This document shows positions 1-64,000 of a stretch of 64,000 nt of DNA, piece by piece. The position numbers and the translations under genes are program-made. This DNA is from Azolla caroliniana (Eukaryota > Plantae > Polypodiophyta). The stretch covers positions 11,098,001-11,162,000 of the forward strand of contig JBHGNT010000008.1 in NCBI GenBank assembly GCA_043228905.1, written 5' to 3'. Each line of letters starts with the position of its first letter. Position 1 is the first letter of the stretch. The notes below the pieces were generated by a model, which ran no database searches, was not told the origin of the DNA, and saw only the letters and a program-made list of their open reading frames with translations.

Positions 1-3000
1 GCCTTCCTTGATTTTCTTTGGTCGGAGCCGGTGCGTTTGGTCGAACCGGGCTTTGTTCCTCATCCTCGCCGTCCGAAGTCTCTCCGCCGCTTGTTCCACG
101 TCCCCTGGCCTCCGCTCGAGCTGCCGTATACACGCCGCTAGCAGTTCTTCCCGGCTCATCTCGTCTCTCCAGTCCACTGTCACCCAAGAGGAGATCGTCT
201 GTTCCATCAGCATGATCGGCTTCTGTCCGAACATGAGCTCTGACGGCATGAACCCAGTTACCGAACTGTGCGTTGTCCGGTCCGCCCATAAGGCATAAGG
301 TAACAGTCATGGCTAGTTCCCGACCTGGCCTCCGCATGCCCGGACTAGCGCTTTGACGATCGGTCCGTGTCCGCGCTCCACCTTCCCGTTCGCCTCCGGA
401 TTGTACGCTGTGGTGAGCAAGAGCTTGACCCCTAACCGGTCGAACAGCTCCTCGGCCTCTTCGGCGTCCAACTCCCCGCGGTCAGCCACGATCTTCCCGA
501 CGCACCCGTACCGACATATCACGTCCTCGATCAGGAACCGACACACGGCCGCGGTCGTTTTGTTCTGCAGGGCTCGGCCTTCCACCTGGTTCGTCAGGTC
601 CTCCCGGGCCAACACCAAATATCGCATTTGCCCTACGCCCATCGGCATCGTTACCAAATCTACCATCCATTTGAAGTGGATGGCCGGAGGGTATGTAGGG
701 TGAAGCTCGTCCCGATGTCGGACTATGGAGTGTATCTGACAGCTCTCACAAGTCGTCACGAACCAATGCACGTCCCGGTACAATCCCGGCCACCAGTACT
801 TCCCCTTTAGTTTCTCGAACGTGGCCCACGTTCCACGGTGTCCAACCCAGGGGCTGTCGTGGTAGGCCTTCAGCAACTCCTCCTGTTCCTCCTTCATCGC
901 CACTACTCGGAGCGGGATGCTGTTTCTCTTCTTCGGGTGCTTCCACAAGTATCCGTCCCGGAGAAAGAATCGGTATGCTTTCTTCCGGATCTGGTTGGCC
1001 TCGTCCTTTGTCCATGACGTGTCCGGCGTCATCGTCCTTAAGAATCCTCCAATCTGCAGCCACTCCCCATCATACCTGCTCTCGTTAAAATCGTTAAGCA
1101 CCGGAGTGCTCCCCCCCTCGGTTGTTACGTAAGCCGCCTCAAAGAAGTCCACGCCGACTTCCTCGTCCTCCGAAACCATGCCGCCCTCGTCGTCGAATCG
1201 CGCCCTCGAAAGCATGTCGGCCATGGCATTGTCTTTCCCGGAAATGTGTCGTATTTCCGGATCCAGGGACTTGATGTACGCTATCCACCTGAGCATTGCC
1301 AGGTCTGGGGTTGCGCATCCGGAAACCATGCCGAGAATCGGCAGGCATTCCGTCTCGATAATCACCTCTATCCCGATCAGATAGTCTTTATCGGCCTTTA
1401 CCGCTGAAACGATACCCCAGAGTTCGCGTTTAACCTGGGCGTATCCTCGTTGTCGCTCGCTGAGGACCTTCGCGTCGAACCGGATTGGGAACTGAATACC
1501 GTTCTCATCTTCTTGGTTGACGACCCATCCGATCCCGGTCGGACTTGTATCTACCGTTATGTAGATGGGAGTGCCTTTCTCGTAGACAACCTTCCGGAGC
1601 GCCCGAGCTGCAGCAAGAGCCTCCTTCATCTTTCAGACCGAATCCGTATGCTCGACTCGCCACTCGAATTTTCGCCCCTTTTTCAGCAACCCGTATAGCG
1701 GCTCGGCAACGTGGGCGTAATGCGGGATCCATATGTGGTAGAACGCGCATGCTCCCAAGAACCTCCGTACCTCCGTGACCGAGTTACAGTCGGGCTTCAT
1801 TGCGGAGATGGCTTCCACCTTAGCCGGAGACGGTTTCCGGCCATACGGTCCGAATAGATGTCCGACGACCATGATCTCTGATTGCCCGAAGGCCGATTTC
1901 TCCCCGAAGAATGTGAGCCTTGCGTCCTCTAGCCTTTGCAGCACCCTCTCGTAGTCGTCAATGTGTGTCGCCACGAATTTCCGGCATCCGTCCGGTCCGA
2001 TCGTTTCGTCCTTGTCTTCCATCGGACATCCCTTGATCGGGATATCGTCCAAGAATGGCATGGTGATGTCCGGGATACAATCCCTCAGCACGTTGTTCAT
2101 CGCATTCACCATGTGGGCCACCGAGTTCGTCCCTCCTTGTGGCAGGGTACACATCCGCACTAGGCCGAGAGGAGTCCGCATCGTCGTAATGTCTCTGCTC
2201 TCTACGGTTAGTTGGAACTGATCGTACCCCGAGTACAGATCACCGATCGAGTAGATCGACCTTCCGGCAAAGGCCTCCGCGAACTCGTCTATCGTTGGTC
2301 CGATTCCTGCGTTTCGAATGGTCACTCTGTTGACTGGTTGCCGATCTTGAATGAAGCGCAACGTCCCGTTCTTCTTCAGTACGGTAAACCACCGGTTCGA
2401 GTACGGGGCACTCGACGGTTCGAGGATGCCCATATCGACTTTCTGCCTCAACAGCTCCATCAGCGTCGGGATGTGAGCTCTCGGTACCGGAATTGGTTTG
2501 AGATTCCGCGGCACATGCGGTACCATGAATATCACCATCGACTTCACGACTGTTAGGTCTACGCACCCGATCTCTCACGGTGAGAATGCGAAGGCTTTCC
2601 CGTGCCTTCCGAGCATTCTCCGAAACCGGTCTTCTTCTGCCGGCAGTAGGAACCCGCCCCCACCGATTTTGAGCTCCCGTAGCATTCTGTCAGTGAAGGT
2701 GTGTCCTATGCAGGCCGGATCTCGTTAACTGGGGTTCGACGCGACCCCCTTGATTCGCAACTCGTTGCTCTCTAGTAAGGGTGCCGCGACTGGCCTTACC
2801 TTCCGGTCCACAGTCTTGTACTTCGTGTTAACCCGAGCCGTCCGATCCGACTCGAGCCCTCGACTGAAGTCCGCGATGACTTCGTACATCTCTTCTGAAT
2901 AAACCGGTATCATCCGGTCCTCCTTAAGGCCCTCTCTGTCCACCTCTCGCAGTATTCCCAAGGTATCGTCGAAGGAGACCGCCTCCACGGCTCCGTTGAT

Positions 3001-3228
3001 TTCCTCGCTGGGCCCAAGAACTCCGCACGCCCGAAGTCGCTCTTCCGCCCTCGTCTTTTCTCGGCCAACGATGCCGACTATCGTACACCCTCCGTTGTCG
3101 GAGAAACAAAACTTCCTACTTATGGTATGAGATTTCTTCGGTTTCGCCTCTATCGTACATTTGTAGGGTTTTCCTGGAGTGTCCGGACTGTTGCGGCCCC
3201 ACGCGTTGGCAGCCCTCTCTAAAAATCC
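1..3228 (-). pseudogene. pol: G1 pol: RT, RNase H, integrase (in-frame stops)
   Basis: ORFs 2725-2988, 1633-2547 (DLYSGYDQF, FLDD) and 313-1629 (TVDTSPTGIG, HISGKDNAMADMLSR, HHCC, integrase core) all lie in one frame. Confidence 0.92.
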
Positions 3229-5331
3229 TCTCGGTTCTAGCCACCGAGGGACTCGTGGTTCGGTCTCACCGTGAGGAACTGGACCGAATGACGCTCGTCC
3301 TGACTCTTGACCCTCACGTAAGCCGACCCGTTATCCAGCACCTTGGTCTCCATCCGTGCTGCCGTAATGTACGGTTCTCCCAGTATGACCGGGTGCGAGG
3401 ACGTCTCCTGCACAAAGAAGTGCTAGTCTATTTCGACGTCACCGATCTTGACTTGCACGTTTGGGCAGGCCCCGTGTAGTTCCTCGATGGCGCGCGTCGC
3501 CGCCCGTATCTTCCACCCATGCTTGGTGTTGATCGGCCATTTCCCCTTCTTGTAGAAGTCCATGGACATCAGGTTTATTTCCGAACCGTGGTCCACCAGC
3601 GCCACCACCGGTTCCTGAACATCTCCGATCTTCACCGGGGTTTCCGTGGTCGCTCGGGCCCAGTGTGGCTTCGAGTAGTGGCTCTCTGCCCACTCGTCTT
3701 CCAGCGCCATGTCCTCTATGTGTGTCGTCCGCACCTCCACCGGCCTTTCCGGTTCTGCCTCCGTCGACAGCCTCTTCCTCTTCACCAAGTCTACGATGGA
3801 GTCGTTGAACTCCTTCTTGGCGATTCCGAGCACCTCCCGCAACGACAGTTCCACCTTGCTGTCGAGGATTCGTTCTTCCAGGACCTTTCGTAGGTCCGTG
3901 GTCCTTTCGATCTCCGTGCCCAAACGGTATCCGCCCTTCTTGTGGTTATCCCGAGCACTGGACTCATCGGCCTCGTTCCGTTTTGGCCCGAATCGGGTTT
4001 CGTATCTCTGTGAGGGTCCGGCCCCTCCGGTTTTACCTACCCGTTTGTCTTCAACCAGAGCCTCCTAGTTCTGGCAAGCTGCTTCGACGAAACCCGTCTT
4101 TTCTTCGACCGGGTCACTCCACCCGGTTACCTCCTGGACCCGCTTCTCCGCACGGTCCGCCTCGCCTTTCTTTAGTCGGGCACCGGCGAGGCCTTCCAGC
4201 ACCGTCGGCCAGAACCCGGCTTTGCTCTCCTTCCGGGCCTCGCTGCCTCCGACCCGAATACCGGCTGACGCTGAGTAGTGGACAGTCTCGGCGTGCCGGG
4301 CCGCCGCCTCTTCCATCAGCCTTTTCATTCCTCCTCGCCCGTCGTTTCGGTTCAGAGCCCTCCGGGTATCGTTGGCGTGCACCCGACCTTCCCACAGGTA
4401 CACTACCCGGCTTCTCAAAGCCTCCGCAAAGTCCCCATAGTCTTTCCGGATGTGGCCAACCTCGTCACACCACATGCACCTATTTCCTGCCGGAGGCCGT
4501 CGGTCACGAGCCTGATCGTCGCCTTCCCTCCGAGCCTGGGCGATCGGGAGATCCTTTACCGCCCGTGTCAACTCCTCCAAAGCAGTCCCCCCAGACGAGC
4601 CTCTGACCACGCCGGTCGAAGCATGACCGGTTTCGAGCCACTCCCAGGTCTCTTCCCGTCGCTCCTGCGGTATTGGTTCGAGCTTCCTTGCTACAACAGG
4701 ACCCGCCCCGGTCGCCCCTGTATCAGCCCACTCCCACCATTTGTCAAAACGGCCGCAAACTCTTTTTACCACGGCCCAGTCAGCCGTCAGCCCGTCTTCG
4801 GTTTCCAGTAAGGAGCCCACTTGCTCCCGATCCCATGCGTCAACCAATTTGACAAACAGTAGGACACGACTTGTGTCCAGAATGGTCCAATCGAGCACCG
4901 AAAGGCGCAAAGCGATCCTCAAACTCCCCGAGGAGTGCCGACGCATTTCTTCCTTTGTCGGGGGACTCCGCCCACTCCATGAAGCCCCGCTTCGAAAGTC
5001 GAAGCGCGTCATCCAGCCCGTATTTCTCCAGGAGCCGTCCTTCGAACTCCTCCCAGGTCCGGCTCTCCGCCCGGACCTCGAGCACCTCCGCATGGATGAC
5101 CGGCATCTCCACTCGAGGGAATCCGGCAAGACGCCTCTCTTCCGGAATATCCCTCATCAACATCTCCGCCCAGTAGGACGCCAAATAACTCGTGGCATCC
5201 TTTCCACTAAACCGGCCAATCATACCGACGATCGCCTCAATAGCCCTGTGAAGGGGGCCGGTGCCCTTGCGCGCGCTCACTATCCGGTCCACGGCCGAAG
5301 CCATGGCCTCTGCAAGATCCGACCCCCTCAT
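3219..5331 (-). pseudogene. gag: G1 gag + aspartic protease (disrupted by a frameshift and stops)
   Basis: ORFs 4840-5331, 4065-5129 (zinc knuckle CMWCDEVGHIRKD) and 3423-3923 (LVDHGSEINLM protease motif). The gag and PR ORFs share a frame that ends EDF* at 3219-3221. Confidence 0.85.
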
Positions 5332-5354
5332 CTTCTGCTCCTCTACCGCCTTGT

Positions 5355-5372
5355 TTCACGTTGGGTTCACCA
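5355..5372 (-). promoter_or_regulatory. Primer-binding site, tRNA-Trp
   Basis: TGGTGAACCCAACGTGAA is a 17/18 complement of the plant tRNA-Trp 3' end as I recall it (TTCACGTCGGGTTCACCA). The P2 copy matches 18/18. Confidence 0.85.
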
Positions 5373-5376
5373 AATA

Positions 5377-6025
5377 TGTCGCGTTACTGCGCGCGTGTGT
5401 GGAGAAACGAGGCGGGACCACCGGGGTCTTGAACCGAAGAGCAGGTGATAGGAGGGGAAAGAGAAAGAGAGAGACGACCAGTTACGTATGAGCAAAGAAA
5501 CACAGGGACACGGCCCGTCAACGCAGAAGACACGAATGGACACAGAGACAGAGAGACACGAATGTTTGTATATTAACAAGTGACACAAAAATAACAGAGC
5601 ACGCGAGTGGTTACAACCGAACAGGCCGGCGAACAGATGTCGATGCCTGCTCGTCTGCGCACAAAAGGGGATAGGATGGAGGTGTTGTCGAAAGCACATG
5701 GGCATTCCTCGAAGCAACGCGAGCCTCCCGTAAACCTACAGAGAAGAGCAATAGAGAACAAACAGAGGAGAAGCGTTCGGTTACGGTCCGACAACACTTC
5801 GTCCTCCTCAATGCGCGATCCCTTTTCCCTGCGTCCCCCTCTCCTTTATAGCTTCCAGAAGGGAGCCGTCTCCCTCATTTACTTCCTACCTATCGAATCT
5901 AACTACCCAGGATATACCTATGTACCTAATTCCCTATTATATACATTAAAGGGCGCGCACGCGTGAAGAGCCGGTTCACGCGCGCTATGCACCGATTGCG
6001 CTAAGGGACGGTTTTCTCCACGACA
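5377..6025 (-). repeat. 5' LTR of G1
   Basis: Inverted termini TGTCG/CGACA; directly followed in element sense by TATT and the PBS; TATAAAAG on the - strand near 5845. Confidence 0.85.
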
Positions 6026-6480
6026 GCGTTCCATCGAATTTCATAGGAAAGGCCGATCTTGGGTTCTTTATGAATCCCTTGCATACTTGGTCCTTGTTGA
6101 TGCAACGTTACAATGGTTGTTTCGAGTTGTTGCAAGCGTAACGTTATTTCCCCATGTTGTTGCTGTGTCTGCTGCTTTTCTAAGGAGATTTGTTGAAGAT
6201 CCCCCAATAGCCGTTGATTTTCTTGTTCCAATGCGAAAAACTTCTCTTTCAAGCATTGCAACTCCGAGAAAATAGATTGATATTCTTGAGCGCTACCAAT
6301 GGCAATAATATGAGAGAAAAGAGGAATAAGAGATTAATATGAAGGGAGGGAGAAGTAAGAAGATAAAAGGAAGAGGAGGACGAGAAAATCAGTTCAAACT
6401 TTCAGGAATAGTACTGAGACAGAGAGGAAATTAGTACTAAGAGATGAAGATTAGTATTAAGAGGGAAAGAGGGTGTAAAA

Positions 6481-6527
<47 letters not shown>

Positions 6528-6744
6528 AGATGAATGTATCTCAGTTGGTAAGGTTACCCAATGGAGACCAGGTGGTCATGGGTTCAACCCCTACATTCCA
6601 CAGTGGCATCTAGAGAATTAAGAGTATATGAAGTATATAATAGAGAGGTGAGGAAATTGGGTTTCGAACTCATGATGCAATGTGTGTAGTGTTAACAACT
6701 TACTACTAGGGTAAGGTAATTACTAGAAGAGAGAGAGAGAGAAG

Positions 6745-7023
6745 TGACGCGAAATATGTGGAATAATCTTCGGCAACAACCGAAGCGTAGATCACTTGAT
6801 GCCAATCAAACACAGAAGAAATGGGAATGGAGGTAAGTAAACAAATAGAAAAGAGAATACACTGAATGCTAACGTGGAAAACCCTGAGAGGGAAAAACCA
6901 CGGGAGTCCAAGACTCCAAACTATCACTATGTCAAGGAGTACAACAGGGAGCTCAGAGGCAATGACCTCTTGCTCACAATCTTTGCCTAGCGGCGGTTAC
7001 AATAGAGACACGATCTCTGTATA

Positions 7024-7075
<52 letters not shown>

Positions 7076-10000
7076 GCACAGTACATAAGTTACACCAATA
7101 ACTCTATCATCATATACATTGAGTTTGCCCTAGGTCATATTTATACTAATATGACTTTCGGGCTACTTACAAATATAGCCCCAGTGCGCTCTCTAGAACA
7201 TATTTACATATATGTCCCTTCCATCCGATGAGAGGTTCTCACCGGGCCTGCAACATCCGGTTCTCACTGGGTCTTCCTTGCCGGGTACTCGTCATCGGGT
7301 TCTCACCGGGCCTGCAACATCCGGTTCTCACCGGGTCTTCCTTGTCGGGTACTCGTCATCCGGTTCTCACGGGTCTTCCTTGCCGGGTACTCGTCATCTG
7401 GTTCTCACCGGGCCTTCGTATCCCATCAGGAGGGACCGAGATCCTAACAAACTCCCCCTTCACTCCGGCATGGGATGCCTCGATAGTCCAATTCGCTTCT
7501 GACATGCGTCTAGCTTGTCGGACATCAGCACCTTGGTCAGCATATCCGACCCGTTCTCCTCCGTGTGGATCTTCGTCAGCAGGAAGTCTCGGTCTTCTAC
7601 TCGCTCCCGAATCCAGTGGTACCTCCGATGGATGTGCTTCGTCCTGGAATGATACGCTGCATTCTTCACAAGGTGGATGGCACTTTGACTGTCGCAATAG
7701 AGCCGGTATTCCTCTTGCCGGATCCCTAGCTCTTCGATGAAGTCCTTCATCCATAGTATTTCCTTGTCGGCTTCCACAGCCGCCATGTACTCCGCTTCCG
7801 TGGTTGACAACGCAACCGTCTTCTGCAGCTTTGATTGCCACGAAACAGCTCCCCACGCATATGTCATGACATATCCGAATGTTGACTGGTTGGTATCCGC
7901 ATCAGTCGACATATCCAAATCAGTGAAACCGTCAAGTTGGGGATTACCGGAGCCGAATCAGAGACACATACTTGAGGTGTTTTTCAAGTATCGGAGTATC
8001 CATTTTACCGCATTCCAGTGCTCCTTGCCGAGATTGCTCATAAACCGGTTCACCACTCCGACTGCATATCCGATATCTGGTCGGGTACACACCATTGCGT
8101 ACATTAGGCTCCCGATGTCAGAGGCATATGGTATCTTCATCATATCTGCCTTCTCTTCCTTCATCTTCGGGCTTTGCTTACCGGATAACCTGCAGTTTGC
8201 CAGAAGTGTCGATTCGACCGGTTTCACATCTGACATGTTGAACCGCTGAAGCACCTTTGTCACGTACTTCTCCTGTGACAGCCACAATTGCTTCGTTGGC
8301 CAGTCCTAGATGATATGCATCCCCAACATCTGTCTTGCCAGACCCAAGTCTTTCATTGAGAAGCTCCGGTTCAAGGCCTTCTTCAGCATCCATATCTTGA
8401 CTTGGTCTCGTCCGACGATCAACATGTCGTCAACGTACAAGAGGAGTATCAGGAAGTCTCCACCTTCGAACTTCTTCACAAATACGCAGTGATCAGGCTA
8501 CGTTTTGTGGTACCCTTGATCGGTCATAAAGGAGTCGAACTTCCAGTACCATTGCCGGGGAGCCTGCTTCAACCCATAGACGCTCTTTTTTAACCGGCAA
8601 ACCAGGTGCTCCTTCCCTTTCTTCACAAATCCCTCCGGTTGCTGCATGTAGATCTCCTCTTCGAGGTCGCCGTGGAGGAACGTCGTCTTCACATCTAACT
8701 GCTCTACCTCGAGGTCCATGCTTGCCGCTATGCTCAGCACCGTCTGGATGGAAGTCACCTTTACTGCCGGGGCAAATATCTCATCGAAGTTCACGCCCTT
8801 CTTCTGCTGGAACCCCTTCACCACGATCCTGGCTTTGTACCTTGGAGGGTTCTCGGCATCTCCCGGTTTCAACTTGTACCCCCACTTGTTTCGGAGTGCC
8901 CTCTTTCCTTTCGGCAACTCCACCAATTCATACGTGTGGTTATCATGCAGGGCATCCATCTCGTCCTGCATGGCACTCAACCACTTGCAGCTATGGGTGT
9001 CATCCTTCGCTTCTTCGAAGCTTTCCGGCTCTCCCGCATCGGTCAACAGCACATGCTCTGCATCCGGAAATCTCCGAGGGGCCCTTCTCTCTCTGAGAGG
9101 ATATCTCCATCTTTGGCCTTCGGCAACCAGCTCCTCTATTTGTTCTTCATCCGAATCCGATTCGGGGTCTTGGCCGGTTCCGGTTTCAGCTTCCTCTACT
9201 TCTTCTTCTACCGGTTTGGTATCTTCTCCATAACCGGCTGGTTCCTCGAGTGTCAACCGGCTCTTAACCGGGTGGGTCCGAATCTCATCGGAGTTCATTA
9301 TCTTCTTCTCCAACTCCCAGTCAGCAAGAGTCTTGTCCTCCATGAAGATAATATCTCGGCTCCGGAAAACCTTCTCGTCAACCGGATCCCACACTCGGTA
9401 GCCAAACTCATCATCGCCGTATCCAAGGAATATGCATGGCCGGGTCTTTGGATCCAACTTTCCTCTCCGGTCCTTAGCAACATGCACGTACGTGAGACAC
9501 CCGAACACCTTCAGATGCCAGTAGGACACTTCCTTACCGGTCCACACCTTTTGCGGCGTGTCTCCATCCAAGGGCACTGAGGGTGATCTGTTTATCACAT
9601 ACGTCGTTGTTGACAGGGCCTCAGCCCAAAACATCTTGGGTAGCTTAGCATGTGCTAGCATACTCCGGACCCTCTCCATTATGGTCCGGTTCATCTTTTG
9701 GGCCAGCCCGTTTAGTTCCAGCATCTTTGGCACAATAAATTCGAGCTGGATTCCCTTCGAGCGGCAATACTCCTCAAACTGCCCCCGGTATTCTCCTCCG
9801 TTATCTGCTCGAACCGCCTTCAGCTTCCATCCGGATTCTCTCTCCACTCTTGTGTGGAGCTCCTTGAAGACGGATAACACCTGATCGTTTGTCTTCAACA
9901 GTGTGGCCCACAGCCTCCTGCTATGGTCATCAGGGAGGGAACCGAGCAGGAGTTGTGCTAGTACCTCATCGGTGAGAGGTACTTCCAATGATGTTGCCTG

Positions 10001-11085
10001 GTGGATCAGCCCCTGGAAGGCATTCATGTGCTCTGCCATGCTAGAGCCATCTTGGTACCGGAGTCTTACTAGCTTCCGAAATACCGAAACCTGATTAACA
10101 ACATTTTTGTTCTGAAACATAATGCCGATCTTCTCCCAGAGCTCATGAGCCTTGCTCTCTTCATTGAAGTTGTTGTATAGGCTCATGTTGATGAAGCACC
10201 ATATGTACGTCGTTGTCTTCATGTGCATCACCTCCCATATCAAGGCATCGATCTTGTCTGGTCTCTTGTCCTCGAACTGAACCGGCAACCAAAGATCTTT
10301 AACCACGAGCATGTCCCTCATCTTCGACTTCCACACTGAGTAGTTGGAGCTGGTGAGCTTGAACATGCCTCCCAACAAATCGTCCATTTTTCTGTGTCGT
10401 TTCGCTATGATACCAGTTTGACGCGAAATATGCGGAATAATCTCCGAAAACAACCGAAGCGTAGATCACTTGATGACAATCAAACACAGAAGAAATGGGA
10501 ATGGAGGTAAGTACACAAACAGAAAAGAGAATACACTAGATGTTAACGTGGAAAACCCTGAGAGGGAAAAACCATGGGAGTCCTCAAACTCCAAACTATC
10601 ACTATGTCAAGGTGTACAACAAGGAGCACAGAGGCAATGACCTCTTGCTCACAATCTTCGCTTAGCGGCGGTTACAACAGAGACACAATCTCTGTATATC
10701 ACTCTCTCTCGCTCTCTTACGCACAGTACAGAAGTTACACCAATAACTCTATCATCATGTACATTGAGTTTGCCCTAGGTCATATTTATACTAATATGAC
10801 TTTCGGGCTATTTACAAATATAGCCCCAGTGGGCTCTCTGGAACATATTTACATATATGTCCCTTCCATCAGATGAGAGGTTCTCACCAGGCCTGCAACA
10901 TCCGGTTCTCACCGGGTCTTCCTTGCCGGGTACTCGTCATCCGGTTCTCACCAGGTCTTCCTTGCCGGGTACTCGTCATCCGGTTCTCACCGGGTCTTCC
11001 TTGCTGGGTACACGTCATCCGGTTCTCACCAAGTCTTCCAATGTTGGGCCTTCGTATCCCATCCGGAGGGACTGAGATCCTAACA
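6745..11085 (-). mobile_element. Ty1/copia element A1 (Tork/Tnt1-like), internally deleted
   Basis: LTRs 6745-7449 and 10419-11085; TSD AGAAG (6740-6744 / 11086-11090); PBS TGGTATCATAGC at 10404-10415; PPT at 7450-7460. Confidence 0.96.
7460..10387 (-). pseudogene. A1 gag-pol polyprotein (gag fused to integrase core, RT, RNase H)
   Basis: ORFs 8498-10453, 7958-8287 and 7460-7918 with RADNGGEY, YKARIVVKGF, LYVDDM, ALSTTEAEY and RTKHI motifs. Confidence 0.93.
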
Positions 11086-11393
11086 AGAAGGTTGATGAAA
11101 AAATATATATTATGTGAAAAGAATATACAAAGATAGCTAGGAGGCTTAAGACTGGCGTTGAACCGATTTGGTTCTCAATAATGCCATGTGCCTCTTTTTA
11201 TAGTGGCTTAGGAATACTCTTGACATTTCTAGAATGTTCTAGAGAAACCTAGAATATACATGGATTTTCTAAGTTAAATGGAAATAATATTCTACATATT
11301 ACAAAGAATAGCTTAATGGTAAGGCTTTTGCCCATGTGCCACAAGGTTAAGGGTTCAAATCCTTTTGAAGCCATACCATTCTATATCATGACA

Positions 11394-12372
11394 CTTATGC
11401 TCAACTGCACATAATACATCCTATTCTTTACTTAACAAAGTTTCCCATAATATATACTTCTTATGAGGAGAACACGCCCCTCTCACAATCCATGTTACCA
11501 CTTTCATTGAATCAACAATATTATGGGTGCACTTGCTTGTTTAGAGCAACCGATGCCATGAAACTAGTCAAAGCATATTCCAATGCCCCATATGAATTTT
11601 CATGCACCAAATCCTTAGGGTTGTCTATTGAAATCTTTTGTTTAGGTCCTCCCGCGTAACGAAAACCTCAAGAATTTGATGAATTTACAACCAGTCCCAA
11701 TGAATCAAATTGAAGGTGAAGGGGTAATCCATTATCCCTAAATTGTCGTTGCCAAGGAACTTCTCGAGGACCCTCCCTAGTTCATGAATTATCTTGCCAA
11801 GTATTCTGTCCCCTTCATTGCATTGCATATTCATTGATTTCCCCTTCAACTTGTCCTTAACCTGATGTCAATCTTTATGAACAACAACATCACTACTAGT
11901 TCTATCCAACAGTTTTTTCCCCTTAACTATAACAACTAAACGTTGTTTTTCCATGTCCATAGATTGAGTTCCTTTATTCTGAGGGCCCAAACCTTGAAGT
12001 GAGACCTCTTTATAACCTACTCTAGATGATGTTCCTTCATCCATAACAACCACAATATTTGACACACCAACATCTCTCCCAACTCTTTGCTTACCATTCC
12101 CTTCCTTAAGAACCTCTAAAGTTGAAGGACAGTGATGTTGGCATTCCATCATAAAGTGAACCCATTCACAACATCCAAAACAATGACCTGCAAATGTCTC
12201 CCACTTCAATTTAAAACATAGTTATTTCATACCATGTGTGTTCATACGCACCCATGCTGGCCTCTTATGACTTGTAACCCATAACACACAAAATCTGCAC
12301 TTATTTGTAGCATTTGCATGTGTAGATACCAACACTTTACCCTTTTGACTCATCAAGTCTGGTAAAAGTGGT
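11394..12372 (-). pseudogene. Degenerate L1-type LINE ORF1 fragment (continues at 17169 to ~17555)
   Basis: CFGCCEWVHFMMEC knuckle (11868-12209). The reading PI*VIVDCKHAFLWP|LLPDLMSQKGKVL joins across the C2 insertion. AT-rich. Confidence 0.55.
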
Positions 12373-12420
12373 TGTCGAGACTTGAGAATAGGAGAGAGAA
12401 AGATAAGATGATGATAGAAG

Positions 12421-12465
<45 letters not shown>

Positions 12466-12600
12466 ACTAGAAATGGAAAGAGAGTTTATATTATAAGAGA
12501 GCAAGGATTACAAAGAGTAGGCTAAGGGGCTACAAACTGGTGTTGAACCGAATGAGTTGTGATGAATGAATAGACACATATTTATAAGTCTTTATCGAGT

Positions 12601-12690
12601 ATTCTAGAATGTTCTAGAATATTTTAGATATTTATGATATTTAATATAATCATGGAATATCCTAGAATGTTCTAGAATACTCTAAATATC
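12601..12690. promoter_or_regulatory. Heat-shock-element array upstream of the LTR TATA box (also at 16947-17030 and 11212-11244)
   Basis: aTTCtaGAAtgTTCtaGAAt is four perfect inverted nGAAn units, starting 15 bp upstream of TATAAATA (12579-12586, - strand). Confidence 0.7.
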
Positions 12691-12814
12691 TGTAATAACT
12701 AATAATACATTTATTATAACTATATATCATATATGTTATTATAATAGTTAAAGGTCTAACATATAGACCAAGAAGTCTTGGGCTCGAATCCTTGTAAGGC
12801 GAAAATGTATGTCT

Positions 12815-15530
12815 TCATGACATTATCCCCCCTTTTCGACGACGAGTTCCACGAGTTGGAAGACAAGATTTCGCACTTGGCTTCTGGGGATATTTGTTGT
12901 GAAACGCAACAACCATTTTGGAGGCATTAGCAAGATTATCGAGAGGTTCCCATGTTTGATCACTAGGTGTATAACCTAACCAGTCAACCAGATAATACAA
13001 ATTGTTGCGAACAATCTTGGAGTCGAGAATGGCAACAACTTCATATTCGGAGCCATCCGAAACTTCCATTGGAGGTGGGGGAGATGTAAGACAGCCAGGA
13101 ATAGAGCTGGTTGTGTACGGCTCCAAAAGTGAAACATGGAAGACCGGGTGAAGATGCATATGAGGGGGAAGATCAAGGAGAAATGCCACATCATTGATCT
13201 TACCATATATCACATATGGGCCAAAACGTTGATAATCCAATTTGCAGCAAGGTCGGGTTGTTTTAATGTGACCTTGTAAAAGCCATACCCGATCTCCCAC
13301 TTGAAACATAGTCAATGACGGTCGGCAACCTTCTTTTGAGTGTTTTGAGCATCACATAAATGGTGCAAAAGGATATCTTGAACTTCTTGGAGTCGGGTGA
13401 GCTGATCTTCAGCAGTTGGGTTTGTCTGGAGTTTGAGATGTTCAAGCATAGTCCAATGAGGATGGTACCCAATATTTGCCAAAAATGGGGAATATCCAGT
13501 AGAAGAATGTTCTGAGTTGTTGTAAGCAAATTCCGCCAAATGTAATAGATCAACCCAATTATCTTCTTGATAGTTGACAAAACAACGAAGATATTGTTGT
13601 ACTACTTGGTTGGTGCGCTCACTCTGTCCGTTAGTTTCTGGATGGTAGCCAGAAGAGAGTTTGCAAGAAGTATGTAAGAGTTTGAACATGTGCCGCCAAA
13701 ATTTTGAGATGAACTGGGGACCCCGATCACTGATAATATCATCAGGAAGACCATGATGCAGAAACACCTCTCACATGAGTAACTCGGCTGTCTCTTGGCT
13801 CGTGATGGCCTTTGTGCAGGGAAGGAAATGTGTCATCTTAGTAAAACGATCTACTACCGTGAGAATAGAATCAAAAGCTTTGGAAGGTGGTAGATCCGTA
13901 ATGAAGTCCAATGAAATAGATTTCCATGGACTCTTAGGAATAGGCATTGGCTATTATAAGCCATATGGATGATGTCGAGGTTTTTTGGATCTGCAACATG
14001 TATCACAACTACGAATATAATCCGTAACAAAATGGTGAAGTTGTGGCCACCAATACCTTCGAGAAATTAATGCCAAAGTCTTCTGGAAGCCGAAATGTCC
14101 AGCCATTGGTGTGTCATGACATTGTTGCAAGATTTGGAGTCGAGAAGGACCATCAGGCACATATAAGAGATTTTGTAGAAAATGTAAACCATCATGCCAA
14201 TTGAACTGGTTGTAGTCTTGACGAGGATTTTGAGATTGTGAACAAGAAACACGATCTGGGATAATATGGTTCAGAATAACTTGGGCAAATTTATCAGTCT
14301 CAATATGCTCCCGAATGGAGTCCAGAAGACTTGAACCCCCGGGTGTGTCTATAGCATGAAATGCCATTAGTCGTAGACGTTCAGGACCCAAGAGGATTTG
14401 CTTCTGACTTTCAAATGCGGCCTCACCTGGTTGAAGTTCCATATATGAATGTCGAGATAAAGCATCTACTTTTCCTTGTTGTATCCTAGGGTGATATAGA
14501 ATTACAAAATCAAAACGAGTTAAGAACTGCGCCCAACGAGCTTGTCGGCGACTCAAGACTCGAGCACTTTGGAAGTACGTTAGATTTTTGTGATCATTAT
14601 AGACAATGATTTGTTGAGACGAACCCTCCAAAAAATGACGCCATTGTTGAAAAGAATCCACAATGGCAAGAATCTCTTTTTTGTGAATCTCATAGTTGAT
14701 TTTTTCCGCTTCGAATTTCCGTGAATGAAAAGCCACAGGGTGTAGTTGGACGTCATTGCTAACCTGGGATAATATGTTTCCTAGTGTGACGTCAGATGCA
14801 TCAGTTTCAAGTATAAAGCGCTTCAGTGGATCAACATGCATCAAAATTGGTGCGGATGTAAATGCTTGCTTTAATCCTTCAACTACAGAGTTTGCATTTA
14901 TACTCCAGACAAATGGTCGATTCTTCTGTGTTAGTTGAGTGAGGGGCAATACAATATTTGAATAATCTTTGATGAACTTGCGATAAAAGTTTGAACCTTT
15001 CCTGGATCCATAGAGATGCCATGTGAAGAGACTATGTACCCCAAAAATTCCACTTGACGTTGGTCGAAACTACACTTCTCGAATTTTGCATAGAGACCAT
15101 ATTCACGCAACCGTTGCAAAACTTGTTGGACGTGTATATCATGATCCTCTTGAGTTTTTTAGTAGATCAAGATATCATCTAGGTAAATTATGACGAAAAT
15201 ATCGAGGAAATCTCGAAAAATGTCATTCGCCATATGTTCGAAAACAGTTGGTGCATTCGTGAGACCAAATGGCATCACTGTATACTCAAAATGGCCATAG
15301 CGAGTACAAAAAGTAGTTTTCCATTCATCCCCAGGACAAATTCAAACAAGTTTGTAAGCGCCTCAAACATCTCACTTTGTGAAATACTTAGCTCCACTGA
15401 GGCGTTCTAGAAGGCTCGAAATCAATGGTAGAGCATATCGGTTTTGAATAGTTACTTTATTCAATCCTCAATAATCCACGACCAGACGAAGCGAACCATC
15501 TTTCTTCTTAACAAAAAATATGGGTGTGCT
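12815..15530 (-). pseudogene. pol: C2 pol: RT, RNase H, integrase, chromodomain; protease and RT N-terminus deleted near 15530
   Basis: [47 protein letters not shown] and EYEVVAILDS..YLVDWLGY..TWEP motifs. Confidence 0.92.
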
Positions 15531-15599
15531 TACTCGTTTAAAACATCATCTAATTGGCTCAAGACATCAAATGTATTTTTATGACAGGGACTACTAGGC

Positions 15600-16645
15600 C
15601 TACTTGGGTTATGAGGAGGGGCAGAAATTGAGATGGAATTGTCATGAGCACTTACTTGGTTAACTTTTCGTCGTGGTTTATGTGGACAATTAACAACAAT
15701 ATGCCTAGGACCACCACAATAGAGGCATAGATGATCCGCTCACCGTCGTTGCTTTTCAACATCCGATAATGTTCCTTGACGTTGTGTTGTCTCAATTTCC
15801 GTTGGAGTAGGGCCTTCCAACACACTTTACTTTGATACTTGGGGTGGAGTTGCGACCACCGAAGCATATGTTTCTATTGGGTGGAAGAGTAACAGTTGTT
15901 GGCACGTAGAACGCCGCTCAAATAAGCGATTGTCACATCGCACAACCTGGCTTACTGCTTCAGTGAGAGATTTTGGATCATCATGGAAGGTAAGAAGTAA
16001 ATCCTTCACATCATTGTGCAGACCTTGACGAAATTGGTCCATTAATGTCGCCACGTCCCATGGAATATCACATGCTAGAAGGCGAAAATCTGTAGCATAA
16101 GCGGAAGCAGGACGATCTCCTTGTTGTAATCACCGAATTTTGTTTATTGCGGTCCTCATACTATCAGTGTCTCCAAAGTTGGCTTGGAACTCATTAATAA
16201 ACCCTTCAAAATCTCCTAATAATAGTGAGTGCTTCTCTAGGAGTGGTGCAAACCACGCTAATGCAGTACCCATTAACAAGGTATGAACTAGTCCCTCACG
16301 AGCAACATCAAGTGGGTAACAACTAGGATGCAATTTAATCACAAGCTGTACTTGATTTAAAAATCCACGAAATTGAGACCTTGTACCATCAAACTTGGTC
16401 GGCAAACTAATCTTGGGTTCCTTCGACGAGGTTTGAACTTCTGCCGCTTGTCGTTGCAATAGAGTAGTCTCCAATTGATGCACCCGTTGAGATAATTCTT
16501 CATATTGTTGTACTTTCTCAACACTTACTTGTTGTAGGTCTCCTAGTAATCTTTGATTTTCATGCTCCAGTGCCACGAATTTGGTTGTTATCATGTCGAG
16601 CTTGGAGAGAACACGCATATATTCTTGTTTGCTAACGGACTCCAT
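15600..16645 (-). pseudogene. gag: C2 gag
   Basis: ORFs 16130-16645 (PTKFDGTRSQFRGFLNQ, GTALAWF) and 15827-16054 (QFRQGL); CCHC remnant near 15690-15730. Confidence 0.85.
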
Positions 16646-17559
16646 AGTTGCGAGAGAAAATTGCTAGATTTGCTTGAATAAGGTTAAGATAAGAAAAAGA
16701 AGTTGGAGAAGAAGAAAAGAGAGACATTCAGTTCAAACTGTCGAGACTTGAGAATAGGAGAGAGAAAGATAAGATTATGATAGAAGGTAGAGAGAGAGAG
16801 AGAGAGAGAACACTAGAAATGGAAAGAGAGTTTATATTATAAGAGAGCAAGAATTACAAAGAGTAGGCTAAGGGGCTACAAACTGGTGTTGAACCGAATG
16901 AGTTGTGATGAATGAATAGACACCTATTTATAGGTCCTTATCGAGTATTCTAGAATGTTCTAGAATATTTTAGATATTTATGATATTTAATATAACCATG
17001 GAATATCCTAGAATGTTCTAGAATACTCTAAATATCTGTAATAACTAATAGTACATTTATTATAACTATACATCATATATGTTATTATAATGGTTAAAGG
17101 TCTAACATATAGACCAAGACGTCTTGGGCTCGAATCCTTGTAAGGCCAAAATGTTTGTCTTCATGATAGTGGCCATAAAAACGCATGCTTACAATCCACT
17201 ATTACTCAAATGGGACATTCTTGTTTCAACAAAGCATGATAGTCCACTACAGGGGATCATTGCATTACATGCACTAATCATTTATCAAAAAACACTAGAA
17301 CTTTGATGTTCAAGGGAATGAAATACTACATCATAAAACCCTTGCGGTCCTGCAAATAAATCCGAGTTCACACAATTTAGTGACACGATTATCTTTAAGC
17401 ATTGGGAGTTTCTTGGTAAAAAATAATATAGCCGCACAATTATAGAATACATCAAAAGATTGCAACACTACCTTAGCATCAACTTCCACATCATGCACAT
17501 CTTCATCAATGCATTCTTTTGGTGCATTTTCATTTTCTTCCACAATATCAGACAACAAG

Positions 17560-19618
17560 GTATTGGCAATTCCCCAACTTCCAAATCAAAAGTGAAGGCA
17601 TTCCACATATTCCACATACCTTAAGAACTAAAAAATAATTTGGAAATGAGGCATCGGTTCATTGTTCTCCATGTGTGCAAAAACTCAACTTAAGGAAGAT
17701 AGACTTACTCCAGTTAGAGACATCCACACTAAATTGATACACTTCCAAACCATCCTTGCCACTAGGCATGAAAGAAATCGATGCCCACTATCTTCTAATT
17801 CCACCGAACAAAAGAAACACGATCCTTTAGTAATGTTTCTTGTTTTTAATATATCCCCCAATGGTAAAGCTCAAACTAGAACTCTGCACATAAATACCCT
17901 GGCTCGTAACATCAATCGAGAACACCAACCTGCCTTGATCACATGAAGCCCCCAAGTAATGGGCTTATGAAAACCCCATATCTTTATAACTTTTTCTTCC
18001 AACCACTTATGTTTGTCAATCAACTTGTGATAAGCAACATTTGTTGAGATCATTGTCAATCTCTTATTTCCCACAAACCTCCAATGAAGCTCTTGAGATC
18101 GCCCATCTAAATCGGGAATTGGCTCATACGAAGATAGTATTTCTCGCGCTTTATCCCAAATAAAGGTTTAACCTTTGGGAATATGAAATGTTGATCTTAT
18201 TGTACGAAAGGCCATTAATCTCCTTTGTGACACCAACATTGCATCCTTAAATTGGCGGTTAAGAATTTGTTCACCTTCCGACCTCGACAACCTTGATGTT
18301 GCCAAAACCTCCATTTGTAATGAATTGGCACATCCCCTTTCTTGTGGAGGATTACATTCCACAAAATCCAACATACTTTGCCAAGATGTCAACAAATGAT
18401 TAACTATCATAGACCCTGCACATTTGACATCCCGGTCAGAATTAATTACATTCCACCAATTAGCTTCAACCTTCATGTTTCCAAGTTTAATTCCGTTCCT
18501 CTCTATAAAGTAGGACACCATTTCTGTACAAGGTTGTACACCTTCAAACATAAATAGCATGAAAGTAAATCAACGAGCCACCATATGCTCATATAGATTC
18601 AATATTGATGCCCCACCAAGATGCTTCGGAGTACAAACATGATCCCATGCCAACCTCGATAAGGCACTTTTCCCTTTTCTTTTCCATATCAACGTTCGCA
18701 TTGATAGTGACAACATTTCAAGAGCTTTCTTTTGACCATGGGAGCAAAGGAAGATAATAAGATACCATAGAGACCATAATCGATTGGACCACCTTAAGTC
18801 CTACATGAAAAGGCCAAAATTGAGACCTCCAATACATAAACTTATCCTCCAACCTTTTGGATACCCACTCAATAAGTTTCACATGAGAAACTTCCACCCC
18901 AATTGGATATCCAAGGTGACGACAAATCATACAACGATGTACTATCCTTCATGACCAGCCCAACCCTAACACATCTTGTTTTGTACATGAAATGAGGACA
19001 AAGTTATGCATATTAATTCTCAACCCTGAATCATTTGAAAACAATTGCCCCACATCTCTTGTCTTACGAATATTTTCCCGATTATGTGCCAAAAACATAA
19101 TATGGTCATCTGCGAGAGCTTGAACAATACATGGCTTCCCTGATGGCAACCTTAGTCCAAGCAATTCTTCCTCCATAGCCATATTGTGTAACTTAACAAG
19201 AATAGGATGTGTCACAATAGTGAAGAGTAAAGGACTTACCAGACATCCTTGTCTAACTAATCTTCGGACAGAAATCGGTTGTGTTACTCCTCCATTAAAC
19301 ATCATATGTGAAATTGAACCCTCCCCTAATGTGTATATCAATTTAGACATGTGATCACCAAAACCCATATGAGACATCAACTGATTTATACATGACTAAT
19401 CCACATTATCATAGGCTTTCTTGATATCCAATTGTAACGACACTAATTCTTGTTTAGACTTCTTTCCATTGTCAATCGTCATTTGAACATTTAAAATATT
19501 ATGTAAAATGTCTCTTTTTGTTAAGAACCCGTATTGAGCATTATGAATAATAGAAGGTAAAACCTTATATAACCTATTGGCCATCCCTTTTGCAAAAATC
19601 TTGTACATTCCCCCCCAT
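17560..19618 (-). pseudogene. L1-type LINE ORF2: RT and C-terminal zinc finger
   Basis: YKIFAKGMANRL, QYGFL, LDIKKAYDNVD, RQGCLVSPLLF, ALADD and RHLGYP motifs; CFFCSVELEDSGHRFLSC near 17770-17820. Confidence 0.9.
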
Positions 19619-19899
19619 CAATGTGTTACCGATTAGGAACACGGTCTTCAGTCAGTCCTTCGACCTAGACCTCAAGGTGACTGCGTAGCCCTGAATGGTA
19701 CCGTTGCGTCGTAATGGGATAACTCTCTGTATCCTAGTAGCGTATACGAGAGATGGCTACAACCGAACTCCCTAGACAGTGCACTCGTCATAGTGCTCGC
19801 ACTTATGCCTACGCTTCTTCCGATTACAATGATTACAATACGCCACCAAGAATCACAGACACACAATAGATTAACCACAAATATACACAGGACAGGGTA

Positions 19900-22800
19900 T
19901 CAAAGAAGATAACACTCTATTAAGATACGCTCTATGCACCAAAATTTACACGCAGCCTCTATCACAGGATTTCTGCCCTTTATATACGCAGGGTCTTTCA
20001 GCTGTTCACGCTTCCCGAGTGAACCATTTACATGCGTTACAATTTTACTATATTCTATATTTCTGCGGTCTTGTCCGTCAGTTACTATTCTGGTGGACAA
20101 CACCTGGCACGCCTGTGGGACAGTGCCATGGCACGTCGGACCCACCCCTTTAATCTTCCTCCAAAATGGCCCTGGTGTTGGTTCTGCTCCGGTCTCCGGG
20201 TCCAGGGACGGAGTAGTGCCCGTAGGCGCGTCATTGCGTGGTTCTACTATTTTCTCAAGAGGGCTTCCCATGGTGTCGATGGCTTCTATTGTGGGTGGTT
20301 CGGGCTCGGCTGGCTTATCTTGTGCTATTGTGGTTGGTTCAGCCGTTGGCGGGCTTGCGGTAGGTCGACGTTCTGTCTCGTCCGTAACTTCCTCCGTGAT
20401 GTCGCCCGTGGTCGTGTGCTCCGGTGAGTGGGGTAGGGGTTCTTCTTGGTCCGTAACTTCCTCCGTGATGTCGGTCGTACTCGTACGCTCTAGTTAGTGG
20501 GGTTCCTCTTGGTCTACGGTTTTGCTTTCTGGTATTGTAGGGGGTTCCGCTCGCCATTCCGTGCTGTCCACCGTCGTGGTAATTTCCGGTGACGTGGGCT
20601 GAGGTTCCTCTTGTTCGGCAGTATCCGGAATTGGTATCGCGATGGATTCCTCGTTTGTTCGTGTGCTGCCGGCTTGCATGATCTGGTGAAACAGGTCCTC
20701 CTGACTTTCGCCAAAATCATCTAGTAGTTGCGCAAGTTCCTCAGAGTGTTGGTTCACTAGCATAAGATAGTCTTGCGCTAGGTCCTCATGTACTGCCGCA
20801 ATGCTTTCCTCATTGAGTTTGTAGAACCCTCGGCCGTCTTTCCTTCGGTTCTCCCAGTCTGCCCTGTATGTATGCAATTCTGCCGCTTGTGCGGCCCACG
20901 CCATCCATCCTTTGTCTAGCGCCGCTTTTAATTGCGCCGTAAGCCTCTCCCGATTTGTTTGCAGAAGTATGTGCACGTTCTCAGTTATTGCTTGGCAACG
21001 GTTGCGTGCTTCTTCTACGGTTTTCTTGAGGTTTTCGATTTCTTGTTTACTAACTGCCGCCGCTTCCTCATAAGTGCTCCTCATTCTTGCCCATAGCTGA
21101 GATTCCTTCGAATGTAATTCTTCCAACTTTCCCATTTCATTGTTCAGGCGGATTTCGAGCTGATGCCTCCTCTCCTGTTCCCCAACCAACTGCTCGTCGA
21201 ACCATGCTTTCTTCTTGTCTAATAATGCCCAGAGTCCTGTAATCGCCGCTTCCAATTTTCTCACTTCCTCCAGTAGGTTCGCGTTTTCTTCTTTCATGCG
21301 GTTGTGTTGTGCTGCCTCTGCTACGAGTTCCTCTTCAAGGGTCTTCACTGCCTTTCGGCTGTTGGCCCGGATGTCTTTCTCTCTGTCCGAGGACTAGCAA
21401 GTTCGGAGCGGAGACGGTCAATCTCCGATTCCACCAGTTGCACGGCCCGTTTTGCTTTCGAGGCAATAGCGGTCTGGGCTTCAATTTCTTCTCTCAGGGC
21501 CTCAGCGGCGTGGCTTGTTGGTTGAGCTGCCTGATGCGCCATAGTCACGTTACGCTCCAACTCCACAATGCGTGCGTTGGCCTTTTGTAACTCGGCTTGG
21601 GTCAGTTTGACAGTCCTCCAGACGTTTTTAATTTTAATCGCCATATCCTTGGCGCCCATACTGACCTTCGCCAGTTCCCTATGAACTTCGACCAGGGCTG
21701 CATTTAATGGGGGTAGTTCCATCCCCATACGGAGGATACCGGCGTTCCTCTATCAGTCGACTCTGGTTAACTGATCCTCATCGTCGCTTTCCGCCATTTG
21801 TGTTAGTGCACCCTCAATCATTTGGCACTCAACGTGCTCCTCGGCCATTCGTTGTGAGACTTTTATTTGTTGCGTTGCCAAAAATTCCATGAGTTCAAAA
21901 GTGGTTCTGAATTGTAATAGTGCGCCAAACTCATGGGCCGTGTCCGGAATGTCCGAATACGTCAGGACCTCACTTTCGCCGTAAATACGCCTTTCCCCCG
22001 CTAAGACTAGGCCGTAATGAACGACCGTGGTTCCCGGATTATTTCGAAGGTGGTGTTGGGCTCCGTAGCTTTGTAGCTGTCGACCACGGTCGTCGTCTCT
22101 ATGGCCGCGAGTGTGTCTTTAACTAACCCGCGCCCATCTTTCCTGTCCAACCTCCGCCGTTTTGGCCTCAGAATTTCCTGACGTGGTTCAGCTTCTAGCT
22201 CCTGTGCAGCTTCCTCGTTTCACTCTACCCGCTCTTCCTGCATTGTTCGCGTGTTGGTCTAGGCAGATTGGGGTTCATCCTCCCACTTTGTGGTGGGCAA
22301 CTCCGCTAACCTTCGCTTCGCGGATCGTGGCGGCGGCGTGGGATGGCGGGGTTGCGGTGCCGGCAGACATCGGGGTGGGAATAGTATCGTCAGATACTGT
22401 TGTATGATAGGCCTGAGCTTTTTTCCTCCTTGATATGCGTGCAGGACTTCCCATAACGCTGGTCCTGTGATGACCCCCCAATCAACCGTACGCCCTTCAA
22501 AGGTATCAATGATGATACCTATCTTCTGCTTGGGCATCCCATACGCGTTTACATGTACGCATCCGACCTCCAACAGGAACTTGGCTATTTCGCGGAGAAT
22601 GGGGTCGGGGATCTCCTTCGTTCTATATGCCTTGGCAAACGCCGAATAAAGTCCGAAATATCTTTGCAAAGTTTCCGTAGGAGGGATTTCGAAATGCCTT
22701 TCCCCTAGTGATGACAAGTCAAGCTTCTTCCGGATGGATGTGTTGGTGACCATGTCGATATTGAGCTTCCTCGCGATGTCTAGGGCTTCAGGGTGGGGAG

Positions 22801-23076
22801 GTGCCTCGACGACTCTGATGTATCCATCCAAGTGTTTCTCCATCAGCCATCGATGCAAGGCGGCAGAAATGGGATCGGCATAGTCGGATTAGGCTCGTGG
22901 CTATTGGGTGAGGATTGTTGGCTATGGCGAACTTGAGCTCTGTGATAGGATGGAGAAGAGGGTGAGGAGGGGGAGCGATACGAGCAATGCGAGTTAGAAG
23001 GTTGGTTTCTGTGGTGTGTAGAAAATCTTCTATTTCCTTCTTTTTGTGGCCTAGGGTTCATTGGTCGGTGAGCCAT
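19900..23076 (-). pseudogene. G3 accessory 3' ORF (unknown function; coiled-coil plus acidic Pro/Thr-rich tail)
   Basis: Sense ORFs 22843-23076, 22259-22858, 21345-21728, 20494-21348 and 19900-20271 lie between the integrase and the 3' LTR; long E/K/Q/L helical segment. Confidence 0.65.
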
Positions 23077-23199
23077 CGTGGTACCACGTGTTCTTGGCCT
23101 AGAAGTCTATGCATGCCTTAAGTCCTTTTAATAGGGTCGCTATCTTCTCTTTGTTTTTTCTCTTTTCCTTGTTTTCGTAATGGTTACTTACAATATTAT

Positions 23200-23471
23200 C
23201 TTTACATTATAGTACAAGTGGGGCCTTATACTTACTCCGCGGATTTTCCGGCTTTATCCTGTTCTGCTCCCACTATCTAGTACGGGCCTGTCCAGCGGAA
23301 TCGTAATTTTCCTGGCATATGCCCCATGCATGTTTGGAAAACTAATACTGCTTTCCCAACTGTAAAATCTTTTTCAAGTGCATGCCGGTGTCAGTCCACG
23401 AATACCTTGCGCCGTCGCCGTTCCTGCTCCAAGATGGCCATGCTGCGTAACCTTGTTTCTCCTAGCACTAG
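23200..23471 (-). pseudogene. G3 integrase C-terminus (GPY/F module)
   Basis: Translates ..FTVGKAVLVF..MPGKLRFRWTGPY; joins 33870 across the B1 TSD. Confidence 0.8.
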
Positions 23472-23948
23472 TCTTGAGAGACAAGCTCAACATCGGCCGG
23501 ATCGGCTGAAGAAGCCGAGGACCGGATCGGTTGGGACCGATCGGTTAGGCCGAATGCGTAAACCGGTACGCAAATTGGTGCGTAGGTAGGGCCAGATCGG
23601 TGCGTAAACCGGGAGGCCATTAGGAAAGATATTCCGTGAGGAATATATTTGGGAGCTAGTGTAGGAGCTCTTAATGAGCATTGAAGTACGATCAGTACTT
23701 TGGTCAGTCCTTCTAGGACTTGTATAAAAGTGTTCATTGAACACACATATGTATATAGGGTGGGAAATAGAAATTGAGTACTGTTGTTGAATACAGTTCT
23801 TGTTTTTTCTCTCTCTCTCTCTCTCTGTCTCTGTCTCTCCCGCGTATACTGCGTAAGCTCAAGCTCTCCATTAAACCTGAGTTTTCTTCCTTCTGTTCGG
23901 TATTCATACTTGCTTCCGCACGTTACTTTTTGCATGGTATCAAAGCGC

Positions 23949-24257
23949 TGTTGGGATTTCGGTCCCTCCGGATGGGACGTCCGGAGATGAAGACCCCGGC
24001 TACGGAGCCGGATGATGAAGACCCCGGTTACGGAGCCGGATGATGAAGACCCCGGTTACGGAGCCGGATGACGAATGTACCCGGAGAGAGATCCGGATGC
24101 GGGGACATATTTGTGAATATGTTTGCCAAGGGCCCTTGAGGCCATATTTGTAAATAGCCCGAAAGTCATATGTGTATAAATATGACTTAGGGCAAACAGT
24201 TTTTGTTGTTGTTGCTCGTTTTCTAGTTTTTCCACTTAGAGGGAGCTAAGTGAGCAG

Positions 24258-24298
<41 letters not shown>

Positions 24299-27200
24299 GA
24301 AGAGGTCGTTGCCTCTGTGTATTACCGCCGCCTGTGGCGAAGACAGTGAGCTCAAGGTTGTTGCCTTGTAGCTTCACCATTGTACATCTCTGTTTATAGT
24401 GATAGCGGGAGTTTGAGGACTCCCGTGGTTTTTCCCGTATAGGGTTTTCCACGTTAATCCCTGTGTTATTGTGTCTTTCTCTGTATTTCCCATTTTCTGC
24501 AACAACGATTCGTGTGTTTCCTTGGTTGTGGCCGAGAGGTGAAGGTGAATCGGAGCGTCGATTCTCAACAAGTGGTATCAGAGCGAACTGCTGCAGAAAA
24601 TGGAAGGCGGCGGCAGCGGGCAGCCGGGGATGATGGTGCTGAATGCGCAGAATTACGCCGACTGGAAGATCAAGATGGAGGATCTTCTGATTGTTTGGGA
24701 CCTGTACGAACCGATTGACAGGTCGGAAATACCGAAGGGGGTACTTGAGTCGGAATGGAGGCTTCTGAACCGGAAAGCCGTTGCAACCATTCGGCAATAC
24801 GTCGACGTGAGCGTTCTACAACATGTGGCGAACGACATCAACGCATATGAGATGTGGCGGAAGCTGTCGGGCCTCTACGAGAGGAAGAATGCGTTGAACC
24901 GGACCTCCCTGATGAGGAAGATAGTGAACCTCAAGTACCGGGACGGCGAGAGTATGGTGGAACACGTAAGCACGTTCATGGGATTCGTGAACCAGCTTGC
25001 GGCGATCAAGTTCCCGTTGGAGGATGCAATGCAAGCCATCATTCTGATGTGTACATTGCCGGAAAGCTGGGAGAACTTGGTGGTGACTCTCAGCACCTCC
25101 TGCACCGAAGATAACTTGTCCCTACAAACGGTAAAGACAAGTATTTTGAACGAAGAAGCGCGTCGGAGAGATAAAGAACCGGCCTCCGACTCGAAGGCGC
25201 TGCTTACCGAATCGGAACGGGGAAGACAATGGAACCGGAGTCCGCAAAGACGGGAGAAGTCGGGGACCCGGTCGCAGTCAAGAGGAAGGCCCACATGCTT
25301 CCACTGTGGGAAGCCGGGGCACTTCCGAAAGAATTGTCGGCATTACCGAAAAGACAACGGAGCCGACGACACCGATTCGAAGAAGTCACCGGAGCGAAAC
25401 GGTGCATACCGGGGAGCCACGGACCGGAGAGGTCCGGATCGGCGAGGGCAGGACCGGAAAGGAACGACGGCACTCGCGGCAAGTGAAGAGGAGATCATGC
25501 TCATCACCGAAGAAGGTGAACTAAACATTGCCGGCGATGAGACGACCTGGGTGGTCGATTCCGGAGCATCGTTCCACCTGACCCCGGAGAGAAGATACTT
25601 CTCATCCTACACAGCCGGTGAGCATGGCTGCGTTCGGATGGGAAATGAAGGTACGTGTCGGATTGCCGGCATAGGAGACGTGTGGTTAACAACCTCGACC
25701 GGATGCAAAATGCTGCTGAAGGATGTCCGACACGTTCCGGAGGTTCGATTGAACCTGATTTCGGCCGGGAGGCTAGATGATGAAGGCTACACAGGTAGCA
25801 TCCGGAACGGCATAATGAAGTTCAGCAAGGGGAGTCTGATAGTGGCTCGGGCCCGGAAAGTTAACACGTTGTACCTGATGAATGCCCGGTTATGTCCGGA
25901 AGAGCTGAACGTGGCAGCCGACACTGCCGGTGAGCTGTGTGGCACAAGAGACTGTGCCACATGAGTGAGAAGGGGATGAAGAGGCTTGCAGATGACAACC
26001 TCATTCCAGTCAAGCATGTGCACCTGGAGAAGTGCACTGATTGCCTGGCCGGTAAACAGAACCGAACCTCCTTCCACTCAAGGCCACCGACGAGACGTAG
26101 TGTACCATTCGAGTTGGTACACACTGACGTGTGTCAAGTAGAAACGAAGTCACATGGCGGAGCCCAGTACTTCGTGACATTCATTGATGACCACAGCCGG
26201 AAGCTGTGGACGGCACCGTTGAAGACAAAGGACCAAGTATTGTCCGTCTTCAAAGAACTCCACGCGAGAGTGGAAAGAGAATCCGGCAAGAAGCTGAAAG
26301 CGATACGAGCGGATAACGGAGGAGAATACCGAGGGCAATTTGAGGAGTATTGCCGTTCAATGGGAATCCGGCTCGAGTTTACTGTGCCGAAGACGCCGGA
26401 ACTGAACGGGCTGGCCGAGAGGATGAACCGGACCATAATGGAGAGGGTCCGGAGTATGCTGGCGCATGCGAAATTACCCAAGGGGTTTTGGGCTGAGGCA
26501 ATGTCGACGGCGACATACGTGATTAACAGATCACCCTCAGTACCTTTGGACGGAGACACGCCGCAGAGAGTGTGGACCGGTAGGGAAGTGTCCTACCGGC
26601 ATCTGAAGGTGTTCGGGTGTCTCGCATACGTGCATGTGGCAAAGGACCAGAGAGGAAAGCTAGATCCAAAGACCCGGCCATGCATATTCCTCGGTTACGG
26701 CGACGACGAGTTCGGCTACCGAGTATGGGACCCGGTCGACAAGAAGATATTCAGGAGTCGAGACATCATCTTCATGGAGGACAAGACACTCGCCGACTGG
26801 GAGTCGGAGAAGAAGATGAAGAGCTCCAAGTCGACCAGTGAGGATCAACTCTACAAAGAGCAGTCCCGACCGGCAAGGGACCGGTTAGCACTCGAGGATC
26901 CGGCCGAAGTCGGTGAAGAAACAGAACCGGCCGAGGAAGATGAAACTGATACCGGAACCGGCCCTGATCCCGAAATGGATTCGGATGAAGAGGAAATGGA
27001 GGAGCCGGTTACCGAAGCTCCGGAACGGAGATATCCTCTAAGAGAGAGAAGGGCTCCCCGGAGATTTCCGGAACCAGAGCACGTGCTGCTAACCGACGAG
27101 GGGGAGCCGGAGAGCTTTGAAGAAGCGAAGCATGACACTCATAGCCGCAGGTGGTTAAGTGCCATGCAGGAGGAGATGGATTCCCTGCATGAGAACCACA

Positions 27201-29050
27201 CATATGAACTTGTGGAGTTGCCGAAAGGAAAACAGGCACTCCGTAACAAGTGGGTGTTCAAGCTGAAACCGGGAGATGCCGGAAACCCCCCGAGATACAA
27301 AGCCAGGATCGTGGTGAAGGGGTTCCAGCAGAAGAAGGGCGTCGACTTCGACGAGATATTTTCCCTGGTAGTGAAGATGACCTCCATCCGGACGGTGCTG
27401 AGCATAGCGGCAAGCATGGACCTCGAGGTAGAACAGATGGACGTGAAGACGACATTCCTTCACGGTGACCTCGAAGAAGAGATATACATGCAGCAACCGG
27501 AAGGATTCGAGAAGAAAGAGAAGGAGCACTTGGTATGCCGGTTGAAGAAGAGCCTTTATGGTTTGAAGCAGGCTCCCCGGCAGTGGTACTGGAAATTCGA
27601 CTCCTTCATGACCGACGAAGGGTACCACAAAACGCAGTCTGATCACTGCGTGTTTGTGAGGAAGTTCGAAGGAGGAGACTTTCTAATACTCCTCCTGTAC
27701 GTGGACGACATGTTGATCGTCGGACGGGACCAGGTCAAGATACGGATGCTGAAGAAAGCGCTTCACCGAACCTTCTCAATGAAGGACCTGGGTCCGGTGA
27801 GGCAAATACTAGGGATGCACATCATCCGGGACCGGAAGAAGAAGCAGTTGTGGCTGTCACAGGAGAAGTACGTGACAAAGGTGCTTCACCGGTTCAACAT
27901 GTCGGAAGCAAGACCGGTCGGGTCAACGCTCCCGACAAACTGCAAGCTGTCCAGCAAGCAAAGCCCCAAGACAAAGGCTGAGAAGGAGGACATGATGAAA
28001 GTACCATATGCCTCTGCCGTCGGGAGCTTGATGTACGCAATGGTGTGTACCCGACCGGACATAGGATATGCAGTCGGAGTGGTGAGCCGGTACATGAGCA
28101 ATCCCGGCAAAGAGCATTGGAACGCGGCCAAGTGGATACTCCGATACCTGAAGGGCACAGCAAACGTGTGCCTCCGATTCGGCTCCGGTAAACCCGAACT
28201 CGACGGCTTCACCGATTCGGATATGTCGGCTGATGCAGATACCAACCGGTCCACATCAGGGTATGTGATGACGTATGTAGGGGGAGCTGTTTCCTGGCAG
28301 TCGAGGCTGCAGAAGACGGTTGCGTTGTCAACCACGGAGGCGGAGTACATGGCGGCTGTTGAAGCCGGCAAGGAAATAATATGGATGAAGGACTTCATTA
28401 GAGAGCTCGGTATCCGGCAGGAGGAGTACCGACTCTACTGCAATAGTCAGAGTGCCATCCACCTTGCGAAGAACGCGGCCTATCACTCCCGGACGAAGCA
28501 CATCCAGCGAAGATATCACTAGATCCGGGAAAGGATAGAAGACCAGGAGTTCGTGCTGACGAAGATCCACACGGACGAGAACGGGTCGGATATGCTGACC
28601 AAGGTGCTCACACCCGACAAGCTGGAAGCATGCCGGAAGAGGATCGGATTGGAGAGACATCCCATGCCGAAGTGAAGGGGGAGTTTGTTGGGATTTCGGT
28701 CCCTCCGGATGGGACGTCCGGAGATGAAGACCCCGGCTACGGAGCCGGATGATGAAGACCCCGGTTACGGAGCCGGATGATGAAGACCCCGGTTACGGAG
28801 CCGGATGATGAAGACCCCGGCTACGGAGCCGGATGATGAAGACTCCGGTTACGGAGCCGGATGACGAATGTACCCGGAGAGAGATCCGGATGCGGGGACA
28901 TATTTGTGAATATGTTTGCCAAGGGCCCTTGAGGCCATATTTGTAAATAGCCCGAAAGTCATATGTGTATAAATATGACTTAGGGCAAACAGTTTTTGTT
29001 GTTGTTGCTCGTTTTCTAGTTTTTCCACTTAGAGGGAGCTAAGTGAGCAG

Positions 29051-29087
<37 letters not shown>

Positions 29088-29359
29088 GAAGAGGTCGTTG
29101 CCTCTGTGTATTACCGCCGCCTGTGGCGAAGACAGTGAGCTCAAGGTTGTTGCCTTGTAGCTTCACCATTGTACATCTCTGTTTATAGTGATAGTGGGAG
29201 TTTGAGGACTCCCGTGGTTTTTCCCGTATAGGGTTTTCCACGTTAATCCCTGTGTTATTGTGTCTTTCTCTGTATTTCCCATTTTCTGCAACAACGATTC
29301 GTGTGTTTCCTTGGTTGTGGCCGAGAGGTGAAGGTGAATCGGAGCGTCGATTCTCAACA
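23949..29359 (+). mobile_element. Ty1/copia element A2 (Tork/Tnt1-like), full length and young
   Basis: Near-identical LTRs 23949-24570 and 28686-29359; TSD AGCGC; PBS TGGTATCAGAGC at 24573-24584; PPT before 28686. Confidence 0.97.
24600..28675 (+). pseudogene. A2 gag-PR-INT-RT-RH polyprotein; 2-bp insertion near 25938 and TAG at 28520
   Basis: ORFs 24600-25964 (CFHCGKPGHFRKNC, WVVDSGASFH) and 25937-28522. GAGCTGTGTGG here versus GAGCTGTGG in A4. Confidence 0.95.
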
Positions 29360-29422
29360 AGCGCGAGGGTTGAGAACCTCTCTGCAGCCGACACAGCTTG
29401 ACGAAGAAGAACAAGAAGAACG

Positions 29423-32400
29423 ATGGATAGAGGCATGGCGAGCTCGCTTCCAACAGAGAAGCTCGACAGAACCAACTACGCGTCTTGGTCCTACAAGATG
29501 CACCAGTACCTGCTCGGGCACGACTACTGGAGTTATGTCGAAGGAGCTAATGACGCGGCACCCGAATCGACACACAGAGACTTCCCGTCTTGGGAGCAAT
29601 CGGCGACAGGGTATTATACTGCTTCGCATCGTGTGTGAGCGAACAACTATTGAGCTATGTTCGAGATGCAAAGATGACGAAGGGTGCGTGGGAAAATCTG
29701 AAGAAGATTTTCGCCGCGAGCACCACTGCCAGGAAGCTTCAGCTCCGATAGGAGTTGAGCAACCTACGACAACACGACTTTTCGGTGGCGGACTATACCT
29801 TGAAGATCAAGGATATCTGCGACTCCCTCGCCTCCATAGAGGTGAAAATCGAGGAGAGCGAGATGGTCCAGATCTGTCTCGGAGGTTTGGCGTCGAAGTT
29901 CGGAGCGTTCTGAACGGCTGTGTGTACCCGGGAGAATACGCCGTCCTTTTTCGACTTACAGTCAATGCTCCTGGTAGAGGAGAACCACGCAGGTGCGTCT
30001 ACAAGCACGCACACCGATAGCAGAATGTTGTACACGGAGGGAGATAGGCCCCGTGGACGTGGAGGACGAGGCGAGTCGGCGCGCAATGGAGGCGGCCGAC
30101 GAGATCAAGGAAGAAGGCACCGAAAAACAGGGGGAGTCGAAGCGATGAGACTCGGCAAGGGAAGGCCATCGCGGAGTGCTGGTACTGTGGCAAGAAAGGC
30201 CACAGGGAAAGTGAGTGCTGGAAGAAGCGCGCCGATTCGGAGAGAACAGGTTCCGGAAACGGCTCTGGACATACCGACAAGGGAAATCGGCAGCGATCGC
30301 ACTATGCCAAAGACTCTGGGTGAGCCGGAGAAGGGTCTGCCTTCGTGACGAGACACGAAGCAAACTCAATGAAACGGACCACCCCGAGATCGGACGAGGT
30401 GTGGTACGTAGAATCCGGCGCGTCAAACCACATGACGAGCCATAAGGAGTGGTTCTCTTACCTTGAAAAACTGATACAACCTGGAGTAGTCGCAACTGGA
30501 GATGACACTCCGCATCCAATCGCGAATGTCAGAGAAGTTCCCCTTAGCCATGTCAGGCAGAGAGGGAAACTCATGAACGTGTTGCACGTTCTGACAATCA
30601 CGAAGAACTTGGTCTCGGTCAGATAGATCATCAACCAAGGGATGGAGGTTCGGTAGCATTGCGTATTTCGGCGCACGAGCTATATTTCGGAACGAAGCCG
30701 AACTTGCGACACTTGAGGGTGTTCGGTAGCATTGCGTATGTGCATGTACCGAAGGAGAAAAGGAGGAAGCTGGACGCAAAGGCCGAGAAATGCATCTTAG
30801 TCGGTTACTCGGACGAGCAGAAGGGTTATAAGTGCTATAACCCTCGCACCAAACAAGCGTGTGTTAGCCACGACGTTGTGTTTGACGAGTCCGCGTCCTG
30901 GTACCAGCCCCCGACTCCGAACCCCAACTCCAATCCGAGTTCTGACGATGATGTCAGCGAGGCCGAGATGCCTCCGGATGAGCCCAAAATCGAGACCCGC
31001 GAAGAGAGTCCGATTTCACTCCGTTTAAGTGGACCAATTGGACGACTGTGTCGGTACGATCAGTTCGATGAAGAGCCGGCGAGTAGTGGAGACTCGGCCG
31101 TGCATTCTCCGCACAGGAAGCCGAGGAGATGGGTTACGCACAGAGATAAGGGAAAGAAGAAGGTGTCGGATTCCGGCACGGATAGGAACGAGTCAGACCG
31201 ACGCGAGTCAGACTCCAAGGGAACCGGTGACGGGTCTTTAAAGGTGAAGTTTGTGTCGACCGAGAAGGCCTCGACATCGGCTAATGTGAGATTACGCCGA
31301 TCTACCCGCCAGAAGAATCCTGTTTTGCGGTTCGGATACAATGAGTACATGGCGTATCACTATGCGTACATGACCCGTATAGCGGAAGTGCGTGAGCCGG
31401 AGAGCTACGCAGAAGCGGCGAAGGATGCGAATTGGCGCGCCGCGATGGAGGAAGAGATGCACGCATTGGCGGAAAACGAGACCTGGGATCTGGTTGACGA
31501 CCGAAGGGTGTGAAGCCGATCGGATGTAGGTGGGTGTGCAAGGTCAAGTACAACACCGACGGCTCGGTCAACCGATACAAGGCCCGGTTAGTGGCAAAAT
31601 GTTACGCGCAGAAACACGACATCGACTACAATGAGACGTTTGCGTCGGTCGCGAAAATGACGACCGTCCGTGTTTTGCTTGTAGTAGCTGCGGTGAAGGG
31701 GTGGCACTTACATCAGATGGATGTAAAGAATGCGTTCCTGCAAGGTGACCTTGAGGAACAGGTGTACATGGTACAACCCCCCGGATTTCACTCTGGAAAG
31801 AACTCCTCGGCAATATGCCGACTGAAGAAGTCCCTTAACGGATTGAAGCAAGCCCCTTGTGCCTGGAACGCGAAGATCCCGCAATAACTGCGTTGGATGG
31901 GCTTCGTCACGTCAAAATTGGACTCTTCCTTGTTCATCCGGAAAGGTCGACTCAGACCGGTTAGTATTTTACTATATGTTGATGACTTGGTCATCACCGG
32001 CGCCGACCTAGGTGAAATCGACCACGTGAAGCTCCAGCTTGCAGCATCGTTCGACATGAAGGATCTGGGGGACCTTCATTACTTCCTCGGGATCGAAGTG
32101 ATCCGTACCCCCGAAGGCATATTGATCAGCCAACGTCATTACGTGCTGAGTATGCTCTTCAAATTCGGGATGGCCGACTGTAAGTCCGTCTCGACTCCTC
32201 TAGACAGAACCGTCAAGCTTCATCCCGATACGGGAAAGGTATGTGACCCGACGAGGTTCTGGCAAATTGTCGGCAACCTCATATACTTGATCAGTCAGTT
32301 CATGGCGCGACCTACCGAGGAGCACCTCCAGTGTGCGCAACGCATACTTCGGTATGTCAACGGCACTAAGGACCGGGGACTGCTATATCGGACCGGTGCA

Positions 32401-33432
32401 GCCGCGCAGTTAGTCGGCTACACCAATGCTGATTGGGCTGGCAATGCTGCCGATCGCCAATCCACATCCGGATACGCGTTCTCCCTCGGGAGTTGCGCGA
32501 TCGCGTGGAGTAGTAAGAAGCAGCCAACAGTTGCACTGTCGAGCACCGAAGCTGAGTACCGAGGAGCGGTTGTCGCGACATGCAAAGCTATATGGTTGAA
32601 GCGGCTACTTAGGGACCTGCAAGAGGAGGTGTCAGATCCAACGAGGATCTATTGCGACAACCTCCGCAGCATCCAGCTCGCGAAAAACCCTGTTTTCCAC
32701 GCACGGACCAAGCACATTCAGGTGCACTACCATTTCGTCCGTGAGCGTGTCCTTTCTGGTGAAGTCGAACTTTAGTACGTTCTGACGGATCGGTAGACTA
32801 CCGACATCTTCACCAAACCTCTTGGTCTGGACAAGTTGCGGCAATTCTCGGGTGCGCTCGGATTGCGTCACCTCGACGTGCCAAACTTGAGGGGGAGAAC
32901 AGTCCCGAACGACCAAGCAAGGTAGCAGGAAAGGAGTGGAGACCGCGACACCGAGTCGGTTGACTCGGTTGTCGAGTTCGACTTCGGATCGGCTGAAGAA
33001 GCCGAGGGCGGACCCACGGAAAAGTCCGGAAGCGGACAAAAGGGGAGTAGCCGAAGGAGAGAGCCGAAGCCAACCACGCATGGGGAAGATGACGTCATCG
33101 AGGGCGAGAAGACCGAAGACAAGTTGGAAACAGCCAACTCGGATGAGAGCGAAAACCGATCGGAGGTAGCCGAGTCGGTTCGGATGTTTGATTCAGATAC
33201 GCTGAATCAACCGAGGCCCAAGAGGAAGAAAAGGCAGCAGGAGAAGCGTCAACACCGCAACAACAGAAGAGCTGATAAGGGCCACATGAGCAGACAAGCC
33301 GACCGGAAGGGTCGAAGCACGCGGAGTCGAACAGGTCGTGGAGCGCGAGAAAGGCGTGAAGCCAGGAGGAACCAGAGCTGTGAGCCTGAAGATCCCGAAG
33401 AGCCTCAAGTTGAGCTTGAGGGGGAGTGTTGA
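29423..33432 (+). pseudogene. B1 gag-pol (fragmented)
   Basis: [70 protein letters not shown] and ARTKHI motifs. Confidence 0.9.
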
Positions 33433-33869
33433 GAGACAAGCTCAACATCGGCCGGATCAGCTGAAGAAGCCGAGGACCGGATCGGTACGTAAACCGGTAC
33501 GTAAACCGGTATGCAGACCGGTGCATAGGTAGGGCCGGATCGGTGCGTAAACCGGGAGGCCGTTAGGAAAGATATTCCGTGAGGAATATATTTGGGAGTT
33601 AGTGTAGGAGCTCTTCATGAGCATTGAAGTACTGTCAGTACTTTAGTCAGTCCTTCTAGGACTTGTATAAAAGTGTTCATTGAACACACATATGTATATA
33701 GGGTGGGAAATAGAGATTGAGTACTGTTGTTGAATATAGTTCTTGTTTTTTCTCTCTCTCTGTCTCTGTCACTCCCGCGTATACTGCATAAGCTCAAGCT
33801 CTCCATTAAACCTGAGTTTTCTTCCTTCTATTCGGTCTTCATACTTGCTTCCGCACGTTACTTTTTGCA

Positions 33870-34188
33870 ACTAGTAGTTTCTGTAGCCGTACTTTTTCGG
33901 ATTTCCCCTCTAGTAGCCGGACTCGTACTTGAATCCGCAGACTGGCTACTTGGAATTCGACCGGCATCACGACCTCCAGACCAAATGCTAGCCTGAAAGG
34001 CGTTGATTGTATCCTAGTTTTATAGCTGGTACAATATGCCCATAACGCGTTGTGCAATTTGATATCCCAATCCGTTCTGTTCTCATTGACTATCTTTTTA
34101 AGGATAATTTGTAGGGTTTTGTTCGTGGATTCCGCCAAGCCATTCGCATGTGGGTAATATGGCGTACTTTTTTTGTGAACCACAACGT
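33870..34188 (-). pseudogene. G3 integrase core segment
   Basis: HKKSTPYYPHANGLAESTNKTL..DW..ALWAY..TPFRLAFG. Confidence 0.9.
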
Positions 34189-37100
34189 TGTTGTGAAGAT
34201 TTTCGTCCACAAGCGGAAACCCGAGCAACGAGAGCCAAAGAGCGATGTGCAATGTTGCACACGTACATAATGTATTTGTAATAGTAGTAAAGGTATAAAG
34301 GTGATGTGGTTGTACGCACATCCACGCGAGAGAGAGAGAGAGAGAGGTACTATGCGGTACATAGGTACCTAGTTGTTTGTGAGGAGGTGGGAGTTAAGGG
34401 GCCATCAATCTCACCCTCCCCCAAATCAAGGCAAATATCCCCTTTGAATGAAAGGGGATATTTTAGTCTCACATTTGTAAGCGGTCTTCCCTCCTTGTAC
34501 TATAAAAGGAGAGAGAAGGCACCATTGTGGGGGTTGCCTATTTTGAGTGTGCGAGGTATACCACGTAGGTCGAGCATTAGGGTTAGGGTTAGGGTTTTCG
34601 AGTAGTCGTTTGGTGCGGCCATGGCGGCCACCATTTGTTGTAATCATTCACTTCTTAATAGAACTTCTTGTTGAGTATCTTGATTGCATCTTCTTCTTCT
34701 ATCATAATATCATATTCATTCTCTTCTCCTCTTGAGCTAATCTTTCTCCTCCACTCCCTAGTCCAAGACCCCCGTGGTCCCGCCCTTCTACACGCACGCG
34801 CGTAATAACGCGACATATTTGGTGAACCCGACGTGAAGGGCGGCAAGGGAGCATGGAGATGGAAGAAGACTTCGACTTCGAGGAGATGATGGCAAAAATC
34901 GTGATGGAAGCCAGACGGAAGATGGCGAAGCGAGATGCGGCTCAACAAGCCGTCGAAAGGGTGGTCGATCGAGTCGGCCGGTTCAATGGGAATGAGGTCC
35001 CAAGATTTTTGGGAGCCTACAAGGCCAAGATGGCGAAAGGGGGCGTAGACTAGGCGATGCGGCTAGAGTATTTTCCTCGAGTGGCGGCCGTTTCGGTGCA
35101 CAAGGAGGTCAAGGAGCTACGAGAAGCTCATGATTCGTGGGTGTCCTTTGAGGGAGCCCTATTGGAGGTGTATGGGTACACGGAACCGGAAGGAAGAGGT
35201 CGACATGAGTTCGATCGGTGGGTGTGCCGGCAACATGATTCGAGGCAGATGGCCACAACACGGCCCGTGAGCGGCGGAGAAGAGAGAGCGGTAAGTGGGT
35301 ACGCACTACCGCCGGAAGAGAGCTCAACGCAAAACAGTTCGGAGGAGCTCGACCTAGAAGCGCTAATACGGGAGGCATGCGAGCTTGTGAAGGGGAAAAT
35401 CGAAGCCGAAGAAGGGCTTATTATGGAGTCAGGCCGGAGGCGATCGGAGGATGAGGAGGCCGAAAGAGAATGGTACATCGGTACCACGGGAGAGGGTGCG
35501 GAGCGAGCCACCCTCTCGACATGCGGAAAAAGATCGACCGAGGACGAGGTCGGGGACGATTCGAGCGGACATGAGGGAGTTCGGGCACGGAGGCCCGAAA
35601 CATCGAGCGGGGAGAAGACGGGCGGTGGTGCCGCGACCTTACGCACACCGGGCCTAGAGACTCCGGCAACCAGTCCGAGAGCCGGTGTGAGACCTAGAGT
35701 GACGGGCGGTGGCGGCGGCAAGGCGGGCGACCACGACGGCAACGATGTGGGAGAGGGTGCGGAAAGAGCGACTCTCTCGTCTTGCGGCGAATGGACGGCC
35801 ATGGAGGCCGGTAACTACGGATTCGGGACATGGCGGCCCGAAACATCGAGGGAGGAGGAGACAAGCGGCGGTGCCGCGACCTTACGCACACCGGGCCTAG
35901 AGACTCCGGCAACCGGCCCGAGAGCCAGTGTGAGACGTAGAGTGACGGACGGTGGCAGCGGCAAGGCGGGCAACCAAGACAACGGTAAGGAGACCGTGGA
36001 AGAGGAGGCGGCAAGCATAATTAATGCTTGCATATACAGAGGCGGGGTAGCCACGGAAGACGATGTCCGAATGGAGGTGGCTACGGGCATAGCATTGATG
36101 AGCGGCGGCGGTGCTACCTTACACGCACCGGTTCAAGAGACCCCGGCGGACGGCCCGAGTGCCCGCGTGAGACCTAGGGTAATGAACGGTGGCGGCGGCA
36201 AGGCGGACGACCACAACGACGATGTGGGAGAGGGTGCGGAGCGAGCGACCCTCTCGACTTGTGGAAAGAGGACGGCCATGGAAGAGGTCGACATCTACAG
36301 AGCAATGGACGCCACTTCGAGAGTGGGCGAAAGTTTTGGGACGCGGTTGCCCGAAACGTTCTACGAGGATTTCGCGAGCATACTCGAGGCTTGCGAAATC
36401 GAGGAAGAAGAGGAGACGAGCGGCGGTACCGCGACCTTCCACACACCAGTGCTAGAGACTCCGGCGATCGGCCCAAGAGCCGGTGTGAGACCTAGAGAGA
36501 CGGACGGTGGCGGCGGCAAGGCGGGCAACCGAAATGACGAAGAGGAGGTTTGTAGCGGACGGAGGCGAGATCCCTCGACACCGGGGCCGGAGACTTCGGC
36601 GGTTGCGCCCGAGCGCGGACATAAGACCGGGGAGATGGGCGGTGGCCGTGAGGATGAGAGGACCGGAGTGGGTACGTGCGAAAAGACCGAAGGAGAGGCC
36701 CGGAGTAGCATCGAGGAGTGAGTCGGGAACCGACCCGACCGAAAGATGAGCCGGTCGGTAATCCGACCCGACCGGGAGGCGGAGCGGAAGAAGAGTGAAG
36801 CGGGGGCCGGTCAACCGGGCACGAACCGAAGGAAGCCGGCAAGACCGGGATTGTTTGATCGATTTGTGGCCGGCCGGGTACGGTTACGGTGGGAGCCGGT
36901 GAGAGCGAGAAGGAGGCCTAGTGGGCACGGTGATCACGGCTTGCTAGAAGACCGAGAGCGAGAGGGACATTCCACACCCATTCTAGAGACTTCGGCGGTT
37001 GCGGATCAACGTGAGACCGGAGAGACGGCAGGTGGCGGCGAGGACGCGGAGGTTGGGTCTACGGCGGATGAAGGGCGTAACACGAAGCATGCACTACGGT

Positions 37101-38950
37101 CGGTGAAGGGCCCAAGAATGAGCATGCATCCGAGAGAGTGTCAACGAGTGACCGGAAACGGTGGACCGATTGAGCCTTTGAGAGGCGAAGACTCGGTGGT
37201 GAACCGAGAGTGGGAGGAACCCTCCACACCTACCCGTGAGGCATTGGCGGTCGCGGATCGAAAGGAGAACGAAGAAGCGGTGGGTGGCGGTGAGGAGTTG
37301 GAGACCGACGCGGAGGTTGTGTCTACGGCGGTAGCACGACACGAGACGCATGCAATACGGCCGGTGGAGGGCCAAGAGACAAGCATGCATACGGTGGATG
37401 GGCGACAACGATTGACCGATGATGATGGTCGGGTCAAGCCTTTGAGAGGCAAGCACGAGACGAAGGACGGCGCGGCGAAACACCAAGATCGACGACATGG
37501 GCCGAGCGCGATCAGCATGAGCGGAGAGTCGTATCTAGGAAAACGGAGGAGATGCACAGAGAACAACGGGGTACACACCGGGAAGAGAAAGTGCGGCGGT
37601 TTCCCGGAGGGCATACAAGGCCAAGCGGGCCAAGAGGGCGCAAGTCGAGGCGAGGCGATAACGAGAGCCTCGAGGGACACCGACACGGAGGTCGGGATGA
37701 TGATACACTCTACTACAAGAGAGCACGGCGAAAAAGGGGAAAGCGAAAAACGCGTGATGGGGTCATCGAAGGACCGAAGCATGAGCACGCATTCGGAGGG
37801 CAACATCGACATACGGGGAAAGCCTACGGAAGGCAAGCGCGGAGCAGAGAGAGTCGGCATGCTGGGGTGTGCGGCACGCAAAGGGCGGAATCCGGCATGC
37901 GACCGGGAGCGCATCCGTAGGATATACGAGGCGGACAAAGGAAGAGCAACCGGGTCGGCAACGGCGTTCGGGAGGACCGAACGGGGAGGAAAGCACGGGC
38001 ATCGGATACGGTGGGTCGGATGTAGTCGGTGGTTCAAGGACCCACGGTGGACGTGGCGGATCGGGTGGAGGCAACGACTCGGAGAACATCGTCGAGTGTG
38101 GCGGATCGGATGGCGCCGACGGTTCGAGACCATTCAGCGAGGATGGTGGGCCGGAAGGCGGCGGTGGTTCGTGTGGACGGGGTGGTCTTGCTCGAAGCGG
38201 AAGATAAAGCCGGGTGGGCCCACAAGGACGCTAAGGACTCGGTCGGTCGTCGTGGCCGAAAATCTCGTGTTCTCTCCCCTATGTTTTGGCACATACCGGA
38301 GGATGTGCGGTTAGGTGGGGGCGGATGTCGTGAAGATTTTCGTCCACAAGCGGAAACCCGAGCAACGAGAGCCAAAGAGTGATGTGCAATGTTGCACACG
38401 TACATAATGTATTTGTAATAGTAATAAAGGTATAAAGGTGATGTGGTTGTACGCACATCCACGCGAGAGAGAGAGAGAGAGGTACTATGCGGTACATAGG
38501 TACCTAGTTGTTTGTGAGGAGGTGGGAGTTAAGGGGCCATCAATCTCACCCTCCCCCAAATCAAGGCAAATATCCCCTTTGAATGAAAGGGGATATTTTA
38601 GTCTCACATTTGTAAGCGGTCTTCCCTCCTTGTGCTATAAAAGGAGAGAGAAGGCACCATTGTGGGGGTTGCCTATTTTGAGTGTTCGAGGTATACCACG
38701 TAGGTCGAGCGTTAGGGTTAGGGTTAGGGTTTTCGAGTAGTCGTTTGGTGCGGCCATGGCGACCACCATTTGTTGTAATCATTCACTTCTTAATAGAACT
38801 TCTTGTTGAGTATCTTGATTGCATCTTCTTCTTCTATCATAATATCATATTCGTTCTCTTCTCCTCTTGAGCTAATCTTTCTCCTCCACTCCCTAGTCCA
38901 AGACCCCCGTGGTCCCGCCCTTCTACACGCACGCGCGTAATAACGCGACA
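34189..38950 (+). mobile_element. Non-autonomous gag-only LTR element P2 (TR-GAG-like), related to G1
   Basis: LTRs 34189-34815 and 38326-38950; 4-bp TSD ACGT; tRNA-Trp PBS at 34820-34837; PPT AGGTGGGGGCGGA; no PR, RT, RH or INT motifs. Confidence 0.92.
34853..38314 (+). pseudogene. P2 single long frame: gag N-terminus plus repetitive disordered region (two in-frame stops)
   Basis: ORFs 34853-35053, 35057-36721 and 36746-38314 are in the same frame. GRFNGNEVPRFL..FPRVA..WVSFEGALLEVYG matches G1 gag GRFSGKDATSYL..FPRVE..WEEFEGRLLEKYG. Confidence 0.75.
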
Positions 38951-39904
38951 ACGTAATGTTGGGTTAGTTCGCTGATGACCGTATTCAGGAAGTGACTCCC
39001 TTGATCACTAATGAGCTCGATAGGGCAGCCGAATCGACACCAGATGTGTTCGTAAAGGAATTTCGCCGTGATTGTCGCGGTATTCTTGCGTAGTGGTTTC
39101 GCTTCTACCCACTTTGTACAGTAATCCGTGGCCACCAGGATATACTTATTGCCGGTTCGAGCGGCCACCGGGGTGAAGGGCCCCACAAAAATCTAGCCCC
39201 CACTTTTGGAAAGGATCTAGTGGCAACACTAGTTGGTGTGGCATTCTCACGACTTCCGTGGGTTGGCCCAATCGTTGACATAAATCGCATTGTCTGCAAT
39301 ATTCATACGCATCCCTTTGCATCGTCGGCCACCAAAGTCCTGCTTGCAAGATTTTCCAGGTCGTAACATTGCCCACGTAATGTCCTCGCGCCGTACTACA
39401 GTGGGCTTCGCGTAGAACTGCGGCCTTCTCATCCTACCATATTCCGCGCCTCTAGATGCCATCATTGCCTTTGTAGTATAGTATGTCTTCTAGTAAACAG
39501 AAATTTCGACTTCGTATGGCCAACCGTTTTTTCTCGTCCATCCGTAATTGGGGGGGCGGTAACCCATTGGTTAGGAAGTACGTCATTTTCATCAGTCACC
39601 GATCCGGAAAAGTTTTTTCCGTTCGTTCTACTAGAGTTGCTACACACAGAATGTCCGCATCCGGAAAGTCGTCGTCATCAGTTTGAGTCGTTTCTCCATT
39701 ATCTATTCTGCTCAAGAAATCTGCCACCACGTGTTGCGTACCCGATCGGTGCTGAATTACAAAGTCGAATTCTTGAAGCAATAGCGTCCATCTAGCCAAT
39801 TTCCCCGTCAGCGCTTGTTTCCCTACCAGATATAGCAATGCCGAATGATCCATGTGAAACATGAATTTCCGTCCTAGCTGATAAAGCTAGAACTTATTGA
39901 TGTT
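38951..39904 (-). pseudogene. G3 RNase H C-terminus and integrase N-terminus/core
   Basis: DHSALLYL..LARWTLLLQEFDF..ADFLSR, GLWWPTM..CDLCQR, KWGLDF, YILVATDYCTKWVEA and ISDQGSHF motifs. Confidence 0.92.
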
Positions 39905-42900
39905 TGTTGAGCGGCAAGCTCAACCGGAGCCGGATCGGCTGAATAAGCCTGAGCCGGTAAGCGAGATGAATCGCTATGCCGGTGAGCAACCAAGCCGGTA
40001 AGCAGTAAGGACCGGTGAGCTGGGGAGTCGGTATGCCGGATCCAATCCGTAACCGGAAGCCTAGTATAGGTTAGACTACTAGGCAGTTATAGTCTCGTAG
40101 TTAGTGTCAGATGCTCGTGTGAGCATTGAAGTACACCATACTTCTAACAGTCCCGTGCGTACTTGTATAAATAGCGCCGATGAGCACGTTGTAGATACAG
40201 AGAGAGCATACTCTCTCTCTCACTCTCTCAGTCTCTCCCGCGTACTCTCTCTCTCTCTCTCTTTGTGTATTGTTCTTTCTAATGCTTCTGCAAGCAAGCT
40301 TTAACATGGTATCAGAGCGCGTGGGTTGAGAACCTCTGCTGTAGACATCTACGCTCGTGAAGGAAACCCTAATAGATCGGAAAGCAGACACAAAAGGAGA
40401 AATGGATAGAGGTATGGCTACATCGCTCCCGGTGGAGAAGCTCGACAGAACCAACTACGTATCTTGGTCATACAAGATGCACCAATACCTGCTTGGGCAT
40501 GGTTACTAGAGTTATGTCGACGGAGTGAATGACTCAGCACCGGAGATGACGCACAAGGACTTCCCAATGTGGAAATAGGCGGCAAGCAGGATGATGTATT
40601 GCTTCGCGTCCAGTGTCGGTGACCAGCTGCTCAGCCATATCCGTGACACCAAGACACCGAAGGATGCTTGGGGAAACTTGAAAAAGGTCTTCGCGGCAAG
40701 CACCACTACCCGGAAGCTGCAACTCAGACAGGAGTTTAGCAATGTTCGACAGAAGAACATGTCAGTGGCAGACTAAACAGCCCGGATCAAAGGGATCTGT
40801 GACTCGCTTGCCTCTATTAACGTCACCATAGAGGAAGACGAGATGGTGCAGGTCTGTCTTGGAGGCCTGGCATCCAAGTTCGGAGCTTTCCGGATTGCGG
40901 TTTGTACAAGAGAGAATACGCCCTCATTTTTCGACTTACAGTCGATGCTCCTTGTAGAGGAGAACCACGCTGGTGCATCTACCAGTGCATCCCCAAACAA
41001 CCGGATGCTGTACACGGGAGTGGATTGGTCCCGCGGGCATGGTGGATGAGGCAAGTCGGCACACAATGGAGGCGGCCGGCAAGAGCAGGAATGAAGGCAC
41101 AATGAGCATGCCGACAACAGTTCCGGGACTTCCACAAGCAGGGGGAGTCAAGGTGGTGCCGGAGGCCGGCAAGACAAATCCGCTACAGAATGTTGGTACT
41201 ATGGTAAAAAGGGCCACAGGGAAAGCGAGTGCTGGAGAAAGCGTGCCGATTTGGACAAATCCGGATCCGGCAAGACCGGTAAGGAAGGCTGGCAAAGCTC
41301 ATACTACACAAATGGATCGGGAGGATCCAAGAACGGTAAGGGGCCTGCCTTGGTGATGAAGCACAAGGCAAACTCAATGAAGAAGACCACTTCCAAATCG
41401 GAGGAAGTGTGGTACGTTGACTCCGGCGCATCGAACCACATGACGAGCCACGAGGAGTGGTTCTCCTTTTTGGAGAAACCGGATCAACTGGGAGTTGTCG
41501 AAACCGGAGACAACACTCCCCACCCAATCATGCATGTCGAAGAAGTCCCTTTGAGCCACGTCGGACAGAGGGGGAAGCTTATGAATGTATTACATGTTCC
41601 TACGATCACGAAGAACGTGGTGTCGGTCGGACTGATCGTCGACCAGGGGATGAAGGTGCGGTTTATGCACCTCAGGTGCTTCATTGAGGATGAGGGTGAA
41701 GTTATTGTGCAAGGACGCAGAGATGGGAGGATGTTTATCCTCAACACCAATGACGCCGGCACTACATTGTTCGCCAAAGAAGAGAAGGTCGAGTCGGATA
41801 TCGACCTGTGGCACAAGCGGATCGGCCATGTCAACTACCGGAGGCTTCAAGACCTGCAAATGGAACAAGTCGTTTTTGGTTTGCCGAAGTTTAGCGGCCG
41901 GAGAGCCCAAATTTGTGAAGCCTGCCAACTCGGGAAGCAACACCGGCTTCCATTCCCCACCGAAAGAAATCGAAGCCGTAACAAGCTCGATCTTATCCAT
42001 TCGGATGTGTGGGGACCGGCACAAAATGTCAGCATTGGCGGGAGTCGATATTTCGTCTCCTTCATCAACGACTACACGCGGCATACGTGGATCTACCTCA
42101 TTGAGCGGAAGAGCGAAGTCTTTGAGTGTTTCTGGAGCCTCCAGAAGATGGTGGAATGGAAATCGGAGAGGAAGATCAAATGCCTATGGTCGGATGGCGG
42201 AAAAGAGTACTTTTTCGGCCAATTAAACAGCTATCTGCAACAAAAAGGAATTCAGCAAGAATTCAGCTGCAGATACACACCTCAACAGGACAGTGAGGCC
42301 GAAAGGAAGAATCGGTCGCTGATTGACGCGGCTAGGGCAATGCTGGAGGAAAAGAGCTTGCCCAAGTTCTACTAGGTGGAGGCGGTCCAAACGGCCGTTT
42401 ACATCTAGAACCGGATCGGGGACAAGGTGTCACAGGTCACGAGCTGTATTTCGGGCACAAGCCGAATTTGAGACACCTCCGGATATTCGGCAGCATAGCC
42501 TATGTACATGTGCCGGATGAGAAGCTGAGAAAGCTGGATGCAAAATCGGACAAATGCATCCTAGTCGGCTATGCTCAAGAGAAAAAGGGGTATCAGTGTT
42601 ATAAGCCCCGGACGAAGCAGGTCTGAGTCAGCCGAGATGTCGAGTTTGATGAATCGGCAACGTGGTATTCCTTAACGACTCTGACTTCCAATCCGGACCC
42701 GATGTCGGAGGAGGGGGCTAGTGAGCCCAAACCGGCCCAGGTAGAGAAAGATGAGAGTGCGGAATCGTTCCGGTTAAGCGGACCGAATGAGAGACTGGAT
42801 CAGTCCAACCAATCGGATGATGAGACGACAAGTAGTGGAGACTCTGTCGTGCTCTCCCCGCGCAAGGAACCGAGGAGACGGTTCACACGCAAAGTGAAAG

Positions 42901-45415
42901 GGAAGCAGAAGATGCCGAAATTCGAGACCGGCAATGATGAGTCGGATCGGTGCGTATCTGACTTCGGCATGGACATAGGCAGATCTTCAGGAACGAAGAC
43001 CAAATCGGCCAAGAAAGGTCTCATACCGGGTAACGGTGAGTTATGCCGGTCCACCCGCCAGAAGGATCCTGTTAAACGGTACGGATATAACGAGTACATG
43101 GCGCATCATTATGCGTACATGACCAAGGTTGCGGAAGTGCGTGAGGCGGAGAGCTACGTAGAAGCGGCAAAGGACGCAAATTGGCATGCCGCTATGGAGG
43201 AAGAAATGCGGGCATTGGATGCCAACAGAACTTGGGACCTGGTTGACCCTCCCCGTCATGGTAAACCGATCGGATGCAAGTGGGTATACAAGGTAAAGTA
43301 CAATGCCGACGGTATAGTTAACCGGTACAAGGCCCGGTTAGTGGCGAAGGGATATGCGCAGACCCACGGAATCAACTACGACGAGACCTTCGTTCCTATA
43401 GCGAAGATGACGACGGTTCGTGTGGTACTGGCGGTTGTTGCGGCAAGGGGGTGACATCTTCATCAGATGGATGTCAAGAATGCCTTCCTTCCAGGAGATC
43501 TTGAAGAAGAAGTCTTTATGACACAGCCCTCTGGATTTTAGTCGGCGGTATGCCGGCTGAGGAAGTCGTTGTACGGCTTGAAGCAAGCGCCCTGTGCTTG
43601 GAATGCTAAGATCACTCACCGGTTGCGAAAGATGGGGTTTGTTGCCTCTAAGTCGGACTCTTCCCTGTTCATCCGTCAAGGCTCAAATGGTTCGGTATGT
43701 ATCTTACTCTATGTTGATGATTTAGTCATCACCAGCCCAGGTCTTCCGGAAATCAACCGCGTCAAGTCCCAGTTGTCAGACGCATTCGATATGATGGACT
43801 TGGGGGACCTTCATTATTTTCTGGGGATCGAGGTGATCCGCACCCCCGACGGCATATTGCTTTCTCAACGCCATTATGTGTTGAATATACTGTACAAGTT
43901 CGGCATATGACAGAATGTCGACCTGTCTCCACACCCCTGGACCGGAATAAGAAGATCCGTCCCAACTCCAGACCAGCCTGCGATGAGAAAAGGTTTCGAC
44001 AAATAGTCGGAAGCCTGATCTACTTGACCATCACCTGACCCGACATTAGCTATCTGATCGGAGTGGTAAGCCAACCAATTCATGCACAAGCCGACCGTGG
44101 AGCACCTTCAGTGCGTGCAACGAATATTGAGGTATGAAAGCGTCACTAAGGACCGGGGGCTCTTATACTGGCAAGGTATAACCGAAGAGCTTGTCGGCTA
44201 CACGGATGCCGACTGGGCTGGCGATGCAACGGATCGTCGCTCAACTTACGGCTTTATGTTTTCTCTTGGGGGCGCGACCGTTGCCACCTGCGAAGCCATT
44301 TGACTTCGGCGACTACTGCAAGACCTGCAGATCGAGGTACTGACCCCGATCCTGATCTACTGCGATAACCTCAGCAGCATGCAACTCACCAAGAACCTCG
44401 TGTTCCATGCTCGCACAAAGCACATAGAAGTGCATTATCACTTCGTGCGGGAGCGGGTCTTGAGCGGTGAAGTTGAACTACGGTATGTTCACACGGATCG
44501 GCAAGTTGCCGACATCTTCACCAAGCCGCTCGGGTCGGACAAGTTGCAGCACTTTACCGAAATGCTTGGTGTTCAGCATCTCGACGTGCCGCACTCGAGG
44601 GGAGACGCAAGGGCAAAGACACTACCGAAACAGGCAAAGGCAAAAAAATTGTTGATCCCGTAGGTAAGAGAAGAACCAATAGAGGTGGAAACAAGAAGAA
44701 AAATGAAGCCGAGTCGATGAAGGAAGTCGGCACATCCGAACAGGTCGGAGTGAGCGGCTGTGAAGAAGAAGTGTATACTCAGGAAGAGAAGTGGATGCTA
44801 TGCGGAGGTCATCACGATCGTAATGGCCATGATGCGGAGTCGAATGAAGAATTCGACTTGGTGAACCGCCTGAAGAAGCCAAGGGAAGCACAGAGAAGGC
44901 CCAGACCCGGACGTGGTCCGATGTGGTGAGAGGCCTGAAGGCGAAAATCGAATCGGAGGATACCGATTCGGACAAGGGCTGGAACAAGTCGGAGACAGCC
45001 GATTCGGATCAACAGACGGATCCGGATGAGTCGGATCAACAAGAGGCCAAGGAGACACGGACGCAGCGGAAGTCGATGCCATCGCGGAGGAACCGACGGA
45101 TCGGCAAGCGCCAGAGTCATAGCAGTGAAGGAGCTGAGATGGGCCTATTGAGCAGACATGCTGAAGGTCGAGGCGCGCAGAACCAAAGGGGTCGCGGCAA
45201 ACAGGACCGGACCGGACAAGGAGTGCGAGCAAGGCGAAGCGACGCCAGGAGAAGTCGGTTGGAAGAACCGGCTGCCACAGAGGTTGACACTACGACCCTA
45301 CCTTAGGTTGAGCTTGAGGGGGAGTGTTGAGCGGCAAGCTCAACTGGAGCCAGATCGGCTGAATAAGCTTGAGCCGGTAAGCGAGATGAATTGGTATGCC
45401 GGTGAGCAATCAAGC
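39905..45415 (+). mobile_element. Ty1/copia element B2 (relative of B1); 3' LTR truncated
   Basis: 5' LTR 39905-40306; PBS TGGTATCAGAGC at 40307-40318; PPT then a 3' LTR from 45325 that matches the 5' LTR only to 45415; gag-pol fragments 40402-44663. Confidence 0.92.
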
Positions 45416-46254
45416 TGATTTTCGACTGGTGTGCTACCGCCTCCGAAAGGCTCTGCACCATGTGGTTCGCATTCTAGACATTCAGGAACATGCGAATATG
45501 AGTTGCGGCGTCGGTTTCGCCGTTAAAGCGGGGGTAGGCAAAGGCCATGGTGGGGGCTACGGAGGGTCAGGAAAGACCACAGGGTCGTTGTGGTGAGCGT
45601 AGTCCCCGCGTCTCGTCGAGGTATTTGGAGAGCGAAGAATCACCTTTGTACTCACAGCAGGTAGTATTGAGGTTGCTCAGGCGAGGCTTTTGCCGTGCGC
45701 GTTCTTCTGCCTGGCATGTGACGGACCTTGTTATTGGCCGGTCTTGTCGTGTTGGTTCTCTGGGGCCTCTACGGCTAAACATCCATTCGTCTTTTCTCGT
45801 CTGTGAGAAAACACAGATCATCAAGCATACCAAAAGTGTTGCCGATTAGGAACATGGTCCGCGGTCAGTCCTTCGACTTAGACCTCCAAGTGGGTGTGGA
45901 ACAACGAATAGGCATCTAAGCGTAATGCGTAGGGGAATGTTCCCTGCAACCTATCAACGTATAAGGGAGACGGCTACAACCGAATCCTTAGCAAGGGTTA
46001 CACTTACGTTCTTACACGCTAAGGTATTCAAGACACCGATAGTGGATTAGCCGTAGTTATACACAGACTTTTAGAGAAGATAGAATTCTATTATAAGACG
46101 TTTCTTTACATTCCCAAAATTACACGCTCCATCTATCAGAGGTTTTCTGCCCTTTATATACGCAGGGTCTATCTAGCCGTTACATGCGTTATGATCTTAT
46201 ATTATTTCTTATTCCTACGCTCTTGTCCGTCGGTTACTATTCCGGCGGACAACG
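45416..46254 (-). mobile_element. G4: 5' LTR (45837-46254), PBS and gag start of a second G3-family element
   Basis: 45416-45836 aligns with G3 55650-56070. The LTR shares its termini and the GCCCTTTATATACGCAGGG box with the G3 LTRs. Confidence 0.85.
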
Positions 46255-46541
46255 TTCCATTGTGGAATAGTTACACTCGGTTGTTGATAGTTTCAGACTA
46301 GGATAGTACACTGCCCGGTACCAATTCGGTTTTGTGAGCAGCATTAGCACACTACCTATTGCTATGTCCGAGTCATCTATGAACATGTGGAATGGCTTCG
46401 CCCAAACTGGTGGTTGTACGACAGGTGCCTGCGTTAGCATTATCTTTAGCGCATCATAAGCCTTCTCTTCCGTGGCTGTCCATTTCAAAGGATTCTGATG
46501 AACGGCGGCATGTAATGGTGTGGCGAAGTCCACCAAATAGC
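46255..46541 (-). pseudogene. G3 RT connection domain / RNase H N-terminus
   Basis: FATPLH..WT..LTQAPVV..PFHMFIDDSDIAIGSVL..ECNYSTME. Confidence 0.88.
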
Positions 46542-49500
46542 TGACGGAACTGCACGCTCCCTATACACAACGCTCGGCCACAACCGAGCTTAGAATCATA
46601 CACAGAAAACAGGAAATAATGAACGACACCAAGAAGAGACGAGTACGCAGGATGTTTACGTGGAAAACCCAAACTACGGGAAAAACCACGGCAGCCCACA
46701 GGATGTAAACTATCACTATGCTAGAATGTACAACAGTGAGTTCACGGAGGCAACGACCTCGTGCTCACGATCCTCGCCACAGGCGGTGGATACAACAGAG
46801 GCAACAACCTCTTTCTCTCTCTCTCTCTCTGTACACAGTTATGCGCTCTCTCCCTCCTTGCACCAACAAGAATGACAACAACAACTATCTAAAAGTTTGC
46901 CCTAAGTCATATTTATACTAATATGACTTTTCGGCTATTTACAAATATAGCCATGATGGATTCTCAGAAACATATTTACGAATATGTCTCTTCATCCGGT
47001 GAGCACTCCTCACCGGGTCTGCACCATCCGGCTCTCCGAAGCCAGGCACTCCTCATCCGGTTCTCACCGGGTCTGCACCATCTGGCTCTCCGAAGCCGGG
47101 CACTCCTCATCCGGTTCTCATCGGGTCTGCTCCATCCGGCTCTCCGTAGCCGGGTACTCCTCATCAACACTGTTCTTCTCCCTTCCCATCCGGAGGGACC
47201 TATCTCCCAACAAACTCCCCCTTCACTCCGGCATGGGGTGTCTTACTAGTCCGATCCTCTTCCGGCATGCATCCAGCTTGTCGGGTATCAGCACTTTGGT
47301 CAGCATATCTGATCCGTTCTCGGCCGTGTGGATCTTCGTTAGTGCGAACTCCGTGTGGAACTTCGCTAGTGTGATACCTTCGCTGGATATGCTTCGTCCG
47401 GGAATGGTAGGCCACATTCTTAGCAAGATGGATGGCACTTTGACTGTCGCAATAGAGTCGGTATTCATCTTGCCGGATACCGAGCTCTCCGATGAAGTCC
47501 TTCATCCATAATATTTCCTTGCCGGCTTCCACAGCCGCCATGTACTCTGCCTCTGTGGTTGACAATGCAATCGTCTTCTGCAGCCTCGACTGCCATGAAA
47601 CAGCTCCCCCTGCATATGTCATTACGTACCCGGATGTAGACCAGCTAGTATCCACATCAGCCGACATGTCCGAATCGGTGTAACCGTCAAGTTGAGGTTT
47701 TCCGGAGCCGAATCGGAGACACATATTTGAAGTACCCTTCAAGTACGGGAGTATCCATTTGACCGCGTTTCAGTGCTCCTTGCCGGGATTGCTCATAAAC
47801 CGGCTCACCACTCCGACTGCGTATCCTATATCCGGTCGGGTACAAACCATTGCGTACATTAAGCTCCCGACGGCAGAGGCATATGGAATCTTCAACATAT
47901 CTGCCTTCTCTGCTTTCGTCTTTGGGCTTTGCTTACCGGATAACCTGCAGTTTGCCAGAAGTGTCGATCCGACCGGTTTCACATCTGACATGTTGAACCG
48001 GTGAAGCACCTTTGTCACGTACTTCTCCTATGACAGCCATAATTGCTTCGCTGACCGGTTCCGGATAATATGCATCCCCAGCATCTGTCTTGCTGAACCC
48101 AAGTCTTTCATTGAGAAGGTCCGGTTTGTTGGGAGACAGGTCCCTCTGGATGGGAAGGGAGAAGAACAGTGTTGATGAACAGTGCCGAAACCGGATGAGG
48201 AGTACCCGGCTACGGAGAGCCGGATGGTGCAGACCCGGTATGAACTGGATGAGGAGTACCCGGCTACGGAGAGCCGGATGGTGCAGACCCGGTATGAACT
48301 GGATGAAGAGACATATTCGTAAATATGTTTCTGAGAGTCCATTGAGGCTATATTTGTAAATAGCTGAAAAGTCATATTAGAATAAATATGACTTATGGCA
48401 AACTTTTAGTTGTTGTTGTCGTTTCTTGTTGGTGCAAGAAAAGATAGAGAGTGCGTAACTGTAAAGAGAGTGAGAGAGAAAAAGAGGTCGCTGCCTCTGT
48501 TGTAACCGCCGCCTGTGGCAAAGATTGTGAGCACGAGGTCGTTGCCTCCATGAACTCACTGTTGTACATACCAACCTAGTGATAGTTTGCAGCCCATAGC
48601 TGTCGTGGTTTTTCCCTTAGTTTGGGGTTTTCCACGTTAAACATCCTGCGTACTCCTCTCTTTCATTGTGTCGTTCTTTATTTCCCGTTTTCTGTGTATG
48701 ATCCTAAGCTCGGTTGTGGCCGAGCGTTGCGCATAGGGAGCGTTTCAGTTCCCGGCACGGTTGAGGGCCTTCTTCAGCATCCGTATTTTGACTTGGTCCC
48801 GTTCGACGATCAACATGTCGTCCACGTACAGAAGGAGTATCAGGAGGTCGCCTCCTTCGAACTTCTTCACAAACACGCAATGATCGGCTTGCGTCTTGTG
48901 GTACCCTTGATCGGTCATGAAGGAGTCAAACTTTCGGTACCATTGTCGGGGAGCTTGCTTCAGTCCGTACAGGCTCTTCTTCAACCGGCAAGCCAAGTGC
49001 TCCTTCCCTTTCTCCACGAATCCTTCCGGTTGCTGCATGTAGATCTCCTCCTCGAGGTCACCGTGAAGGAATGTCGTCTTTACGTCTAGCTGCTCTACCT
49101 CGAGGTCCATGCTTGCCGCTATACTCAGCACCGTCCGGATGGAGGTCATCTTTACTACCGGGGCAAATATCTCGTCAAAGTCCACGCCCTTCTTCTGTTG
49201 GAACCCCTTCACCACGATCCTAGCTTTGTATCTTGGGGGGTTGCCGGCATCTCCCGGTTTCAACTTGTACACCCACTTGTTTCGGAGTGCCCGATTTCCT
49301 TTCGGCAACTCCACCAATTCGTACGTATGGTTCTCATGCAGGGAATCCATCTCATCCTGCATGGCACTTAACCATTTGCGGTTGTGGGTGTCATCCTTCG
49401 CTTCTTCGAATCTTTCTGGCTCCCCCTCATCGGTTAGCAGCACATGCTCTGCATTCGGAAATCTCCAGGGGGCCCTTCTCTCTCTTAGAGGATATCTCCG

Positions 49501-52500
49501 TCTCTGGGCTTTGGTAACCGGCTCCTCTATTTTCTCTTCATCCGAATCTGATTCGGGGTCTTGGCCGGTTCCGGTTTCAGCTTCCTCTACTTCTTCTTCT
49601 GCCGGTTCAGTATCATCACCGTAACCAGCTAGTTCCTCGAGTGATAACCAGTCTCTTACCGGTTGGGTCTGCTCATCGTAGAATCGATCCTTACCGGTTG
49701 ACTCGGAGTTCATTATCTTCTTCTCCGACTCCCAGTCGGTGAGCGTCTTGTCCTCCATGAAGACAATATCTCGACTCCGGAATACCTTCTTGTCGACCAG
49801 GTCCCACACTCGGTAGCTGAACTCATCGTCGCCATAACCGAGGAATATGCATGGTCGGGTCTTTGGATCTAACTTTCCTCTCCGGTCCTTAGCTACATGC
49901 ACGTACGCGAGACACCCGAATACCTTCAGATGCCGGTAGGACACTTCCTTACCGGTCCAGACTCTCTGTGGCGTGTCTCCGTCCAAGGGTACTGAGGGTG
50001 ATCTATTTATCACATATGTCGCCGTCGACAATGCCTCAGCCCAAAACTTCTTGGGTAGTTTTGCATGCGCCAGCATAATCCGGACCCTCTCCATTATGGT
50101 CAGGTTCATCCTCTCGGCCAGCCTGTTTAGTTCCGGCGTCTTTGGCATGGTAAATTCGAGCCGGATTCCCTTCGAGCGGCAGTACTCCTCGAACTACCCC
50201 CGGTATTCTCCTCCGTTATCTGCTCGAACCGCCTTCAGCTTCCGGCCGGTTTCTCTTTCCACTCTGACGTGGAGCTCTTTGAAGACGGATAGCACCTAAT
50301 CCTTCGTCTTCAACGGTGTGGCCCACAGCTTCCGACTGTGGTCATCTATGATTGTTACGAAGTACTGCGCTCCAGCATGTGACTTCGTGTCTACTTAACA
50401 CACATCCGTATGCACCAACTCCAGTGGTGCATTACGTCTCATCGGTGGCCTTGGTCGGAAGGAGGTCCGGTTTTGCTTACCAGCCAGACAATCAGTGCAC
50501 TTCTCCAAGTGCACGTTCTTCACTGGAATGAGGTTGTCATTTGCAAGCCTCTTCATCCCCTTCTCGCTCATATGACACAGCCTGTTGTGCCACAGCTCAC
50601 AGGCAGTGTCGGATGCCACGTTCACTTCTTCCGGACATAACCGGGCATTCATCAGGTACAATGTGTTGACCTTCTGGGCCCGAGTCACAATCAGGCTCCC
50701 TTTGCTGAACTTCATGACACTGTTCCAGATGCTACCCGTGTAGCCTTCATCATCTAGCTCACCGGTTGATAACAGGTTCAGACGAACCTCCGGAACGTGT
50801 CGGACATCCTTCAGCAGCAACTTGCATCTGGTTGGTGTTGTCAGCCACACGTCTCCTATGCCGACAATTCGGCATGTACCTTCATTCCCCATCCGGACAC
50901 AGTCGTGATCACCTGTTACGTAGAATGAGAAGCATTTCCGGTCTGGGGTAAGGTGGAACGACGCTCCGGAGTCTACCACCCAGGTCATCTCGTCACCGGC
51001 AAGGTTTATCTCACTCTCCTTGGTGATGAGCATCAACTCTTCTTCACTTGCCGCGATTGTCGTTGTTTCCTTCCGGTCCGGCCCCCTCCGGTCTTTACCG
51101 TTCCGGTCCGGGGTCTGCTTCGAATCGGTACTGTCAGTTTCCTTGTCTTTTTGGAAATGCCGACAGTTCTTTTGGAAGTGTCCCGGCTTGCCACAATAGA
51201 AGCAAGTAGGCCTTCCCCTTGACTATGACCTTGTCCCCGACTTCTCCCGGTTTTGGGGACTACGGTTTCTATGTCTTCCGCGTTCCGATTCGGTAAGGAG
51301 CGCTTTGGAGTCGGAGCTCGTATCTTTATCTTTCGGACGCGCCTCCTCATCTAGCAAGCTCGACTTTACTCTTGCTAGGGATAACCGTTTTCCTTCCGGC
51401 CTGGCGTTGCCCAAAGTGACAACCAACGTCTCCCAGCTATCCGGGAGGGAACCGAGCAGGAGTAGCGCTAGTACCTCATTGGCGAGAGGTACTTCCAATG
51501 ATGTTGCCTGGTGGATCAGCAATTGGAAGGCATTCATGTGCTCCACCATGCTGGAGCCATCTTGGTACCGGAGTCTTACTAGCTGCCGGAATACCGAAAC
51601 TTGATTAACAGCATTTTTGTTTTGAAACATAATGAGCTCATGAGCCTTGCTCTCTTCATTGAAGTTGTTGTATAGGGTCATGTCGATGAAGCACCGTATG
51701 TACGCCATTGCCTTCATGTGCATCACCTCCCATATTGTGGCGTCGATCTTGTCCGGTCTCTTGTCCCCGAACTGAACCGGTAACCAAAGATCTTTAACCA
51801 CGAGCATGTCCCTCATCTTCGACTTCCACACTGAATAGTTGGAGCCGGTGAGCTTGAACATGCCGCCAAACGATTCATCCATTTTCTGTGTCGTTTCGCT
51901 CTGATACCACTTGACGGAACTGCACGCTCCCTATACGCAATGCTCGGCCACAACCGAGCTTAGAATCATACACAGAAAACGGGAAATAATGAACGACACC
52001 AAGAAGAGACGAGTACGCAGGATGTTTACGTGAAAAACCCAAACTAAGGGAAAAAACCACAGCAGCCCACAGGCTGCAAACTATCACTATGCTAGAATGT
52101 ACAACAATGAGTTCACGGAGGCAACGACCTCGTGCTCACGATCCTCGCCACAGGCGGCGGTTACAACAGAGGCAACGACCTCTTCCTCTCTCTCTTTCTC
52201 TCTCTGTACACAGTTACGCGCTCTCTCTCTCCTTGCACCAACAAGAATGACAACAACAACTATCTAAAAGTTTTCCCTAAGTCATATTTATACTAATATG
52301 ACTTTTCAGCTATTTACAAATATAGCCATGATGGATTCTCAGAAACATATTTATGAATATGTCTCTTCATCCGGTGAGCACTCCTCACTGGGTTTGCACC
52401 ACCCAGCTCTCCGAAGCCGGGCACTCCTCATTCGGTTCTCACCGGGTCTGCACCATCCGGCTCTCCGAAGCCGGGCACTCCTCATCCGGTTCTCACCGGG

Positions 52501-52587
52501 TCTGCTCCATCTGGCTCTCCGTAGCCGGGTACTCCTCATCAGCATTGTTCTTCTCCCTTCCCATCCGGAGGGACCTGTCTCCCAACA
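46542..52587 (-). mobile_element. Ty1/copia element A3 (Tork/Tnt1-like)
   Basis: LTRs 46542-47212 and 51912-52587; TSD ATAGC; PBS at 51898-51909; gag-pol fragments 47223-51882. Confidence 0.96.
48127..48757 (+). repeat. Solo LTR of the A family, inverted inside A3 RT
   Basis: TG..CA termini; perfect TSD CGGTT (48122-48126 / 48758-48762); similar to the A3 LTR; no internal domain. Confidence 0.93.
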
Positions 52588-55500
52588 ATAGCGTATCATC
52601 CGATTGTGCCATCGTATTTGTCCGAGAAACCAGTTGAGTGCTTTCGCGTTTGTCGGTGTTTTCGCGTGAGTTATCGCGGAGATTTTGTTCAGATCGACCG
52701 CTATCCCTTCCTTACTAACTATGTGGCCGAGGAGAGCCCCGCTGGTAACGCCGAAGGCGCATTTGGCGGGATTCAGGCTTAAGCGCGCAATTTGGCAATG
52801 CTCTAGGCAAAGCTGCAGGTGCGTAAAATGGTCGGTTGTTGTCCCATATACCGCAAAATCGTCTAAAAAGACTTGCATGAAGGCCGGAATATATTCCCCA
52901 AAAATCTTTGTGATTGTCCTTTGGAATGTAGTCGGCGCCATCTTTAGCCCGAACATCATCACGACTGCGACATAGACTCCCCATTCCATGACAAACGCCG
53001 TCTTCTCTTGATCGTCGTGGTGCATGCGTACTTGATTGTACCCACCGAAGCCATCTAAAAAGTTGTACATGTCATGCCCTACGACGGCATCCAGTACGCT
53101 ATTGGTAAACGGTAATGGGAATGCATCGGTTATGGTTACGACGTTCAATTTCCGGTAGTCCACGCATACACGTATTTTGCCATTTCTCTTTGGCACGACC
53201 ACTATCCGGCTTAACCATGTCACTTGTTTGACCGGTTGTATGAATCCATCCTTGAGGAGTTTGTCAATTTCTTCTTTTACGCGAGCTGCGTAGTTTGGGT
53301 TCATGCGGTATCGACGCTACTGGACCGGTTTCGCATCGGTCGCTACATTGATCTTATGTTGATAGAACTTTGGATCTAACCCCTTCATGTCCTCGTGGGA
53401 CCAGGCGAACACATCTATATACTTCCTGACTAGTGCTATCATCACGTCTCTTTGATCCGGCAATAATTCTTTTGCGATGGACAGGAATCGGGGTTCTAAC
53501 ATCGAGCCCATGTTTACTTCTTCCAGGGTTGAGGCCGTGACTCGTCGTGAAATTTCCATTTCTCTTTCGAACATTGCTCGTGCTCTGCTTAGTTCTAATA
53601 TTGACTCCGGCTTTGGTTCATAAACCTCGTCGTGGAGCATAGCGGATGTGGCATACTCCGTCGTGGTTTCAATGACGTCAATTTCGAAAAGCGGAATGAT
53701 CCGGGGGTGCTCGTCTAGGTATACTTCTAATTCTGTATCATCCACCCCAGCCAGCATATTTATATCCTCCACGTATAACGGTGTTATGCCCTTGGGTTGT
53801 GCCGCCATTTCCTCTATTGGTATGCGAACCTTGGTGCATCCGCGTCGAAAGCTGATGCAATTATGTTGCCAGCTCTGCTTGATATTCGCTGAATGAAGCC
53901 ACGGTCTACCCAGTAGCATAGGATACACTTCTAGGGCATCGAGGGCGAGAACTACCACCGAAACGTCGAAGCGATGTCCTTCCACGATAATGCCTATCTT
54001 GTGTATTAAACCCAATGGCCGTACTGAGTGAGTATCTGCCATGCGAAGCCAATTCGGGCAAGCTTCCCATTCTGAAATTCCCAGTTGTTCGCATGTCTTC
54101 GCGCTAATTACATTAACGCTAGAGCCGCCGTCGATTACGCATCCTAGGATTTCCTGACCGTGTAGTATCGGTTTAATAGCCGGATTGTGGTGATCCACCA
54201 CTATTGGTCCGGCGTTGATGTCCGTAAAACTTGCAGAGATGCTTACTCCAGGTTTGCCTGTTATACGATCCTCCACGGCATGGCGGAAGCGTGGGACTAG
54301 TTGAAGTAGCTTCTCCATGGTTAGCGTTATCTCCCTGCTAGTGCTTGCCATATGGGATCCGGAGATATTACTTCCTCCTTCGATGGCTCCACCGTGTTTG
54401 CGGACTCCTTCCGCATGCGTTCCGTATTTGCCGCGTTTGCTTTTTCAACCCATGCTTGGGTCGTCTGACGTATCTCATCTTGCACGGCCCACTCAACATT
54501 TTTTGTTAGATGTCGTGTCGTGACTTGTTGCACTTCCGCCATAATCGTATTGACGGCGGGCCCCTTGCCCTTGCGTAATGGGCATTGCGTGGGATAATGT
54601 CCGGGCCGTTGGCAAACAAAACAATGGACGTTAGATTCGCCTTTCTCGGCAACTGGTAGTGTGTGCCGATCCCCAGGTGTGACTTGCTCCTCCCGGTCCT
54701 GGTTCGTTCTTCGGAGCGTACGCGGTGGTTGTTGTTGGTCCCGGCGTGGCTCCTGGTGCCGGTCATCGTCTGAACTTTCGTCGTACCGCCGTTGGTCCCG
54801 ATACTGACGATGTTTTCCGCGAGGCCCATTGAACCTGCTGCGTTTGTTTGTTGGACGGTAATTCTCGTAGCGTCGACCCCCTTTAGTATTTCTGTGGTTG
54901 CCATGGTAGTCTTCATCCTTTGGCTAGTCTTCCTCGGAATCGTTGTTATTCCGGCAATTCCGGTAGTGCCGGTCATTGCGTGGGTTCTGATCCATATACC
55001 GGGGGTCGTTCTTCTTGCCGCCTTTTCTCATTACGTCGAGGGGAGCGCTGTGTTTCCACGCTTTGTACTGTAGGCGTGGCTCTAATCAAGATATTGTACT
55101 CGCACTGCTCGACCGTGTGTGCTTTCGAGTGACAGATTGGGTAGTGGATTCACATGTTGCACTCGACTGCGGAATGCCTAGAATTCAAGCAAATCGTGCA
55201 CTAGATTGCCTAGCGGAAGTGTCGTTCCTCGTCTTGAGGTAACGCTTGCCGTAATGAGGACATGGAAAACCGTTCTTCTTCTTCGTCCAGCTCGAGCTAT
55301 AGCACTCGTTCTATGACCATGTCGGTCGTTTCTCCTTTCACGCTAATGTTGTTAAGCGTCGTCCGTATTGGTCGTCATAGAGCTGCCAAGAATGTCTCCC
55401 GAGCTTTGTCCTCCGTCGGCCCCCGTTCTAATTTCCGTCGTAGATTTTGGAAGCGTAAACTGAAATCCACTACAGTCTCGGCTGGCAATTGTTTAATTGT

Positions 55501-55790
55501 ATAAAACTGCCCGAGGATTTCGCGTTGCGGCACCTTCTGATGAAAGAAACGCAAAAAAGCCGATTGGTGTTGGTCAAAGGTCTTGAGTGTTGGTAGATCC
55601 ATCTACGAATGCCAAAACATCGCTCTCCCATCCAAAGTTAATCTGAACTCTGTCATTTTGGACTGGTGCGCAACTTCTTCCGGAAGGCTCTACGCCATGT
55701 GATTTGCATTCCAGACATTTAGGAACAGGCGAATGTGGGTTGTGGCGTCGGTTTCGCCGTTGAAGCGGGGATACGAGAAGGCCATGTTGG
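52588..55790 (-). pseudogene. G3 gag, protease and RT
   Basis: YPRFNGETDATTH, CFVCQRPGHYPTQC, VIDGGSSVNVI, MLLGRPWL, RVCVDYRKLN, FLDGFGGYNQ and FLDDF motifs. Confidence 0.93.
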
Positions 55791-56561
55791 ACACTACGGA
55801 GGGCAGAGAAGGACCACGGTGCTTGTGTGGTGAGCTAGCTTGCTGCCTGTCACCGGGGTATTTGGTGAGCAAAAAGTCATCTTTGTGGTCCCGACTGATA
55901 TCACTGTCACTGAGGCGAGGTTTCTACCGTGTGCATGCCTCTGCCTGGCGTGTGATGGACCTTGTGATTGGTCGGTCTTGTAATTTTGGTTCTCTTGGAC
56001 GTCTGTGGCTAAACATCCATTCGTCGTTGTTCGTCTGTGAGAAGACACAGATCACCAAGCGTGCCAAAAGTGTTACCGATTAGGAACACGGTCTTCAGTC
56101 AGTCCTTCGACCTAGACCTCAAGGTGACTGCGTAGCCCCGAATGGTACCGTCGCGTCGTAATACGTAATGGGATAACTCTCCGTATCCTAGCAGCTTATA
56201 CGAGAGACGGCTACAACCGTACTCCCTAGACAGTGCACTCGTCACAATGCTCGCACTTACGCCTACGCTTCGTACGATTACAATGATTACAATACACCAC
56301 CAAGAATCACAAACACACAGTAGATTAACCATAGATATACACAAGGTATCATAGAAGATAACACTCTATTAAGATACGCTCTATGCACCAAAATTTACAC
56401 GCTGCCTCTATTAGAGGATTTCTGCCCTTTATATACGCAGGGCAGGATCTTTCAACCCTTCACGCTTCCCACGTGAACCATTTACATGCGTTACAATTTT
56501 ACTATATTCTATATTTCTGCGCTCTTGTCCGTCGGCTACTAATCTGGTGGACAACACAATG

Positions 56562-57905
56562 AAATAGGCCTCCATTGAGCGAAGGAAGATGGTGAAGGCC
56601 CCTTCAGCAAATGCTTTATCAATGAGGCATTTCCCATGACGTCCACATGTTCTGAAATAAAACCGTAAAAGGCCCCTTTAACTTAATCACATATTTTTTA
56701 AAGAGTTCATGTGTTAATCCATCCCACCTAGAACTCTTATCATTAGCAAGATGTGATACATGTGATACATGATTTTTCACTCCATTAAAATATACATGTC
56801 TATCCTTTTTAACATTATCATCGATACACACTTGTACATCCAACAATTGTGTATAATATTCTATGCATTTCTTCACAATTTCTTGAGGATCAGAACACAT
56901 GATACCATTTTCCTCTAACCTTACCACATTATGTCGTGCATGTGATTCATGAAGGTCATGAAAAAACTTATGTGATTGACAATTAGCATCCTCCACTTCT
57001 TATCTTAGGCGATGTAATCTAGCATGTTGATATTTTTTTGCCATAAGATCATGCATTGCAAAAATTAATACCTCTCGATAGGAAAATGTATCAATCAATT
57101 TACACATATAGGCATGGAAGACCTCATGATCCAAAAATGATGAATAAAAAGTCAACGACGATTTTCCTAAAAACTCATGAAAAGCTCTAATTGAGTGGTG
57201 AGTGAATTCAAAAATTAATGGGAAATGATCTGATATAATTGACCCATAAGACACTGAAATATCCAAAATCTCTGGTAAAAATCCTTCAATATGCATTATA
57301 TACATTCGATCCAACCTACTCCAGGTATCTTTATATTGAGCCGATTGAAAGGTATAACTAGGTTCATCTCCCTTGATCCATTTCCATACATCCCTTAACA
57401 TCACATTAGTCTTAAAATCTCCCCACACTTGAGCCTCTGGTCCATCCATAATAGAGTGGATAGATGTTGATTGATCTGTCTCACAACAAACATTAAAATT
57501 CCCATCAATAAACCTGGTCCACCATTATCAAGCACTGAGTTTAGAGATCTTCATAACAACTTTCGTTCTTGTGAAACATTCGATGCATACACACCAACTA
57601 ACCAAAGAACTTGCCCTTCATAACATATCTCTATCACGATAAATCTTCCAAATTCATCTGAAACAATTACTTTGGGTGAAATTTATTTCTTATAAACATG
57701 GCAATCCTAGAATAATCCCTATGGACATTGCCATCATAACATAATGTATAACCCTTAGAATAACTAATTTATCCAGCATTACGATGATCTTTATGCTCTA
57801 CTGCACATAAAACATCTCATTGTTCACTTAACCCAATCCTCCAAACCTCATGCATTCTAAATCTAGCTCAGAATCCCCTCACATTCCATGTCGTGATCTT
57901 CATAC
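56562..57905 (-). pseudogene. L1-type LINE ORF2 N-terminus: APE endonuclease and linker
   Basis: KITTWNVRGF near 57875-57900; SRLDRMY, SDHFPL, KSSRWDGL and WRPISL motifs; continuous with 19618 once G3 is removed. Confidence 0.88.
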
Positions 57906-58490
57906 TTTATTTTTTCCTTTTATTCAAGAAATATCCTTCTCTTTCACTACTAATGTTTCTGCCATATCTTGAAATAAATCCCCTAAGATTGCATATGAAT
58001 TACTATGGGAATGCAAAACTCCAGACCCCAATGCCTCCTCATGTGAACGAGGTACCGATTTTCATTTATTCCAAGGAACATACAAATTACCTTTATTATC
58101 AAAAGATAATTTCTTTGGATAGTCCTCTTGACGAGCCCATGGTTTACTTCGCATGGGATTTGTTTGTTGAATTGGTGTGACCTTCTCCATAGATACATTA
58201 TGCCCAACATTCTTATTAAACTTCTTCATCTTTCTAGAAACTATTGACCATTTCCCTTTGTTGAGAGACAAGCTCAACATTCGATGTGTAATCGGGTGCG
58301 TAAAACAATTACGCACAACATGGTCGTAACGGTGTCGTGAAGGATTTGCTTCACGATATAAAAATAAATTTAAATATTGAATTCAGTAATATTACAAACA
58401 CTTGAACGCAAAACCTTATAAACCAAGCACAATGTATATACCACTAGGGTAGGCTATTTATTTGTAACAGTGTGTAATAAATGTGCTTCA

Positions 58491-61400
58491 TGTTGGGTTT
58501 ACGGTCCCTCCGGATGGGATGGTCAGATGTCCGGGAATCGGGAATGAAGACCCGAATGAGGAGTACCCGGTATCGGAACCGGATGATGAAGACCCCGGCT
58601 ACGGAGCCGGATGACGAATGTACCCGGAGAGAGATCCGGATGCGGGGACATATTTGTGAATATGTTTGCCAAGGGCCCTCGAGGCTATATTTGTAAATAG
58701 CCCGAAAGTCATATGTGTATAAATATGACTTAGGGCAAACAGTTTTGTTGTTGTTGCTCATTTTTCTATTTTCCACTTAGAGGGAGCGAAGTGAGAGCAG
58801 CCGAGAGAGAGAGAGAGAGAGAGAGAAAGGAAGAGGTCGACGCCTCTGTGTAATACCGCCACCTGTGGCGAGGACAGCGAGCTCAAGGTCGTCGCCTTGC
58901 AGCTCGCCATTGTACATTCCCTGCGTATAGTGATAGTTGGAGTCTTGCACTCCCGTGGTTTTTCCCGTCTAGGGTTTTCCACGCTAAACCCTGTGCATTC
59001 GTGTCTCTCTCTGTGTTTTCGATTTACTGCTGCATTGATTCGTGTTTCCTCGGTTGTGGCCGAGAGGTGAAGGTTTTGAAAGCGTCAATTTCTAACAATC
59101 TGGTATCAGAGCGACTGCAGTGCAGAAAATGGAAGGCGGCAGCAGCGGGCAGCCGGGGATGATGGTGCTGAATGCGCAGAACTACGCCGACTGGAAGATA
59201 AAGATGGAGGATCTGCTCATTGTTCGGGACCTGTATGAACCGATCGACAGGTCGGAAATACCCAAGGGGGTACTTGAGACGGAATGGAGGCTTCTGAACC
59301 GGAAAGCCGTTGCAACCATTCGGCAATACGTCGACGTGAGCGTTCTACAACATGTGGCGAACGACACCAACGCATATGAGATGTGGCAGAAGCTGTCGGG
59401 CCTCTACGAGAGGAAGAATGCGTTGAACCTGACCTCCCTGATGAGGAAGATAGTGAACCTCAAGTACCGGGACGGCGAGAGTATGGTGGAACACGTAAGC
59501 ACGTTCATGGGATTCGTGAACCAGCTTGCGGCGATCAAGTTCCCGTTGGAGGATGCAATGCAAGCCATCATGCTGATGTGTACATTGCCGGAAAGCTGGG
59601 AGAACTTGGTGGTGACTCTCAGCACCTCCTGCACCGAAGATAACTTGTCCCTACAAACGGTAAATACAAGCATTTTGAACGAAGAAGCGCGTCGGAGAGA
59701 TAAAGAACCGGCCTTCGATCCGAAGATGCTGCTTACCGAATCGGATCGGGGAAGACAACGGAACCGGAGTCCGCAAAGACGGGAGAAGTCGGGGACCCGG
59801 TCGCAGTCAAGAGGAAGGCCCACATGCTTCCACTGTGGGAAGCCGGGGCACTTCCGAAAGAATTGTCGGCATTACCGAAAAGACAACGGAGCCGACGACA
59901 CCGATTCGAAGAAGTCTTCGGAACGAAACGGTGCATACCGGGGAGCCACGGACCGGAATGGTTCGGATCGGCGAGGGCAGGACCGGAAAGGAACGACGGC
60001 ACTCGTGGCAAGTGAAGAGGAGATCATGCTCATCACCGAAGAAGGTGAACTAAACATTGCCGGCGATGAGACTACCTGGGTGGTCGATTCCGGAGTGTCG
60101 TTCCACCTGACCCCGGAAAGAAGATACTTCTCATCCTACACAGCCTGTGAGCATGGCTGTGTTCGGATGGGAAATGAAGGTACGTGCCGGATTGCCGGCA
60201 TAGGAGACGTGTGGTTGACAACCTCGACCGGATGCAAAATGTTGCTGAAGGATGTCCGACATGTTCCGGAGGTTCGATTGAACCTGATTTCGGCCGGGAG
60301 GCTAGACGATGAAGGCTACACAGGTAGCATCCGGAACTGCGTAATGAAGTTCAGCAAGGGGAGCCTGATAGTGGCTCGGGGCCGGAAAGTCAACACACTG
60401 TACCTTATGAATGCCTGGTTGTGTCCGGAGGAGTTGAACGTGGCAGCCGACACTGCCGGTGAGCTGTGGCACAAGAGACTGTGCCACATGAGTGAGAAGG
60501 GGATGAAGAGGCTTGCAGAAGACAACCTTATTCCAGTGAAGCATGTGCACCTGGAGAAGTGCACCGATTGCCTGGCCGGTAAGCAGAACCGAACCTCCTT
60601 CCACTCAAGGCCACCGACGAGACGTAGCGCACCATTGGAGTTGGTGCACACTAACGTGTGTCAAGTAGAAACGAAGTCACATGGCGGAGCCCAGTACTTC
60701 GTGACATTCATTGATGACCACAGCCGGAAGCTGTGGACGGCACCGTTGAAGACAAAGGACCAAGTGTTGTGCGTCTTCAAAGAACTCCACGCGAGAGTGG
60801 AAAGGGAATCCGGTAAGAAGCTGAAAGCGATACGAGCGGATAACGGAGGGGAATACCGGGGGCAGTTCGAGGAGTACTGTCGCTCGAAGGGAATCCGGCT
60901 CGAGTTTACTGTGCCGAAGACGCCGAAACTGAACGGGCTGGCCGAGAGGATGAACCGGACCATAATGGAGAGGGTCCGGAGTATGATGGCGCATGCGAAA
61001 TTACCCAAGGGGTTTTGGGCTGAGGCAATGTCGACGACGACATACGTGATAAACAGATCACCCTCAGTACCTTTGGACGGAGACACGCCGCAGAGAGTGT
61101 GGACCGGTAGGGAAGTATCCTACCGGCATCTGAAGGTGTTCGGGTGTCTCGCATATGTGCATGTGGCAAAGGACCGGAGAGGAAAGCTAGATCCAAAGAC
61201 CCGGCCATGCATATTCCTCGGTTACGGCGATGACGAGTTCGGCTACCGAGTATGGGACCCGGTCGACAAAAAGATATTCCGGAGTCGTGATATCATCTTC
61301 ATGGAGGACAAGACACTCGCCGACTGGGAGTCGGAGAAGAAGATGAAGAGCTCCAAGTCGACCGGTGAGGATCAACTCTACGAGGAGCAGTCCCGACCGG

Positions 61401-63524
61401 CAAGGGACCGGTTAGCACTCGAGGATCCGGCCGAAGACGGTGAAGAAACAGAACCGGCCGAGAAAGATGAAACTGATACCGGAACCGGCCCCAATCCCGA
61501 AATGGATTCGGATGAAGAGGAAACGGAGGAGCCGGTTACCGAAGCTCCGGAACGGAGATATCCTCTAAGAGAGAGAAGGGCCCCCCGGAGATTTCCGGAA
61601 CCAGAGCACGTGCTGCTAACCGACGAGGGGGAGCCGGAGAGTTTTGAAGAAGCAAAGCTTGACACCCATAGCCGCAGGTGGTTAAGTGCCATGCAGGAGG
61701 AGATGGATTCCCTGCATGAGAACCACACATATGAACTTGTGGAGTTGCCGAAAGGAAAGCGGGCACTTCGAAACAAGTGGGTGTTCAAGCTGAAACCGGG
61801 AGATGCCGGAAACCCCCCGAGATACAAAGCCAGGATCGTGGTGAAGGGGTTCCAGCAGAAGAAGGGCGTCGACTTCGACGAGATATTTGCCCCGGTAGTG
61901 AAGATGACCTCCATCCGGACGGTGCTGAGCATAGCGGCAAGCATGGACCTCGAGGTAGAACAGATGGACGTGAAGACGGCATTCCTTCACGGTGACCTCG
62001 AAGAAGAGATCTACATGTAGCAACCGGAAGGATTCGAGAAGAAAGGGAAGGAGCACCTGGTATGCCGGTTGAAGAAGAGCCTTTACGGACTGAAGCAGGC
62101 TCCCCGGCAATGGTACCGGAAGTTCGACTCTTTCATGACCGACGAAGGGTACCACAAAACGCAGTCCGATCACTGCGTGTTTGTGAAGAAGTTCGAAGGA
62201 GGAGACTTTCTAATACTCCTCCTGTACGTGGACGACATGTTGATCGTCGGACGGGACCAGGTCAAGATACGGATGCTGAAGAAAGCGCTTCACCGAACCT
62301 TCTCAATGAAGGACCTGGGTCCGGCGAGGCAAATACTAGGGATGCACATCATCCGGGACCGGAAGAAGAAGCAGTTGTGGCTGTCACAGGAGAAGTACGT
62401 GACAAAGGTGCTTCACCGGTTCAACATGTCGGAAGCAAGACCGGTCGGGTCAACCCTCCCGGCAAACTGCAAGTTGTCCAGCAAGCAAAGCCCCAAGACA
62501 AAGGCTGAGAAGGAGGACATGATGAAAGTACCATATGCCTCTGCCGTCGGAAGCTTGATGTACGCAATGGTGTGTACAAGACCGGACATAGGATATGCAG
62601 TCGGAGTGGTGAGCCGGTACATGAGCAATCCCGGCAAAGAGCACTGGAACGCGGCCAAGTGGATACTTCGATACCTGAAGGGCACGGCAAACGTGTGCCT
62701 CCGATTCGGCTCCGGTAAGCCCGAACTCGACGGCTTTACCGATTCGGATATGTCGGCTGATGCAGATACCAGCCGGTCCACATCAGGGTATGTGATGACG
62801 TATGCAGGGGGAGCTGTTTCGTGGCAGTCGAGGCTGCAGAAGACGGTTGCGTTGTCAACCACGGAGGCGGAGTACATGGCGGCTGTTGAAGCCGGCAAGG
62901 AAATAATATGTATGAAGGACTTCATTAGAGAGCTCGGTATCCGGCAGGAGGAGTACCGACTCTACTGCGACAGTCAGAGTACCATCCACCTTGCGAAGAA
63001 CGCGGCCTATCACTCCCGGACGAAGCACATCCACCGAAGATATCACTAGATCCGGGAAAGGATAGAAGACCAGGAGTTCGTGTTGACGAAGATCCACACG
63101 GACGAGAACGGGTCAGATATGCTGACCAAGGTGCTCACACCCGACAAGCTGGAAGCGTGCCGGAAGAGGGTCGGACTGGAAAGACATCCCATGCCGAAGT
63201 GAAGGGGAGAAGTTTGTTGGGTTTACGGTCCCTCCGGATGGGATGGTCAGATGTTCGGGAATCGGGAATGAAGACCCGAATGAGGAGTACCCGGTATCGG
63301 AACCGGATGATGAAGACCCCGGCTACGGAGCCGGATGACGAATGTACCCGGAGAGAGATCCGGATGCGGGGACATATTTGTGAATATGTTTGCCAAGGGC
63401 CCTCGAGGCTAGATTTGTAAATAGCCCGAAAGTCATATGTGTATAAATATGACTTAGGGCAAACAGTTTTGTTGTTGTTGCTCATTTTTCTGTTTTCCAG
63501 TTAGAGGGAGCGAAGTGAGAGCAG

Positions 63525-63562
<38 letters not shown>

Positions 63563-63827
63563 GAGGTCGACGCCTCTGTGTAATACCACCGCCTGTGGCG
63601 AGGACAGCGAGCTCAAGGTCGTCGCCTTGCAGCTCGCCATTGTACATTCCCTGCGTATAGTGATAGTTGGAGTCTTGCACTCCCGTGGTTTTTCCCGTCT
63701 AGGGTTTTCCACGCTAAACCCTGTGCATTCGTGTCTCTCTCTGTGTTTTCGATTTACTGCTGCATTGATTCGTGTTTCCTCGGTTGTGGCCGAGAGGTGA
63801 AGGTTTTGAAAGCGTCAATTTCTAACA
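58491..63827 (+). mobile_element. Ty1/copia element A4 (Tork/Tnt1-like), full length and young
   Basis: LTRs 58491-59097 and 63215-63827; TSD CTTCA; PBS at 59101-59112; PPT before 63215. Confidence 0.97.
59129..63202 (+). pseudogene. A4 gag-pol polyprotein with in-frame TAGs at 62018 and 63047
   Basis: A 966-aa ORF and a 326-aa ORF in the same frame, with all copia domains; CAG in A2 is TAG here at 62018. Confidence 0.95.
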
Positions 63828-63870
63828 CTTCATGATATAAGAATGAAGCTATATATTGTATTAAGTAAAA

Positions 63871-63935
63871 TTGAGGGACTTGAACCCTCAACCTTGTATA
63901 CCAAGCACCAAGCATACACCACTAAGCTAGGTTAG
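63871..63935 (-). other. tRNA-like Pol III A-box/B-box cassette (best preserved of six)
   Basis: TAGCTTAGTGGT ... TTGAGGG TTCAAGT CCCTCAA (perfect T-arm hairpin); no acceptor stem or canonical anticodon loop. Confidence 0.6.
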
Positions 63936-64000
63936 TTATTTTAAAATATATTTTCATCATTATACTTATCCCATATCTATTTTCATACATAGCCATCATT

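What the first reader, a model, noticed from the sequence alone, without database searches (positions are those of the whole stretch)
20103..20135. G3 has no polypurine tract: a tRNA-Arg 3'-end mimic (inverted second PBS) sits at the plus-strand priming site
Seen: the TATA box, gag-pol and PBS (TGGCACGCTTGGTG, 56066-56053) fix G3 on the - strand, so a PPT should abut the 3' LTR at 20103. Instead the element-sense sequence is GTCCCACAGGCGTGCCA-GG-[LTR]. On the + strand this reads TGGCACGCCTGTGGGAC (20105-20121), matching at 16 of 18 positions the tRNA-Arg PBS I recall from Tat-type elements (TGGCACGCCCAGTGGGAC), which is better than the real PBS does. The internal domain is therefore bounded by inverted PBS-like repeats. 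The 3' motif ends in CCA, can pair 11 bp with the element's own PBS, and lies in a TGGCAC..GTGCCA hairpin (20105-20128) with another TGGCACG next to it. Known: LTR elements normally prime plus-strand DNA from an RNase H-resistant PPT. Inference, three models: (a) a second tRNA-Arg anneals to minus-strand DNA and primes the plus strand; (b) the RNA's own tRNA mimic primes or circularises the genome; (c) the element can replicate from transcripts of either strand. Matching LTRs and a clean TSD show it integrated normally.
Basis: partly seen in the sequence, partly recalled or inferred. Interest (0 to 1): 0.85.

Follow-up and report, generated by a model that had tools for sequence, protein, structure and literature searches.

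The report
tRNA site replaces retrotransposon polypurine tract
A group of plant jumping genes lacks the purine-rich signal that such elements normally use to start their second DNA strand and carries in its place a conserved copy of the tail of an arginine transfer RNA, split by a small hairpin, which likely lets a host transfer RNA start the second strand as well as the first.

Summary
Confirmed, and larger than reported. G3 (19624-56556, minus strand, 5-bp TSD) is a Ty3/gypsy element without chromodomain or aRH, so it is not Tat. Its RT groups with fern sequences. No purine tract abuts its 3' LTR (10 of 20 purines). Two bases from the LTR lies a 41-nt element (20105-20145): box 1 matches tRNA positions 59-76 with one base missing, then a small hairpin, then box 2, which matches positions 49-58 (9 of 10). 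A search that used only the neighbouring protein found the same layout in 9 of the 10 related loci that reach the junction, across three family groups whose LTRs barely align. The tRNA-matching boxes keep their letters, while the hairpin keeps its shape. Best reading (0.55, inferred): a second tRNA-Arg anneals to minus-strand DNA and primes the plus strand. Main rival (0.27): the element's own RNA remnant primes it. No host tRNA was obtained; bacterial tRNA-Arg genes served as stand-ins. No experiment exists. Ten literature searches found no description. The scan has reported this motif many times on other DNA of this genome, and those notes led me to box 2.

The parts
19619..19623 (.). Target site duplication CAATG (left)
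   Evidence: same 5 nt at 56557-56561
19624..20102 (-). 3' LTR of G3 (TGTT...AACA)
   Evidence: 90.2% BLAST identity to the 5' LTR; 445 of 475 ungapped columns identical
20103..20104 (-). 2-nt spacer between the CCA and the LTR (GG in sense)
   Evidence: 2 nt in all 9 motif-bearing loci (GG, AG or TG)
20105..20121 (-). Box 1: copy of tRNA positions 59-76 ending in CCA, one base missing at the acceptor/T-stem junction; reads as a PBS on the element's minus strand
   Evidence: 15 of 17 columns invariant in 10 sequences
20123..20134 (.). Small hairpin (4-bp stem, 4-nt loop) inserted between tRNA positions 58 and 59
   Evidence: stem letters change between families while pairing is kept; the two most variable listed positions (20128, 20130) lie in the loop
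20136..20145 (-). Box 2: copy of tRNA positions 49-58 (5' half of the T arm), 9 of 10 identical
   Evidence: 8-9 of 10 in all 9 loci, 7 of 10 columns invariant against 1 of 10 in the 10 nt upstream
20146..20162 (-). Purine-rich stretch overlapping the end of the extra ORF; not conserved as a tract and not adjacent to the LTR
20150..22888 (-). Extra 3' ORF in sense orientation, broken here by stops and frameshifts; about 800 aa in relatives; no credible Pfam family
23262..23470 (-). End of integrase (GPY/F region), frameshifted; no chromodomain follows
   Evidence: translation and match to L115, L116, L123
33860..34198 (-). Integrase core, piece between nested insertions
38941..39433 (-). Integrase zinc finger and core
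   Evidence: PF17921, PF00665
39599..39886 (-). RNase H, 3' piece
   Evidence: PF17917
46240..46560 (-). RNase H, 5' piece
   Evidence: PF17919, PF17917
52582..53316 (-). Reverse transcriptase
   Evidence: PF00078, E about 1e-22
53320..54923 (-). Zinc knuckle and aspartic-protease-like region
   Evidence: translation, read by eye; no Pfam hit
55378..55602 (-). gag fragment
   Evidence: PF03732
56053..56066 (-). True primer-binding site, 14 nt, after a 4-nt spacer (56067-56070)
   Evidence: 4 related loci carry the 14-nt exact complement of the stand-in tRNA end, and a fifth contig ends inside it
56071..56556 (-). 5' LTR with TATATAAA at 56435-56428
56557..56561 (.). Target site duplication CAATG (right)

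Best explanation
This Ty3/gypsy lineage has no polypurine tract and carries, two bases before its 3' LTR, a conserved split copy of the last 28 bases of an arginine tRNA, which likely serves as a second primer site where a host tRNA would anneal to the new minus-strand DNA and start the plus strand. Shown: position, conservation, tRNA match and hairpin. Inferred steps: (1) a tRNA-Arg primes the minus strand at the 14-nt PBS as usual. (2) After strand transfer, RT copies the 3' motif and RNase H clears the RNA. (3) The exposed DNA pairs with tRNA positions 76-59 (box 1, one bulge) and 57-49 (box 2), with the small hairpin looped out at position 58, where a methylated A would break the helix anyway (recalled). 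(4) RT extends the CCA end through the 2-nt spacer into U3, which fixes the left end of the cDNA as a PPT would. (5) RNase H removes the tRNA and integrase trims the 2 nt. The bulge and hairpin would cut the RNA/DNA hybrid into pieces of 11 bp or less, which may keep RNase H from destroying the primer before it is extended (speculative).
For: Position: the CCA ends exactly 2 nt before the LTR's TG in the window and in 9 of the 10 loci that run past the extra ORF; those loci were found by the protein alone. No purine tract lies there: 9-10 of 20 purines. Pattern of conservation: across 10 sequences in three family groups (window; L115-119; L120-123), whose LTRs share at most short stretches, box 1 is invariant at 15 of 17 columns and box 2 at 7 of 10, against 1 of 10 upstream and 3 of 13 inside the LTR. 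The hairpin changes letters but keeps pairing (T-A, C-G, G-C at one pair, 1 of 500 shuffles, relatedness not controlled). Identity in the boxes with covariation in the insert is what pairing with an unchanging partner predicts. Each group departs from the tRNA box-2 sequence at a different position. The insert sits inside the T loop, which would spoil a T-loop mimic but not pairing in trans. The predicted lowest-energy complex with a whole stand-in tRNA uses both boxes and leaves the hairpin out in 5 of 5 motifs tested. Pattern hits in prokaryote genomes were mostly tRNA-Arg genes by ARAGORN (11 of the 13 calls printed; 19 loci examined). In Logan contigs the junction bin is the deepest or second deepest of 30 in 4 of 4 runs, and contigs with unlike LTR and unlike 3' flank converge on it. 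Ty1 and Ty3 also bind acceptor stem and T arm through split sites, on the RNA (PMC5371799, passages).
Against: No host tRNA sequence was obtained; the stand-ins are bacterial. The one-base deletion in box 1 is kept in all 10 sequences, and 8 of 10 carry a GAG variant that adds a mismatch to the stand-in, which weakens pairing; a matching tRNA variant was sought in viral contigs and not found. Box 2 improves predicted binding over shuffled controls clearly for only 2 of 5 motifs (0 and 3 of 60 shuffles; 17, 27 and 10 of 60 for the others, RNA parameters as proxy). The two boxes also pair with each other in cis on either strand. Family-level transitions split 3 to 2 between minus-strand-compatible and sense-compatible wobbles (my count), which is inconclusive. 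A tRNA on DNA is an RNase H substrate, and RTs extend non-PPT RNA primers poorly (own knowledge). L124 reaches an LTR without the motif. The 9 loci have neighbouring assembly numbers and may come from one host, so breadth across species is not shown. No cDNA or biochemical data exist.
Confidence: 0.55

Rival explanations
1. The element's own RNA is the primer. The motif folds as a stem-loop (the T-stem copy topped by the small hairpin) that resists RNase H, and the enzyme cuts after the CCA as it does when removing a tRNA primer, leaving a built-in tRNA-like 3' end that starts the plus strand. The motif would be a structured PPT substitute derived from a captured tRNA end.
For: The sense motif folds in cis at about -14 to -16 kcal/mol. 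Four T-stem pairs never vary. The primer end would be identical in sequence and position to that of the tRNA model. It needs no second tRNA and tolerates the deletion and the GAG variant. In L121-123 the lost fifth stem pair is offset by a new pair at the stem base.
Against: The stem shows no compensatory change in three family groups, and its fifth pair is broken in 4 of 9 distinct rows. The T-loop letters stay tRNA-like although they are unpaired in the cis fold and the loop is split by the insert. In the window the preferred sense fold is a different one.
Confidence: 0.27
2. The motif pairs with the element's own PBS to circularise or dimerise the RNA, or to gate tRNA access; plus-strand priming uses something else.
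For: About 11-12 base pairs are predicted between motif and PBS, -22 to -24 kcal/mol.
Against: The PBS pairs better with the tRNA end (-28 to -31) in 5 of 5 elements. PBS and motif do not co-vary: the GAG motif occurs with an unchanged PBS. Box 2 has no partner in the PBS. The model does not explain the fixed 2-nt distance to the LTR or supply a primer.
Confidence: 0.08
3. The real PPT is the purine-rich stretch about 45-60 nt upstream, and the motif is a passenger or a local rearrangement.
For: 15 of 17 bases at 20146-20162 are purines in sense.
Against: The stretch overlaps the acidic last codons and stop of the extra ORF, is not conserved (1 of 10 columns invariant), and is absent in L120-123. 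It would leave about 45 extra bases on the cDNA end. The motif is the conserved part in 9 of 10 loci.
Confidence: 0.05
4. The element replicates from transcripts of either strand, each using its own PBS.
For: The internal region is bounded by inverted tRNA sites.
Against: All recognised genes and the TATA box are on one strand. The two sites differ in build (14 nt with a 4-nt spacer against split 27 nt with a 2-nt spacer). A sense transcript would still lack a plus-strand primer.
Confidence: 0.03

Closest known systems
Canonical LTR retroelement priming: tRNA at the PBS, RNase H-resistant PPT before the 3' LTR (Ty3; PMC5371799 and PMC3185511, passages)
   Same: tRNA PBS after the 5' LTR; a conserved cis signal directly before the 3' LTR; TG...CA LTRs; TSD.
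   Different: The 3' signal is not purine-rich. It is a split copy of a tRNA 3' end with a hairpin.
Bipartite PBS of Ty1 and Ty3 (PMC5371799, passages)
   Same: Acceptor stem and T arm of the tRNA are matched by two separate boxes; in Ty3 one part lies in the 3' region.
   Different: Those boxes are complementary to the tRNA on the genomic RNA, serve minus-strand priming, and the PPT is retained. Here the boxes are in tRNA sense on the RNA, so they can bind tRNA only as minus-strand DNA.
Athila / OTA non-chromovirus Ty3/gypsy (PMC6317226, passages and supplement 3; ATHILAfinder 10.64898/2026.03.20.713144, passages)
   Same: No chromodomain, no aRH, 5-bp TSD, 3' extra ORF, a few bases between LTR and PBS, and an integrase end like that of the seed-plant clade in my tree (Athila label recalled).
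   Different: Athila use tRNA-Asp/Asn/Ala and have a conserved PPT junction (97% in Brassicaceae). G3 has an Arg-type PBS, no PPT, and branches with fern sequences outside the seed-plant clade.
Tat / Ogre / Retand (PMC6317226)
   Same: tRNA-Arg PBS type, 5-bp TSD, 3' extra ORF.
   Different: No aRH domain found in G3 or its closest intact relatives.
Helenus TRIMs (PMC10886601, passages)
   Same: LTR elements carrying tRNA-derived sequence.
   Different: There it lies inside the LTR as a Pol III promoter, and PBS and PPT are normal.

Membership tests
Ty3/gypsy LTR retrotransposon | Order gag-protease-RT-RNase H-integrase between direct LTRs with TSD | tested here: met
   (protease read by eye)
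Ty3/gypsy LTR retrotransposon | tRNA PBS after the 5' LTR | tested here: met
   (stand-in tRNA, not host)
Ty3/gypsy LTR retrotransposon | Polypurine tract abutting the 3' LTR | tested here: not met
   9-10 of 20 purines in 10 sequences
Tat (TatI-III, Ogre, Retand) | Additional aRH domain | tested here: not met
   No such Pfam hit in the frames scanned; RNase H to integrase gap under 200 nt; intact relatives P0129 and P0132 list none; integrase ORF ends soon after GPY in L115, L116, L123
Chromovirus | Chromodomain after integrase | tested here: not met
Athila | No aRH, no chromodomain, 5-bp TSD, extra ORF in the 3' region | tested here: met
Athila | PBS for tRNA-Asp, Asn or Ala | tested here: not met
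   The PBS matches tRNA ends that ARAGORN calls Arg and differs from the Athila PBS; anticodon in the host not determined
Athila | Conserved PPT at the internal/3' LTR junction | tested here: not met
Athila | RT-RH-INT phylogeny inside the REXdb Athila clade | tested here: inconclusive
   RT tree of 38 rows without labelled references; G3 groups 100/99 with fern and unnamed sequences, apart from seed-plant rows
Phygy / Selgy | 4-bp TSD, tRNA-Trp or Ala PBS, no extra ORF | tested here: not met
   5-bp TSD, extra ORF,
tRNA-primed plus strand (proposed) | Host tRNA attached to the 5' end of plus-strand DNA | not testable with these tools
   needs cDNA intermediates or in vitro RT
tRNA-primed plus strand (proposed) | A host tRNA whose 3' end matches both boxes | not testable with these tools
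   no genome held, no tRNA gene in the window or in L115-L129

The most novel reading that the evidence does not exclude
A widespread lineage of non-seed-plant Ty3/gypsy elements has abandoned the polypurine tract altogether and primes both DNA strands with host tRNA-Arg. The second tRNA docks on minus-strand DNA through a three-way junction that opens its whole T arm and shields it from RNase H.
Probability: 0.5. Interest if true: 0.9.

Novelty: new variant of a known kind. Interest (0 to 1): 0.8.

Why it matters
PPT priming of the plus strand is treated as general for retroviruses and LTR retrotransposons (PMC5371799, PMC3185511, passages), while known variation concerns the minus-strand primer (whole tRNA, half tRNA, self-priming; PMC6317226). 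A successful high-copy lineage without a PPT shows that the rule can be broken. It gives a natural substrate for testing how RT chooses between extending and degrading an RNA primer on DNA. Either leading mechanism would be new as far as my searches reach. Annotation pipelines that require a PPT could miss or mis-orient these elements.

Tried and rejected
No genome is held for this window, so full-length copies and host tRNAs could not be collected. Viral contigs gave nothing usable: 0 hits; 111 hits that I took for chance and did not examine one by one; one distant RT; 2 and 2 hits that are not tRNA genes. Rfam found no tRNA match at the motif. No RNA holder was listed, which says nothing about expression. 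cannot show invariance of 20103-20120: variants known near the ends of the stretch are missing from it, so positions within about 30 nt of either end were not assessed. One search lists only its 40 best-supported variant rows (154 not shown); none lies in 20095-20144. Contigs were laid by likeness to the motif, so they cannot count copies that lack it. A wobble-asymmetry test was inconclusive (3 to 2). The Tat label was rejected. Paper searches for the motif letters returned 0 papers and then 21 papers whose listed titles were unrelated (listings only). The Atlas search on the extra ORF gave scores under 0.9 only.

Full report
The element. The window is a nest of LTR retrotransposons. G3 spans 19624-56556. 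Its LTRs (19624-20102 and 56071-56556, TGTT...AACA) are 90.2% identical by BLAST and are flanked by CAATG on both sides. gag, RT, RNase H and integrase pieces lie on the minus strand in gypsy order, separated by nested insertions. A TATATAAA box reads on the minus strand in the LTR. The sense strand is therefore minus, 56071-56556 is the 5' LTR, and the PBS is 56066-56053 after a 4-nt spacer. No aRH or chromodomain was found in the frames scanned or listed for the closest intact relatives, so the Tat label fails. In an RT tree of 38 rows chosen by me from the hits, G3 groups at 100/99 with Adiantum and unnamed metagenome sequences, apart from the seed-plant rows. It is best called an Athila-like non-chromovirus of a non-seed plant; labelled references were not available. 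An extra sense ORF fills the 3' region. It is broken here, about 800 aa in relatives, and has no credible Pfam family.

The observation. Two bases past the 3' LTR the + strand reads TGGCACGCCTGTGGGAC (20105-20121). The shared 11-mer occurs only at the two junctions (2 observed, 0.02 expected). The 20 nt next to the LTR hold 10 purines, against 14-16 in 6 of 7 other elements of the window. A purine-rich stretch at 20146-20162 overlaps the end of the extra ORF and is not conserved.

Conservation within the genome. Logan contigs of four runs were laid on 19900-20400 (at most 3 samples). The bin 20104-20120 is the deepest or second deepest of 30 in each run, rivalled only by the TATA region, and contigs with unlike LTR or unlike 3' flank meet at 20095-20144. 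Depth here is a rough measure. In one search (runs X1, X2, X4, X10) the most frequent listed variants fall in the hairpin loop (20128, about 29% of depth in X1; 20130, about 11%), and the stem positions 20123, 20126 and 20134 vary at about 7%, 1% and 4%. That call did not assess positions near the ends of the stretch.

Conservation across families. Four end inside the ORF and one is interrupted by another element. Of the 10 that run on, 9 carry the motif 2 nt before an LTR and L124 does not. Integrase, extra ORF, motif and LTR lie in one orientation in L115, L116 and L123. In L116, L122 and L123 the LTR runs out into unrelated flank. In L119 the collapsed LTR leads through the PBS into gag-pol. 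The sequences fall into three groups whose LTRs share only short stretches. These loci have neighbouring assembly numbers and may stem from one host.

Anatomy. Earlier scan notes suggested a split tRNA copy, and I tested that. All ten sequences read: box 2 (10 nt), a 13-14 nt insert with a 3-4 bp hairpin, box 1 (17 nt ending in CCA), 2 nt, then TGTTG. A pattern made of a T-loop motif plus box 1 hit 19 prokaryote loci; of the 13 tRNA calls printed with this end, 11 are tRNA-Arg. Against these stand-ins box 1 equals positions 59-76 less one base and box 2 equals positions 49-58 at 9 of 10 (8 in L120), each group differing at another position (numbering from own knowledge). The true PBS of four relatives is the exact 14-nt complement of the same end, which suggests that the host has such a tRNA. 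Box 1 is invariant at 15 of 17 columns and box 2 at 7 of 10, against 1 of 10 upstream and 3 of 13 in the LTR. The hairpin instead changes on both sides at one pair (MAFFT misregisters L120-123 by one base, and relatedness is not controlled).

Mechanism. The boxes are in tRNA sense on the RNA, so a tRNA can bind them only after they are copied into minus-strand DNA. There its CCA end would point into U3 at the distance where a PPT ends. Folding predicts a three-way junction using both boxes in 5 of 5 motifs, but box 2 adds clearly to binding in only 2 of 5, because the boxes also pair in cis (RNA parameters, bacterial tRNA). Letters kept in the boxes and shape kept in the insert favour an unchanging partner in trans, and an insert within the T loop argues against a loop mimic. 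I give tRNA priming 0.55 and priming by the element's own structured RNA remnant 0.27. Sequence alone cannot separate them, because both primers end in the same bases. Pairing with the PBS (0.08), a displaced PPT (0.05) and two-way replication (0.03) fit worse.

Literature. Ten full-text searches returned no description of a tRNA copy replacing the PPT; I saw listings for most papers, and the library lacks most subscription journals. Passages read: PMC6317226 (plus supplement 3 and a search of its 5 held supplements; the per-element table was not among them and may bear on this), PMC5371799, PMC3185511, 10.64898/2026.03.20.713144 (figures and supplements not seen), PMC11963269, PMC10085805, PMC10886601, PMC3286476 and PMC2864245. 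They describe PPT priming as the rule, split PBSs on the RNA in Ty1 and Ty3, a conserved PPT in Brassicaceae Athila, and tRNA-derived promoters in Helenus.

Verdict. The feature is real, conserved across diverged families and well beyond chance. The element is a new variant of Ty3/gypsy, and its plus-strand priming would be a new route under either leading model. The scan has noted the same motif repeatedly in this genome; those notes are not independent support. Interest 0.8.

Noticed in passing
window 45418-46254: A 5' LTR, decayed PBS and gag start of a related family (65-78% identity to G3) sit inside G3's RNase H; no 3' end of it was found.
   Followed up: partly
window 20150-22888 (-); P0121-P0127: The extra 3' ORF is about 800 aa in relatives, with a conserved N-terminal domain, coiled coil and acidic tail; no credible Pfam family, weak Atlas leads to PMD and DUF1985 (0.80, 0.78). 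Its stop lies only 4-10 nt before box 2.
   Followed up: partly
L124 about 1740-1780: The extra ORF jumps to an LTR with only the last bases of the motif left, and that LTR does not align to those of L120-123: a deleted copy or a chimera.
   Followed up: partly
window 12373-17166: Gypsy element with a normal purine tract and no tRNA-type PBS after its 5' LTR, resembling self-priming Tcn1-type elements (label by resemblance only).
   Followed up: no
window 34189-38950: Young LTR element (98% LTR identity) with two long repetitive ORFs of 555 and 530 aa and no Pfam domain, probably non-autonomous.
   Followed up: no
window 23472-33869, 23949-29361, 39905-45415, 46542-52588, 58491-63827, 6745-11086: Several copia elements, many with GA microsatellites in their LTRs; four of them are nested within G3, one of those inside another.
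   Followed up: no
L138 300-374 (-): ARAGORN calls a Saccharibacteria tRNA as Asp(atc), although its acceptor and T arms equal those of the tRNA-Arg genes found with the same pattern; possibly a miscall.
   Followed up: no
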